This document shows positions 1 to 64,000 of a stretch of 64,000 nucleotides of DNA, in pieces. The stretch is from Lytechinus pictus (lineage: Eukaryota): contig NC_087251.1 in NCBI RefSeq assembly GCF_037042905.1, forward strand, positions 26,352,001-26,416,000, written 5' to 3'. How positions within the stretch are numbered: the stretch's first letter is position 1; every line of letters starts with the position of its first letter. The notes under the pieces are model-generated. The model was not told where the DNA came from, ran no database searches, and was given only the letters and a program-made list of their open reading frames with translations. The translations under genes and the position numbers were made by a program.

Positions 1-1660
1 GGTGACAAATTCCCCTTGCTATTCTGCTATTTTTTCCCCTCCTCCCCCTAGTCGTTGTCTTTATTAAGCCGCACACAACACAGCGGATCATGCATGAGTC
101 CGAGAGAGAGAGGAAACATGGGAGTCCTGAGGTGGCGATCACATCCGAGCGTCCCTCGATGGCTGCGCAGCACTCGTTAGCTCTGCATCCTAGGCCGAAG
201 CTTGAGCTGTCTGGTCTGATATTCACCAGTTAACCGTCGCGTGTGGTTACAAGTGCACTCCGGGTGAGTCATTCACCGATGCAGGCAGGGTTTGCGTTCC
301 CCTGCACAAAACCTCACCATCTGACCCCACACGAGGGAGCTCTACCACCACGACTCCACACAGGATGCCCCCAGTTAAAAGTCTACCACAAATTATCTAT
401 TGCTTCCATGGCAAGGGCTCAGGGTTCCGTTGTAAAAGCAGGGCAATAGAGCACTCAAAAGCAGGACAACAAACACTGATTGAATTATGACAGAGTTCTT
501 TCCCTATTGCCTCCTTGATAAAACTATTAAATGGATCTTGTGTCATTGAATCAATGGCCTCGGTCCAGAATCAAGTGACGTGATAATTACGTGCTAATAG
601 TCTCATCATGACCAACTTAATCTCATTTCCACAGCTCATGTTGTTTTTAAACAAAAAATATTTCTGGTTAGTAATCATGGATGACATGAAGCACATGTTT
701 TTGATTTCTCAAATTGACCAATATCGCTATTCATATTTTTCTCTCTCCACCTCCCCCCCCCCTCTAGTTTCATTATTAATAAAGGCAGGTTTTCTTTAAA
801 AAATACATACAAAAAATTGACATATTCTAAATATTTCATGCTTACTAATCATAGCAAGTTCTTACAACCTGTCTTTATTTATGTTTTTTTACTTGGGGTG
901 GGGTTGGTATTGGTATTTACTGGTGATGAAAGCGATCCTTTTAACAATCTTACATTACTATACACATCAACATCGACACATTCAATTGCTTCATTGGTTC
1001 TGTTCCCAGCAGACTTGTATTGTTTCAAGTTATTTGACACATAAGAAAGATATCCTCAATTATTAAATTATTATAACTGCACCATACTACTCATCGTCAA
1101 GGGATGTTGTGGAGAATAAAAAGGTATGACATCTATTAAGACACCTCTATTAACGGTCATAGAGTCTGCAATCTTTATTTGCACTTCCTAAAGTCCAATT
1201 ACCATGAATTACCTTCCATTAGTCAAGTTCAAATGTTAAGCTGGATAGGGAGGTTTTATTTGATCTATGTGATACACCCCTCTCACGTACCTAATCCCCT
1301 ATTTCTAGACAGTTACATTCATTACTTTAACACCTAGTGAGAATGACCCTAGGGGGCACTTCATAAAGCTGTTTGTAAGTTATGCACAACTTTACACATG
1401 ATTGGTAACCTTTTTTGTGCACATTAATAAAAATAAAAAAATAGAATTTCCTATATTTGACATGAGAAAGGTCAGTTTACTCTCATTGCTCTTGAGATAA
1501 TCTTCCTAAATGCTTTATGGGTTCAGATTGCTACGCATAGACCAGTAATCCCGGTTGATATCATCCTAAATCTGTACGCAAAGTTAAAAATCACTTTTGG
1601 GATTATCTCAAGAGCTGAGCAATACCATTCTTGTGAAACTTGGCACTGGTACACGTCCAG

Positions 1661-1805
1661 GGGCCTATTACAAGAAGAGTTGCGTTTAAACGCAAGTCAA
1701 ATTATCAAGAGCAAGTCCCGAATACGGGTGCCTCATTGGCTGAAAATCAAGTTGCGCAAGATTTTTTCAGTTGCATTTGATCGCAACTCTTTCTGCAACG
1801 GGCCC
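1661..1805. mobile_element. MITE, PIF/Harbinger-like
   Basis: Imperfect TIRs GGGCCTATTACAAGAAGAGTTGCG / CGCAACTCTTTCTGCAACGGGCCC flanked by a CAG duplication. Confidence 0.7.
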
Positions 1806-2292
1806 CAGGTCATGTAAAACAAGGATATCAATCCTCATCATACACAGGCTCCTGCACGATCAAGATTGCTTGACCAATGTGACGCAGCACTTTCATCAAG
1901 AAATCTCCTCAACCACACAGATGACTCCCATAGTGCACAGAGTGCTTCATGTCCAATGGCCTACCTCCAAAATCCCTTATATCCTTGTCTGTAAATGACT
2001 GCCAATATCCCCTCATTATTGTTTAGACCCTCTTCCCCCGTGTTGAGGTGTGAACTTGTGATAACCACCCCTAGCGACAGGTCTTTGTCTAGGCTTGGGT
2101 AGAATTTCATGAAAAATCTTCTCCACAGTATTCACTGACAAATTTGCTGTCAACCAACCAGATTTGTAAGTGCAATCAAGATATCTTCAGAATCTCAGCA
2201 TAACTGGAAATAATGCAATATTATGCTCATTTCCCATGCAGTTATTTTCCTGACTACTGAGAAAGCATGAATGCTTTGTAAGTATGCAACCC

Positions 2293-2436
2293 GAGGACCA
2301 AATGCTTATGGTTTTCTCCAAGGGACCTAATAATGAGGATAAATACCTTACCAAAGGGCACTGGCGAGCCAAGTGGGTATTAAACTCAGATCACTGGAAT
2401 CCAAAATCCCCGCTCTGACTGAGCTATTATACCTCC
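2293..2436 (-). mobile_element. Degenerate tRNA-derived SINE (CORE-like body)
   Basis: Minus strand shows TAGCTCAGTC (A-box-like), GAGTTTAATACC (B-box-like), then GTGCCCTTTGGTAAGGTATTTATCCTC. Confidence 0.5.
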
Positions 2437-5400
2437 TTAATCCCTATTAATTCCAATTACGTAAGTCAAACAGTATATAATAGTTCTTCATCTTTCTCAG
2501 TCAATGACCGATTATTTTCACTGACATGGCTCTGCACTATTCTTGTCATTATTCCTATCTGTGTTATGATTATTTTATATTGTATTAGATATATTTTGGT
2601 TTGTGAATGCTTGTACATGTCTATCTTTTTTAAATAAAAAAACTTAGAAAAAAAAAAAGTTTTACAAAATTCATTAATAATTCAGTCACTTTTTAAATTT
2701 CAATTAAATATTATGGTCAAGTGATTTATCCACATGTTGGATGTTACCTTTGATAACTGGAACTTTATCCTCAAAGATTATCACGCAAGTATCCTTTTAT
2801 TATGATATCAGACTGGATATCCCTTGTCTAGAGCCAATCCCCTACAAACAATGAAAACAGAACTTCAAGGCTGTCTCTACCTGAAAGATCTTATGTGTCT
2901 TTACATTTGTGGCAGTCCAAATAATTTCAGGATGCTAAGTGAGTTTTAATCACTGTGAATGCAACCAGAAAAAAAGATCATGCACAGGCTTCATAATGTT
3001 CATTTTTAAAATCAGAATGTAGATTTAAGAATTTATATCTATAGTTTCCCCCCAAGTCACTTTTATCACCATAATTACCAATCAAAATAAATTTTAAAGA
3101 CTTTGCATTTTATTTTTATTTTTTAATCAAAATGCAGCTCTCAGGATGATATCTTCATCTCTCTATATTATCTATTTTATAGGTAATATAGAAATTCATC
3201 CAATTAATTACATCGCTACAGTTCCCAATCAAAATATAGTTATAGATATATCATAAATACTAATCAATTATACTGGCTTTAGGAAGTTTGTTCATGGAAT
3301 CAAAATGCAGCTCAAAGAATTTTGGCCATTTTCTATATTTATCCATTTCTAAACTCTCTATGATTTTCTCCAATCCATTTCATCTCCATAGTAACAAATT
3401 AAGCTAATTAAACGGTAAATCCCTGAGCACGGTGGCTTCTTTTTCTGTAACCTTTCTGTGTATGACTCAAGATGTCATGTCTACAGTTAGCATTGAGAGA
3501 TGCCTGAATATCACCACATGTTCTAAAGATCAACCCGATGACTCTGAATGAGAAGAATATTTCCACCAAGGTTCAAGTAACCACAAAGCGGTGGGATCAT
3601 GTGATGATCTCCAAGAAAGCTTGCAAGGTTGTTGTGGATGTCTTATAAATTGTGATGTCACATATCCACTACTTAGGAGAAGGGACTGAATAAAGAAATG
3701 TTTTGACAAAGAAAGTGGGATTTTTTTCTTTAATACTTACTGTACATGTTGTTAGACAGTGTTGCACTTTTGTTCTTTCTTTGTTTATTATCTTTATCAT
3801 TTTCACTCAATGTATTTTCTTTATTATTCTTTAACCTATTGATTAATTAATCAATTCATATATTAATATTTTCATCTATTTACTTGAATATTCTTATTTG
3901 TATTCATTCATTTAATACATTTTTTTTTTAAAGTAAGGAAACTACAGCAAATAACCTATTTCGCCACACCACAAGAATAACCAAGTTCAAGTTTACATTA
4001 CAGTACACACTATACAATGCACAAAAGATGTTAAAGTTATCAAAATGAATTCACGCATTACAGGACTGCCAGTGCCCCCAATCCTTCCTGCTCATCAGGT
4101 AATAACTCATCATCAAAAAACATAAATATCTTAAGTTATCACCCAATACACATCTTCACACCATGACTAACATCACCCATTAAAGGTTTTTATCAGTTTA
4201 GACCTGCTTCATATTTTCTTAGCTGTCAACAACTCTTTCATGTAACAGGAGACCTTCGAATGGAGAAACTTGTCCTTTGGCAGGCAAGATTAAATCAGAT
4301 TTGTTGGCAAATTCAACTAACTTGAGGGAATAATGTGGGTTTGGAGTAGTGTTGTTGTTTAGGAAGGGGCAGGAGTATGACTCAGTTAGCCAGGAAAACT
4401 AGTTCTTTGTGAATGTATAGAAGACGGTTGTCATGTGATATTTTCATTCATTTAATTTTACATCCGATCAGTTGTTCAGTCAAGGCACATTAGGGTTTTG
4501 CTCTCTCTGAATATTACATGAAGAATTTAAAGCGTTTTGAAATTACCGAGCAAGGCCTTTACACACTAAAAGGCACAATCAATTATAAAATTAAGTGTAA
4601 CTGGAGGTCTACGGAAAACCTTAAATAAAAAGTTTCAATCAATCGTAAATCATTACACGTTTGGATTGTATCTCTTAACCTCATGATATACATGTAGTCC
4701 CTATATATCTATATATTGTTATTGCATTCTTTCTTTTTATCTTTCTGTCTTTATTTTCTTTCTTTTTTTAATTTTTCCATAGTTTATTCCTGAAAGCCAA
4801 ACTTAAAAAAAGCTACAAAATATAGATTAAAACTTGTTTCCCCCTTTATAGTGTTAAGAAAAATGTACAGAAATAACACCATAATGCATTATAAACAAAA
4901 CTTTGTAAATCACATAATGGAATTCATCCCCCCCCCCTAATTTAAATATATTTTCCATCTTATACAAGCATTCCCTAAAATAGGAAACAAGCTTCACAGT
5001 GCCCAATGAAGAATGTAATACCAATTCCACTTTATAGTTTGACACAAATGCCAAACTTTTCTTACAGGCTGTGATTTTTTGTATTATATACCCTAATTTT
5101 GTTATTCCATGGGCATTCCCTTGACTTAACAACTTCCCTGGCAAAAGCTCTTGTGACAACAAGTCATAGCTCACACTCATATTTTCCATAAATTTTGTTC
5201 ACACTTTCATTCTCTTTCCGATGGGTGACTCATGGCCAGTAGTTTGATTAAGGTTGTCATAATATGATTCACACGCTAAATACATGATAGTATGGAATTG
5301 AAAACACAGATGAAGATGGAGATAATGATTGCTTGGGGCACACTATACTACTCACAAACTATGATCAAATCCTGATAAAATATCTCAAATTCTGAAACCC

Positions 5401-7732
5401 TGAGATCTACGATCAAATCCTGATAAAGTCTAGAATATGGACCCATCTTTCTTATTGCAAGTAGGATCATTTTGTTCAAAAGGAAAGAAACAACATTTCC
5501 CAAAGGAGAGTGTGCAGAACACAGACTTGTCTAACTTCAGATTCTTTAATGAAAATTAGAAATGATTGGGAGATATGCTGCGTATGGTTACCCCACTGTC
5601 TACCCAATACAAAACCTAGATAGGAATGCAGAATTTAGTAGTCAATGGGTCACGTTTCACAAACCCCATAAAAAAAAGTTTGCAAGGCAGGTTTGAGCTT
5701 CAATATTTCACATATCTGATTGCCTACTAAGAGTGGGTGGTCCCTGAACAAAATCTATAGTAATAATGGTATTGATTAATTACCAGATTTTGCATGATGT
5801 GCTTGAGAATGAAAACGATTGTGTGCATGAATGCATACTGAGAGATGTGTGGTACACGGGTAGAGGAGGGGGTAGGAGTTATTATCAAACATGCACAATG
5901 ACTTATTGCATAAAAGATAAATTTAATACACGGTTTATAGAATTTCATGCGGTGTTTTAGTCCATTGAATACCGACCTCTGTACCCCTCTTTTTTAGTCT
6001 TTGTACAGAGATAGTAAACACATAATTGATAAACCTAGAATTCATGTGGCCAATAACATCCATATGTTCCCAGAGACATAAATCAAATGGCACAGAGCCA
6101 GTCAAACAGGTACCACTCGATTGCTCATACCATTTTAAATTGGAAGATTTGGGGTGATATACTCAACAGAGGTTGAACATCAACCAGGATTTGAGGAGCC
6201 AAATTTTCTATTAAATTTTTTTTTGAGAGCTTGATTAGAATAGGTTTTTAATGAATTATGACATGAGCTGCGCATCAAATACACTACATCAAATACAATT
6301 TTGTGCTTATGTGCTGGTGCATGTATAGATGTATCATTCAAATATTTAACAAGCATGAAGATATAAACAGATACAATTTTGACTATTGTTTCAAGTGATT
6401 CCACTCATTGAAAAGACATTTCACAGAGAATGAAAGGAAGAAGAGCATTTCCTCCAAGAGCAAGATGTGTCCTATGTATCCTTAGCACAAATCTATCGCT
6501 AGAGAGTTGTGTCACTTTAATTTATTGACTACAACTGTACTTAATACTGCAATGCTCATAGGTTTTGTACAGGGACCAATCAGTTCAATAAGCAAAATGA
6601 TTAAAGTTACTCAAACAAAGCAAATCACTTGCCTCCTACAAAACTAGGTGAAGGGAACATTTCAAATTTTGGACAACAGATGGGGTAGTTCAAAATCATC
6701 ATTGCTGCTTTTCTTCAGTATTTCAATCTATGGTGTGTGTGACTCACTCGGGTGAGAGATTTTACTTGTAAATCATTGAAAAATAAGTCCTGATTGCACA
6801 TATTTCACAAAGGCAAAAGAAAAAAAATAGGTTGGCAACAGAAACTACATGTAGGTTATAAGCAATTACCTGTATAGAAGTTCTAGCATTGTACAAATTC
6901 TACATTTAAAGCAGTTCTATTTAAATTAAAAACAGGACATAAAGCTGAAGAGAGTCTAGCTAGAAAGCACACACATATGAAAGCTCTACCAAATTACCCA
7001 TGACAATAATACTCTGTACATACATGTATATTGCCCAGAAGCCAAAGAAGTGTATGAAACCTAATAAAGCTCCACCAAAATACCCATGACAATCGTACTT
7101 TGAAAACATACATTGCACAGAAAACAAAGCAGTATAGAAAATACAAAATACTGAAATCCATATAAGGTGCTTTTGCATGTTCATGAAATGGAAAAAGAAA
7201 TGTGTATTTTAAAAATTAGTTTGAATGATCACATCCACACAAAAGCATGATGTGGCAGATTTCATATTGCCTATTGAAAATCATGTTAAACTTTTCTCTT
7301 TCAATGAAAAATATTTGAAAAGCATGTTCACAGTTCAATAAGGAACATTTTTATATCTACCCATAAACAAACTAACACAAAATCAAATGGGTTGGACCTC
7401 AGTTTAAAGTTTAGATATCTCATTGAAAGTATAAAGGAACACAGTTCTCACAAAGTGAAAATTACCAGTATTTGACACAATGCATGTACTAAAACCTTGC
7501 ACTATTTATGATGTGGCAAAGAGAAGTGCAGAGAGAAAGAAGAGAGAGGGATAGAAAGACAGACAGCAAGAGAAACAGAATAGAAAAAAGTAAATGCCAT
7601 CACATAATGCAATTATGATAATTAAAGTCAAGGAGAGAGCTCTAAAGAGACAGCAACAGCACACAAGGCACATCAAACCAATTTGACACCGTATGAACAG
7701 CTGCCATTACGGATACATTGAATAATACTCAC

Positions 7733-7738
7733 CGGGCA
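7733..7738 (-). CDS. SIPA1L: Candidate 6-nt microexon TGCCCG (adds Val-Pro)
   Basis: cacacAG|TGCCCG|GTGAGTA, preceded by a pyrimidine tract, CACTAAT and TGCATG. Confidence 0.6.
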
Positions 7739-10133
7739 CTGTGTGTTCAGACGTGAGGGATGGAAAGGGGGCAAACAAGTGTAACATGCATTAGTGTACA
7801 CAGGAATATATATATAGAGAGACGACAGCTAGAGGTTGCAATGTACCCCTATATATTCCCATCATCATAACAATTTGATGCAAATGTGTATTAAACCACA
7901 AATACATAAGTGTAATACACATCACTCCCAATAATGGTACATGCCTTTATCTAATATACATGTATGTTTGTATGATAATTTTCTTTCAACCTGTAAAGAT
8001 GCAATTGCAAAAGAGCAACATCGATTCTGCCATTCAACATTTCTACCACTTTTTTCTGAATACCGGCGGTAATAAAACAAGCAAATAGTATTTTCTAAAA
8101 TAGAATATATATTTCACTTAAATCTGAAAGAAAGAGTTTATTGCTGTAAAACATGTATATAACTATTCCACCAATGTAACAATATTTTCAGTATTGCAGT
8201 GAATGAATGAATATGTACTCAACATTTAGAAAATACTCCATATAATGCAATGCACTAGTCATACACTATTAAAAAATACAATGTGGTGACAACACATATT
8301 TGTAACTGCAAATATCTTGCCCCAAATTTAAATTCTTTGTTACAAAAGAAAAAAACAATATAAGTCCTCAACCTTTTATATACATGTATAATTGAGGGGG
8401 GTATAGAGAAAATATATGCAAGAATTTCACAGTATTACAAAAGTTGCTTGAAAAGTTGAATGTTAATAAAAATGAGTCCATGAGTGTTTTGGTGAATTGT
8501 TACAGGAATATGCACAAAAAATTATATTGGCTGTTTAAAATATACAAAAATATAATAAGTGTAAAATATGAACATGATAAAATGGATGGTCAAATTCTAA
8601 AGGGTATCAAAAGCAGGTAAAATGCATTAAAGGGAGAAAGCAAGCATTTGGCTATAATATCAGGAATATCTACACATCTACCATTCATATTCTTGAAATA
8701 TTTTTGAAATGTGTGACAACTCTTAGATATGTGAGCTACATACATGTGGAAATTATTAACAATTTTGCAAAAGGAGTGAATTTTCAAAAATGAATGCAAC
8801 CCCCCCCCCCCTTAAGCCCCAGTCTGAGTACTAAAATTGTTGGAAGCCAAAGATATATTTAAAAATACAAAAATTAGTTTGTTTGTTAGTTTATTTTTCT
8901 TATCATTATTCTGCCTTTTCCTCATGCTTTAATTGCTGAAGAAAATTATTTCAGCTATCAATCCCTCAATGCTTTGTATGATTTGATTGTCAAATAAGCT
9001 GATAAACTAAACATGTACTAACATTTGAGATTTGTGTCAAACTTGGCTATCCATAATTTTAACCACAGTTCAAAATACAGGCCAATATCTTCTGAATAAA
9101 ATGTTGAAAATTAGAATTAGGAATGAAACATGCAGATAAAGGGAAAAGGAGAATGATGCATCGGGGGCCATCTTCTCTAAGAGCAGGGATAAAAGGCGTG
9201 GGGATGTACAAAAAAAGACAGAGGATAAATATAGGCATGATGATGGTAATGTACAATGGTAATCTATGGATGAAGCAGATGAAGGGATGAAAATGTATAT
9301 CATTAGTAAACCATCAATTCAGAACAACTCCAACATGAATATAAAATGAAATTATTCCCACAATGAGAAACATACAAATTCAACTTGTTTGAACTGTAGT
9401 GACATGCATTAAATGCCTAGGAGCGTTAAATAGCAGATTCTCTAAGGGGCTGTTTTATAGAGCTGTAAATATGATACTGAACAAATGCAATACATTTTTG
9501 TGTGATAATTCTTAACCAACATTCAGCTGAAAAATTATCTTTGTAGATTAAAATTCTTATTGTTAATAAACATTTTATTGCACAGTTTATTACTTGTCAA
9601 CATTTGATTGGGTTAAGGAAAATTCTGTACTACATTGCTATCACACCAGGGAAAATTTAGGGTAATTTATTTAGTACAAAAACATGTTTAAATTGTTTGT
9701 AGTCTTGTGGTGGAACTTTATGGAGCATCCCACTACACTATAAATGCACAAATGAAATGAAAAGAAACTTTATAGCATTATCTCTGTTTAATTCATTAGT
9801 AAGCAGATGTAAGGGCTGCAATATAAATTTCAAATATCCAAATATCAATGAAACATGCATGAGTTAAAGAAATGCAAGCAACTATTGTGTTATCCCCAAA
9901 TCACCATGAAAGGAATACAAGGAGGCATGCATTGGTAATTTCTATAAATGAAGGTGTTTTTTCTACCTAAAACTCCTAAAATGAAAGGAAAAAGAAAAAA
10001 GATTATTATTTGGTGAATGTAATAAAAGGATGGTAGCATTCATGATAAAACCACAAATGAAAAACAAGCAAAATGAGATGATGAATGATGCGGGCTTCTA
10101 ATATGATGGTTGCACAAAATGAAGGTGTAATAC

Positions 10134-10247
10134 CATGAAATTCCTTGGCAGCCTTCACTAGGTTGTCCCAATCAAGGGTGTTGTTTGTATCTGGGAGGGG
10201 AAATCCCTGTGAGGTTAGGTCATCAGTACTGGCTGATCTCTCGTCTC
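10134..10247 (-). CDS. SIPA1L: SIPA1L exon 25 (GDERSAS...[23 protein letters not shown]), SPAR_C
   Basis: cttgtAG acceptor, ATG|GTATTA donor, phase 1->1; PLPDT/LDWxNLVxAAK motif. Confidence 0.9.
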
Positions 10248-13200
10248 CTACAAGTTCAAAGGTCACAGGAGGATAATATCGAGGAAGGGTAAACATCAAC
10301 GTTTCTTTATAGTGAGGTTTCCAAGTGATATAGTTTATGTTTTACATTCATGAATGAATAAGATGTCGTGAAGATGAACAGAAATTACAATCAGCAATAT
10401 GCAAATGGACACTTAAGGTTTCTTTGAATATGAAAACTTTTTCAGCGAATGTTGGATTTTATCAATCACAGGTGCAATTGAAACAAACCATTAACATCAA
10501 ATACTCCTTGACAAACTTGACTCGACTCTGATTATCAAACTGAGCACTACATTTACGCTTGGAGATGGTATATCACACAATGAACTTAATTCTGGTGATT
10601 TGAAAACCAACTGCTACTAGGATAAAGTTACAATGACTAATGGTTTGAATTCAGCAGTAAGTCTTGATTATATATTTACATATTACGCGGAGCCACAGTC
10701 ACATGCAATATATACAAACAATTTGAAATACAATATAATCAGCTGGTTTTCGACAAGCGCAAATATTTTCATTCCATACTGTTAAAAAATGTTTAATAGT
10801 ATTCTTAAGAGTAGTTTCAAGCTGTTTATAACCTTATAATGAATACTGGCCTGTTTATCTGTTTATAACATTTGTTCACTAATTTTAAAAAGCCCCAAGA
10901 CATCATGCACATATATAGAGCTAAGCTTAAAGGAGAATGAAACCCTTGAAACCAGCTGAATCCATATCAAAGAGAAAAATCAAAGAAACATATTGTTGAA
11001 AGTTTGAGGAAGATTGAATGAATAATAAGAAAGTTATGAGCATTTGAATATTGAGATCACTAGTGCCATGTAGATCCTCCCATCGGCAATGCGACCAAGA
11101 TCTGTGATATCACACACGTACAACTCCCTCATTACTTTAGTACTTATTTAACTTATATTCTCACTTTTATAGAGTCTATCACAAGGTGAGGTGTTCTCTT
11201 TATGAGATGACAAGTACAGAGGTTTCACAACATTATATCATTGATGAATCGTTTGTCATATGATTAGAATGAGCAAAAAGAGCTGTTTTGGGGTATATTT
11301 TCAGTGTCCAAATGGGAGAGTTGTACGTGTGTGACATCACAGATCTTGGTCGCATTGCCAATGGGAGGATCTCCATAGCATTAGTGATCTCGACATTCAA
11401 ATGCTCATAACTCTTTTATTGCTGGTCCTATTTTACTCAAAGTTTTGTTGATCTTATTCTTTGATTTTTCTGCTTTCACAAAAGCTAACTTGCTCCAAGA
11501 GTTTCATTCTCCTTTAAGGTGAACTATCTGGGACCCATTGCATGAGAGTTACTACTATTGTAACTTTGCCATCTGATGGTAACTGCCATGGTAACAATAC
11601 TCAACAGCCAATCAGAATCAAGGATTACATAAAAGAAACCATTGGATAACAAAGTTACCATAATAGTAACTTTTACGCAACGGGACCCTGTAGACTTGTT
11701 ATCTTTCACATCATCATCTCATAACTCACCATGCAACATGGTCTTCTCCGCTTGCATCTTGCTGGGCATGGCTCCGGACTGCGTGCTGGTCACAATGAAC
11801 TCTGACCTGGGTGTTGGATGGGACTGCTTCCTTGACCGGGGGTAGGTGCCCACATGGTTGGGAAGGCTCTCCTCCGAGACGGTCCGGTTCAAAGGAGGCG
11901 ACTGGGAGTTCAGTGTAGGGGTCTTATTCTGTTGTGCATTCTACAGAGTGTGAGATTTAATGAATGAGAGGAGGGGGGGGGGGTGGTGAGGAGAAAGAGT
12001 AAGAACAAGAAAATGTTTGTAAAATAATATATGCATTTTTCTCTGGAAATGATCTTGTAAAAATACAGTCCGATTCATCAAGGGTAGGCATTGCACTTTT
12101 GTTTTCTTTGTATAACGCATGAAACAAGAAATCAATAGATTTCACTTTCACATAATAATAACATAAAAGCATTGATCATACATGCATTCCCAGTATTTTT
12201 TTTTTTTTGGGGGGGGGGTTGTTAATACAACCAACAAGCATCAAGTCTAACACGTCAAATAAAAAAGTAGAATTAAAATTTTCGAATCAGTTGCCAACAC
12301 TGAAGATGAAAAGACAAAATTAATTCTGGTTTGTCAACTACTACTAGAATCAACAAAACTTGGTTAATAAAGATTAGGAATTTTAGTTGTTAATTTTACA
12401 TGTTGAAAACAATCTAATTCTTCTATTGACATGAATAATTTAAGATCACAACATCATGCTACTATAGGGGACAAAATCCAGCCAAGCACTCAGAACAAAA
12501 TCCCAATTAACCAACTCTTCTCTTTATCTCATATCTACAAGTAGAAACACAACCAATTCCTATTTTTTTTTAAATAGAAATATACCCTTTTAAGCTCTAG
12601 AATCTATAATCTAAAAGCATTAGATGATCTGCCAAACCTCATGATGTGGCTTGTTAAATAGAAATATAAAAACCAGCACCAATACAGAGTGCTTTAGAAA
12701 GCAGGTCCCACAAGTACCATTGCAAAGATGTCCAAAATCCCCCTGAATTATAGGGGGAAACAAAGCTGTTGTTCAGGAAAATTAGCATTAGTATGATGCC
12801 ACCGGATGTTCTATTTTGTACTTTTCACTAGTTTTAGCCTCAAATTCAAATGCAGATAAGTTTTTTTAAGGACTTATCTATGAGAATACCTGGGACCCCT
12901 TTTATACACTTTATCAAAAGGATAAACACGCTCTCGGCAAATCGAATGGGAGTATTTCAGAGGCTTGTAAGAGGCAACACCAAATGTCACAAGTTTATAA
13001 AACAGAGTCCACATCTCCAAATGGTGTGATTCTTCTTAAAATTAATCTAAACTTTGAAGTAATAATTTCCTTGCTACTTGCTCATGATTGAGAATGAATG
13101 AGATGTGCATTAATTAGTTTCACTTCATATTTCAATACCAAATATTTTTTTTCATATTGAATTCCAGAGTAGATCATTCACATTGTTGCAAGGGTGTTCA

Positions 13201-16200
13201 AAACCTTGTATTTCCTCTCCTTTTTTTTTAAATCCATCAACTGAAATCCTGTACAAATACAAGGGCAGACAATCCCATTGGAAACAGTTTTATGAAATCT
13301 GCTTTTATTAACTCACCTAAACATTTACCATATAACTGATACAAGGTTTTGTTCCCCAGCATTGACAAGCTCCCTTGGTATGCAAACCCTAAGTGCAATA
13401 TGACTGGAGGGGGGGGGGGGGGGCTAATGGCAGAAAGGATTGGATCAAACATATCCTAAATGCCTGCTTTATGATAAGTTGAAAATCAGGTTGTGTTAAT
13501 TTTCAGATTTGTATTCAATATCAACTTCTTCCGCCATTTAGCCCCTGCTAGCTTTTTAAAGCATCTCAACCATGAAGTTTAGAGTTAAAATTGAAATTGT
13601 TATATTCCATACAGACGGGCATACACATTGGGTGAAATAATCAACTTTGAATTCATAAGGGCAGATCACCCATATGCTCCTTTGATAAAAAAAAATATAT
13701 GCAAACCTTGAATGCACCACGACCCATTACCATGACAACATATATTTTGAGAGAGATATTTACCCCCGTATTAGGCACACGTGAGATGCAGATTTGGAAG
13801 TGCGGAGTTCGGTTAGTAGTAGAAGTAGCAGCCACGATGTGTTCCTCGGAGCCTGCTTCCTGGAGGGAGCCTGGGATGGTTACCATGGTAACAGCAGGGG
13901 CGGAGGTGGAGGTGGGGGACGGGAGGGGGCTGTAGGAGGCGGAGGATGATGATGAGGGGTGGGGTTGATGTGGGCCATCATGGTGGCCGTTTGAGATGAT
14001 TTGGGGGTTGCCGGCCACGTTAATTATAATGGAAGATGTGTGTCGAGAGTCTCCATTCACTCTCTGTGTGGATCGTATAATATATTCATTTCAATTTTTT
14101 ATCAATGTTTTTTTAATGATTTATGCAGATAGTTCAGTGAGGTGACATTTACATTGGTTGAGGGGGATACGAACAATTTTGATAAAGGTGGTCGGAGATC
14201 ATCCAATTTTGTACAAATTTGTGAATTTACAAGTGTTTTTTTTTTTCATCAGGAAATATGTTTTTAAATGTTGTGTGTATTGTATCATAAGAAGAAGAAT
14301 GAGTTCATTGTTGTGAAAGAGCATAGGAAAGGTAATGTCAGTGGTAGATACATGCAGGATCATTCACAATACAAGAATCATACAAAATAAGTATAATAGT
14401 ATCAATGAAGTCATTCAGTTTAGTGATGAAGTAGGAATGAACCAATATACACACGATATGTCATTTGTAAAGAGAGTTGATTAATGAATGAAGGACATAA
14501 CACATGAATTCCATGATCACAAAAGGCATACAATCAACAGTCCAAATTATACAGGTGATGATACATATATTTTTATTATTGGAATGAGCATGAAAATATA
14601 TATATGTACAAATATACAATTCATTCAAGTTTTAACAATATGGAAATGACAAAACATCACAATGGACAATGACATCACAATAAAACAATAGACAGATGTG
14701 GAATGTTTGATGAAGTAAATTACCACAATGTCAACATTCAAGATAAATAAATTATATATGTGTGTGTAAGTGTGTCAAATGATATTATAGGATATTAATT
14801 CATTAAAATAATGTGCAGAGTGAATAATATGTTAGAAATGTTAGTAAAGGAGAAATGATGTGAATTTTGGAGTGAGATCAAATTGAGGAATAGGGGTGAA
14901 GGGGTGTGTTTTAAGGTATGACGGGATAAGGATAAAAGCAAAAAAACAGAAATATATGCCAGAAAGTTAGAAAACATATATCTCTCTCTCTGTTAGATTA
15001 TATCAAATATTAGATACAAACTTATCTACATATCTATAATAGTTCAAACACACTAATGGTACATGTAAAATCAAACAAACAGCATTATTTCCCATTATAG
15101 CAAATGATTAATTCTAAGACTGGTTCTCTATAGATCATAATGTTTATCAAAAGCAATTGAAGGTCACTTAGTCACAAAAAGTCTACTGGAAGTGTTATGA
15201 TACTGAGAATGAAATATAAACATTGGCAAGTACGAGATCAAAATCTTTAATAAAAAAATCTTTAATTTGAAAATACCTATAGATGGTTAACTAATCAATA
15301 GTTGCATTAATTAATCAGTGTGGTTTCTTATAGTATATTTCATTTTTTTTTGTAAAAAAAAGTTAATAAATTGTATCATATGGTATCTATGATAATTGTT
15401 AAATTTATATCAAATCACATACATATGTTTTTGTTTTCTTTCTCAAAAAACAGCACCTTGCATAGCATATATATGACATATTATCCACATCTTACAATAC
15501 ATTTTGCAATCAGTCACTCTTATGAAGCTATTTACAATTAATTCAATACTTCCATTAACAAGATATGAATTCCTAGGTCCAATTTTAGAAGTTACTTTGG
15601 AAGCCTTCATAAATATCTAGTAGGGATGTTCTTATACATTTATCTCAAATACACTTTCATTACAATCTTTACCAAACATTGCTATATTCAGTAAAGTGTA
15701 GTATAGTATAGTATAGTATAGTATAGTATAGTATAGTATAGTATACCACAATATTCATTAGGAAGACTGATTTTGTATTTAAAGAATTATGTACATATTT
15801 TTACATGAGCAGCTTTACATTAAAAAAGTTCAATGATTAGAACATACATATTTGACTTTGTTTATAATTTGGGAATCTTTTCCCCGAGATGACATCCAAA
15901 TGTATTTGAAATTCATTCAAGTTTAACATATTATATAACCAAATTGTATAGAAAGTAATCTCTGATTGGTCCAAGTGTGAATCTTAGGATTTGGCGTTGA
16001 CATCACATTGGGCAATATAACCATGATTTCTTTTTTAATTATCTCTTCTTACTTTAAAAGAAACATAATTATCACTTTTCTTCACCAAGATTATATGAAG
16101 AGGAGTTAAAATTGGAACATGCTTACTATGATTTATCTAAACTACATCACAAAAGCATGCAAGTCAAAACTAGGTTGAATTGGACCACACTTTTATGGAG

Positions 16201-19200
16201 TGCCAATTGGCAACTTATTCACCAAGTATAAATTATTTTGATACTACAGTGAATATTTGCCTTTTTGAATTTCTGTTATGAAATTTGAAAAAAAGATAAA
16301 GACATTATGACCACATTTAATATAAATGAATTATTATTATTTGATACATTATCTTTGTCATGAATATTAAGAAAATAATTGAACTTAGCATTCCATATAA
16401 GCGTGGACTAAAATTCATAAGTATAGAGTTAAACCTGGGTTTAATTCTGAAAATATCATCCCATGGTTTATACAGACAAACAAGATACCAGTACATACTA
16501 TCAAAGCTGACTGAGAGGCATACTTCAATCACTACAGTATCGAGGGTCCATTTAATCAAAGAGTAGTTCTGGCCAAAGGCTCGAAATGTGGAAGAAACAT
16601 TCTCCAAAGGATTGGGAAAAGTTGATTAAAATGCATGATGAATTCATGATGAATTTATGTATGCTGCATGATTCTAAGAATATCCAAAATGATAAGAAAT
16701 TATTACATTGTGAGTCAACTGCAATTTACACAGAAATATATGCACTATGGGACTTAACATTTCAAAGTTTTCTCTATTCAAATTTTGAATGAAAGGGCAT
16801 TTGAACAGTAATTTGCAGGAAACACCAAATGGCACATAGAGAATTGTTTCGATACTGATGGATTGCCAATATTAAGGGTACTAAAATTGGCATAACTATA
16901 CCTCTCGGTCAGCTTTGGTTGCTTCCTTCACCAATATCCCAACTAAACCCATATCATCAATCATTGGATTGGATTCCTACCTCCCTCTCCTGTACAGCAT
17001 TGTAGGCATCGGGGGCCAGGAGCTTCCGAAGGTCATCCTGAACGCGATTGTTTGCCTGAGCCTTGAGGGGCGTGGTCCCACCACTCCTTACGGTGGGCGT
17101 GGTGGCCGAGTTGCCCCGTGACCTGGCAGCAAGGGATTCGTTGGATGACTTGTGACCATCAAGAGGTCTTCTAGAAATAAAAGTTTGAAAATACCTTAAT
17201 TATTAATAGATACAAAGGTGATCACCAGTCGAGTTCAATAATCATATTCCTTTTTTCTTTTCATGTATTCCACAGCAAAGTGTCCAATGAAACAACATCA
17301 TTTTACCTTTTTTACTCTCTCTGTTCCTGAGGAAGTTATCAAATGGAAACAGTTCACCAATGTATTTGTTTTTAAACATCAAAACTAGAGAATAAATTAA
17401 CAGCTGAAATACTGATGAATGTAATTTTACAGTTTGACAGATCAATGCTCCAACAGTGTCTTTGAACAATCACCATTCAAATAATGAATGACTTTTTATC
17501 CACATGGTCTTTAGGTTAAACTCAACAGAATGACACATACCTTCTTGCCATTTTAGGGCTTGTGCTGGACTCACTCATGCTGCTACTGGAAGATGCAGAT
17601 GGTGCTCCGCCTCTCCTGTGTATACTGACATAGTCTCCAGATCCGCCCCGCCTTGGACTCTGTGCCCTCTTACGGACCGTCTCAGGACTCTGTGCAGATC
17701 TCCCTGGCATCGGGCTACGTGCGGGCGACTGTCTGCTTGCTCTGAGGCTACCGTAGTCTCTCGATGCCCCTGTTCCTGAGCCACCAGAGAGGGTGGAGTG
17801 GGTGGAGTGGTCACTGATGTTGCTAGGTGTGGCATGGTGATGTGGTACGATGCCTGCAAGGTGGTTTGGGCGCTGTAGTCTCGGTTGCTCCATGTCAATT
17901 CCCTCCCTGCTTCTTGACTGAAGGGAAGTGAAAAGCAGGCTAACATGAATTTACCAGAATAAGAAATTGTAATACCGGTAGTTGAAATCAAGTAAGGAAA
18001 CCAATTTCACCATATCTTTAAGGCAAAATGTTATAAAGATCTAATTCACTTTTTACCAATTCCCTTGACAGGATGAGGATGTATTTAAGGTCCAAATGCA
18101 TAGTTTGTCTAAAGACATGAAAAACCCGGGGGACTGACTTAGAAGGTGGTAGTAAATCTACTGTAGTTGCTAGACTTTCATTTTGCTCCATCTATTTTAG
18201 CTAGATATACAAGATTAAACCCACCCCTGCATTACTTGACTGACTTTAAAGTAAATTAAACATGCAAAGATTGTCTTTACCTGATATAGCTGTTCCGTTG
18301 GGCTGTAACGCTCAGCCATTGCATAGTTACTCCTATTCTCTTCCTTGGTATCCTGTGAGCCGGGTGCATTGGTCGCTGCTGGGTTGGTACGGTACATGCC
18401 CTCTGGAACGTCCTTGGAGACGGTCACACCATTGTCATGGTAACCATTAGCATCGTCTCCCGTATCATACCACTTCTCGTCGCTGGTGTTGGTTGACAGG
18501 GTGTCTCCACTGCTTGTGTGCTTTATTGTTGCCTGGTGATTTTAAATATTAAAGAAGAAGGATAAATGTTAAGTTGAAATTAACTGAATTGCAGCTATAC
18601 ACATAATGTAAGCTGACAAATTGAAAAATTGGCACGGATTGATATAGGAATGACTTTCACCCGTGATGCACTTATTTCCCCATGATGTAACTTGAGCTAA
18701 CAAGGGAAAAGCTGCACCATGGGAGGAAATATTAAATTAAAAAAAAAAATCCAAACATATGCCTTCTAATGTTGTCAATATGAGAATAGCCCGGAAAATA
18801 AGTTGAGATTTTTCCCTGCATCCTTTAGCTATTTTCCAACTAATCCCTTTTATATCATTATTCGAATGTAGATGATTAAAAAACAAGTGGAATGCCTCTG
18901 GCGGTCTCACCTGCATCACGCGATTCAATATAGCAGCAGTGCTGACTTTGAAAACTACTATAACTCGCACAAGATGTTCAGTGTTACTTGGTTACTCTCA
19001 TGTACACGTTTTATGAACTAGACCAATACACTTACAGAGATATGATGGTAATTCAACAAATACCCCCAACATGGCCAAGTTCATTGACCTTACATGACCT
19101 TTGACCTTGAACATGTGACCTAAAACTCGCACAGGATGTTCAGTGATACTTGATTACTCTTATGTCCAAGTTTCATGAGTCAGATCCATAAACTTTAAAA

Positions 19201-20909
19201 GTTATGATGGTAATTCAACAGATACCCCCATTATGGCCAAAGTTCATTGACCTTTGACCTTGGTCATGGGACCTGAAATGCGCACAGGATGTTCAGTGAT
19301 ACTTGATTACTCTTATGTCCAAGTTTTATGAACTAGACCATTATAATCGCTGATGTGGTTTACGGTACACCATGTGAAGTGTTGTAGAAACAGTGGATAG
19401 GAGAAGAGAAGAAATGGATAGGCGAGAAAGTGGAGATTTGAGAGTAGAGTATTCTTTCTTGAAAGTAGTCCTGAAAAGGACTGTAAACCAGGAAAGATTG
19501 ATGAGTTGAGAACAGCTTGAGGAGTAGAGCTAGTGAGGAGATGCTGGCTTGAGTCGGCGAGTAGAGATGATGAGTAGTAGAGAGACTCGACGTTTCGGGC
19601 AGGTTGACTGTCCGTCTCCTGAAGACTTCAAAAACTTAACCTTAGGTTAAGATTTTGATGTTGATTCCCCCAACATGGTCTAAGTTCATTGACCTTAAAT
19701 GACCTTTGACCTTGGTCATGTGACATGAAACTCAGGCAGGATGTTCAGTAATACTTGATTAACTTTATGGCCAAGTTTCATGAACTAGGTCCATATACTT
19801 TCTAAGTTATGTTGTCATTTCAAAAACTTAACCTTCGGTTAAGATTTGGTGTTGACGCTGCCGCCGCCGTCGGAAAAGCGGCGCCTATAGTCTCACTCTG
19901 CTATGCAGGTGAGACAAAAACCAGATTTTAACAGATTTTAATAGGTTCTCTTATCTCAAGAAACTGCATCTCTCTATCCTTAATTTCCATTGGAAATGTG
20001 CTCTTATTTGAGGGATGGATTTCTTCACAAAAAAAAAACTCTAAAAAGATGGGAAATTATTAATTTTGTTCCGATGGTATCATCGGTCTATAACTCTGTT
20101 CCTTTTCACCTTAAAAATAAATTATCTATTTATTTGGAAAAATTGGGAGATTTTCAGCATAGATTTTTTCATATTTTACTTTATATTCAGCATAAATAAA
20201 TGCTGATGATTATGTAACCTTCTTCTTCTTCTCTTATTGATTTCTTCCAGTCTTGGAGAATTGCGAGATCCAGTGGATGGATACACAGAAAAAGTAGCTT
20301 GACAGGAATATAGAGAAAGGATAGAGATAAGAGCTTGGAACAGGAAGAGGATGGGCTCCAATATATCACAGGAATGTCTAATTGCTATTCACCAACAAAG
20401 AATATTGACTTAAAATTATCACAATAAACCTTAATAAAATACTATAATAATAATAATTATCAGCAATCGATATTATGGTCTTACCTGTGCTACATTATGA
20501 AGTGGATATCTAGCTTTGGGAGTGACAAACTGAGGCTGTTGCTTGTCCTGCTCTCTGCCCCTATCCTGGGGGGAGGGGTTGGCTTCATTTGGTCTATGCC
20601 AATTAGGGTTGGTCACATCTTTGTAAACTGAGAAAATAAGAGAACCAAATTAATGTCACCAAATACTATTTTGAGTAGTCTTAAAGATAAATGAGAGCTA
20701 TTTCCCAAGATCTTCTTGGGTAATCATATGGTATGATAATGTTAAGTGAAGAGTGGTGAAGATAGGTGATGATGATGCAGCTGCTGCTGCTGCTGCTGAT
20801 GATGATGATGATGAGTTTTCTCTATTTCATGTCTGTCTGTTATTGGCTGGACTCCGTATCCACATGGGTAAGAATGAGGAGGAGGATGGTGGTGGTGACA
20901 TTGGGGATG

Positions 20910-20941
<32 letters not shown>

Positions 20942-23900
20942 GATGATGATGATGGATGATGGATGATGGATGATGGATGATGATGATGACGACGACGATG
21001 ATGGCAATGATATCAATGATGATGATAATGATGATGATGATAGCAATGATATCAATGATGATGATGATGATGATGATGGTGTTGATATCAATGATGAACT
21101 AATATTCTTCTTACAAGATAAACAATGTTATTAAACTCTAACGAGTAACACAGAGTTTAAAATGCAAAACTAACAAAGAATTACCTATCTCAATGTCTCA
21201 AATCATGAAATAATTTAAAATGAATATAAAATTTACTTGGTAAAGACAGAGCTTAGTTTAAACATGGGTTAATGCACATACTCTTGCCTATGAGAATGTT
21301 ACCTTAAAAACAAATGGTAACTTTATTCACTGCCACCATCATTTACCTTTTGTTACTGCTTATTTTATTACAAAGCAATGTAAAAATCTTTTACGTAAAT
21401 AAAATATAAATACTCAGCCATAAAAAGGCTGCAAGTTTAAAGTCAATGGAATAATAAGTTCTTAGATACATCCTTCTATCAAGAAAGAGTTAAGTTCAGA
21501 AATTTTTACTTTGGACGTTGTGTATCTTTTTTTTTGGGGGGGAGGGGTAAGAAGCTCAAGGTAAAAGCAGAAAAGTGGGGTCAAATATTTTTTTTTCAAC
21601 TCACTAATCATTTGCAGTACATTTTTTAAAACTAAATTGCAGATAAGCTTATATTTGCTCAGGTTTTATTCATGCAGATGTTAAAGAGTGTCAGCTTGGG
21701 CGTGAACAAATTCTATTCAATGAAGTGAGAAATACAATCATAATTATGAATAAATCTACCGAACTTAAACCATAAATAAAAGAGTAAACAGCAAGCCTGA
21801 AATGTGCTAAATACCATACAGAAATTCACACCGCAGGAAGTAGAGCCAGATTGATGGCTTGTAGCAACCATATCCAACAACCAAAAACAACAAAATGACA
21901 CACTCCAATAACAACCATCCAATCATAATACACCATTTGAAAATCACCAATAATCCCCTTCACTCCTCACAGCTACAGACCTCCCAATATTTCTTGCTGG
22001 AAAAGAGCTAAAAATTATGTTTCCTAACTCGAAATTCAATAGTCTGCATGCCTGTACATGAAAGGGCTGATAACAAGTTGGTGGAGGAGTACTATCCATT
22101 AATTGTGATTACTCATAAGAAGATAAATTTCATCTTAAAGTCAATTCAAAGATTCTATCTTTATTTTATATACATTCTAGACTTATATTTCAGTACTTAA
22201 AAGCTGGTAAAATTTTAGTTGAACCAGATAGACCTTTAAAATCAAAGCAGCTAATAATTATGCCGACGACTGGTGATTAATAATTCAATATTTTAATCTG
22301 CCCCTATTTTTTACAATACTTGGTGTTGCCAATTTTGTAATTTAAAATCTAAGGGTGTGTGTGCAGCCATTGTGATTAAAGCGAGTGCAGAGTGCCTTTA
22401 AAGATCTCACCCTTGACTGGATGTTGGACATGAGAAGGAGCAGACATACACCTGTTGAGTGCTGATTGCATTAGAGCAAAAATTACATCAATAATATCCC
22501 TGAAGTCGTACATTTATATCATTCTTAAGATACTTCTGAATAGCTTGAATGCACTGCTCCAGTAACTGATAAAATGTTTCCCAGTTGATCAAAGAGGACA
22601 TTCAATAGTTTATTGATCTCAATAGAGCCCTTTTTACAAGATATTGACAATTTATAATATTCTTGATGGAATAGAGAAATCTAAAAATATCTTCATTCCC
22701 AAATTGAACATCAAAATCATTCTTGCAGAATTTTGAATTTGATTAGTTTTAGTAACTCTGACATCCCACTTTGCAGAATTTCATATAAAGTTGGCTTGAA
22801 TGATAAATTTCATATGGAAATTCACTTGTACGATATTGGATGGGATCACTAGATTGAAGTCCCACATATAAGGTTAAGAGATGGAGTAAATACTTGAACT
22901 GCATAATAATCTTGAATTGTTGTACCTCTAGTCCTGTAGTTATCCAGGCTGTCCTCGAGGGATCCCTGCCTAGAATGGGCTCCAGTCCCAATACGATCCA
23001 GGTCCTCCTGAGAACTCCTGAGCCTAGCTTGCATGTCATTAGGTCTCCTCCTCTGCTCCCTGGCACTCCTTCTCTCATGGACCATCCTCATAAAGGACCG
23101 ATCACCCGCATCATGGGACAAACCCCTACTGTGACCACTACCACGGGAGGATACCTCTTGAGGCGTGGTCCCACCACCGGTGTTCGCCTGCTGGTGTGCG
23201 CGGGTGTTCACATCTTTCCAGTAGTCAACAGCAGCACGGTAAGGGTGCTTGTTGGCGGAGCCGCCCGATGGTGGATCCGTGACGTTAATGCGACGCTCGA
23301 AGGTCGTGATGGCCGAGCGCACGCTGCCTTTGACCGGTAGACCTTCTTCATTAGTGCCTGGAGGGTAGATAGGTGTGTTGGGGGCTGAGCGCAGCATCGA
23401 TGGGGGTTGCCCAGGTGTGGATGCAGATCGGGAATGATGTGCTGACTGTCTAAGATCTAACAGGAAAACATAAAAAAAATATATTACGAAGTTTGACTGC
23501 ATAAATACGATATGGTTCTTTTCTAACAAACTTTCTATATGATCATCAGTATTCTAGTGGATCTAGAAAATATACAATGACGAACTGATCAAGAAGCAGG
23601 GAAACACAGGGGACAAATATGTCCAGTAAAAGAATGGCAGATGAATACTATATTGTTGCTTACCTCTGCTTGACATTGCCAGAGATGAAGAGATCTTATG
23701 AGGTCCTTTGCCAGTGCTTGTACCTCTGTTGAAACCCTGTCTTGCCCCTCCTGGTTGGGTCACTGCTTCACTGTTACCCATATACTCAATTGGTGTACTT
23801 CCTCTGCAAGGGGTAAGAATAAAATCAAATATAGCTATCCACTGCATGCTCAGTCAAATTTTCCCAAAAAGGCAGTTAAGCTGTACACTGAAACAAGTGT

Positions 23901-26900
23901 ATGGGACTAAACATGCATAACCAGCATTAACATCCAATCCCAATTTGTAAAGATCACTGGAAAAGTTTAAATAGTTTGAATAGTGACCCACTGCATGCTC
24001 AGTCAACTTTCCCCAAAAAGGCAGTTAAGCTGAACACCGAAACAAGTGTACGGGACCAAACATGCATAACCAGCATTAACATCTAATCCCAATTTGTAGA
24101 GATCACTGGAATAGTTTGAATACTATACAAGGGGAATTCAAAAACAAGCCTTTGAATTTGACATTTTGACTATAATATCATTTTCAGATACATAAAAGAA
24201 TGTGAGCATATTGTCCCAAATCTAACTGAAGATTTCATTTTCTTTTGTTTCTTTGTGAATGTAGGAATTAACCTACCTTTCCCCCAAACTGAATATTCTT
24301 TTAATCAGTTTATTTGTGAATGTAATAATTTGCCTTCATTTTTCCCCGAAACTTAACTTTCCCATTAATCTGACCCTTTATAAGTGTAAGGATGAACCTA
24401 CCTCCTAGGACTGCCATCTTCACATGGTGGAACAACAACCACCTTGACGGTCTGAGAGGTCCGTAGTAGATCTATCATCTCTTCATGCGTCTGGGTACAT
24501 ACAGCTATCTCACAAATCTAAGGAGACAAAACATAATCAATATGGTGATAATGACAGTTACAATTATAGAGTACTGAATGTAGTGTTTGAAGCACTTTTA
24601 ACTTGTAAATATATAAATTCAACATATAATTGACATAACACACATTATAAAATCAAGTCTCTTTCTGCTTTGGAGAATCAGTAATTCAGTCAGTAGTTGT
24701 AAATCTTGTTTTGTACAAGGGTGATCAGATTCACCTCCCACTTGCGACAATCAACCATATCCCCTCCCTCCACTTTGCATGATTCAGTGCATCCTCCTTC
24801 CTCTTCCCAACCCTCCACTTGTTTCTTGTATGTCTTCTTTGACCGTCCACTTCGCTTCAAAGCCCCCCCCCCCCTCCACCTCAAATGAAAAAGCCCTTCT
24901 TAAAACATGCCTGTCAGAGTTTTTACCATTTCCTGATTCCTCAATTTTTATTTGTTTTCCCCACTACAGCTGATCACCTTCAGAGTGAGTTACTTCTGTC
25001 AATTCTGGTAGACAAATGGCATTTTATAAACAAAAAATGGTACTTCTTCAATCGTACTGACCGCAAACATGCTCTAATCCTATAATGTGCATACTTTACA
25101 TGCAAACTTTTTTTTTTCATTTATTTTTTGCATTACATTTTTAAAGTAACTTTTTAGGGTTGGCTCTTACCTCAACAAGCCTTGCTCCTTTTCTTAGTCC
25201 AGCCTGCCATGCAAACCCATATGGATCTACCTCAACTACTATACCCTGGTAGTGTACATGGAAGCCAAGCTGACCAAGGCCATTACGTCTCAAGGTGATC
25301 TCTTTGGTCTGCAACAAAAAGGCATAAAACAATGAAATAAGTGAACAAACCTAAAATATATTACAAATTAATCTCCTTTTTTTTTAACAAAGACAAAAAT
25401 CTGTTGCTTGAGATGAAGTTATATTGCAAAAGAATTCAGACAAAACTGTTAATAGAAAATTTATAGAGTACAGCAAAGCAAAGACAAGATAGATCAACTA
25501 TTATAAGGCATTCAGCGTTATAAATGCCTTAGATATGGGTAGAGACTTCAATCTCAGTTTATGGTGGTTTTTCTACAGCTGTTTGTATGCTATAAGCAAC
25601 TGTTCTCATGACTGGTGACCAGTTCTTGTGGTATATGAGATATCCTTATTTGTCTTGTTTTGACATAAATAAATGTGACTCTAAGTCCTACTTTACGCTC
25701 TGTGAAACACACCCCAGATGTGTGTAAATCCTGCATTACTTTTGTACAGCTTCATGAAAGACCACCATGGTATGTAACTGAACAACATACAGGCAAAACA
25801 AAATGGGTGATTTCAAGTTCAGTGTTGACCATTTGGTGTTGGTGTTTTTTTTACACGATTATAACACCAAACATAAAATGAAGATGGTCCCAAAAAGTCA
25901 CTCGCTAGTTGTTGAGATGTCAATGATGTGATCTGGATCAGTTTTACAAACTCTGAATAAGTTTTGGAGCTGGGGGAAGCAATCCAAATTTCAACACCAA
26001 GGCTAACACCGGACTTGAAATCACCCAATGTGTCAAGGTCACAGCATACTTACCCTAGTACCGTTGGATACTGCTTCAAATCTCTTGACAATCTCAGGTA
26101 CCTCATCAAGATCTTGATCAGGAATGCGTACTCTAACACAGTTACCTTCGTTGAAGTACAGCTTCAATCTAGAATATTCCAAAAGATTATTGTAAACAAG
26201 GAATCAGTGGTGTGTTTGTGAGTGTATATTGTATCATGTAGAATTATGTAATTGGAATCATTTCAAAAGCAAAGCTATACCAAAGATCATTGGGGGATTT
26301 TCTGAATGAGGATTGTAACAAAATGACATCATTAGAATCTTATTCCACAATTTGTTCATTTTCTACTTTCATTTTCTACCTATTTGCATATTTTCTACTA
26401 CCTTATCCTATTTTCTACTAGCTATTTAAAAGCTCCTCATTCTCTTTTAAATCTTTTTAATCTTCATCATTATCATCATCATCATCATCACAATCATCAT
26501 CGTCGTCGTCATCGTCATCATCATCGTCATCGTCATCACCATTACCATCATCATCCCCGATATCACCACCACCACCACCATCCTCCTCCTTCTTACCCAT
26601 GTGGATACGGAGTCCAGCCAATAACAGACACACATGGAATGGAGAAAAGAACCTCTCTCGTATGGTAGTTTGTTAGAACCATCATATCCATGGAGACAGC
26701 TAGTAAACAATCCACTGGATCTGACAAACTGAAGTCTTCGGCCTAGAATAAGAAATAGACCAATATCATAAACAGATTACATTTTTTCCACCAATAATGA
26801 CAACAAATTGATTTTTCTGAACTGCATTTCTCAAAACACATTCCACGTAAATGTATCAAATTTAAAACTACAGACAACTTTGATTTAAGATCTCATTTTA

Positions 26901-27498
26901 AGCTTTAATGTGTTAAATACCAATTTCAAAAAATTTGAAAGCATTTCTTTTTTCTTGATTTTTTCTTAACAAAGTGCAGCTAATGTGATACAGATTCCTG
27001 TCTTTTGTATTAATGAGGAAAAAATTAAGTCACTGATCAAAACTAGAAAAAGACAATTATCAATCGGAAAATTGGAGGATACAAACATGCACTTAAAATG
27101 GGCATGGACAACTGAAATTATTAATAAAGGACAATTATACTATACTCTCAAACAAAAAACATAACATCTCAAATAGATAACTATATTCAAGCAACAAGAG
27201 ACATGGAGAAGGGTAATGGGAAAGGGTGATGACATTGGTGTGGACAAAATATAAATAAGGCCAAGAAAGACAAAGTTTGCTTGCCACAATCCAGGAGAAC
27301 ATAATGAACCCTGCGAACTTAAATGTACAAATTTGAACCCTCCCCCCCCCCTCAAAAAGAAAAAAATGTGCTGATTGACCTTCATTTTTTATTATTTTTC
27401 TACATTTTCTTCTTTTTTTTTTTAAATAATAAAAACTGGAAAATGGCCCTGTAGAAATTCCTCTAATTTATATCATTTGCTAGAAACACTGACCTTAG

Positions 27499-27530
<32 letters not shown>

Positions 27531-30500
27531 ACCAACCCTTGTACCTTTGTTACTGCAAACAATCATTTTATTTTTCTCGGAAAGTATGATCATATGTAAA
27601 AAAGGAAGCATAACACCAAAACAGGTTTATACAAGAGTGAGACCAAAGACGTCTATCGGGGAGGGGGGGGGGTGGCAAACAAGTGTCTACTAAAGTGAGA
27701 CCACGACGGACCTTTCTTAAAAAGTGATTGACCACTCTGTCTCAGATTTAGCACAACATAACAAATATCACATTGTGAAAATTACAATATGTATGAAAGC
27801 AAACGCCAACCCGTCTGGAAAGCATATATGCACATTTTCAGTTCTTCAGGTAATATGAAATCATTCTATGGTAGTTACAACTGACTTAGCTTTTGCTGCA
27901 AGAAGCAATAAATATGTACAAATAGGAATAAAGCTGAGATCTGTCATTTTTTTGCAGTTTGAAGCTGGTCATCGATGATGGCCGCATTTGATGTTTGCAA
28001 TCATGCACGGGTATACTACGTTAGTATTGTCTAGAATTGGTACAAATTCTTCATACTCTCTACTTTCAAGCTTACTGTATGCACTGAATAACAGAGTATC
28101 CCACGATGAATGACATTTTGCTTCATATGAAACTTGACTTGTGTTTCGTACAGGAAGTTCAGAAACCATCTGATTCCAGTATGCAAAAGTTTAATACACT
28201 GGAATGTTGTCTCTGAGTGGTGATATACATGTATTATTGGGCTATTGCGGGAAATTTACGTTCAATTGTAAATCAAGCATAAGTCCCCAAATTAAGCATT
28301 AAGAGGTGTAGCAAGAAAGTCGAGTAGCAACTGAATGCAAATCAACTACAAAAGTTTGTGTTTAATCAAATGGCTTAATCCTTTGATTTGGGACTTGCTC
28401 TCGATAGATATGAAATTAGACGTAAGGTTCTTGCAAACGCCGCATATAGCACCAATGGATTCATAAGCCAGCCCCATCTCCCTGCTCGGGAGGGGGGGGG
28501 GGGAGTACAAAATGATTACTACAACAGATCTTTATTGGGTCATACAGAGCATTGGACATCCCCCTGACATGATATTTTCATTTTTTATTTATTTCATTTT
28601 ATTTTTTTGGGGTGAGCACTCTAATGACCTGTGGGATGGGTGAATGATGTGCATTTTATTATAATATAGTAGCCCCATCTAGTTGTAGGCAAGTATATAA
28701 CCAAATAGTGAGCATGAATGTTCCAATCACTGAAAAGTTAAACTTCATTTTTTTATGTCATGAGACTAAGTTCCATTGAAATTTACAATTCGCCCAAGGG
28801 GACTGTTCTTAGCTGGCAAATATTGCCCATTTACTCTAAGTAGTTTTTTGCACTGTTGAAGATTAATACAAATTCATAAGACTTTAAATAATCTATTGGC
28901 ATATTTGTCAATACATACAGGTACATGCATAAGCAACTGGTATCTTTGCCCTTTTCAGCCAAACAAATTTTATGTATGGTTTGAATAAAACCAAAATTAT
29001 ATCATCATTGCTACAGTGTGTACAGTGAGTTGCAGCTTGAATGAAGTAACACTGGATATGAGAAGTGAAATCAGAGTAAATGGATCAAAGATGAGATGAG
29101 CCACTCTGTGCATTTTCTTGAAACAAAGTGACATCCATACATCATAAAAACAAATGAAGATTGTGCAGAGCTTAAAATCACAAGTTTTCTCCTCAGTTGT
29201 TTTTTTTTTTCTTTCTTACTGTTCATCTTTCGTTTCAATGAATAATGATCCATCCCACCAAAAGGAAAGGTGTTATGGCTCTAAACATAAATAAGGAAAA
29301 CAAAATAACAGGCCAAAATGAATGTGTAGATATAAAGTTATATTGTGTGAAAAGGTAGATACAAGGCTTTGAAATTATACATAGCTTGTTGATTTTGATT
29401 AGCTTTCACTCATAAAAGTATGTGATTTATTAAGGAAAATTTTCAGGAAGTGAAGATGGGTTCGGTATATGATTTTCACACAGGCATGAGGTGTGCTTGC
29501 AAAGAAAGACCTAATGAAACTCTCAGTAAAAATGGCATTATAATAAAAATCTTGAATCTTGGCTTTGATTGAATTTTATGACTTCGTATTTTAAAAGGAA
29601 ATAGAGGATGAGACAAGACTGTTGTGTACATTTTGATGTATGAAGGACAAATGGGGAGTGGCTCATTACAGAGAATATTCTCTTGTGATATATCTACAGT
29701 ATAATCTGCAACTGGTGAAGACATTTTGAAAGTGATGTCTTAATCCAGGCAGGCAAATGAAAGGAAACCTTGTTATGCTTATCAGAGACGATAGATATTT
29801 GAAATAAAGAGTGTTTACGTCAGACGTTAAATCATATGATTCCATAGCTACATTGAATTTGTGCTATATTCAACTCTCTCCCTTCCCTTTCAAAACACAG
29901 AGTCTATGTAATTGTATGGGAATGAAAATAACGGCCCAATACAGAAACAAAACAAAGAATATATAGCAAGCCTCTTTTAAGACAAAACTCTGAAGTTCTA
30001 CTGGGAATAGACATGTTTACTATAAAAAAAAACACAACTAATATGAAATCCAACTATATTTGTGCACAAAACAAATTACTGAAATGTCAAGTGATTACAC
30101 ACTACCATCTAATGTCTTTGGTGAGTAAAAATTACAAAACTGCATGCAACAATTTTGTTTTTCCAAGTAAATGATCCAGGATTGTACAAAGAGAGGTTAA
30201 GGGTCAAGGAAATAACTCTAAATAAGAACCAAGAGAAAATAAGAACTACAAATCAATCCATGCTTGATATGATGAGGCAGCAAGCACTATGAAATGAAAT
30301 TTGCCATTAAAAAACATAAACAAAATACAAACAACCATCCAAATCAAATATCCAACTCAAAACAAACATAACAAAATGTTTCAAATGCATTTTTTTTTCT
30401 TTCAAAGTTGGTGCAAATTTGTTCACCTTTGAATTAACGCCTTTCCCAATGGGTGACCACATGAAAACCTGTGTTCATAATTCGGGCAAGAAATGATGAA

Positions 30501-33500
30501 ATTTTGACGTTTGAAGGGTTTTTTTTACTCTGAATCCATGTTAACAAAAAGTTTTATGTAAAAATCATCACGAGGCCTATAATAAAAATATTTCATTAGA
30601 TATCTTGGTGGTTAATTTTATGTGCTATCTACAAAAGTACCCTAATATGTAATATATATTGAATGACTACAAACTGCCAATATATGTCCCAATACAAAAT
30701 GACTTTTTAATTTGTGTACAATATTTGAGGGCAGTTCATGAAACATAAACTGGCAAAAGTAAATGGATACATCATGATTACTGAAGTAAATACAACCTTA
30801 TTTAAAGGTACAATAAAAACTAATATCATGATCTATCATTAATATTATATAAGAAATATGAAGAGCTATATTTCACTGCTATTTCTGTTCAGAATTCAGC
30901 CTTGATATAAGTTAACTTCGACAAAAAGCCATTCATATAAAAAGAATATAAACCCGATCCAGATCCTGAAACAAAATACTCTCGGGCAGCCATTCCCACT
31001 GCACAGTAGTATGGCAAACTGAAGACAAAATTCTGGTGTTATAACATTCATAACTGCCATTCAAATATTTTGTGTTATGAAACTTTTATCCCGTGCACAG
31101 AACCAGTTTTGAGATAGTTAAACAAATTTTTTCTCGCATTCAAAATCAAACATCATGATTCAAGAAAGAGTAAGAAAAGAGGCATTGTCAAGTATCTACA
31201 TACCTGAACATCCCAAACCAAAGCTCCTTTTGCCTTGAAGTCTGGGGCAGGTCTGGGGCAAGTCTTTTCCTTCTTCTTGTCAAATAGTTTGAACTTGCCC
31301 CCTCCTCCCGTCTCGATGGCCGTCGAGGTCACGTAGGAAGCAGCTAGATCCTTGAGGTATTCCTTGCGGGTACGCGTTGCCATGGCAATGAACTTGTCTG
31401 CCTTGTGCACAGCGTTTTCAGCATTGATGACTGAATCAGAAATGAAAAGAAATAACTTTTAAAATTAGAAATGAATAAATCAGATAAGTTAAGTATAGTG
31501 ATGTTTTGCAAATTTGCAAAAATAATATAAATGTATTTTTTGCATGGTCTAATATCATTGAGTTAAATTGAACTGAATTGAATTGAATTAAACTGATTAG
31601 CTGAATTGGCATTTATACAATTACAAGATTTTCATCTAATGCATTCGAGCCAAAATGTCATTTACACCAAGAGATATTTAGTAGATGATAATTTCAAGAA
31701 TTTGGAATAGAGCAATGTCTTGATGAACCATTGTGGCCTTAAAATGATTACTTCACCATACACTTTGTATTTGCATGTCAAGAGGGACTTACTTTTGGCA
31801 AGAAGGAAATCTGCAAAAGCTTTTGATTTCTGGAAAGTGGCATTTACTGGCAAGGGAGGGCCAAAAGATGGGACTTCTTTAGATCTGCTCACAGCAATCC
31901 TGAAAGAAAAGTAAAATTACCAAATCATAAGTTCACAGTTTAGGTCAGCATTGTCTTGTTGTGTCTTTTTTCAGTAACTACTTATCATTGAATATAAGAG
32001 ACTGTAAGGCAGGATTTATTATTTCAATTCATATGTGAAATGGGAGACACAAAAAATATGTTGTTGTTTTTTAAGGAGGGATAAATAAATAAGGCAGGTA
32101 GACATCAAATGATTCATAGTTAGTCTTATTATCAGACAGTCTAATAACACTTGTGTTTAAATTCATTGCTTGATTATCATAACATTGATAATAAAGTTAA
32201 ATTTTGATTGAATTACACTGCACTTTTAAGAGTACCTAAATAGTTGACTTTCTTGTAACAGCCATGACCTGAAGACCATTCATATTTTTATCCAAGAATT
32301 TGATGGGAAATATCTAAACTTGTAACAATGGCAACTACATGGCAAACTGGAGAGCATTTCATGAAAGAATTTATCAGATGTTTTATCCGACAAAGTCAGT
32401 TTATCCAAGTTACCATAGTAATGGTGCTTCTCAAGCCAATCAAAATCAAGGAAATCTTTCAGATCTGACATGAGGGAGAATATCAAATGGGCATTAATAG
32501 ATAAAATGATGAGATGAAGTGACTATACAGCAGGCCCTCATTGAGACAATGACAGCAGCTGTATGGTGCATGTTGAGATACACTTACGAGTAGTGGACAT
32601 TCTCTGTGTTTGGTTCGTGGACTCGTACAATGATGAAAACATGCTGGAATTGTGAGCGTACATTCTTTGGTGTGAACGGAAGAGCCCCTGGCTCCTGGAA
32701 CACGATGGTCACTATGTCATTGCCTATGTGCCTCTTCCTCAGCAGCTATTCAAGAAATCAGAATATATGTTTAACATCAAATTAACATCCAGTAATCTAA
32801 AACTCAATATTTTGATAGATTTATGAATATTTAATTTTGTGATATTACATGTGACCAGTTCCTGGATGTATCATGTGATATACATTCCATGAAGTGACTT
32901 CCGCTAAGAAAAGGAAATGAGATTGATTTTACTTCTAAATTCAATATATGATCAAATCTATTATCTTATGCACACTTCTATAGAAAATGCTTCCATGTGA
33001 TGTCACAAAATCAAACATTAAATATGCATACTTTTTATTCTTGGATGCATTTACATCAAATCTACATTAGCATGCTTCTCATAATTTATACTTTTATTAA
33101 AGCTGTCTTAATGTCACGGTGAATTTCTCCTTTAAAACCATCATTTTTGGGGGGGATTCTACCAAACAACCAATATAAAATTGCAACTTTAAATGAAATA
33201 TGGAAACTATTTTAACTTTTTTCTAAGAATAAACACAAAATCAGATTGAAAATCTGAAAGAGGTATGATATTCTTTGATTATGTAAGCCTTTAATCCATT
33301 TCAACATGACAATTCCAACATTAAAGAAGATTAAAATCTTGAAAGAGGTATGGTAGTACTCTTGGCAATAGACATGCAGTGGCCTTGAGTCCCTGAGACA
33401 TTATGTTTGCTTAATCATTAATGTCTATGACTCATTACATAATGTTGGCACAAAATAGTCACAATGTAACCGCAGAATAAAATTGCTCAGTCATTGAAAT

Positions 33501-36500
33501 CCTTATTGTAATCCTTATATTTATTTATATTTCTTTTCAATAAACAGCTCATGCCTTCTATACAAAAGTAAGAGACCACTGTATTAAATGAAAAGGTAAA
33601 ACTACTATATACATGTATACAAGAAAAATAATGTAAGAAGCCCTGAAGCCGCTATAAGTGAGGTAGGTCAAAGAGCATACCCCTAACCAAGGAGGTGCTT
33701 TAAGTTCTCCAGTGGCTTTTATAAACAAATTATTATTTTAATTTGTTCAGATCTATGGCAATCTAATAATACCAATCATGTTTCTTGTATTTTCTAGATG
33801 CCAAGCCGACTATATATATTTCAATCATGTACATACAGGTATATAATTGTATAAAGTGACCAAGTATTATAAAGACAAGTGCAAAAGCATTCTTTTTCAA
33901 TAGCTGATTAGTCTCAGTATAGATCGCAATTCATCATGAGACAGAATTCTAGTATGAACAGAGCATGATTACCAATGCACTTTTATTTGTTGTTGTGATA
34001 TATTTTAGATCACTTATTAATTGTAAAATAATTTCTTTGGAAATTATTGATTTTTTTCATATCTATTGGATATTTTACAATGATCATGAGAGCTGTGAAG
34101 ATAGGGAAATAATGAAAAATTAGCAAAATGTGAGACTACTTGAAGAGGGACTATATGAATTTCCATCATCATGCTCACATTGTGGCATACTAATATTACA
34201 TTTCATCATGCCTTGTGATCAAGAATCATTTATTCACATATGCATAATCAAAGGTGAATAAACTTTTCTTTTCCTGGTCATTTAATATTCATATTATATT
34301 TCAATCCTTGACTTTCAGATGAACTGCTATCATATGACTAAACTATTCCTTTATACAGTGTGTCCCAGAAAAAAAGTCTCTCAGCAATTTTATCCAGCAT
34401 CTTAGATTCATATTCTTTTAAATCATTATGAAGTTGGTTGATATATTATTATGATGCCTAATATCATATGAAAGGGTTGTACATACATATAAATTAACAA
34501 GAATAATTTTGGGGAGTCAAAATCAATGGCAGAATAACTGGTCAAAATTTGTAAGGATAAGATGACTTCACATGGCTCATCAGTATTTAATTAATATTGT
34601 TTGTTATGTTACTTTCGCTAAATCTCTGACTGTGTAAATAATAAACATTTACCCATATACCAGTTTCTGAGCAAATAGTTTTTGACAATATCTCAGTTTT
34701 AAATGTTTCATTATCAGCCATGATTGAATGGTTCAGTAAGAACTAGGCCTCGAATCAGAGGAGATTTTATTCAAACTACTAACATCAAATTTAAATTTGA
34801 ATTATATTTTATGATTTTTATATCCATCTATGAAAATGGCTTTCCACTTTTCTGGGCTGCACTGTATATGATCTTACAGAACAAGGAAATCACACAATTA
34901 TTGTTTATAATAGAGCTTTATACATTTTTGGCAGACCATCAAAAAACTACTTCATTAATATTTCTGTCGCAGATGATGGCAAATGCTTTTGTTCTTTGTG
35001 GTTTGACTAATTACAAACCAAAATAGCAACTGTTCACAAAACTGGTTAGATAGGTTTATCACATGATCACATTAATCTGAATTATTTTTTTGTTTCATTT
35101 TACTTCCTTATTTGTGTTCATTTTTTTTTCTGGATTTCAAGGTCATTTTTCTTTTAAAGTTTACAATACATATTGCACATTGAAAAAGAAAATAAGGGCT
35201 ATTGGAAATAGAATTTCTATATTTGCACGGACTGATAGAAAAATGTTTTCATTCAATTTTACATGACTCTGATACAACTTGGTTTAGTTAGATTTGAATC
35301 TATCACAACTCTTTGTAAGATGAGTCCCTGGAAGATTATATGCTTAGATTTCATGAATTGTGTTTGATTGCAACTCTATATGCAACTGGCCCCTCAATTC
35401 ATAATTACTGCCACATAGGGTTTCGTCTAATACCAGAGAGAGAGGATTATATCAAAGAGTCTGAATAACAAGACTAACCTGTTGTCTGTTGTTTGTAAAC
35501 GGAAGCATAGTAGAAACATGGAACATGAGTTCCTTGCTTTGATACATGGCGTATAGTGAGTGTGTGCCTGTTGAATCCGCTGCAAAATATCAGAGGAATA
35601 AAAACATGATAACATCATTTCCTTCAACAGACACATTATCAGCACCAAAACAATCAAGAAATAATATGTACACTTACATTTGTTAAATAAAACTAACAAA
35701 AAAAATCATTCATCAGTATAATACTGGAAAAGAAAAATTATTCATGAGTATAATCAAGGAGATATCTCCTTGGTATAATACTGTAAATGTTCAATTTTTG
35801 CCAGTGTCAATCACTCTGTTAGTATTAATTCTGTGATATTTATCACAGCTGGAATATAACTGTAATTATGCACTCCAGAATACCTTCAACGGTGTTGTTC
35901 ACAAGGGATCCAAACACATTGATAATAAAATATTGTGTAAACTCACTCTTATTATCTAGCTGTGCCCTGTACTTCTCAAAGTCTTTGAGTCGAATCTTGT
36001 CCCCTATGCACTCTAAGAACTCATCAAATGCTGGACTTGCATGCTCTGTTAAACGTCAGGAAGTGAAGGAACACCAAAACAAGTGAATTAGCATTAAAAA
36101 AATATAGCTTAAAAAGTAACAATTCACTAACCACCAAAATGTGACCTGATAAGATTCAGTAATGATATAAAATCAATACCAGAATGAATAAAAATGATTG
36201 ATTCCAATTGAATTGCAGGAAAATATTCAAAACCAAAAGTCACATCCTGTTTGAACAGCACAAGCTCAAGACTTGAAACAACTCATATGTACTTCCAGGG
36301 GTCTTAACCAAGATGAAACATATTTTTTTTGATAAATGACCTTTTATTTGAAATATAAAGGGAAAACATTACAAATAATTTATACATTAACCTTTCTACA
36401 TAAAAGAGCATGTTATACAAGTAGTTGGTCATGCTGAATCCCTACATGTAATTCTTAATTAAGGCAAGATTAAGTCAATATTTTACATAAAAAGCTTCTT

Positions 36501-39500
36501 CTTATTTTCAATGATTGAATAATAAACATTTTTTATTGCTTTCATAAATACCAAGGTTAATTGGCCATTTTTGCCTCATTTCAAACACAAGAAAAACCTT
36601 ATGCATTAATGTGTTAAATGACATATTTAGAAACTGAGGAAACACTGGTCATCAAAATTATGTAATGATGGCAGTTAGAACCAAATGAGTCATTAAAGGA
36701 GACAGGGGATTACCGTTGTTATACATCTCTTCCTCTGTGCTTTGTCCAGCTTTGCAATACATGATGCCAACTTTGTAATGATCTGTGACCTGGATTTAAG
36801 AAAAATGATGACAGACAGTGAGATTTAATTGCAATTAATTTTGCAACAGTGCTCCAATCAAGGTTACGAAAACCAAGATGAATGATCAAATGAATATACA
36901 TCTGAACTAACAAATAAATAACTGCTTTATACATGAATTGAAAAAAAATGAACAAATGATTGAAGAATAAATGAATCAATTACCAAATAAGTGACTGAAA
37001 GGATAATCAATAACTTAATTGAAATAAACAAATGAATTACACGTAAAAATAAAGATTAACAAATAAATTAACAAATAAACAATGCATAAGAAATACATGT
37101 ATACAATGTAAATCAAAATCACAATGGATAAACAATTGAATAGCTTAGTAACTAACAATTAATACATAGATAAAACAATCAATCCATCAAATAATCAAAC
37201 ATTCAATCAATCAATCAATCAAATTCCTCTGTGTACTCGTACTAACCCCTTGTTCATCAATCTTGAGAAGCTGATCTCTGACCTTAGGTGAGTCTGGGGC
37301 AAGGCGTAAGCAAGCAAGAGGTAGGTCAGGTGCAATATATTCCAGTACATCACGCAATGGAATGCCTCGATTAGTATTGTGTTTCGTGGTGGAAGGGATG
37401 GAGTCCTCCATAACTGAGCCTCGTAATGTTGTAAGCTGCACAGTAAATATAAAATACAACAGAAAATACAGAGTTTAGATCAACATTAATAGGGTAAATC
37501 TATTATAAATGTATGGACACCAGTAAACTCTTTTGTTATGTTATACACTTAGAAATGATATGATAGCTAAGTATTTGCAATATCCACATAATGCCATTCT
37601 AGATCATGGGGGGGAACTTATGCTCGTTCAAGCTGATGGCTAAGCAAAAAAAATCAATAGTTCCAATGCAATAAAATATGATTCTAACACTATGCGGAAT
37701 GTCTGGATGAATATTCAAAATCAATTTTCAACATCAATATAAAAATTCTATAAATCATTTGGATCAGGACATTAAAGGTAGCCATTGTCAGGCCAAATAA
37801 TCATATCTAACTGATAAATAATTACACACAAATAATGATCAACTAAGCAGCAGATTTATAGATGAAAACAAAATATTTGAAATATTACAATTTGTGCTCT
37901 GGAACTAAATATACAATATTTTTTTTTTTATGTCAAAACTTAGAAATTTATGAAATGCTATTAACATGGTTTGCTAAGTTTGCTCACTTTTCTCTGCAGC
38001 CACCCCAGCTGTCTTTCCTAATTTAGTTAATCCTTTAATACCATTGCGCCACATCTCCCTCACTCTTCTCTATAAATCCTTTCATATACACTTTTTTTAG
38101 CTAGTCTAGCCCCGAAGACGCAAAATGGAATACAGTGTACATGTATGAGCCCACATCCACGTACATGTATTGTTCAATAATACAAACTAAACAACTTTGA
38201 TAAAAAAATCATATTTCTTCTTCTTCTTCCTCTCCTAAAACTCACAAAGGAATATTGATGATGAGCACATGGGAAGAGCAAATGTTTTTAAAAGTTTTAA
38301 ATGTTAAATCATGACAAAGTAATATTACTAAGAAAAAAAAATGTCCCCGATACCAGTACCAGCTTCCACTGAAGTTGTTTGTTTGATTGGTCAGATTAGA
38401 CAAGAGTATGTTTCATACTTTCACAGATGTGTTCAGGCAGGGTACCACTTTGGGACCTTTTTTGTTCTTAAGAATTATCACTCTGGATATTTCGGGAAAA
38501 GGAGTAAGTCTATGTACAGGAATTGTTCACATCAAGACAAAGACTAATAAACAACATTTGCATAGCTTTAAGATGGGTCTGAATCTAGAGACTACAACCC
38601 CACCTGGAGTTTTCCTCCATTATTCCAGCTATCACAAGTTCATTATCTGTCTATGATTGGAGATTACCTGCGTTGATACTTCTATCCTTGAGGATATTTT
38701 AGGGTCCCAAGAAAGCCCTCCCCTCAAGTTCGAATTCACTGCTACACCTACACATGTACGTATTAAAATCAAGCTACTTTCAAACTTAATCCAAGGCTCT
38801 CAGAAATTTGATTATACTTGGCCTTGTACTGTAAAAAGCATTCATACATAGAATTGCTTTTAATACATAATTCCTCATTACTGTGTCTTCCTCTGCCTAA
38901 CTGTGTAAATGAGTATGGAGTATATTGATAATTTCTATTTTCAGTAAAATCCTTGTTTCTGAAGAGGTATCCCATTCGTCCATTTTGAGTGGGCTTAGAG
39001 CCAACAATTTATAATGATCAAGACCGTTTCCTGTTCCAAAATAAACTTGAATATTTTTCAATAACGACCAACATGTTTTATATGCAGACAAATTCATATC
39101 AATTATTTGAGATAAATATCAATTAACACATTTAAATCCTAATAGGCTGTACAGGTATTGCCTGAGAAACAATGAGCTCTTATTTTGCACTTCCATTTCC
39201 CTTTTCTCTGACATTCCTTGCAAAAACAAATCTGGAAAATGACTGCCATATTTTCATTCTTTAATAATAAGCATGAATGAAATCAAAGTTATAAATGCTA
39301 TCATCAAAATAGATTTGACTAACAAATAAATGCAAGTTTCAGCAATTCTCAATGATGTTGTCCCTTAAGTAAAAAAAACTTCTTCATCTACATGTACAGG
39401 GATGGCTACTGTGCATGTAAAGAATTTCCTTAGCCTATGAAGAATGTCACTTGACATAAAACACAGACAATTTATTGAGGAAGAGTGGTCGGCCATGGCA

Positions 39501-42500
39501 TGTGTTGGCACTAACGAATGTTCAGGGATGGATATGGGGGGCGGGAATTTATGATGGGATGTCATGGGACATCTTTTCTGACCACAAATTAGTTTTAACT
39601 ACATCATGTATTCTAGAAGACATTAATTAGTTTTAACTACATGTATTCTAGAAGAGAGAACATTAATGACATTACAAAACATGCACATTTAAAAAATTCA
39701 TTCAACTCTAAAATGTGTTTTTCTTTTCGAAGTATTATATTAAACATGTGTAGGGATGGTTACTTTGCATGTTAAGAATTTCCTTAGCCTATGAAGAATG
39801 TCACTTGACATAAAACATGGACAATTTATTGAGGAAGAGTGGTCGGCCATGACGTATGTTAGCACCAACAAATGTGCATGGATGGATATGGGGGAAATTT
39901 ATGTTGGGGTGTCACGTAACATCTGCACTGACTACAACCTATTTCTAACTAATCAAGAACATTAGTGACCTAACATTACATGCATATGTCAAAAGATATA
40001 GTCTTCAATATGTTGTCTTCTTTTTAGTATTCTTTCTTAAATAAAAAATACTAACTTAAAAGTAAAAAAAAATGGTCATGTAGGCTACCTAAAAAAATTA
40101 CTGGAACAAAGTCCAGGATAAAGAAATAAAGTTTACTTTGAAGTCTTAGGTAAACAGCATAAAAATAAACCATTATGTAGTTATAATTTTCCTGATAATG
40201 CAAGCATGATTCACAAACTAATAACTTTGAGGTCATTCATAAAATACATAATGAACAGACACTAATAAAAGAAAAATTCAGATTTAAACATTTAGGTATT
40301 TCCTATCTATGATTCAATAGTGTGCAATGTGCATTACAGAGAAGTTCACACAGCTAGATTTATTCATTCTCTGCATTACTGGTTTGAAACCTAGCTCACA
40401 TAATACAAAACCACTTTATAATGAGCCATCACTTCTCATGGATTAAAAGCATTCCACCCTGGTACCATTAAATCTTTTCTCCCCTCCTCACTCCTAATCT
40501 TGATCACTTCCCAAATTTGTTGTTTCAAGGGTTCATAAAATAAATTCACACTTGAACCCCTAGACACCCTTTTCATCAAACAACTTTCATCCACTGCTGA
40601 CCCCCAAATTCTCCATAGAGGTACTAAACCTCCGGAATGAGCATCCACCAGGGAAATCAAGCGCATGAAGCCAAACAGCTCTAATTTTCATTGATTTTAC
40701 AAGCATCCCGGGATTCTGTTTGGCAGCTTTGAAGGTTCCATTCCAATACCTGTACTGCTTGGATCTTTAGGTGCTTTTACACTAAGCAAATCACAAACGA
40801 TTGTACTTTCTGATTTCATCCTGATCAGAAAACATCAACAAAATATTACGTCCTCTCGAAATTTACAAGAACTCTTTCACTCTTCAAGGTCCTGGGGATA
40901 TTTGAAAGCAAATTATGAGAGCACATCAATTGCTATAGGAATGAAAGAGACTTATTGCAGAGAATTTTATATAATTTAAAATTATTTATGTTGTATTCTG
41001 ATGCCTAAATTATCTTGATTTAAACTGGCTTTTTCTTGAAAGGGCAACCATGACTGGTTGAGGCATAGATATATAAGATAGACAGTCAAAGGTAGAAACC
41101 ATGATGAATACCATTTATCAATTGTTCATTGGCGCAAAAACTGAAGCCTACTGTGAGTGCATACATATACAGACCTGCCAACCTCTTCGAATGAAAAACT
41201 GTATTCTGTGATTTTAAAAAACTGTATTTTTCCCCAAAAAAGTGTATTTCATAATAAAATGCTTGGCGCACTCGCTCATCGCGGCGCTCAAGCTGCATGC
41301 AAGCTAAAATGCGCACTGCTCTTGCAGATGAAAAAAAACATTGAAACATGTGTATATCTCCACCCTGGTTTTAACAAAATGATTGAAGTTACCTGAAATT
41401 GCATTGATCTAATAACCATATTTGTGTACGTTTTATGAAATAGAGACATATAGAGATGATTTTTCTCAATAAATTATGGTTTTGTAAAAAAAAAAAAAAA
41501 AAAAATGCCTCAAACGTACTGGTTGGCAGGTCTGCATATAGACCTGTATGATGATTAATATTTGCATTTTGTATTGACTTCATGTTTTTACAAGGGTTTG
41601 CCATAGTCTTACAGTTATGCTTTTACTAACTGTATCATTGATGTTCCAGAGGAAAGGTATAACAAGAAGTTTTCAAAATTGTCAGTAGCAGATAAAATAT
41701 CACCTTCACCTTCCAGCATTACCACATATTCCTTAATACTTTGGAATACTGTAGAGGCAAAATACTGTCTAACCTGTCTAGGCCACCCAAGGGAAACAGA
41801 AAAAAGTGACCACTAGAGACGGGTACTATTTCACATATTCTTTTCAAATGGGAGACCATATTCGTGGCCACTAAAGACGAGTTTATGCTAAGACAGGTTA
41901 TACTGTATATCATCTTTTTTTTTAATGTTATGGATTCATTGTTTACACTATTCAGTCCACCTGTACGCTTTGAAACACCCATACAAAGTGCCCTATAAAT
42001 GTTGTTGTTATTATAACTATTATTATTATTATTGTTATTATTTTTATCATTTTTATTATTATTAGTATTATTATTATTATTAATTAGGAGGCTGAAATCT
42101 AATTATGTAACAGGAAGAAACAATGTTTTATGCCAGTGAGTCCATACTTGTCATATTACTTATTTAAGTCTAATTTCCAAAGCCAAAAGGTATAGTCTTC
42201 AAAATATGATACATTCAGCTTTCATTCAACTGCAATAATCATATCATTTTAATTGCGTTTGTTGTCAACTACCATTTACTGGAAATGCATCATTGAGAGA
42301 GACAATTTTGACAAGCATATGATATTTTGGACTGAAGGGGGACATGCAGAAATAGTGCAAAACCAAAACTTTATCCATCTCTCTTTGTGATTCCCCATCT
42401 CATTCACATGACCTGCGAAAGTAACACATCTTCTGGGAATGTCCCTCTCCAATTCATGGAAGAAATATGTCACATCTTCAGTGGGCTGTAAATCTCTCAT

Positions 42501-45500
42501 GTGATCATATTTCCTTTTCATCTATCAAAACAGACAGCTCAAGACAAATCTCAAGGAGTATGTCTTGAACATCAAAACACAATTAGAGATTCATATCACG
42601 CAATGGTAATAGGAGAAACCTACTTCAGAATGTAGTTCATGTGAAGTGAAAAGCAATAGACATCACGTGTCTAGTCCATAAAGTGGATATGAAACGTCAA
42701 ATTAAACATCTCAACTTGGGATGGCAGGCAAATATGTTGGAAAGAGGTAATCAAAATGTCATAACGATGTGTGTACTCTGTTCTTCCGACTTTCCTTCCC
42801 ATGAATATCATTTTTTATTAGAATATTTCTCCAAGGAGCTGTAAGAGTGATGCTGTATTCTACATGTATATTGCATGTTTCTCCTTTTAATTTCCCTCAC
42901 TGATAGGTACATGTAAACTGCTATCATGTAAGCCTGAACAATATTTTTGAATGATCCAAGCATCCCAATAAAGTAAAACAATAGCCTTCCTATCTAAAGC
43001 TAAAATGAGTTGCATGTACGGCTGTAGTAATTGACACTACTATCCTGCAAACAAGAACATGCAACTAAACAAATAAGTAAATAAATGTAAAAATAAACAA
43101 AAATAATGAATAAAATTCAAATCATACAACTGGCCACCATAACAAAATATTAAAACAGGCACTCTTGTCAAATCATTGATGGTATTGAATGGTATTGAAT
43201 CTTATCAATATCTGAAATTCTGAATGATGATGTAGCATGTTAGATTGTTACCTTTCAGGTTTGTGTTTTTAATAGGACCAATTACAATCAATTTACCTAA
43301 TTTTTTACCAGTTTTTTTTTTTTTTGCTTCGTTCACTCACAATTCTTAGCAATCATGGAACATATTCAATACTTTAGCCCCATATATTTTATTGTATTTA
43401 TTTTTGTTCATTGCACCACTGGTCATCATAAATAAAGTTTAAAATGGTTCAATAATCTGAGATACATGTACACGTAGGTTTGAAAAATGCTGAAAAGTGA
43501 CTAAATCTTATTCCCTATAGTGACAATAATGGTATGTTCTGGCCCAATCAATTAAAATCAGAACAACTTAAGTTAAACCACGGGATAGCATATCCCCTCC
43601 TTTCCCCTTCTCATCACTCTAAGTATGAATTTTTTAATGAATTGAATTGACGCGTTTGATATATAAATAATTATTATCTTTTGTTTTATGTTTGTTTATG
43701 TATACCTATACTGTATTCAATTTATGTTGGCCTGTATTACGTTTGTTTAGAACTAATAACCTGGGCCCATTATTGTAATTGTTTCCCTTTTTTATTAATA
43801 AAAGGTGATTTATAAAAAAAAAAATCTTAGCAACTTGTTAACAGGATCATTTAAAAGAAAGAGAAAGGAGAATAGAGAGGAACAATGATAGAATAATTTA
43901 GCATACAATTACTGATTCATCAACTAATTTACAGCTATGGGCCAAAAATGATTAATACGCAATAAAGACAGGTTGAACGTTTCATTAAGAAGTGCCGAGT
44001 CGTATCCCTAGCACCTTTGGCTGGGAAGTACAACTGGTCAGTGTCTACTGGAAGATGAACACAGCCACCTGCTCCCAAGAAGACAACAGCCGGAACTCTG
44101 TCATCACCGCACACATTCATGCTAAAACAGTATCATGGATGAAATCCGTCAATCACAAAACAGGTTGCCATAAATATGTGATAGTGTACATGTATGTGCA
44201 CACAGGAAGGTGTACAAAAAAATTAGCAAGCAAATTTCCTGTTCCTAAAATACAGGTACAATTCACTGTGTAAAGAGAGAGAGCGCACAGATGTTCCTGT
44301 ATAACAGAACTCAATTAACCCTTTGCGCGCTGATGTTGCAGTCCTGCACATTCGTACAGTTAAATTCAACAATCGTAATAATTAGTTTTCTCTCCTACCT
44401 TCAAACTAGATAAGCTAATGAAAGTCGATAGTTCTTGAATAACATCTATATAATAATAATAAGTATCAGTGGTGCAATATTGATATCTTGAATTAAAGAA
44501 AATAACATGGAAACAATTGTCATTAATTTCCAAAAATTTAATTCAACATGCAAAGAGTTAACTCATTTTAAAAATAAGCCTTAAAAATAAACCATGGTAT
44601 TGGATGTACTATAGATGCTGAAAAGGTTTTGTAGTAGTTTTATTTTGCTAATTTCATTTCTCGAACATCGGTGTTTATCAACTTTTCCCAGTTTATAGAA
44701 AAAGGCCTAGTCACTGTCCAGCTACATTGAGCATCTATTTGACCCAAAGACGAGGGATAATATAAGGTGCACATTCTTTTAATTTGGCTGGTACTTTGCG
44801 TGGAAAAAACGGGTGAGAGTAATCCAAATACAAATGTATTTCAAAATAGTGTTTATTTCTCATACAAAAACAGGTTTCTTGCACAAACCTCTATAAAATA
44901 AGTACATGTAATTATTTGAGTCTGGAGGTGGACAACTGCAATTTTATATTGAACATCATTTCAGTATGTGACTTTAATATGGAGTATTCAATATTTGATA
45001 TAAAAATCAATGCAAGAAATTACTCACATCAAATATCACATGCTACTCACTAGATATAAAATAAAATAAAAACAAGCATTGCAGACACTCCATTAAAACA
45101 GTAATTTCCCAAGGGTAACCACTTCAGCCATTAGCTGATCTTCCACATAGCCCTACAGAGGTGTACATAATATACTATTATCACCCTTCTTCATTCTAAT
45201 ATGTCGAGCGACTAACAAGAAGGCAGTGGGTACCATTTGTTTGGAATGACTCAGCCGGGATCGAACCCACGACCTTCCATCCATGAGGCAGGTGCTCAAC
45301 CACTGAGCCACCACACCCAGAGTGACTAATTCCAAACAATACAGACAAACAACTTATCATTACACTATGTTTATCTTTGTACAGATTTTAGACTGTGCCA
45401 AGAATACCAACTCAACATATAATAATCTTAATTATTTATAATGTGACTTGACACAACCAAGTTGGTTATGAATTACCCTAACCAAACAGTTTGGCATTTG

Positions 45501-48500
45501 CCAGACAAGGATATGATAAAAACCAGGACCAGTTATTTGAGAAGGGAATGTGGTAAAATGGCAGAAAAAAGAACGGGTATAGCATGCAGGAAATATTGGA
45601 TTAATATTAATTCATTTCACTCCCCATGAGAAGCCCTAACAACACAGGCAAGAGAGGAGGTTCCTTGCGGAAAAAAAAACTGACGTAAAATTACAAAAAC
45701 ACTTCTTGGTTAGTCATAGAATGGATTAATAATGCTAATACATATTTGAGTTTCATGGTGTTGGAAATGGGACCAAAAGACATACTGTGATATCCCTAAA
45801 ATAGTTCTGTGATTACAAGGAATGAGGTGGGGATATTTCTCATATTACTTATTAGGTCAACTGATTCAATAATAGGAAATAAAGCGGTCGAATTTTTCAT
45901 ATAATTATTTATTCTGGACCTATTGTTGTTTCATGATCTAAGCAGGAATAGTGACATTTTGTAATCGATCTTTTACACAAATCATTTTTATTCAATAACT
46001 AAATTTATATCCTACATAGATTGAATCCTGTATAGTGATTGGTTCAAGTAGCATCATGTGACCGAATATATTTCAACTATGATGTTGCGTGACGTCAGAC
46101 CTCGATATATTTTTGGATATACCAATATTCTGACGTCATTATTTCACAAAACTGGATATCTCGGCGCACCGGCTTGCGCGCGCGCAAGTCCAGCGTGATG
46201 CGTCAGCGCAGACACTAATCTGCGTTCCGCTGAGCGCGGTGGCTCGGAGAAAAGTAGGTAATTCAACGCAAGTAACAGGACTTTGCATGCTCAGCGCATA
46301 GATTTTGGTTATAAATTATTAAAAGTAGGATATAAAACAAATATATCAGGCGTTTCATTCGAAAGCATAGTGGGAATTATTAATCCTCGGTTGGACTGTC
46401 AAAACTACTATATTTCCCTCGGGGCTTCGCCCCTCAGGGAAAAATAGTAATTGCCAGACCAACCTCAGATAAATAATTCCACTATACTTTCTCAAAGCCT
46501 GATATATTTTTTTAATATAAGCATTCCAAGGCCTGAGAAATAAAACATTACCAGTAAAGGGGGCTAAACATGTTTAATGATCAAATACAAAGTTTTACAA
46601 AGAAACAATTAAACTACTGTAAATCTTATTGTCATTACCCTTTTACAAGATTTGGACATTAGAGAAATTATTCACATGATCAAATCTTAAACAAATATTG
46701 GCTTCAAACTTTAAAGGCATACAAATGCATTTGGCTGTATACGTTTTAATTGGCAATTCCATACATGAAGACTAGTATCATGTTCCTGTAGCGTAATCAA
46801 TCACCTATAGCCAATACTGGTGATCTACTGTCTGATTGAAGAGCTGCTTTAATATAGTGATCTTCCTACATCTTCATTTCCACACTGAATATCAGATTGC
46901 TATATTGGGCAATTCTAAAGAAGCTGAAGGATCTCCTATATCCTGTATTGGGAATATCATTGAGCACTATTTCAGGAAACCTTAGCTGCTATCTCAAGAA
47001 AGGGATCCTGGAGAGGATTCCGCCCTTTATTTGACACAAGAAGAGACGAGTGACAGATTCCAAAATATCAACCTATTGTTTAAGTTCACACCACTTAAAT
47101 TTTTTTAGAAAACCCAGTGAACACTCAAGATTGATCCATAGCTACATTCTGTCAGATTTTTAAAGGATCACAGGCTAAATATTTGTGAATACTTTGTGAC
47201 TTGCAAGAAACTTTCGCAAAACTAGGTATTTACAAGGAATTTTTAAAGAGTTGGCAAACATCATGAACATAGTGCAAAGAAGCTTTGCAAGCAAATCGCG
47301 AAGAAATGCAGTTACTGTGTTTTAGGCTTGACGTTTTTATTTGTGATTTTATCTTGCATGACAATGACATGATTGACCATGAGACTTAGCTCTGTCACCA
47401 CTGACCTCTAAGGGATCAACACAGAGGACAGCTGAACTCAAAAGATGGCTAATTTTATACTCAATTGACTTGAATCTATCTTGTATCCAGTCACATAGAA
47501 ATAAGCCATCAAACGTTGACATATTTTGTTTGCTGCTGTTTGAAAAACTGACCTGTTGCTGTTGTTACAACGCATGGAAAAGGATAACTGCCCATTTTTA
47601 TTGGTTATATAATTTATATTTTATGAGTAACCTTGCAATTCAGCAACAATTGCATTTAAAATAGCTATTTACATGTATTTTTGTAGTTGATTGATCTGCA
47701 AACTTCATTTAAAGTTCTCCATCCCATCCCCTCCTGAATCTAGTTTGATCCCTTCCTCAAATGGAGAGCTTGACTGCAATGCAATATCGGGAGCATGAAC
47801 AACTATGAACTTCCTTGCTTCCTACTCTTTCATTTTGATTATCTCTATAGTGTCAATCAAAAGCCCAATACAGAGCAATTCAAGCTGTTTCATTATCATA
47901 CAATCTAGTTCCCATTGCCAATGGCGACTCCCTGCAGAGCTGATCTTTCTACGAAAACATCCTCATCCGAAAGTGATACCTCTGAGAACAGTTTCAATCT
48001 CCAACCAAAACTTTCTCAGTAACCTTTCAAGTACTTCCTCTAAGTTCTTCCTGTTTGCTACAATAGAAAGTCAGAACATATCCTTCATGCAAGAACTGAA
48101 TGGAGTTTTCTGTGGTCGAGCTGCTTCCTGTGAAACCAAAACTGTTACTTCTCTCAGCAAAGGCATCGGGTAAACACGGGCGGTATCGCTGAAATGACAG
48201 AAGTAATTCTCCTAGCCTCCCTAGAATATTGGACCATGGAATATGTCACCAATCCACAATAAAAATCAAAGAGTAATACTGTGGATGAACATGTTTGGGA
48301 AACTAGAGCTAACATTCATGATATTTAATATAAAAGGGAAGAGGTCATAAATCACTTTCTCCTAAGATTACTTTTTAACTCTTTTAAGAACTGTGATGTT
48401 TGTCATGCCTTAACCCTATCTAGGGGGGGGGGGGGTCTACAAGACCCCCCTCAACGATTCGTGCAATATTTTTTACTACCACTCCAGGTGGGTGTTTCAT

Positions 48501-51500
48501 AAAGCTGTTCATAAGTTAAGAGCGACTTTAAGAACGACTGGTGATCCTTTCATGTGGTAAATAATATATTCATTGGCAATGGTTAAGCGCGTAAGAAAGG
48601 ATCACCAGTCCTTCTTAAAGTCGCCCTTTAACTTACAAACAGCTTTATGAAACGGCCCCTAGTACCAACTGCTCATACATCTTACAATTGCTCCAGTAGA
48701 ATGATCAGAGGCATATGCTGTAAGACCTGTGCTGTAACCACAACAGTTTCTCAAAACCACTAGATCTCTGGTGGCAAAGGCTTGATCAATTACTACTTAG
48801 TCTGATCTAATTTTGTCCAATTCTCATTAAGGTTCATCCCTCATAGTCAAATCCATTACTCTATTTTTTATTACAAATGATTTTCAATAATGAATTAGTT
48901 TAATATCCTTTTGACCCATTTACCATTTCACAAGATCTCCAGAACTTTGGGCTATGTACATTTTGTCTAATACAAATTTTGTCTACAACCTCTCGGTGTT
49001 TGCTGCATGAATCTTGGACTCAATAGCAAGTTAATTCTCAGGGCTTTTTAAAAATAACCACATTTCTATGATAAAATGTAAAAAAATTGTGCTTATTATT
49101 GGTCTATTCATTGTTCCATGAAAGCAACAACTACTCAGTACACTCGTAACATGTGATGCATCTGAATTGAGATTTCAAAAGAGATGTTCCAGTGCTGCTA
49201 ACAAACATCTTTATTACCTCTTTGTCGCTGGGCGCAAGCTTACTTTCAAGCAATGCTTACCTCACTGGATCTGAGTAGAATCCTATATCTATATCTCATG
49301 TTATGGTCTTTGCTATTCTCCACCGGACTCTCCTGTTCCTCCACTCTCTCCCTACGGACGCTGACAGCCAGAGGACCAAGAAAGTCATCCACACCAAAGT
49401 AGTTCTGATGTTCTACAGGAACAAAATAAACCAGGGACAAGAATAGAATTGTGGGTAAATACATGTATGCATTTAAAACAGAAGGTGTAATATCCTTGAG
49501 TTTATAGGGTCGAACATAAATAAATCATGATCGTCACATTTTCTACATTTATATGCTTTATAATTTTAAAACAACACACATCATCTGATTTGACCACAAA
49601 GTGTTCATAATTGTGTTGATAATTCTTTACACTGATAATATAACTAAGTGAATTCTTTCTTTCCTGATAAAGAAAACAAATTACTACAATCTACTTTCGA
49701 AAATTTCTTATTAAATTCCTTATGAAAAATAGAGCCATCAATTTCATAAGAACATTAATTCTCATAAGAAATGAAATCATGGAAAAGGCTGTTGGCAATA
49801 TTAGAGCTAATGTGTACACATGTTTGGGTCTTTAAATTCACTGAGGATGAAAACCTTTTCTCCATTTCAAATACAAAACAAAACCCAAAACTGTACAACA
49901 TATCCACACTCCATAACAAAGCTTAAACGGACCTGTATATTATCTGCTTCATCATCAGATGGTAATCAGGTTAGCAAAAGTGCTAAATAATTTCTCTATT
50001 GACTTTACAAGGATCATTTGACTGACACAATTCAAAAGGTTAAACATCAAAGTGACAGTCCCAACAGCCTGAGAAAGACTTCATGCACAAAAAATATCCC
50101 CTAATTGACATTGCCTGGCTAAAAATGGACAGGAGGCTACACATCACAGGAAATTTGTAGTGACAGGATTCTGCCAAATTTGTAAAATAATTTTTAATGC
50201 AAGAATTATAAAGCTTTATTAGGAAATTTAGAGGGTGCCCAACTAAAAAGATTTTGAATGACATTCCTTTTTTTTAAATAAATCAAGTGTTAACCCATCA
50301 CTTGCAATCAAGAAATTGCAAAAAATAATTTGTCTTAATATTTTAAAAATATTAATTGTTTGATACCAGATTACATTAATCACTACAGATAGAATAATAC
50401 AAAAATGGTTTTAAAAATGGAATTATAGAGAATAGCAATTATGAAGGCTTTTATTTTTATTTTTTTAATTTTAGGGGCAAACTAGTTTTTGCACCAATAT
50501 ACATGCATATTTTGCCCTTGGTCTTACCATGTTTGTAGAAGTACTTGCGATAATACAGGGCGCCTTGGTCCATGTGTTCTATGACAGGCCCACGCCAGAC
50601 GTAATTGGATTGGTCATCGTTGGTGATGAGCTCGGAAGCCCCCCTCTTCTCAAGAATCGTTTGATGGCGATACCTGGTAGAGTCATAAAATAAGAGTTGA
50701 TTTGATTGAGTCAGTGATTGGAAGTGATGTCATAAAAGAAGAGTTGATACGATTGAGCCGGCAATTGGATAAATGTATTTGAGAATGCATGAGCGAGGAT
50801 GGGATACCGATGTTAATGGGCGGAGGGGAATGACAGTTGTGGAATTTGTTTGATGAGGAGATGGCTCTGATGATACTATGCCACAGTATTCGGAGGAGCT
50901 TCTGAAGGATTGCCAACATTCAGGGAAAGTCTTTTTCTTTGTAAAGGCTTTATATTGCTCATCTTTATAGCTGAATATATTTTATTATTAAAAGAAAAAA
51001 CAAACTTTCATGTTCTTGTTAATTTTAAACTCATTGCATGTGTAGACTTTAGGAGAAACTTTTTTAGTCATGTTGAATATATGGCACTTTCATTACATCG
51101 TAATGAGAAATGGGCTAAGACTGATGAAGAACATGTACTCTACAAAGAAATTATATGTTCATGACAATCAACTTTATGTAAATGGTTTCATTATAAGCGA
51201 TAGACTTCACTTTGCAAGTGACATAAAGCCTTATAACATATAACTCAACAGAAGGGTTGGATTTCATCTGCTCTGCACTCATGCAATTATATCATAATTA
51301 AGATAACTGTCAAACTAATCCTCTATCCTTAATCCATCCAGGTCACATATACTCAGCTATATGAGAGGCTTCACTAGCAGTTTTTCCTGTCCCATTTTAC
51401 CAACTTTTACATGATCCAAAGCTGTGTTATTGTTTAATAAATCATTAATTCACTCACAAATGTAAACAAAATGAAGCAGAGTCTATCCCCATTCCAGTTA

Positions 51501-54500
51501 AAGTTCATTGACCCCATTTTGACCCCTATTTACAAGTTCAACCCCCAATCAGCCGTATGCACTGGATGTGATCCAACCGGCATAACAGTCACTGCATGGA
51601 GCAATTAGCACCATTCAGCGTTGATTACCGGTGCCCCTCCTGGCAACGGCCTCCGCCATCCATACCAGACATAGTCTACATGCCCACCTGGGCAACAGCA
51701 GACATGGTTTGTGATTCCAAGATATTGGTCTAGCTGCATGTGTTCATACTAAATTTTACTTGGTTGTAGAGAAACATCAGTGTAGGCTTTGCATACTGTA
51801 CTAACCTGGGTCAGACCAACAACTGCCATCGTTTGTGATTGTTCCGGTGTGTGTTCACACATAATTTATTTCTTCTGTAATAAAACTCCTTACAAAACTA
51901 AGGATGGACATTTTCAAGCATTTTATATAGAGTGTGTCCTTATAATTTTTTTTTTTTTTTTTTTTTGGGGGGGGGCTTCCATTGTATTACATGCATATCA
52001 ACCTTTACCTTAAAAGAGAACACTTGATTTGCAATATAGTCACAATATCTTAGAAAATCACACATTAGTTTATTTGACTTTTGCTATACAGTAATTGATA
52101 AATTTTCTTATTTTGTGGGTTCTCACAAACAAGAAACACAAGCCAAGACACTACCTTATCAAAATAGCATAAATATGAATATTAAAACAAAATGCTAGGT
52201 AAACAAAACCAGAAAGATAAAAGGACTTCTCCGTTTTAGGAAATAGAATGTGGACGCAGCATCTCCTACAGCAGACACGTATTGTGATAAACCCATAATA
52301 TTTTGATGTTAGACTGTTACAATCAGACATAACCTACATGTATATGCATGATACACAAACATCATTCTGACGGTTGGTCATGTGATCACATCTAATGATA
52401 GTCTGATATGCAGACATGACATGATTATGATTAAACTGATAAATGAACAAACATGAACCTGGTATCCAAAACAATACAGAACTCTGTCAAGCTTTCAAAA
52501 TGAATGAAAGCAATTAAAAAAGTAAAAGATTTCAAATTAAGAAAATAAATATAAAATTCAGGGTCTGCTGAGATTATGTATGTTAAACATTTTCTGGATG
52601 TTCCAGGTAATGTAAATCACAACCACAAAAAAACCCATTACAGATGGAATTACAAACAGAAACAGTAGGCCTACTGTTGCAATATCACAGGGCCTACATT
52701 TAACTTCTTTTTCTGTGTAAAGATGAAAACACAGTTATCATCTCATTCATATGAAATAAAATGGTACATGTTTAAAAAAAGTTAAAATGCCCTGTACAGA
52801 ATGTAAAGTTGCAACCAAAATAGGTAACTTCTTCTGACCAACCTCCTCCCCCTACCCCTCCTTAAATATTTCAACACTTGCCTCTATAATTTCCCTTTAT
52901 TAATTCATCCCATCCTCAATAAATCATCAATTATGAGAATCTTATAATTATGAAAATTATCCAGATATAATTTGATAAGGTATTTCTCAAGGTTCCAAAC
53001 TGTGATACCATACTGTGGCAAAGACAAGGTGTGAGAAGTGAAATTCATCCGAATGGCAAGTTTCCTGGCGCCTTTGCAATTAGGCTGTAAGACCTAGACA
53101 TGATAGAGACACAATATGTAGCAACAGCCCAACATGACTCTTCCTGTTAGCAATACACTATGCCTAATGGTTTTCAAGGATCTTTGAACATTTGGTGTTC
53201 TCACACCTGCCTACTCAAGAAAAATAAATGGTATTTTCATATCAGGTATTCTACCCCAATCAGAAAATACCAAGTGTTTTGCCATTTAAAATAAGTTACT
53301 CGTAATATCAATTGAGAAAAAAAATACTTTTTAAAATTATAAAACTTTTTCATGGTTGTGGTGATATTCACAGTATTGTGAAAAAGTCACAAGAACTTTT
53401 AAGGTGAGGCAGGAAGACTGATACAAACATAAATGTTTTCTTGTTTACTCATGAATTACTAGATTTTTATATCTAGGTAGGTGTCAATGGCTGAAACTAT
53501 TTTCATACCTCTATAAAGTTCTCCTAATTTACATATATTTTTCCTGTTTTGTAAGGTGTACATATGCCTAGATAGAATATAATTTGAGGACACGTGATAC
53601 AGGAGATAAGAACACTTTTGTTTTCTCCAATGGGTTACAATTTGAAAAAGGCAATGCTGATGACAACATGCTTCATGAGCATGAAAATTGCTTGAAATAA
53701 AGATTTTTAAGTTCTGCTCCAGAAAATTGGAATCATTGCATATCAATCTTGTAAGCCCTAACCCCAATTTAAAACCAAATAAAAATCATATTCCGAACTG
53801 GGCCAACCCTACAAATAACCCAAGTAGAGAAACTTCCAGGTAAAGCAGTCAAGTGATACAGGTCCAGTATAACATGAGTGCCCTGTAGCACTGCACTAGA
53901 AATGCTATACCTTTTTTTTTGGGGGGGGGGGAGGGGGTAAATCATAAAACAGCACACAAACATTGCATCTTGGGATCTAAAGATTTTAATGATAAAACAA
54001 AAGTTCAGTGGTGAGTTTGTTTTTACACCCTTGGCTCCCCCTCTCTTCATCAAGGGTTTGATTATCCTGAAGATTACAAATAAAGGCCTGGCCCAACTGC
54101 ACTTACGGATGCAGAGAGGATGCAAAACGGACAAAAATCTTGCCATCCATTGAAAAACGCTCTGTATCCGCTGTGTAGTCTTTGCATACGTGTTTCATAC
54201 GCTCTATATCCATCGAACATCCGTCCACTGTGATTTCATTGTTCACTCATTTCGTCCATTGTCTGGAGCGAATGAAAACGGATGGACCCACCCCGAAATA
54301 TTGCTTGTCCACTGTATCCGTTATGAATACACTTTGTGTCCGTCGGCCAGTGGGACCAGGCCTTAACCAGTGCAGCAAGTGCACTGTACTGGATCCTCCT
54401 TGGTCTCCTTCATCTTGTATCATACTGTTTCACACTCCTCAAGAATTACTCAGTTTGCTAACAACATATAGTGCAACAGTCTATAACAAATTGTTTCTTA

Positions 54501-57500
54501 TCCAACAAAATCCCACAATCACAGGAACTTATAACAGTTATTATTACTTTCTACTATAATGTGATGCAAGGCTAATGTCCTCACCTTCTCATTGCTCTGG
54601 TACTAAGCATGCCCATCTTGGAGAGTGTGACCCTGGGTTCGACCTCATCCCCAATCTCGTTACGGAAATAAGGACAACTGCTGAGGAGATCGTTGCTCTG
54701 CTTGTCACCGGGGTCCTGCTCTTCATTGGTTAAAAGATCCTCTACGCTCCCCTGCACAGGTCAGAACAAAAAGAAATGTGTACATACATGTACTGAATCT
54801 TTGAAAAGCCATAGGGTGATGACCTCTTTTGAAGTCTTTGACTAAAGTCACTTCTGTCACTTATCATCTTATTAGTTTATAAGATGTTCTTTACTTATAT
54901 ATACATATTCATATTTGAATAAAAGCAGGACAAAAAATGTAATGGTCTTTAAAAAAAAGTTAGAAGTACCCTCTCACCCTGAGCATCTAAATTGAAAATG
55001 AATATCTACACAAACTCTGGATACATCACATACACAGATTCTGAATACACAGTGTAAAATTATCTTAATGAGGGACACATTAAGAAGATGTGTAATTAAA
55101 TTGATAGGATTTAAATGAGGGATTCTCAAATGGTGGCGCATGCGCCACTTGTGGCGCACTGAGCCTTGCGGAGTGGCGCACTGAGCCTTGCGGAGTGGCG
55201 CTTGGGAGCCGGTATTAAAAAAAAGAAAATAAAAATAAGGAAAAATTGGGGAGAAAAAATGTATCAACCAGTAACCTGGAAATGAGGATTTGGTGATCAT
55301 TTTAATACAAAGAGAAAACAAAAACTCTTTACTTGACACTTAAGTGCTAATTGATTTCCTCAAATTTTGTCAAATTTAGCACTCGATAACCCCTATTATA
55401 GAGGATCGATGGTGTTCTCCTTTTTATTTATTCTATGCTGTACAAAGTTTATATGCCACACAAGTGATTTGAAAGCTCCGCTTGTAGGTTTCTAATTCTA
55501 CGGCAAGTAATTTTGCATTTCATGCAGAGTATACGTTTTGGTTAAGAGTTAAACATCAAATAATATGATATTCAAAGAAAATCCTGATCATAAAAGATAA
55601 TGAATTTGGGACCTAACAAGCAGAAACTTTGTTTCCGAAGCCGATTAAAATCCGAAGATGTAAAAGTGAAATATGCTCGATGTATTGCCTGCCGTGATTG
55701 CCTGCATGCACTCTTGCTTAACACGAGCTGAATGAATGATACTGCACATGAGTTGTAGAGAGAGGGGGGCAGTTTGTGGCGTTAATAGTGCAGTGCAACG
55801 CCTGATTTTCAGCCCTTGCAAAATCAGGGACTGTAACTTCAGCCACTGGCGTACAAATGGGGGTGTGGATTGGGGGGCCCCCAAGTGTTTCACGGCCAAG
55901 AAAAAAAAGGAGAAAAGGAAAGGGAAAGAATGGAATATTGTATTATGTCAAAATATAGATTTTTGTATTGAAAAGTTCAACATTTTTGCTTCAGCTGCCA
56001 TACTTAGCCCCCTCAATTTTTTTTTACACATTACGCCACTTGCTTCAGCCAATAGATCTGGTGCAGAACAGTCTTAACTAGTGGTATCATTGGTATGTTG
56101 TGAAATAGTCACTAATCATTTTTATTTAATAAATAATGTGTATTTTGTTGGCATTTGTATTTCTTCTGTTGATATTAATTAGAGCCCCTCTGGGCAATTT
56201 AAAAGGCTCATATTCCAAAAACTTCTGGGGGTTCTGCCCCCTCGACCCCAACCAGAGGCCTCTGGACCCCTTCCGAAATACTTTGCTGGCTTGCGTAATG
56301 GATAGTGGAGCATTACAGATTCTCAACAAGAAATATGGAGCTTCAAAAAAAGTAATTGCGAATGGCTGATTTAAATATTACAACATAGGGAGGAAATTAC
56401 ATAAAATATTGGTGTTTCATACATTCTTTTTCCTACACGAAGTGCAGACTATAATGACTTGCTAATGCTGACTCCTTAGTCAATAAATATTACAGTTTAT
56501 ATTTTCTAAAAATTTTGGCCAAATGTCCTTAATCTACACAACACATATTTCTATAAATTTGTTACTGTTATCAGCAACATATTATTGTATTTTGCATGAG
56601 TGAAACATTTCCTTCTAAAAAACACCCCAAAGTTGTAAACAGGATCCTGTATTACACAATGTCTAGCAAATGATCATAGCTCATACATGTAGCTAATTTT
56701 CATTTTCATAATTGATTCCATTGGTAATTATGTGGAATCAATCATAAAAATAACCTGTAATGATCAATCATTAAGCTTTTAGATGTGAAGACCTAGATCA
56801 TTATACTCACTTCAGGTGTATTGGTAGAACTGGCCTTGGAAGCTGCTGAAGCACCTGTAGTCACGTTGCCCTTGGCAATTAAGTCACTACTCCTGGTTAA
56901 ATCCCCAAGTTCAAAGTGTAAGCTCTGCACATCAAAATGCTCAAATGCTCTCCTCCTAACACCCTCTTCAATCCTTGTTTCAAGCATTTCATCAGCAGTT
57001 CTATTGTCACTGTTTTCTTTGGAAATATCACCTCTTTCCCCTTTTCGCAGTTTCCTAAAGAAGGAGCCCTCGTGCCTGCGCTCATTGTTCGAGTATGATT
57101 TAGTTCTGTCCCTCTTTTCTCTTTTGCTCGGGTACCTGCGAGGTTGTTTAGGACTGGGTATGGTTTGGCTTCTTTCGATAGTAGTACTGCGTTGCTTGGG
57201 TGGTGCCTGCGGTGTCTGTGGTGTCCGTGCAGGCAGAGGGGCAGTGTTGCTGCGCCCATCGTGTACTGTGGTCACACGACCCTGGATAAGCTGCTTGAAC
57301 TGTGGTGGCGCTGGACTGCGCTCATCCACAGCCTTGTAGTCCTGCAGCATTCTAAAGAAACTCTCTCCTCCCGTACTCTGCACATCTATCGAGGATGTAC
57401 TCCCAAAATCCCTTGTAACAGCAGCTGCATTGAAGTCTGTTTTCTCAATTATGTCTAATGTTGAGTTACTCATACTACGCCTCAAATTCTGTGTCAGAGG

Positions 57501-58175
57501 CATGCGGGGTAAGTCACCCCCACGGTTAAACTTCCTGAGATTATCTGTGGTCAACGCTAGGGTTCGATGACTTTCCGTTGAGGCACTGACCACCCCAAGA
57601 GCTTGCTCAAAGTATTTTCCGTCAGGGCTGGTATTGTGCCTTCGATGTTGAGGGGATCTGTGAGTCCGTTTTTCCTCATCTCTCCAATACTGCCTAGCTT
57701 CCTCTTTACTTCTAAGCCAAGGGCTCTGCCTTGCAAGCAAGTCCTGCGTTGATGACATGAGTTCCTTGTGATAGTCTTTCTCATTATCCGCAACTTCAGA
57801 TGCTTCCTCGTTGGCCTGGAAATCGACCTTCACTGGAGTTGCTCGAAATTGACCAGTGGTCAAACCGAGTTGACCACTACCACTATCTCCACTGCTCCTT
57901 CCCCAAGAGCGGCTATCGCTCCTTGGGGTACTCACACCCCTAGATACTGTGCTCCCCGACTGGTATCCGTTGCCCTGGCTCTGCGTGGCTGAGCCTGGCC
58001 TGTAATAGTTATCTTCCGATTGTTGAGATGAAGAGGAGTGACCGTTTTGTACCACCTTGCTGTGATAATAATCGGCCATCTCCTGCGCACTTTGTCTTGC
58101 TGATTGGATCAGCTCTGGTTGTACCGCTCCGCTGTGTGCGTAGTTCCCATGCACTCCTCTACTTGCTGTGGCCAT
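10134..58175 (-). CDS. SIPA1L: SIPA1-like / SPAR family Rap GTPase-activating protein (RapGAP-PDZ-SPAR_C); whole traced coding span, 3' end incomplete
   Basis: 25 exons with GT-AG boundaries and matching phases join into an open frame of about 1870 aa. Family motifs include [92 protein letters not shown] and [16 protein letters not shown]. Confidence 0.96.
10931..11513. mobile_element. Non-autonomous Kolobok-like foldback element
   Basis: TTAA duplications; termini AGGAGAATGAAAC / GTTTCATTCTCCT; long inverted arms (about 11031-11133 vs 11311-11412). Confidence 0.8.
11531..11687. mobile_element. MITE, PIF/Harbinger-like
   Basis: TIRs GGACCCATTGCATGAGAGTTACTA / TAGTAACTTTTACGCAACGGGACC flanked by a CTG duplication. 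Confidence 0.65.
11730..11940 (-). CDS. SIPA1L: SIPA1L exon 24 (...[13 protein letters not shown]...), start of SPAR_C region
   Basis: ctgtAG acceptor, ATG|GTGAGT donor, phase 0->1; RTVSEESL resembles the family RTLSDES motif. Confidence 0.9.
13764..14063 (-). CDS. SIPA1L: SIPA1L exon 23, 300-nt frame-neutral Ser/Pro-rich exon, likely alternatively spliced
   Basis: cacacAG acceptor, GGG|GTAAAT donor, phase 0->0; GC-rich open frame preceded by a 916-nt AG-free zone. Confidence 0.75.
15701..15745 (+). repeat. (GTATA)9 microsatellite
   Basis: Direct reading. Confidence 0.95.
16981..17170 (-). CDS. SIPA1L: SIPA1L exon 22 ([13 protein letters not shown]...[12 protein letters not shown]...QERE)
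   Basis: tttctAG acceptor, GAG|GTAGGA donor, phase 2->0. Confidence 0.87.
17541..17917 (-). CDS. SIPA1L: SIPA1L exon 21 ([14 protein letters not shown]...[10 protein letters not shown])
   Basis: cccttcAG acceptor, AAG|GTATGT donor, phase 0->2. Confidence 0.9.
18281..18532 (-). CDS. SIPA1L: SIPA1L exon 20 ([23 protein letters not shown]...EQLYQ)
   Basis: accAG acceptor, CAG|GTAAAG donor, phase 0->0; SDEKWYD recalled from vertebrate SIPA1L1. Confidence 0.92.
18881..19920 (+). mobile_element. HINE/Tsp/pearl-like non-autonomous element with internal 153-162 bp tandem units
   Basis: Starts AAACAAG; subterminal IR GTCTCACCTGCAT (18904) / ATGCAGGTGAGAC (19903); terminal hairpin; GCC microsatellite; repeated CAGGATGTTCAG...TGACCTTTGACC units at about 18966, 19128, 19281 and 19735. 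Confidence 0.8.
19341..19626. mobile_element. Penelope-like pseudo-LTR fragment nested in the HINE
   Basis: Interrupts the tandem array; carries GTAGTCCTGAAAAGGACTG and GACGTTTCGG motifs that I recall from marine-invertebrate Penelope pLTRs. Confidence 0.55.
20485..20627 (-). CDS. SIPA1L: SIPA1L exon 19 ([13 protein letters not shown]...YPLHNVAQ)
   Basis: ttttctcAG acceptor, CAG|GTAAGA donor; open only in phase 1->0. Confidence 0.85.
20767..21096 (+). repeat. (GAT)n/(GCT)n microsatellite enclosing an inverted exon-12 fragment
   Basis: Direct reading; 20816-20915 is the reverse complement of about 26546-26648. Confidence 0.92.
22411..22461 (-). CDS. SIPA1L: Probable 51-nt cassette exon ([17 protein letters not shown])
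   Basis: tttttgctctaatgcaatcAG acceptor, strong AGG|GTGAGA donor, phase 1->1, no stop. Confidence 0.6.
22926..23456 (-). CDS. SIPA1L: SIPA1L exon 17 ([16 protein letters not shown]...SLDNYRTR)
   Basis: GC-rich open frame; tgttAG acceptor. Donor GAG|GTACAA chosen because the next exon is open only from phase 1. Confidence 0.82.
23664..23803 (-). CDS. SIPA1L: SIPA1L exon 16 ([12 protein letters not shown]...SLAMSSR)
   Basis: ttgcAG acceptor, GAG|GTAAGC donor, phase 2->1. Confidence 0.88.
23839..24122 (+). repeat. Tandem duplication, two copies, period 149 bp
   Basis: CCACTGCATGCTCAGTCAA...GATCACTGGAA begins at 23839 and again at 23988. Confidence 0.93.
24402..24517 (-). CDS. SIPA1L: SIPA1L exon 15, PDZ C-half ([31 protein letters not shown]...PRR)
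   Basis: ccttAG acceptor, GAG|GTAGGT donor, phase 0->2. Confidence 0.95.
25171..25308 (-). CDS. SIPA1L: SIPA1L exon 14, PDZ N-half ([18 protein letters not shown]...[12 protein letters not shown])
   Basis: ttgcAG acceptor, GAG|GTAAGA donor, phase 0->0; GQLGF PDZ loop. Confidence 0.96.
26054..26168 (-). CDS. SIPA1L: SIPA1L exon 13 ([11 protein letters not shown]...[14 protein letters not shown])
   Basis: ttctAG acceptor, AGG|GTAAGT donor, phase 2->0. Confidence 0.92.
26464..26590 (+). repeat. (CAT/CGT/CAC)n microsatellite immediately after the exon-12 donor
   Basis: Direct reading. Confidence 0.92.
26597..26742 (-). CDS. SIPA1L: SIPA1L exon 12 ([17 protein letters not shown]...[19 protein letters not shown])
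   Basis: ttctAG acceptor, TGG|GTAAGA donor, phase 0->2; conserved VIGWT. Confidence 0.92.
27499..27528 (+). repeat. Poly(A) run of about 30 nt
   Basis: Direct reading. Confidence 0.9.
28238..28443. mobile_element. Degenerate palindromic MITE
   Basis: TTACGTTCAATT...AAGTCCCCAAATTAAG mirrored by CTTTGATTTGGGACTT...AATTAGACGTAA. Confidence 0.5.
31204..31430 (-). CDS. SIPA1L: SIPA1L exon 11 ([30 protein letters not shown]...GALVWDVQ)
   Basis: attcAG acceptor, CAG|GTATGT donor, phase 1->0. Confidence 0.95.
31793..31899 (-). CDS. SIPA1L: SIPA1L exon 10 ([17 protein letters not shown]...FADFLLAK), RapGAP
   Basis: tttcAG acceptor, AAA|GTAAGT donor, phase 2->1. Confidence 0.95.
32588..32745 (-). 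CDS. SIPA1L: SIPA1L exon 9 ([20 protein letters not shown]...), catalytic Asn-thumb of RapGAP
   Basis: aatAG acceptor, CTC|GTAAGT donor, phase 0->2; intact KRHIGND. Confidence 0.97.
34356..34864. mobile_element. Tc1/mariner-like MITE
   Basis: TA|CAGTGTGTCCCAGAAAA ... TTTTCTGGGCTGCACTG|TA. Confidence 0.75.
35479..35579 (-). CDS. SIPA1L: SIPA1L exon 8 ([10 protein letters not shown]...[16 protein letters not shown]), RapGAP
   Basis: ttgcAG acceptor, CAG|GTTAGT donor, phase 1->0. Confidence 0.95.
35947..36045 (-). CDS. SIPA1L: SIPA1L exon 7 ([33 protein letters not shown]), RapGAP
   Basis: aacAG acceptor, AGA|GTGAGT donor, phase 1->1. Confidence 0.95.
36714..36789 (-). CDS. SIPA1L: SIPA1L exon 6 ([25 protein letters not shown]), RapGAP
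   Basis: tccAG acceptor, ACG|GTAATC donor, phase 0->1. Confidence 0.95.
37247..37435 (-). CDS. SIPA1L: SIPA1L exon 5 ([16 protein letters not shown]...QLLKIDEQG)
   Basis: gtgcAG acceptor, GGG|GTTAGT donor, phase 0->0; follows an 11.8-kb intron. Confidence 0.95.
38387..38830 (+). mobile_element. Possible highly degraded non-LTR (CR1/L2-type) reverse-transcriptase remnant
   Basis: [11 protein letters not shown] (38438-38470) resembles the RT motif QGxxLGPxLF; no YxDD seen; boundaries approximate. Confidence 0.35.
39390..39990 (+). repeat. Local duplication, two copies, period about 355 bp
   Basis: AGAATTTCCTTAGCCTATGAAGAATGTCACTTGACATAAAACA and flanks occur at about 39421 and 39775. Confidence 0.9.
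41170..41534. mobile_element. MITE (hAT-like termini)
   Basis: Perfect 14-bp TIR CAGACCTGCCAACC / GGTTGGCAGGTCTG flanked by CATATA on both sides. Confidence 0.75.
44319..44557. mobile_element. piggyBac-like MITE
   Basis: TTAA|CCCTTTGCGCG ... CATGCAAAGAG|TTAA. Confidence 0.6.
45104..45318 (-). mobile_element. tRNA-derived SINE
   Basis: A box TGGCTCAGTGG and B box GGTTCGATCCC at tRNA-like spacing, followed by a non-tRNA body. Confidence 0.8.
46007..46517. mobile_element. Non-autonomous element with a ~180-bp terminal palindrome (Crypton-like)
   Basis: Imperfect palindrome 46335-46512 centred on GGGGC-TTC-GCCCC, plus a CpG-rich 5' part. Family assignment is from recall only. Confidence 0.5.
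48488..48659. mobile_element. MITE with ~60-bp TIRs, PIF/Harbinger-like (truncated relative at 1351-1412)
   Basis: GTTTCATAAAGCTGTT...GACTGGTGATCCTTT mirrored by AAAGGATCACCAGTC...AACAGCTTTATGAAAC. Confidence 0.8.
49261..49412 (-). CDS. SIPA1L: SIPA1L exon 4 ([22 protein letters not shown]...YRILLRSSE), RapGAP dimerisation region
   Basis: cctgtAG acceptor, GAG|GTAAGC donor, phase 1->0. Confidence 0.95.
50528..50673 (-). CDS. SIPA1L: SIPA1L exon 3 (...[19 protein letters not shown])
   Basis: accAG acceptor, ATG|GTAAGA donor, phase 2->1. Confidence 0.9.
54084..54363. mobile_element. PIF/Harbinger MITE
   Basis: TAA|AGGCCTGGCCCAACTG ... CAGTGGGACCAGGCCT|TAA. Confidence 0.8.
54585..54751 (-). 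CDS. SIPA1L: SIPA1L exon 2 (GSVEDLL...[16 protein letters not shown]...)
   Basis: gtgcAG acceptor, AAG|GTGAGG donor, phase 0->2, conserved [10 protein letters not shown]. Confidence 0.93.
55151..55201 (+). repeat. 22-bp tandem repeat (2.3 copies), probably subterminal repeats of a DNA-transposon remnant
   Basis: GTGGCGCACTGAGCCTTGCGGA twice. Confidence 0.85.
55844..56041. mobile_element. hAT-like MITE
   Basis: Termini CACTGGCGTA / TACGCCACTT with 8-bp flanks ACTTCAGC / GCTTCAGC (7/8 match). Confidence 0.7.
56811..58175 (-). CDS. SIPA1L: SIPA1L coding exon 1 (455 aa, low-complexity N-terminus with DFGSTSSID and [11 protein letters not shown] motifs)
   Basis: 460-aa ORF in the track; start context gaatATGG; donor GAA|GTGAGT, phase 0. 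Confidence 0.93.
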
Positions 58176-58688
58176 ATTCAGCCATGCACCCTAATCGCCT
58201 CACCTTTCCCCTGACTGCAACAAAAACAGAACCCACCTCTCAAGCTGAAAATCTGCTAATCATTTCTTTGTCTGAATCAACACCATTACTGTCGTTCATA
58301 ATTCATATCCTCCTCTATATATTACAGTGATTCACATTGAAATAAAAGCTTCAAAATAAGTGATCCGATCCACCAGAGAGTAACCCACACACTGTTAGAT
58401 AGATGTACATCCTGCACTATCCACGACCTGGACCAGAATGGATATCACACACAATGGTTTCCTGGCCAAAACAACAGCTCTGCTCCTGTGTGTCGGGTTG
58501 CCCCTTCCTTCCTGGTCTGGTGGCTGAGTCAAGCATTGATTTGTCAACAGACAAATGCCTGTATGGACGGTTGGAACGGTCTGCCTGTAATCACATGCTC
58601 ATCCCCTGATCAGCGTTTCCAGGTCAAGCGAGTAGATCCAGTAGCAGTGTGGTCGGTCGGACAGGACCTTGAATTAGGGTAAATCCGT
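58176..58688 (-). other. SIPA1L: 5' UTR portion of the first coding exon
   Basis: Minus-strand acceptor ttttttctctccaaaccacAG at 58689-58690. I noticed no convincing splice site between it and the ATG at 58175. Upstream exon and promoter not identified. Confidence 0.55.
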
Positions 58689-61600
58689 CTGTGGTTTGGA
58701 GAGAAAAAAATGGAACAGAAATTTAGGATGATAAAAAAAAACATAAAAGCAGGAGGAAGACTTTTGAAGATACCTGAAAAACAATATATAATTCAAGCTG
58801 ATTAACTTTCAAAACATCTATCATATTTATAAGACATGCTATTGTAATTTTCCAAAAATATTTAATACATGCATGAGCTTTCTTTAAAGATGCCTGAAAA
58901 TACATTTTCCAACAAATTGTATTCATTTTCAGAACATCAGGATTCTCCATAGATAGATCTGACTTTTTCACCCATTTGAAATAAACATGAAATGATTATG
59001 TGATCATAATATAATAAAAGAAATAGACATTTTGAGCTTGGTTTGGAATTCCTCTATCAAACTCTCTTTTACACTAAAATTAAAACGCATGAAAATATAA
59101 CAATTCACATGAAAAGAACAGGCTTCTAACACAAAAATAGAAAACAATAAAATTGATAGACCATTTGACCTTGAAGCAATTGATCAATCAACTAATTCAC
59201 AATGAGCACACTTGCTTTCACACTGCCCTTTTAATAAAGACATAATCAAGCTTCATTTTCACATCCTACAGTAATATTCAAATTAATTGGAATCCCATGG
59301 TTCCGTCGCATCTGCTTTAATAAGACAGCTTGATACCAACAAAAGACATAAACAATTTTGTGTTGAAAGAAGGATAAAGTAATGACCCCCTCCCAAGTTC
59401 CTAATTTGGAAGAGGTGAATGGACAGGAGGATGGGGGGAAGGGGGTAGTTGGGGGGGGGGGCACTCACATATATTGGTGGTATGGGGACGTGTCATTTTG
59501 ATGACCCCCTTTTTCAGACCTAATTTTCAGTTCTCTAGATACTCCCAATGACAAAAATTCTGTTCAGAAGCCGCCCCGCCCCAAAGCAGCTCCATGCATG
59601 GCTAGCGCCCATATATACATATACACTGTATATATGTACATATAGTTTGAGTGCCCCTCCTCAGGGGTAGTTTATCAAAGCCCCAGTTAAATAATTAGAC
59701 ACAATAGCATTCAATCCATAAATTATTAAACACATGGATGGAAATGTCATCAAAATTCATTAATGTCCACATTGTACAGGTGTTTCCCTAATAATCAAGA
59801 TGTCTGGAAAAGTTTATCATCAAATCTACCAGCAAATGGAGTTTATGTTATTAAGTGTTTGGAAATCCCCCACAAAAATTCTAATGGTACACATTAAACT
59901 GATCATACACATCAATATGCAGTGTGAGTAACTTGATCTTCTTTGCGATGATTCACGCCATAGGAATGTCATGATAAAGATACACTGTATAATTTTGTAT
60001 GTAAACATTGATCCGATGCATTCAAATTCAGCCCACTAGACATTTATCACCATTGAAGCCTGAACTTTTCTATTTACTAATTTTTGAAAAGCAGCATTCT
60101 GTTGACAAAAGAACTGTGTAAGAATCATACTTCCTGATTAAAGTATATGAAAGAAAAAAATATGAAAAGAAATCTACAAAATAAAAAAAAATTACCCCCT
60201 GAATTATTGTGTGAATATAATATGTATTCAGTAATCTAAGATTGAAATTATACTTTTTTCCATTGTAAAGGACCAATTAAAAAAAATGTAGGCCTACATC
60301 TATTCCAATATCTAAGTGTTCACAATTTTGGACCTAGCAAGAAATTTGGATTCTGTACAAGGGCAAACCTTACTCATTAAATTCCTCTTTGCCTCCTTTC
60401 TGGCATTTTAACAATGACGGCTACAAAGTCATCATTGTAAAAAATACATAATTTGTATGATATTTCATAATGATGTATGGGGTGTGAAAATTCAAATCTG
60501 CAGGAAGTGCAATGCTGCTACACATGCTAATCCTATTCACTGTATTCAGACCAAACCTACTCTTTTTTTCTGACAAATATTAGCAACAACGAGGGATTTA
60601 AGCTATCACTGTAAATATGTATTTGCTTGTGTTATTGACACAGCGATAACACAGCATGTGGTTTGAACATTGCATGCATTTTTGTAATGCATAAACTGAA
60701 TGGCGAGGTACAAGTGCCCTTGGACTTTATAAGGGAATTCTAGGCAATGATTTTAACCCATACAACACAGCAATTACCATATGAAAAATAAACCAATAGA
60801 GTTATTTGAATCTGAAAAATCCAATGAGCCCATCAGAGTTTTACAGGCAACTGCTGCATAAATAAAACAGCACAGCTATAAAAACTGGTTGCCAACATAT
60901 TGCTAAGGAAATAAGAGATTTCTAGTATTTTTGTAATTTAATAAAAATGTGTAACCTAAATTGCTTTTTCATTCCTAAAAATCTCTGCAGGTTTTAAGAC
61001 AAACTGTGTACCCTATACATAGCCTGCGTGTAAAGAAGTTTCATTGATTTATCATTCACCAAATAAAAAAGGCAATCAACTGACGTGGAAAGCAGCTCAC
61101 ATTATAAAGTGACATCACACAAAACAACTTCTTTTTTTCATCACAATTTTTGTGATCCATCTTTTGGATTTTCAATGATACATTTCTATCATTTATCTGT
61201 TTCCATAAACACCAACTTGATAGATTGCCCCTTACATATGTGTTGAAGCCACATACATGTACTAAGATTGCAATATATTTCTACACGTACATGTACTGTA
61301 CACTGTCACATGTTTATTTACATTTTTGTACATGTTCATGTCACCTGCTTCATCATTGGAGGGGCCACAAATGCCAACATTCCATGTTCCTCGCCTCTGG
61401 TTGTTTTTCTGCAAATCATCCTTTGTTTATTGAGATTCTTTTCTGTTTTCATTCCCTTTAAACAGCTTCCTAGCTTTCAAAGGAGGTTGGGTTTGTATTT
61501 TCAGCTTATGGATATATTGATTTTTGTCTCCGTCTACATCTAAGCATCTAGAACTCGCTCATCTTCATGCCAATTTCTTTCGTGCCAAAATAGTGCAGAA

Positions 61601-62971
61601 AATAAAAAACCTACAAGTATGCTCAAGACGAATGGTATAGGTTGGGGTGGGACTTGTTCACACAAGTTGCATACATACATGTATTTTACATCATATCTGC
61701 ACAAGATTGGAGAGACAGCTTGTAAATGTGCACACTGCACATTCATTAATAAATATTGAGCAACCATGCGTAATGAAATTCATAAAAACTCTCACAGGTC
61801 CCATCTCCACCAGCTAGAGCTTTAAAATTATCATGCTTTTTCTAATCTGGCAAATCATCCCAGTCAGAACAATCTTGATATTATTTGTAATTGAGGCACC
61901 ATTATCAAGATATTATGTTAGCTTAATCTCGAGATTGCAATCCCAAGTCAACTTGAAGTAATTGCAAATAGCATGTTGTTTCATCATCTATCCACATACA
62001 TGATGTAAAACACAGGTAGATGTAGAGACACAAAGATGTAGGTTTCAGCTTGGGATAATTTGTTCAGGATACCATACCATCAGATCGAACATTATTCAAA
62101 CATAGAGCAAAAAGCAAGCATTTTACGGAACCTAAGGTCACATTTCAGGCTCAAGCAAAATTCATCTTCACTTGGGCTGGTAGAGATGGGCCCTGGGGTT
62201 TCTTGAATCTCAAGATTGAGCAAACTAGGACTAATGGAGCACCAGCTACATTCACTACCTACAGCATCAAAGCATTATTACATGAATCATTGCTACATTG
62301 TATTTATGTCCTTCATTTCTAAATATATTCATTTCAGGATTGATAAACTACTGTACATGGAAAATAAAGATTTTGGAAATTTGGTAACAATATTAATTCA
62401 CATTAAAAAATAAACATTTTGTGTTTAATCACCTCTTGACACCATACTTACACTGTAACAGCAACGAGGATTATGAATAGAGGAAATAAAACGGGAACTC
62501 CTATACAAAAATGCTTCTTTCAGCCCAATTTCAATCATTTGTCTGCCGACCTTGTCCTAAGTTGTCTGTCCTATATCCTATTTAAAGGGATACTTCTTCT
62601 TGTATGTTCTTTTAAATTTTCTTATTCAAATCATAAAGGATTACAATTACCGGCAATGATTTGATAAATTCATTCAATAAGTTTTAATGGGTATGCATTC
62701 ATTCAAATCAGGCAAATTTGTTTTCTGACTCAAAATGAATGTTTAAGTTTCACTAGACCTTTCCCATTTTATTTCTCATGAATTTCATCAACAGAAGCAT
62801 TACCATTACCTACATATGTTTACGATGGGTACATCAAATAAGGACTAGTGATCGATACATGCAGGTCAGATGGCTTGCCCTATGGACCAATAAAATTTTA
62901 CTTCAAAATTTTAAACAGCAATGGGGGGACATTTTTCATCAAACACTCAACAAAGTAGGGTGCGTTGTTAT

Positions 62972-63120
62972 TAATAATAATAATATTAATAAACAGTTCT
63001 TGTATAGCTCATTATCACATTATGATTTTAACGTGCTTCCAAAGGACTTGGATATTATTATCCCGGCTTTAGCTTCGCAGCTGTAATTACTTACAGCGCA
63101 CATGCATTTCAAGGAATTAT
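62972..63120 (-). mobile_element. SINE 3' end fragment with (TTA)n tail
   Basis: AAT-rich tail next to TTGTATAGC...ATTATTATCCCGGCTTTAGC, recalled as an echinoderm SINE 3' region. Confidence 0.45.
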
Positions 63121-64000
63121 AGTACCATGTAACCAATCGGCCTAAATAGCCAACAAGAGCGATAAAAATGGGAACTTTTTCAAAAACCGAGATTATTTGT
63201 TCACAAAATCCAAAAGTACATGTAGGCTAAAAAAGCATGATTTGTCATTATTCTTGCGATTCACAACTGAAAAATATATAAGCTTTCCTGATCTAGGTCA
63301 AAGTCATGGATGGGACATATATAGTTTTAAGGCTAAATTTAAATAGGTCAAGAAAGCCTATATTGGTACACATATCTTGAAGTCCACATAAACCAAGACA
63401 AAGGCTAGCATGAGGTAGCTTCCTTTTCTAGGCCAGCATACACGCAAGTAAGATTCTTTCTTTACTCCCTAATCTCCCTTGCAAAAGATCAAATGCTTAT
63501 CCAGGAACTCGATAATCGGGCCTCCAAACTCTCTCGATTTCCGCTCACCCGGCAAAATTTAGAACGTCTCTTCACAGGTTTGGCTAGAAATCAAGAGCGC
63601 GGCACAGGATGTTTCGACTTGTACATTATCATTGGCTGTCACAAAAGATTTCCTTTCTAATTATCAAGTGTACTATGGCTATCCTGACGTGGTCTCTAAT
63701 ATGAGCGTCTTTCTATTCCCCTTTATTTCCATGAGTTTGATGATTTCTGGTATGAAGAGGAGGAAAATGGTATCGCAGATAGAAATATCCACGCACCACA
63801 ATATCAGAAAGACACAATCGGTTAAAAGATAAAAACTAGATAATATTCAGAGAAAAATACTGAAATATAACTTAAATTTAAACCCTGAAATGACAAACAA
63901 AACACCACACAAAGAGTATTGTATCAATCAAAAGATGGAGAAAAAAAATTATGAGTAAATTGAAGATGAAAGTATAAATGTACATCTGACCTTTTGAAGA

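Follow-up and report, generated by a model that had tools for sequence, protein, structure and literature searches.

A 6-nt alternative cassette microexon in the SIPA1L/SPAR RapGAP gene of the sea urchin Lytechinus pictus

In this study, a 6-nt microexon was identified in the SIPA1L/SPAR RapGAP gene of Lytechinus pictus, in a 64,000-nt stretch of DNA (the window). The microexon is a real exon that is spliced into RNA. It is an alternative cassette of a known class and is not unusual within it. The data were best explained, at a probability of about 0.5, by an exon that most tissues include in the majority of their transcripts and skip in the remaining minority.

The host is the sea-urchin SIPA1L/SPAR gene on the minus strand. 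Most of the gene lay within the window, and its final three exons fell outside, past the window start. A Pfam search of the window found the RapGAP dimerisation domain, and SPAR_C was slightly below its cut-off. The product carries the features of the SIPA1L/SPAR family: a RapGAP dimerisation domain, a RapGAP domain, SPAR_C and a C-terminal coiled coil. The first coding exon had 98% identity to a Lytechinus variegatus SIPA1L protein. A model of 30 exons, with the microexon as exon 27, showed AG/GT ends at all introns and no internal stop, and its product of 2030 aa agreed with L. variegatus isoform X1, residue for residue, at 2000 out of 2032 positions. The microexon sits inside one 19.4-kb intron, leaving 2,395 nt of intron upstream and 17,048 nt downstream. 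Translation of the spliced model showed that the frame is kept and that His-Gly-Met becomes His-Val-Pro-Gly-Met. The features are listed in Table 1.

Table 1. Positions of the microexon, its splice-site elements and the neighbouring exons (window coordinates unless another location is given).
Feature	Position	Strand or location	Basis
6-nt phase-1 cassette microexon	7733..7738	minus	junction reads and contig, sister-species isoform pairs, open spliced frame
3' splice site AG (cacAG), T-poor in final 15 nt	7739..7740	minus	sequence
Consensus 5' splice site GTGAGTA, start of 17,048-nt intron	7726..7732	minus	sequence and RNA
AG-free zone, exactly 88 nt	7741..7828	minus	sequence
Pyrimidine tract set away from AG, with TGC at 7773	7753..7778	minus	composition
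Predicted branch-point sequence CACTAAT, branch A at about -53	7790..7796	minus	inferred from consensus
TGCATG, RBFOX-type hexamer adjoining predicted branch point (putative binding)	7785..7790	minus	sequence
UG-rich flank 3' of microexon, candidate enhancer	7633..7725	minus	dinucleotide count
Upstream 114-nt exon encoding conserved SPAR_C helix, skipped in some relatives' models	10134..10247	minus	sequence and RNA
Preceding exon, spliced directly to microexon in L. variegatus X6 and S. purpuratus X4 models	11730..11940	minus	
Downstream exon	G000:C7:26342684-26342492	beyond window, 17 kb from microexon	RNA and sequence

The RNA evidence came from five of 11 runs (X1, X5, X9, X10 and X11, with X9 in the 19-kb alignment only); X2–X4 and X6–X8 were left out. 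Some 6% of every raw run was used, and the tissue of origin was not stated. Loose ends at position 10134, where the upstream exon stops, consisted of the six microexon letters and then the opening 24 nt of the downstream exon. The junction was found in 3 reads of X10 (agreement 1), 7 reads of X11 (agreement 0.83) and one contig of X1 (depth 81.9). The microexon is joined to both neighbour exons in these RNAs. X5 gave no coverage of the upstream exon; one of its contigs, from the same organism, matched positions 7450–8063 without any difference. The 19-kb alignment was dominated by repeats, and other splice joints were recovered from it. An earlier note on this DNA had claimed a frame-preserving 6-nt exon and called for a search of RNA for insert-bearing reads. 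Such reads were found, so the objection that no reads contain the insert fails, and the exon is borne out by the junction reads, the X1 contig and the open 2030-aa frame.

The skipped form had no row in any of the three runs covering the junction (X1, X10 and X11, from two studies), where a form was listed from 3 reads with 2 starts upward and a skipped form below 3 reads stayed unlisted. At two other alternative junctions of the host gene, the minor forms appeared in X1 as separate contigs with about 30% of the depth (36.6–37.6 against 86.7, and 37.7 against 79.3). The X1 contig was uninterrupted across the microexon junction. Since minor forms were kept apart elsewhere, skipping probably accounts for only a small part of X1.

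The Val-Pro isoform is already present in the public models of relatives. It was found in 7 of 8 L. variegatus models, and isoforms X1 and X3 (RefSeq XP_041468710.1 and XP_041468712.1) differ by Val-Pro alone. The same single difference separates Strongylocentrotus purpuratus isoforms X1 and X2 (XP_011671099.1 and XP_011671100.1); X3 of this species has another first exon, and X4 has Val-Pro with the helix exon skipped. Since S. purpuratus X4 and L. variegatus X6 hold Val-Pro without the helix exon, Val-Pro is an exon in its own right. Among the models with the helix exon, one per species lacked the insertion. Included and skipped forms were thus both modelled in the two sister species, and reads of the present species list inclusion only; the share of models with Val-Pro reflects model building and is no measure of inclusion.

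Conservation was assessed on protein models and not on the intron DNA of relatives. On this basis, the microexon is conserved between L. variegatus, S. purpuratus and the present genome. Val-Pro was not present in the 8 Diadema models, the 3 brittle-star models, the sea-cucumber models having the helix, or one crinoid and one hemichordate protein, and a genome may hold the exon although its protein models lack it. Four L. pictus models (P0125, P0130, P0131 and P0181) read through into the intron without the microexon, and the tail of one was identical to the read-through frame of the window. The downstream exons were placed in a separate gene model (P0176, P0179). The models that match the present genome therefore miss the microexon. 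The statement that gene predictors usually miss such exons held for L. pictus and not for the sister species, both of which have models that include it.

All motifs that the earlier note had listed (CACTAAT, TGCATG, TGC, the 88-nt zone, AG, the exon and GTGAGTA) were present at their minus-strand sites. Upstream of the microexon, TGC occurs at 7790 and 7773, which are -52 and -35 from the exon start, and TCTCTC stands at -84, on the 5' side of the UGC. A UGC is thus present between the predicted branch point and the AG. No TGC was found between -32 and the AG. The nearest UGC is therefore 35 nt away on the 5' side of the pyrimidine tract, and not between the tract and the AG. On the downstream side, the nearest GCATG is at +1,782 nt, with none in the first 1.78 kb. 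RNA folding of the acceptor region was no better than that of shuffles (z -0.12), so no structural switch was proposed. The claimed neural-microexon type of architecture was supported in part: the AG-free zone, the distant predicted branch point, the displaced tract and the donor agreed with it, and a UGC close to the acceptor was absent.

The frequency of these elements was compared with the background. The composite pattern was YAG, an exon of 3–27 nt in threes and GTRAGT, with an AG-free zone of at least 60 nt containing CTRAY; its thresholds were set after seeing the feature. It matched once in 79,452 sense-strand intron bases, at the microexon itself, and did not match on the antisense strand. 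The mean in 60 Markov simulations was 0.05, with a match in 2 of the 60. These statistics favour a non-chance origin only loosely, and the proof is carried by the reads.

Among the 28 other acceptors of the host gene, an AG-free zone of at least 88 nt was found in 4 (median 53.5), TGC within 60 nt in 14, CTRAY within 100 nt in 10 and GCATG within 100 nt in 1. The background of TGCATG was 0.63 per kb. The pyrimidine fraction of the microexon acceptor was 0.84 at -40 to -15, a value reached by 1 of the 28, and 0.55 nearer the AG. The T fraction near the AG was 0.18, and 1 of the 28 was equally low. The 100 nt downstream contained 15 TG, a count attained by 1.2% of windows of that kind, and 3 YGCY, a mild enrichment attained by 5%. 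The downstream flank had been described as UG/YGCY-rich; the UG part of this description was upheld, and YGCY was only mildly raised. Single motifs are weak evidence, and the displaced pyrimidine tract, the upstream GCATG and the UG-rich downstream flank are more distinctive.

The position of the insertion directly after the SPAR_C helix, as proposed earlier, was supported by the junction reads, the isoform pairs of the sister species and an AlphaFold2 model. The model was calculated for the C-terminal 252 residues of the S. purpuratus protein and was weak (mean pLDDT 57.6). It placed a helix at residues 95–104, assigned Val-Pro (107–108) to coil of low confidence and predicted with confidence a long helix or coiled coil at 188–246. 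The coiled coil of vertebrate SIPA1L1 is reported to bind LZTS proteins (10.1101/2021.02.12.430872). Val-Pro would terminate or cap the SPAR_C helix and would extend the disordered linker by two residues. Lengthening the linker at this point, some 80 residues ahead of the C-terminal coiled coil, would fine-tune partner binding and leave the RapGAP domain unaltered; the effect on partner binding is a guess. The SPAR_C helix motif was also considered as the LC3-binding motif of SIPA1L2. This was dropped, as the published motif is described within the RapGAP domain (10.1101/556266).

The microexon would be too short for ordinary exon definition. Besides the consensus donor, its splicing would depend on a branch point and tract lying 15–55 nt back from an AG with no competitor, and on an enhancer in the UG-rich downstream flank. 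Upstream RBFOX sites tend toward repression. RBFOX on a hexamer abutting the branch point would reduce, not increase, inclusion. For alternative microexons, TGCATG is reported to be overrepresented on the downstream side, from which RBFOX promotes inclusion (PMC4317164). The eMIC targets described in 10.1101/2021.02.24.432780 combine an extended AG exclusion zone with a strong branch point, and UGC lies close to their acceptors. In neural microexons, pyrimidines are reported to peak 15–30 nt out, with branch points near 45 nt (PMC12871342). The best of the tested UGC positions was between the pyrimidine tract and the AG (10.1101/2024.09.17.613571).

The genome likely encodes an eMIC-type regulator. 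At G000:C2, a cwf21 match was followed 17 kb downstream, on the same strand, by an SRRM_C exon with a plausible next exon. The SRRM_C family search alone gave weak matches only, and the locus was fixed through cwf21 and a direct Pfam scan, in which the SRRM_C exon passed the cut-off (E 3.4e-7). These exons point to a Srrm2/3/4 gene with eMIC-type exons.

Several explanations of the microexon were weighed. It is highly improbable that no separate exon exists here and that a mapping artefact, an allele or an alternative splice site in one of the flanking exons supplied the 6 nt. A 6-nt piece is not alignable alone, and the evidence consists of the letters of loose ends. Against this, the six letters neither follow the upstream exon nor precede the downstream exon in the genome. 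Only one hexamer of the 19.4-kb intron lies between AG and GT with a full consensus donor, and it consists of the same six letters. Val-Pro is also modelled in two other species, including with the upstream exon skipped. The junction reads, the unique intron hexamer and the sister-species models refuted this explanation. Broad inclusion with minor skipping agrees with inclusion being the sole listed form in X10, X11 and X1, from two studies, with Val-Pro in 7 of 8 L. variegatus models and its retention in S. purpuratus X4, and with an RBFOX hexamer upstream only and no UGC in the final 32 nt upstream of the exon. It was considered unlikely that the microexon is near-constitutive and fixed across camarodont urchins, with skipping as noise from an exon that is hard to recognise and with no regulating factor. 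The skipped form was unlisted in every aligned run, and one skipped model per species was found among the helix-exon models, both in favour of this explanation; the skipped form was nevertheless modelled in two genera, and the T-poor acceptor and long flanking introns (2.4 and 17 kb) are unlike those reported for constitutive microexons (PMC4317164).

The reads at the junction are few (10), and the X11 agreement of 0.83 leaves room for 1–2 reads of the other form. High inclusion could also stem from nerve-rich samples or from mainly neuronal expression of the gene. This leads to the other main explanation, a neural microexon that the eMIC isoform of Srrm2/3/4 switches on in neurons, with neural expression or nerve-rich samples accounting for the observed inclusion. 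It was regarded as possible, with odds clearly below even. The 6-nt length, the kept frame, the AG-free zone, the branch point predicted at about -53, the displaced tract and the consensus donor are as in eMIC targets, and the UGC before the AG is preceded by TCTCTC. The acceptor layout matches that reported for neural and alternative microexons and not that of constitutive ones (PMC12871342, PMC4317164). The eMIC-type exons of the genome and the reported neuronal action of vertebrate SIPA1L proteins (10.1101/2021.02.12.430872) also agree with it. The dominant inclusion in three runs from two studies and the missing UGC between tract and AG argue against it, although UGC was reported not to be strictly required for the SRRM4 response (10.1101/2024.09.17.613571). 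No sipa gene was present among the 708 zebrafish neural exons of PMC12626424 supplement 6, in which the control itsn1 was found. No sipa1 rows were found in the supplements of the Esrp paper, a weak negative because sea-urchin genes may be listed there by id.

The same junction was compared in other lineages. Teleost SIPA1L1 isoform pairs showed a 7-residue difference after the same helix in Sinocyclocheilus (P0029 and P0028) and Misgurnus (P0014 and P0230). Their interpretation as microexons was abandoned for a probable alternative donor, given read-through models; the variants probably arise through a second donor, as judged from the protein models alone. One eel SIPA1L2-type model had 11 extra residues relative to other fish at the junction after the helix. 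All 3 sea-star models with the helix had 2 extra residues relative to the brittle star and the hemichordate. Repeated acquisition of tissue-specific exons by the same genes has been reported (10.64898/2026.09.05.749416). The junction after the SPAR_C helix may be a deuterostome hotspot at which lineages separately gained length switches (Val-Pro in camarodont urchins, 2 residues in the sea star, 7 in teleost SIPA1L1 and 11 in the eel SIPA1L2-type protein). The urchin exon would then be a cell-type switch, eMIC-on in neurons or RBFOX-off through a block of the branch point, that alters binding by the helix. The whole of this proposal is speculative and improbable.

A search of the available literature returned no description of this microexon, nor of one in a SIPA1L gene or in Lytechinus; VastDB-type S. 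purpuratus tables may list the exon, and so may the data of 10.64898/2026.09.05.749416, a study of S. purpuratus tissues, together with inclusion values per tissue. Specialists will not be surprised by it, as microexons are well known in regulators of GTPases and public models already contain the isoform. As a confirmed and conserved 6-nt exon, it adds an example from an echinoderm with tractable embryos, a setting in which single microexons seem seldom described. It also mends a broken gene model, since the L. pictus models cut the host gene at the intron that holds the microexon. Control of very small exons by the eMIC programme or by RBFOX in sea urchins could conveniently be tested on this microexon.

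Compared with neural microexons that depend on eMIC (SRRM3/4, Srrm234), the urchin microexon was alike in size, frame, AG-free zone, predicted distant branch point and displaced tract. The strong donor, the UGC between branch point and AG and the presence of a likely regulator gene were also alike. It differed in the nearest UGC, at -35 and 5' of the tract, and in its high inclusion in bulk RNA of unstated tissue. Like the RBFOX-enhanced alternative microexons reported in PMC4317164, it is alternative and has TGCATG in its flank; unlike them, it has its TGCATG upstream, touching the predicted branch point, and the 1.78 kb that follow the exon contain no such site. The teleost SIPA1L1 variants share the junction but differ in length and sequence, and on present evidence they are not homologous exons. 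The L. pictus models differ from the RefSeq models of L. variegatus and S. purpuratus in that the gene is split at the intron of the microexon and the exon is missing. The gene, the junction and the Val-Pro insertion of the RefSeq isoforms of both relatives were the same as those found here.

In the SIPA1L gene, on the minus strand, a stretch of 916 nt (14981-14066) contained no AG on the sense strand and lay 5' of an alternative exon of 300 nt (14063-13764). This was the longest run without AG in the span of the gene; the runner-up was 245 nt, and the antisense maximum was 178 nt. Skipping of the 300-nt exon was seen in RNA reads and in the L. variegatus isoform models X7 and X8. A run of this kind may mean that the branch point lies very far from the exon, or that AG is strongly selected against here.

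Directly downstream of the 6-nt microexon came another zone free of AG, 136 nt long and with a strong pyrimidine tract, which was closed by the AG at 7503-7502. The candidate exon following this AG would be 36 nt long and frame-preserving, with a weaker donor. Read support for it was looked for in the RNA reads, and none was listed. The 42-nt alternative exon was skipped in models of urchins, one sea star and one sea cucumber, and its acceptor, like that of the microexon, had a displaced pyrimidine tract. Tandem acceptors at 17170 and 17167, by which one Arg is gained or lost, were found to vary in RNA reads and in Lytechinus and Diadema models. High-copy repeats at about 10927-11517, 18880-19000 and 1350-1800 attracted hundreds of RNA reads originating elsewhere.

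Short features of the SIPA1L gene (window coordinates)
Feature	Position	Strand	Evidence
AG-free zone and candidate exon	7639-7466	-	sequence
Short alternative exon, 42 nt	30468-30427	-	models, acceptor analysis
Short alternative exon, 51 nt	22461-22411	-	

An alternative first coding exon was situated inside the 17-kb intron, just past window position 1, in the additional genomic stretch L002. Protein models P0176, P0178 and P0179, which come from L. pictus and from S. purpuratus, contain it. According to these models, the short isoform starting there would consist of the C-terminal coiled-coil part only, without the RapGAP domain, the helix and the microexon.

The Srrm2/3/4 locus, a candidate regulator gene of microexons, was placed at G000:C2:22732241-22758600 in this genome (stretches L008, L010 and L011) and carried cwf21 and eMIC-type exons.

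The exon encoding the conserved SPAR_C helix (10247-10134) was skipped in Lytechinus, Strongylocentrotus, Diadema and Acanthaster models. Skipping of this exon is a larger change than the microexon and is common to more lineages.

Follow-up and report, generated by a model that had tools for sequence, protein, structure and literature searches.

A 916-nt AG-free stretch before a regulated exon in a sea urchin SIPA1L/SPAR gene: a 3' splice site with candidate far-upstream branch points

How can the last 916 nucleotides of an intron remain free of AG up to the very acceptor of an alternative exon? This question is raised by a gene on the minus strand of a 64,000-nt window (the whole stretch of DNA that was analyzed) from the sea urchin Lytechinus pictus. 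Judged by sequence, the host gene is a SIPA1L/SPAR orthologue, a RapGAP that is close to Strongylocentrotus purpuratus (S. purpuratus) proteins. The S. purpuratus orthologue P0003 harbors Rap_GAP (E 4.7e-62), Rap-GAP_dimer, and PDZ domains, and the exons in the window are mostly 81-100% identical to it (~60% in the weakest case). Window positions 10006-10245 match SPAR_C with an E-value of 3.3e-05 and 24.2 bits, just below the 25-bit cut-off for this fragment, and the order of Rap_GAP, PDZ, and C-terminal SPAR_C that characterizes the SIPA1L/SPAR family is found. A search for paralogues in the species' own genome, at both DNA and protein level, matched this locus alone. A metagenome scan with a conserved neighboring exon matched 596 patterns, with no relative among them.

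The exons and the intron concerned are the following:

16981..17170, minus strand: upstream constitutive exon with its donor GT at 16980-16979 (joints 14063/16981, 11940/16981, and 17170/17541; tblastn match to S. purpuratus SIPA1L)
14064..16980, minus strand: intron 5' of the cassette exon (2917 nt, GT..AG)
14064..14065, minus strand: 3' splice site AG in the context cacAG/AGAG, defined by RNA joints
13764..14063, minus strand: cassette exon (300 nt, phase 0, RNA joints at both ends)
11730..11940, minus strand: downstream exon (joints 11940/13764 on inclusion, 11940/16981 on skipping, and 10246/11729)

The cassette exon codes for 100 residues of a Ser/Pro/Thr-rich linker, in which no Pfam family was found. 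From the donor at 16980-16979, splicing proceeds to the cassette exon or, on skipping, to the exon that begins at 11940. Four sequencing runs bear on this choice. X19, X20, and X21 are total-RNA runs that were selected by species label and used as raw reads, while X1 is a fourth run that was seen as contigs and whose RNA status is queried. Of the indexed runs listed as matching, none is recorded as RNA. The inclusion joint 14063|16981 is covered by two reads in X20 and by an X1 contig (depth 17.9), and the inclusion joint 11940|13764 by one read each in X20 and X21 and by an X1 contig. Reads with the skipping joint 11940|16981 number six, seven, and three in X19, X20, and X21, respectively, and no X1 contig has it. 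The exon is thus mostly skipped in X19 to X21 and included in X1, and its inclusion ranges from ~10% to near-full between RNA samples. The first-pass annotation had proposed a frame-neutral exon of 300 nt, which the joints confirm; they additionally reveal that it is alternatively spliced. In X19 to X21, depth is zero over most of the intron, including the end of the AG-free stretch that carries the branch motifs, and no lariat-type joint ("goes back") involves position 16980.

The AG-free stretch occupies the acceptor-proximal part of this intron:

14066..14981, minus strand: AG-exclusion zone (916 nt, single-copy, non-repetitive, G-poor)

A dinucleotide count finds zero AG on the sense (minus) strand from 14981 to 14066. 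Read on the plus strand, CT is present at 14064 and does not recur until 14982, exactly as had been claimed from reading the letters line by line. The last AG before the zone lies at 14983-14982 and the next one is the acceptor itself. Based on the RNA joints, this AG at 14065-14064, the first after the zone, is the acceptor of the regulated cassette exon; the joint 14063|16981 agrees with the earlier statement that the zone ends exactly there. CT occurs 3577 times in the 64,000 nt of the window, or once per 18 nt, within the spacing of 15-25 nt that had been given as normal. This rate predicts 51 CT in the zone (Poisson probability of observing none ~6e-23), and the zone's own base composition still predicts 27 (P ~2e-12). 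The remaining 15 dinucleotides all occur in the zone, each at least five times. AG on the plus strand is present at a normal level (61 occurrences), so that the absence of AG is confined to the sense strand of the gene. The intron itself displays the same boundary: its first 2001 nt hold 94 AG with a largest gap of 85, and its last 916 nt hold the acceptor AG only.

The next largest CT gaps in the window measure 247 nt (20852-21099, low-complexity) and 191 nt (50674-50865). The latter lies immediately 5' of another exon of the same gene. As a control for the genome, gap lengths were determined in 20 stretches of 10 kb from 20 contigs, in addition to the window. The 20,740 AG/CT gaps in these 200 kb have a median of 11, a 99.9th percentile of 157, and a maximum of 403, and the longest sits in a GAATG-type tandem repeat. 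Across the gene, 22 acceptors were examined, and at the 21 others the AG-free stretch has a median of 49 and a maximum of 189, compared to 916 here. Within the zone, 374 single substitutions could create an AG, and at 10% neutral divergence ~12 new AGs would be predicted to have arisen.

The description of the zone as non-repetitive is borne out by repeat scans, which found no dispersed repeat family and, as tandem repeats, one weak 34-nt array only (14091-14124), and by its single copy in the 812-Mb assembly. No Rfam family was found in the zone; the sole hit, a SNORD58-like match at 17237-17306, lies outside the zone and scores 22.3 bits (E 0.25), below the gathering score of 42. Motifs of the PTB, RBFOX, CELF, and MBNL type show no enrichment in the zone (TCTT 7 against 6.7 expected; TGCATG 1 against 0.6). 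An isolated 172-nt contig of run X1 maps to 14777-14947 inside the zone with a depth of 12.4. A hidden exon at this place was rejected, as neither strand offers an AG/GT at the ends of the contig.

Directly beside the acceptor, the elements of a conventional 3' splice site are poorly developed. The 40 nt before it are 0.40 pyrimidine, which is the lowest value among the 22 acceptors, the other 21 having a median of 0.65 and a minimum of 0.55. No pyrimidine tract was found in the usual region from -20 to -50. In the conventional region yUnAy is matched once, by CATTGAT at -38, and the sequence after it is 0.32 pyrimidine.

Branch-site-like motifs are instead gathered at the zone's upstream edge, and one candidate of another kind lies within it (distances refer to the acceptor):

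14982..14996, minus strand: CTAAC (14996-14992) followed by (AG)5 (14991-14982), putative branch A 14993 (-929)
14966..14972, minus strand: TTCTAAC, putative branch A 14967 (-903), the first candidate within the zone
14880..14965, minus strand: pyrimidine tract, the strongest in the final 1 kb of the intron (0.63-0.80 pyrimidine in 30-nt windows)
14840..14846, minus strand: perfect TACTAAC, putative branch A 14841 (-777)
14831..14837, minus strand: TTCTAAC, putative branch A 14832 (-768)
14337..14343, minus strand: CACTGAC, mid-zone candidate with A 14338 (-274), followed by 0.72 pyrimidine

The coordinates that had been given for the two TTCTAAC motifs and the TACTAAC are all exact, and the pyrimidine tract that had been noted after the far-end TTCTAAC is present at 14965-14880. 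The best pyrimidine tract beside a candidate follows this TTCTAAC at -903 (0.76 over the next 50 nt). CTAAC occurs 28 times on the minus strand of the 64 kb, and a span of 161 nt at the zone's upstream boundary contains four of the 28. Inside the zone there are three, where the rate in 40,131 nt of introns of the same gene predicts 0.3. TACTAAC occurs five times on the minus strand in the 64 kb. The (AG)5 at 14991-14982 holds the final AGs 5' of the zone, all at most 11 nt from the putative branch A 14993, and AGs this close to a branch point are bypassed, as stated in the available part of Gooding et al. 2006 (PMC1431707).

Taken together, the 916-nt stretch is probably a selected AG-exclusion zone that serves distant branch points ~768-929 nt upstream, with the second step of splicing taking the first AG. 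In such a mechanism, branching would take place far upstream in the CTAAC/TTCTAAC/TACTAAC/TTCTAAC cluster at 14996-14831, assisted by the tract at 14965-14880. A lariat would form, and the second step would subsequently pick the first AG 3' of the branch. Any intervening AG would serve as a wrong acceptor, so that mutations creating an AG would be purged by purifying selection. The adenosines of the CTAAC cluster are putative sites, and the motifs suggest which of them may branch. The first-AG rule would then operate over ~0.8-0.9 kb, and the distant-branch layout may be what makes the exon regulatable. A scanning-type long 3' splice-site architecture with a candidate far branch point, as the first-pass annotation had suggested, is supported by the motif cluster, the tract, the use of the first AG as acceptor, and the poor local region. 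Whether branching does take place 768-929 nt from the acceptor, with the second step finding the first AG across unstructured RNA, is a proposition that we consider evenly poised. RNA folding that would bring the branch near the acceptor is not predicted, the minimum free energy of -137 kcal/mol being close to the shuffle mean of -141.6 (z = +0.55, 20 shuffles), and a structure that shortens the distance between branch and acceptor was rejected on this value.

A shorter distance would result if the main branch were nearer, at CACTGAC or at several sites through the zone, and if the distal sites were minor, condition-specific, or "holding" sites of the first step, as has been put forward for distal branch points in vertebrates. 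CACTGAC matches TACTAAC at five of seven positions and has its own tract, so that the main branch could be much closer than 770-930 nt. In the available part of Taggart et al. 2017 (PMC5378181), distal sites are frequently accompanied by another one in the expected zone, and their share in productive splicing is only moderate. Nevertheless, the upper ~640 nt of the zone alone should hold ~19 AG by the zone's composition. Selection would still be needed there, which argues for a real use of the far-end branch sites, and it is the far end, away from -274, that carries both the CTAAC cluster and the best tract of pyrimidines. A nearer main branch is therefore unlikely, although it deserves to be taken into account.

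It would be far less probable, indeed very improbable, that the AG-free stretch is unrelated to splicing and either reflects a quirk of composition or mutation, such as strand-biased hypermutation or what is left of a mobile element, or serves another function, for instance as an antisense RNA or a small RNA. The sense strand is G-poor (9.4% G) and pyrimidine-rich along the whole zone, and the X1 contig of depth 12.4 within it could be read in favor of an RNA element. The G-poor composition nevertheless leaves the 27 AG expected, and the dinucleotides on the sense strand (AA 90, GG 6, TG 75) show no product inflated as one-type hypermutation requires. The single-copy, non-repetitive character of the zone and the absence of Rfam families inside it likewise speak against this explanation. 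The zone moreover runs from the branch-motif cluster to an RNA-proven acceptor, limits that a process independent of splicing would not set. That the zone is a misassembly or a reading artefact, or that the exon is not real, can be given almost no weight: independent RNA runs show canonical GT..AG joints at both exon ends, the matching part of S. purpuratus SIPA1L2-like proteins contains the same exon with 85% identity, and the X1 contig fits 14777-14947 with one difference in 171.

The zone, selected for distant branch points as proposed above, can be compared to known systems. The following comparisons refer to the available parts of Gooding et al. 2006 (PMC1431707) and Taggart et al. 2017 (PMC5378181). 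In the former, an AG-exclusion zone of at least 150 nt is classed as "large", and distant branch points are verified to ~400 nt. Verified human and rat exons include PTB exon 11 (zone 381, branch -351), GABBR1 exon 23 (zone 288, branch -275), and α-tropomyosin exon 3 (branch -175). The exon described here resembles them in the AG-free stretch that extends to the acceptor of an alternative exon with use of the first AG, in the consensus CTAAC/TACTAAC-type branch sequence and pyrimidine tract at the zone's 5' end (here by sequence), and in the poor branch site and pyrimidine tract beside the acceptor. It differs from the verified exons in that its zone is two to five times longer and its branch point putative, and further in that the host is an echinoid, an invertebrate deuterostome, and that PTB-type motifs are not enriched.

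Two unverified zones in the same source are of comparable or greater length: that of a human PTPRS exon, which measures 1126 nt and takes up the entire intron (229 nt in the mouse orthologue), and that of Fugu PTB exon 11 with 590 nt and a predicted branch at -566. Candidate branch sites lie near the 5' end in all of these. The exceptional length that had been claimed holds against the 200-kb control, where the maximum is 403, but bare AG-free zones of 1126 and 590 nt had been mentioned before (PMC1431707). Unlike the wholly AG-free PTPRS intron, the zone here makes up only the final third of an intron of 2917 nt; the normal AG density of the remainder provides an internal control that a wholly AG-free intron lacks.

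The vertebrate distal branch points that were mapped by lariat reads lie >100 nt upstream, mostly beside a site in the expected zone (PMC5378181). Like them, the candidate sites here are tied to a conditionally skipped exon, and the distance may delay the second step; unlike those cases, the expected zone here has no credible branch site. The zone is best explained as an extreme new member of the distant-branch class of Gooding et al. 2006, with a putative branch. Among the matches listed, literature searches turned up no sea urchin study that deals with AG-exclusion zones or distant branch points.

The choice of the AG during splicing's second step, and the reach of this choice, have so far been argued from a few vertebrate exons with branches at ≤ ~400 nt, the farthest verified branch-to-acceptor distance being ~400 nt in the available part of Gooding et al. 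(PMC1431707). The acceptor described here, which lacks a local pyrimidine tract, may score poorly in tract-dependent predictors, and a new acceptor could arise from one base change in the intron as far as 0.9 kb from the exon. If the proposed architecture is true, the working range of first-AG selection would roughly double, and the distant-branch layout for regulated exons would predate vertebrates. The intron would offer a natural substrate in a tractable embryo system on which linear search and diffusion could be compared as ways of locating the 3' splice site, and it could be asked whether the exon's on/off behavior is set by the long tail in the role of a timer.

The plus-strand dinucleotide CT, which corresponds to AG on the sense strand, occurs 3577 times in the 64,000 nt and not once between 14064 and 14982, as revealed by a count of every dinucleotide in the window (CpG-poor eukaryotic DNA with 65% AT). 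The first-pass annotation had proposed an AG-free stretch of 916 nt at 14066-14981 in non-repetitive sequence, and both parts of this proposal hold. The CT gaps next in size within the window measure 247 nt (in a low-complexity stretch) and 191 nt, gaps of the other non-CpG dinucleotides do not exceed 324 nt, and all 15 remaining dinucleotides occur in the zone, the sense strand of which contains 360 T, 288 A, 182 C, and 86 G. Scaled to the zone, the CT frequency of the window predicts 51 occurrences (Poisson probability of none about 6e-23), and the zone's own composition predicts 27 (about 2e-12). For an empirical background, 20 stretches of 10 kb were sampled from the same assembly (812 Mb), each from a different contig; their 20,740 AG/CT gaps have a median of 11 nt, a 99.9th percentile of 157 nt, and a maximum of 403 nt that lies inside a GAATG-type tandem repeat. 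The zone itself is non-repetitive: apart from one weak 34-nt array at 14091-14124 it harbors only short two-copy matches, and it is single-copy in the assembly. The absence of AG is therefore confirmed and lies far beyond chance.

The zone forms the 3′ end of an intron that contains 94 AG in its first 2001 nt (largest gap 85) and none in its last 916 nt. The motif cluster and pyrimidine tract that had been assigned to the far end of the zone were all recovered.

Features of the intron, with motifs in sense-strand order and branch sites proposed from sequence:
16980..14064, minus strand, intron upstream of the cassette exon, 2917 nt
14066-14981, minus strand, AG-free zone, 916 nt by the all-dinucleotide count
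14993 (putative branch A), minus strand, CTAAC at the 5′ boundary of the zone, directly followed by five AGs at 14991-14982
14967 (putative branch A), minus strand, TTCTAAC
14965-14880, minus strand, pyrimidine tract, 0.63-0.80 pyrimidine in 30-nt windows, the richest of the intron's last kilobase
14841 (putative branch A), minus strand, TACTAAC
14832 (putative branch A), minus strand, TTCTAAC

CTAAC is found 28 times on the minus strand of the 64 kb, and four of these copies fall within 161 nt at the zone boundary; the next-tightest independent set of four in the window takes up 1629 nt. Three copies are located in the zone, whereas the gene's own introns (40,131 nt) predict 0.3. The last 40 nt before the cassette acceptor have a pyrimidine fraction of 0.40, the lowest of 22 acceptors examined in the gene (five with RNA-supported junctions, the remainder chosen by protein guidance). 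The other 21 show a median of 0.65 and a minimum of 0.55, and their AG-free stretches have a median of 49 nt and a maximum of 189 nt. In the conventional region, yUnAy is matched only by CATTGAT, located at -38 from the acceptor and followed by A-rich sequence. Another acceptor of the gene, that of the exon starting at 50673, likewise terminates a long CT gap, the third in the window by length (50674-50865, 189 nt without sense-strand AG); a CACTGAC lies about 40 nt upstream of this exon, whose pyrimidine tract is normal.

RNA from four sources was aligned to 9800-18600: X19-X21, rRNA-depleted raw-read runs that carry the same species label and comprise about 1.25-1.3 billion letters apiece, and X1, a contig set. 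The inclusion joint 14063|16981, which removes 2917 nt with GT..AG borders on the minus strand, is carried by two X20 reads and an X1 contig of depth 17.9. One X20 read, one X21 read, and the same contig span the second inclusion joint, 11940|13764. Joint 11940|16981, which skips the exon, is supported by six X19, seven X20, and three X21 reads and by none of the X1 contigs. As inclusion and skipping joints both occur, 14063-13764 is a genuine 300-nt phase-0 cassette exon. In X19-X21 it is included in about one transcript in 10 (four inclusion-joint reads over two junctions versus 16 skipping reads); in X1 the exon is included, and the skipping form was not detected. The acceptor used is the AG at 14065-14064, the first one past the zone, and joint 14063|16981 thus confirms the earlier claim that the zone ends exactly at the acceptor of this frame-neutral exon. 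A lariat read did not turn up, but the depth of X19-X21 is zero over the 5′ branch-motif end of the zone and most of the intron, so this negative bears on the branch point in neither direction. Further upstream, a tandem acceptor (tAG|AAG) lies at 17167-17173, with 3, 4, and 12 reads for the main joint 17170|17541 and two X20 reads and an X1 contig for the 3-nt-shorter form 17167|17541. Exons 17541 and 17170 are separated by a 370-nt intron with a sub-threshold SNORD58-like C/D-box match (17237-17306, minus strand; 22.3 bits and E 0.25, with the gathering score at 42).

As described by Gooding et al. 2006 (PMC1431707) and Taggart et al. 2017 (PMC5378181), the second splicing step generally takes the first AG that follows the branch point, and AGs within about a dozen nucleotides of the branch are bypassed, which is why distant-branch-point exons bear AG-exclusion zones. 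In these accounts the branch sequence and pyrimidine tract lie at the 5′ end of the zone, and the exons are typically alternatively spliced. The L. pictus intron has all sequence hallmarks of this class, namely length, non-repetitiveness, a branch motif and tract at the 5′ end, lack of proximal signals, an alternative exon, and use of the first AG. Because 374 single substitutions could create an AG in the zone and a simple neutral model yields about 12 new AGs at 10% divergence, selection is required for the zone to stay clear of AG. The cassette exon is common to Strongylocentrotus purpuratus, whose protein differs by 15% in that segment. Given the class hallmarks and the need for selection, the zone is therefore probably the footprint of candidate branch sites 768-929 nt upstream of the acceptor. 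Branching would take place at this far-upstream cluster, the second step would then take the cassette acceptor at 14065-14064 as the first AG downstream, and selection would maintain the AG-free state. The (AG)5 following the 14993 CTAAC is consistent with the bypass rule, since all five AGs lie within 11 nt, although this agreement is only suggestive. The main alternative is that the bulk of branching occurs nearer to the exon, for example at -274, and that the far sites are used less often. It draws on a mid-zone CACTGAC at that position with a 0.72 pyrimidine tract and is considered unlikely.

A distance-shortening RNA structure is not supported, since the zone folds no better than shuffles (z = +0.55). 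The zone shows no enrichment of PTB-, RBFOX-, CELF-, or MBNL-type motifs, and Rfam has no family within it. An isolated X1 contig (14777-14947, 172 nt) spans the pyrimidine tract and TACTAAC at a depth of 12.4 versus 17.9 for exons, with no or low depth in the neighboring intron. It carries one difference (14859 T>C) that creates no AG, its ends lack splice signals on either strand, and a plus-strand A-rich tract lies at its 14947 end.

The host, a SIPA1L/SPAR-type RapGAP gene, covers most of the window on the minus strand, as judged from stop-to-stop frames and tblastn with proteins retrieved with the 100-residue cassette exon. The nearest proteins are S. purpuratus "signal-induced proliferation-associated 1-like protein 2" isoforms, with 85% identity over the cassette exon and 81-100% over most other exons. 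The S. purpuratus protein contains Rap_GAP, Rap-GAP_dimer, and PDZ domains, and the downstream window exon 10006-10245 gives a SPAR_C match (E 3.3e-05, 24.2 bits, just under the 25-bit cut-off for the fragment). Current S. purpuratus RefSeq isoforms terminate via read-through of the cassette exon donor, whereas an older model joins the exon to downstream exons, as the window RNA does. Compared with window 13653-13763, the S. purpuratus proteins P0001-P0003, P0005, and P0006 read past the donor (…RVPNTG, then VNISLK… and a stop); isoform X3 (P0004) reads through at the donor of the preceding exon. The window donor at 13764 is spliced onward to exons reaching the SPAR_C match, so the read-through models may be truncated or represent retained-intron forms. 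Elsewhere in the introns, two low-complexity stretches in opposite orientation (20742-21127, minus; 26336-26776, plus) are His-, Ile-, and Ser-rich in translation and have a similar frame segment (19 and 18 residues) in common, which points to a repeated element present in two copies.

The intron downstream of the cassette exon contains a multi-copy element of roughly 590 bp (within 10682-11563), at whose flanks reads disagree (10926/10927 and 11517/11518). Reads from both of its strands are very abundant in the RNA and show strand-specific T>C in one read orientation (for example 11061, 133/228 versus 0/117 in X19) and A>G in the other (11377, 11383). A-to-I editing of double-stranded RNA would leave such a pattern; alternatively, the changes may be alleles of other copies.

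The layout of the cassette exon is the known AG-exclusion-zone/distant-branch-point architecture and no new kind of system. Gooding et al. (PMC1431707) place distant branch points "up to 400 nucleotides" upstream. Among the verified cases are PTB exon 11, with a zone of 381 nt and the branch at -351, and GABBR1 exon 23, with a zone of 288 nt and the branch at -275; the longer zones of Fugu PTB exon 11 (590) and human PTPRS (1126; mouse only 229) are unverified. Relative to the cases given there, the 916-nt zone is among the longest on record. In human PTPRS the AG-free zone is the whole intron, whereas in L. pictus it comprises the last 916 of 2917 nt, and the normal AG density in the rest of the intron provides an unusually clean internal control. 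A literature search found nothing on AG-exclusion zones or distant branch points in sea urchins. The L. pictus case adds an RNA-proven, switch-like cassette exon in an invertebrate deuterostome, and it would be clearly notable for splicing specialists and directly testable.

Follow-up and report, generated by a model that had tools for sequence, protein, structure and literature searches.

RNA hairpins and templated insertions have been described as products of template switching (PMC8794818, PMC10710096, PMC8421209, PMC11161834, PMC7954356), and RNA hairpins and new miRNAs as products of its short-range form (PMC8421209, PMC7954356, PMC8794818, PMC10710096). In these events, of the MMBIR/FoSTeS type in the latter four papers, an inverted copy of a neighbouring sequence is made, the points of switching share homology, and the product is a ready-made RNA stem that has no transposon features. 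The inverted pair studied here resembles them in all these respects. However, it spans 5.7 kb, whereas the known short-range cases span tens to hundreds of bases, and it was apparently primed by two long opposed microsatellites instead of a few bases. The copied segment additionally includes an exon end with its splice donor.

Circularised exons can be bracketed by reverse-complementary matches in introns (PMC8938519, PMC8330042, PMC8052449). Here too, the arms bracket internal exons and the predicted duplex is long and stable. The known matches are usually paired repeat elements that are wholly intronic, whereas one arm of the present pair is half exon and contains the donor of the upstream exon. 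In ADAR editing complements, such as that of GluR-B (PMC1920255) and the distant intronic element of Gabra-3 (PMC3479170), coding exon bases are complementary to an intronic stretch, as they are here. Classically, the complement is found in the neighbouring intron and shares the conservation of the exon; in contrast, the present putative complement lies six exons downstream. Long-range splicing structures (human PCCRs, PMC8052449; Drosophila, PMC2724269; ATE1, PMC7797038) likewise pair over kilobases at a splice site and loop out exons, which is predicted for our locus, but conservation is what defines them, and as a rule they are far shorter. In human genes, such pairings are under-represented at active splice sites and where they would loop out exons (PMC8052449), and hence the present arrangement is atypical for a selected regulator.

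Host gene and inverted pair

The window is a stretch of 64,000 nt from Lytechinus pictus (GCF_037042905.1, NC_087251.1, forward strand, 26,352,001-26,416,000), and all positions below refer to it. It contains a sea-urchin SIPA1L (RapGAP-PDZ) gene, which runs on the minus strand. The exon coordinates and reading-frame statements of the initial annotation were borne out for this gene. The exons that matter here are:

26597..26742, minus strand: exon 12 (146 nt), between the RapGAP and PDZ domains of the SIPA1L-like gene
26168-26054, minus strand: exon 13
25308-25171, minus strand: exon 14 (PDZ)
24517-24402, minus strand: exon 15 (PDZ)
23803-23664, minus strand: exon 16
23456-22926, minus strand: exon 17
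22461-22411, minus strand: exon 18, alternative
20485..20627, minus strand: exon 19 (143 nt), the first exon past the inverted copy

Exon 12 ends in the donor GTAAGA, with the GT at 26596-26595, and is followed by an intron of 428 nt. All seven near-full-length sea-urchin protein models, which come from other species (P0001, P0002, P0121-P0125), retain exon 12, and all seven also retain exons 13-17 and 19. Six of them (all except P0001) have an extra block before the exon 11 side. Among the isoform models of S. purpuratus (a cluster of nine, of which the eight besides P0002 were mapped), none skips exon 12 or exons 13-17; as models of another species, they have no bearing on the L. pictus copy. 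Among 462 candidate stretches from a metagenome search with the exon-12 peptide, there was one relative, which was 46% identical and did not come from a sea urchin. An Rfam search of positions 17000-33000 gave no matches.

The initial annotation had claimed that the end of exon 12 recurs in inverted orientation 5.7 kb downstream in the same pre-mRNA. This inverted pair is confirmed: a repeat search identified 20816-20897 on the plus strand as the reverse complement of 26567-26648, with core arms of 82 nt that are 93% complementary and lie 5669 nt apart. The six mismatches are divided equally between the exon side and the intron side, three on each. The quoted 41-mer is exact and occurs twice in the window, at 20834-20874 on the plus strand and at 26590-26630 on the minus strand. 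We rejected a chance origin of the pair, as none of 100 dinucleotide shuffles reached two matches of the 41-mer. The parts of the two arms are:

26567..26648, minus strand: source arm, core; 52 nt of exon 12 end, the GTAAGA donor and the first 30 nt of intron 12
26437..26566, minus strand: extension of the source arm early in intron 12, made up of GGA/GGT mini-repeats and a (GAU)n-rich tract
20816..20897, plus strand: inverted copy, core; six mismatches; located in intron 18, with the exon 19 acceptor 188 nt downstream
20834..20874, plus strand: exact 41-nt block, with 34 exon bases and GTAAGAA, shared with 26590-26630 on the minus strand
20898..21086, plus strand: imperfect (GAT)n-type microsatellite to the right of the copy, homologous to the source tract and holding one junction
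20767..20815, plus strand: (GAT)3 GCA (GCT)6 (GAT)5 GAG tract to the left of the copy

The source arm has the content described earlier: exon 12 contributes its final 52 nt (26648-26597), and the GTAAGA donor and the start of the intron follow. The proposed extension of the match by complementary triplet tracts is also present: BLAST aligned 20816-21025 with 26648-26437 over 215 columns at 81% identity. The alignment extends across (GAT)n (20906-21086) and, in opposite orientation, (ATC)n (26460-26555); TRF reported the latter, in the source extension, with period 3 and 32 copies. The core of the copy reads like the minus strand of 26648-26567; given the strand of the gene, the pre-mRNA carries it as antisense, in agreement with the initial annotation. 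Six exons (13-18, 26168-22411) lie between the arms, both PDZ exons (14 and 15) among them, as had been noted.

Copy number, junctions and origin

When queried against its own 811-Mb genome, the exon-12 sequence was found in two places only, exon 12 and the inverted copy. A 1.2-kb query around the copy had one full-length place in the genome, the window itself, and exon 12 was the only other match that reached its unique part. More than 100 further matches were confined to the GAT-rich part; the four loci inspected among them were all plain (GAT)n microsatellites. The flanks of the copy are contiguous, single-copy intron sequence, and none of the transposon hallmarks sought at the copy (terminal repeats, target-site duplication, many copies) was found. 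Because the unique part occurs in two places and all further matches are GAT only, the copy is not carried by a transposon. We therefore rejected a transposon-borne copy, given also the single-copy flanks and a multi-copy part that is plain microsatellite. The insert reproduces a template close by, with the two places 5.7 kb apart, and is not a dispersed repeat.

A duplicated coding exon was likewise rejected, as the tblastn match comprised just 17 residues at 82%. A 118-aa frame over the copy, compared with the protein collection in search of contigs from other individuals, gave 22 candidates, none of which scored.

For a base rate we considered one 200-kb block, which contained 34 inverted HSPs within 10 kb, 24 of them in one complex array. 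Eight remaining well-separated pairs were listed, and the two that were searched genome-wide were both dispersed repeats, with at least 40 scored matches each and with 1459 and 999 first-look candidates. Hence, transposon-derived inverted pairs are common. No second inverted pair of non-transposon origin was found among these two of the eight separated pairs of the block.

In intron 18 the copy interrupts a (GAT)n microsatellite, with GAT repeats on both flanks. The source, too, is directly followed by a GAT tract of its own, which is oppositely oriented. One insertion junction lies inside the GAT repeats common to both loci. At the other junction, the copy reads GAG|TTTT where the source reads GAGG TTC|TTTT, leaving a homology of 0-3 nt. 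Exon 12 is the source rather than the copy, because its protein sequence is 96-100% identical among sea urchins.

This anatomy fits a templated insertion primed by two inverted microsatellites. A microsatellite-primed template switch had been put forward earlier as a fall-back, and the junction anatomy favours it as the origin. A break or stalled fork within the (GAT)n of intron 18 may have produced a 3' end of ATC repeats, which would have annealed to the oppositely oriented GAT tract that begins intron 12, 5.7 kb away. Synthesis would then have left the repeat and copied first the beginning of the intron, next the GTAAGA donor and finally 52 nt of exon 12. The new strand may then have been joined back to the tract it came from, with hardly any homology, if any, at the join. 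Anatomy, copy number and junctions are read directly from the DNA, while we infer the repair pathway and the direction of synthesis. On balance, we consider it probable that this local two-copy inverted duplication was made by DNA-level templated insertion, and that it now persists as a tolerated relic with at most incidental effects on RNA.

The divergence between the arms bears both on the decay of the copy and on the quality of the assembly. The arms differ by six substitutions in 82 nt (7%) and by indels in the GGA/GGT repeats; in a gapped reading five substitutions separate them, of which we judge only one to keep a G-U pair. The exon-side differences comprise one synonymous and two non-synonymous changes, which is as expected for a copy that appears unconstrained. 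A chimeric or fold-back read set in the microsatellite could in principle have created the copy during assembly, and simple repeats, within which it sits, are the weakest ground for assemblies. Such an artefact would have yielded arms identical to each other, however, so that the observed divergence (6/82 plus indels) argues against it. Moreover, the differences resemble the decay of an unconstrained copy, and the flanks are contiguous, single-copy intron sequence. An assembly artefact thus seems extremely unlikely.

One aspect of the divergence is a point against a relic: the longest perfect block falls exactly on the splice donor. This could be a sign of selection or gene conversion. Given six mismatches in 82 positions, a perfect block of 41 nt has P = 0.09, which is not significant.

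Predicted duplex and consequences in RNA

As the initial annotation had proposed, a strong duplex between the arms is predicted. Arms of 101 nt are predicted to pair at -149.3 kcal/mol, compared with -21.7 and -12.4 kcal/mol for the single arms alone. In the global minimum-energy fold of a 6161-nt stretch of pre-mRNA, 75 of the 82 core positions pair with the copy. When intron 12 is removed, the 52 exon bases are still predicted to pair, at -84.5 kcal/mol.

Most likely, the copy is a tolerated relic, its neutrality being a judgement from sequence. The short intron 12 (428 nt) is probably spliced out before the antisense arm 5.7 kb downstream is transcribed. What remains would be at most incidental: some A-to-I editing of the arms, slight back-splicing of exons 13-17 or 13-18, or a small drop in splicing efficiency.

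Other introns of the same gene contain a 592-nt element with inverted arms of about 208 nt and a 160-nt palindrome, which we count as support for the tolerance of duplexes. Conversely, the strength of the predicted duplex, its presence in the global fold and the exon pairing predicted to outlast removal of intron 12 count against an inert relic. The same holds for the geometry of the arms, as layouts of this type are known to promote both back-splicing and the skipping of exons; inclusion in human genes is lower for exons that stable pairings loop out (PMC8052449).

We regard it as rather unlikely that the pair measurably drives the formation of a PDZ-coding circular RNA from exons 13-17 (1040 nt) or 13-18 (1091 nt) by back-splicing, the skipping of the looped exons, or both, whether adaptive or not. 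The coordinates proposed for back-splicing, 22411 or 22926 to 26168, coincide with real exon ends. The upstream arm, although partly exonic, reaches 160 nt into the intron before exon 13 (to 26437), and the downstream arm lies in intron 18, past exons 17 and 18. The duplex would be very stable and is present in the global fold, exon 17 has a weak donor (GAG|GTACAA), and both back-splicing and exon skipping have been attributed to reverse-complementary matches in flanking introns (PMC8938519, PMC8330042, PMC8052449). On the other hand, half of the upstream arm is exon and it covers the donor of a short intron, which is likely removed long before the second arm, 5.7 kb further on, is made.

With respect to skipping, loss of exon 12 (146 nt) shifts the frame and the 31204->18532 join keeps it, both as claimed by the initial annotation. 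A direct join of exon 12 to exon 19, an outcome absent from that annotation, shifts the frame as well, and therefore skipping of the looped exons would mainly yield substrates for decay. Furthermore, no isoform lacking these exons is found among the seven near-full-length sea-urchin models, which represent other species that may or may not carry the copy.

Alternatively, the copy could act as an editing-complementary sequence, through which ADAR would target adenosines of the exon-12 arm and change the encoded protein. The duplex predicted between exon and intron is long and close to perfect (52 exon bases, -84.5 kcal/mol), and five of the seven adenosines in the exon arm would recode, of which four lie in the perfect block:

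26622: candidate site, I>V
26613: candidate site, T>A
26606: candidate site, Y>C
26600: candidate site, H>R

Exonic editing sites are known to be set by intronic complements that are sometimes distant (PMC1920255, PMC3479170). In the present case, however, the complement lies six exons and 5.7 kb downstream instead of in the adjacent intron of the classical layout, and the residues at the candidate sites are identical in three sea-urchin species, giving no hint of tolerated recoding. We consider recoding by this route very improbable.

Both outcomes come together in the possibility that the antisense arm left by the template switch is now in use. The duplex would then tie the exon-12 donor to the transcription of intron 18, and would lead either to a circular RNA of exons 13-17 or 13-18 that codes for the PDZ domain or to ADAR recoding of exon 12 (I>V, T>A, Y>C, H>R). 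This, too, we consider improbable. Among the nine papers that matched a literature search on the topic, none was concerned with sea-urchin circular RNA by its title or abstract opening.

If the copy is inert, the locus provides a datable example of two opposed microsatellites that seeded an inverted copy of an exon end and its donor within one gene, and it shows that so strong a potential duplex spanning six exons is tolerated. If back-splicing, skipping or editing does occur, the locus would illustrate a simple route by which pairs that promote circular RNA, or editing complements, may be born from a gene's own exon. If the arm is indeed in use, the birth of such an editing complement or circular-RNA pair would here have been caught in the act.

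The inverted pair and the gene that carries it

When the 64-kb window was compared with itself, three of the nine repeat pairs were inverted, and the sole inverted pair with arms more than 200 nt apart links intron 18 of a minus-strand SIPA1L (RapGAP-PDZ) gene to the end of exon 12. The repeat search placed the arms at 20816-20897 and 26567-26648 (82 nt, 93% complementary, 5669 nt apart), with mismatches at 6 of 82 positions. The initial annotation had described this inverted copy of an exon end, a perfect 41-nt match within it and an extension by complementary GAT/CAT tracts, and its observation is confirmed. The 41-mer has exactly two matches in the window, 20834-20874 (+) and 26590-26630 (-), an outcome found in none of 100 shuffles. 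BLAST extended the pair to 20816-21025 versus 26648-26437 (215 columns, 81%), and this extended similarity takes in two simple-repeat tracts, (GAT)n at 20906-21086 and (ATC)n at 26460-26555.

Translated frames of the window matched Rap_GAP and PDZ, and the closest relatives of the product are sea urchin SIPA1L proteins. The L. pictus protein model P0001 showed 95-100% identity in most well-bounded exons, and the S. purpuratus model P0002 was second best. The exon ends are exact, with AG/GT throughout and an open spliced frame. The exon coordinates annotated earlier are correct.

Exons of the gene around the inverted pair
31430-31204, minus strand, e11, 227 nt
26742-26597, minus strand, e12, 146 nt, donor TGG|GTAAGA
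26168-26054, minus strand, e13, 115 nt
25308-25171, minus strand, e14, 138 nt
24517-24402, minus strand, e15, 116 nt
23803-23664, minus strand, e16, 140 nt
23456-22926, minus strand, e17, 531 nt, weak donor GTACAA
22461-22411, minus strand, e18, 51 nt, alternative exon following e17, in S. purpuratus models P0002 and P0124 and not in L. pictus P0001
20627-20485, minus strand, e19, 143 nt
from 18532, minus strand, e20

The PDZ domain is encoded by e14 and e15, and 188 nt lie between the copy and the e19 acceptor downstream of it. The frame check of the spliced exons agreed with the earlier claims that skipping of e12 shifts the frame and that the join 31204->18532 preserves it; a direct e12->e19 join also shifts the frame. 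The structural half of the earlier interpretation holds. A small alternative exon (30412-30471, minus strand) between e11 and e12 has about 20 residues matching four S. purpuratus isoform models. A tandem duplication (23831-24122; 149-nt unit, 1.9 copies, 91-92% identical) lies in intron 15, which separates the second PDZ exon from e16.

Other inverted structures in the gene and genome

One of the 3' introns of this gene holds a 592-nt element (10926-11518) with inverted arms of about 208 nt, 80% complementary, around a 178-nt spacer. The element has at least 40 near-full-length matches of 98-100% identity in the L. pictus genome, including the copy in the window, among 2278 first-look candidates, and appears to represent a MITE-like family that was active very recently. 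A 160-nt palindrome (48494-48653, 76% self-complementary) lies in the long intron between the exons at 49252 and 37468. Its ends resemble motifs found at further inverted pairs of contig C1, within a 200-kb sample, and the palindrome is therefore probably the relic of a small transposon.

This sample, which served as the base rate for local inverted pairs, contained many of them (34 inverted HSPs). A 10-kb complex of tandem arrays, itself a large inverted repeat with arms of up to 1.7 kb at 81% (G000:C1:10146000-10156200; sample positions 146000-156200), supplied 24 of the 34. Both of the well-separated pairs compared genome-wide, out of eight, were dispersed repeats, and no second non-transposon inverted pair was seen in 264 kb at this coverage of the sample pairs.

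Predicted pairing and its possible effect on the RNA

The 101-nt arms are predicted to pair at -149.3 kcal/mol, compared with -21.7 and -12.4 for the single arms, and at -275.2 (versus -53.0 and -18.0) if the repeat tracts are included. Minimum-energy folding of the 6161-nt stretch 26760-20600 placed 75 of the 82 core positions in pairs with the copy; 26430-26660 formed 199 pairs in this fold, 168 of them with 20800-21100. The 52 exon bases left after removal of intron 12 would still pair at -84.5 kcal/mol.

The geometry of the predicted duplex fits that of complementary pairs which, according to PMC8938519 and PMC8330042, favour back-splicing and skipping; circles of e13-e17 and e13-e18 would measure 1040 and 1091 nt. 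It seems rather unlikely that back-splicing or skipping is measurably affected, and four points speak against a strong effect. Intron 12 is only 428 nt long and has a good donor, and the second arm is made 5.7 kb later, so that ordinary co-transcriptional splicing should in most cases have excised half of the first arm by then. According to PMC8052449, human genes show a depletion of stable pairings at active splice sites and where exons are looped out, which would make this shape unusual for a selected regulator. Moreover, only one of five arm substitutions keeps a G-U pair (by our judgement of a gapped reading), the perfect block that covers the donor falls short of significance (P = 0.09), and strong inverted structures are tolerated in other introns of the same gene. 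Editing of coding bases in the exon-12 arm, where five of the seven adenosines would recode, is the more improbable of these two live rivals and faces the same objections to a strong RNA effect.

Origin of the copy

Across the whole genome (811 Mb), an exon-12 query found two places only, the exon and the copy. With 1.2 kb around the copy as the query, the matches were the copy itself, exon 12 and, through the GAT-rich part alone, more than 100 other places; of five such GAT-rich places sampled, the four inspected were all ordinary imperfect (GAT)n microsatellites. Since the sequence flanking the copy is single-copy, the copy does not lie within a mobile element, and such an origin was ruled out. 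Exon 12 is conserved in protein sequence among sea urchins and is therefore the source. The three exon-side differences (one synonymous, one P>S, one V>L) are those that would be expected to accumulate in an unconstrained copy, and the divergence of the arms itself argues against an assembly chimera. Scans of public collections for orthologous DNA or the copy's frame gave nothing useful.

The copy splits a GAT/GCT microsatellite and is directly bordered by GAT repeats on its left (20767-20815) and right (from ~20898). At the source, the exon end and donor are followed by ~45 nt of GGA/GGT-rich intron and then directly by a GAT tract of its own, oriented on the chromosome opposite to that of the copy. 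Because the source runs into its own GAT tract and the copy is GAT-flanked, one junction is buried in repeats common to both loci; the non-repeat junction (copy GAG|TTTT, source GAGG TTC|TTTT) has 0-3 nt of homology. From these junctions we infer that template switching or break repair produced a templated insertion. A 3' end consisting of ATC repeats, supplied by the intron-18 tract, would pair with the GAT tract that intron 12 carries on the minus strand and be extended toward higher coordinates through the intron start, donor and exon end, which would yield exactly the observed orientation and extent.

The junction anatomy thus makes the neutral microsatellite-primed template switch, the fall-back of the initial annotation, the best-supported account: the insertion probably left a tolerated antisense copy of the exon end and donor. 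The copy belongs to kinds already known, template-switch insertions and intragenic complementary pairs; PMC8421209, PMC11161834, PMC7954356, PMC8794818 and PMC10710096 describe template-switch and break-repair insertions as a source of inverted copies and RNA hairpins. The L. pictus genome abounds in imperfect (GAT)n microsatellites with GGT/GGA/GAC variants, which reach 1-2 kb (e.g. G000:C3:4918300-4920700 and C14:13255600-13256700). The many long GAT tracts of this genome could prime ectopic annealing.
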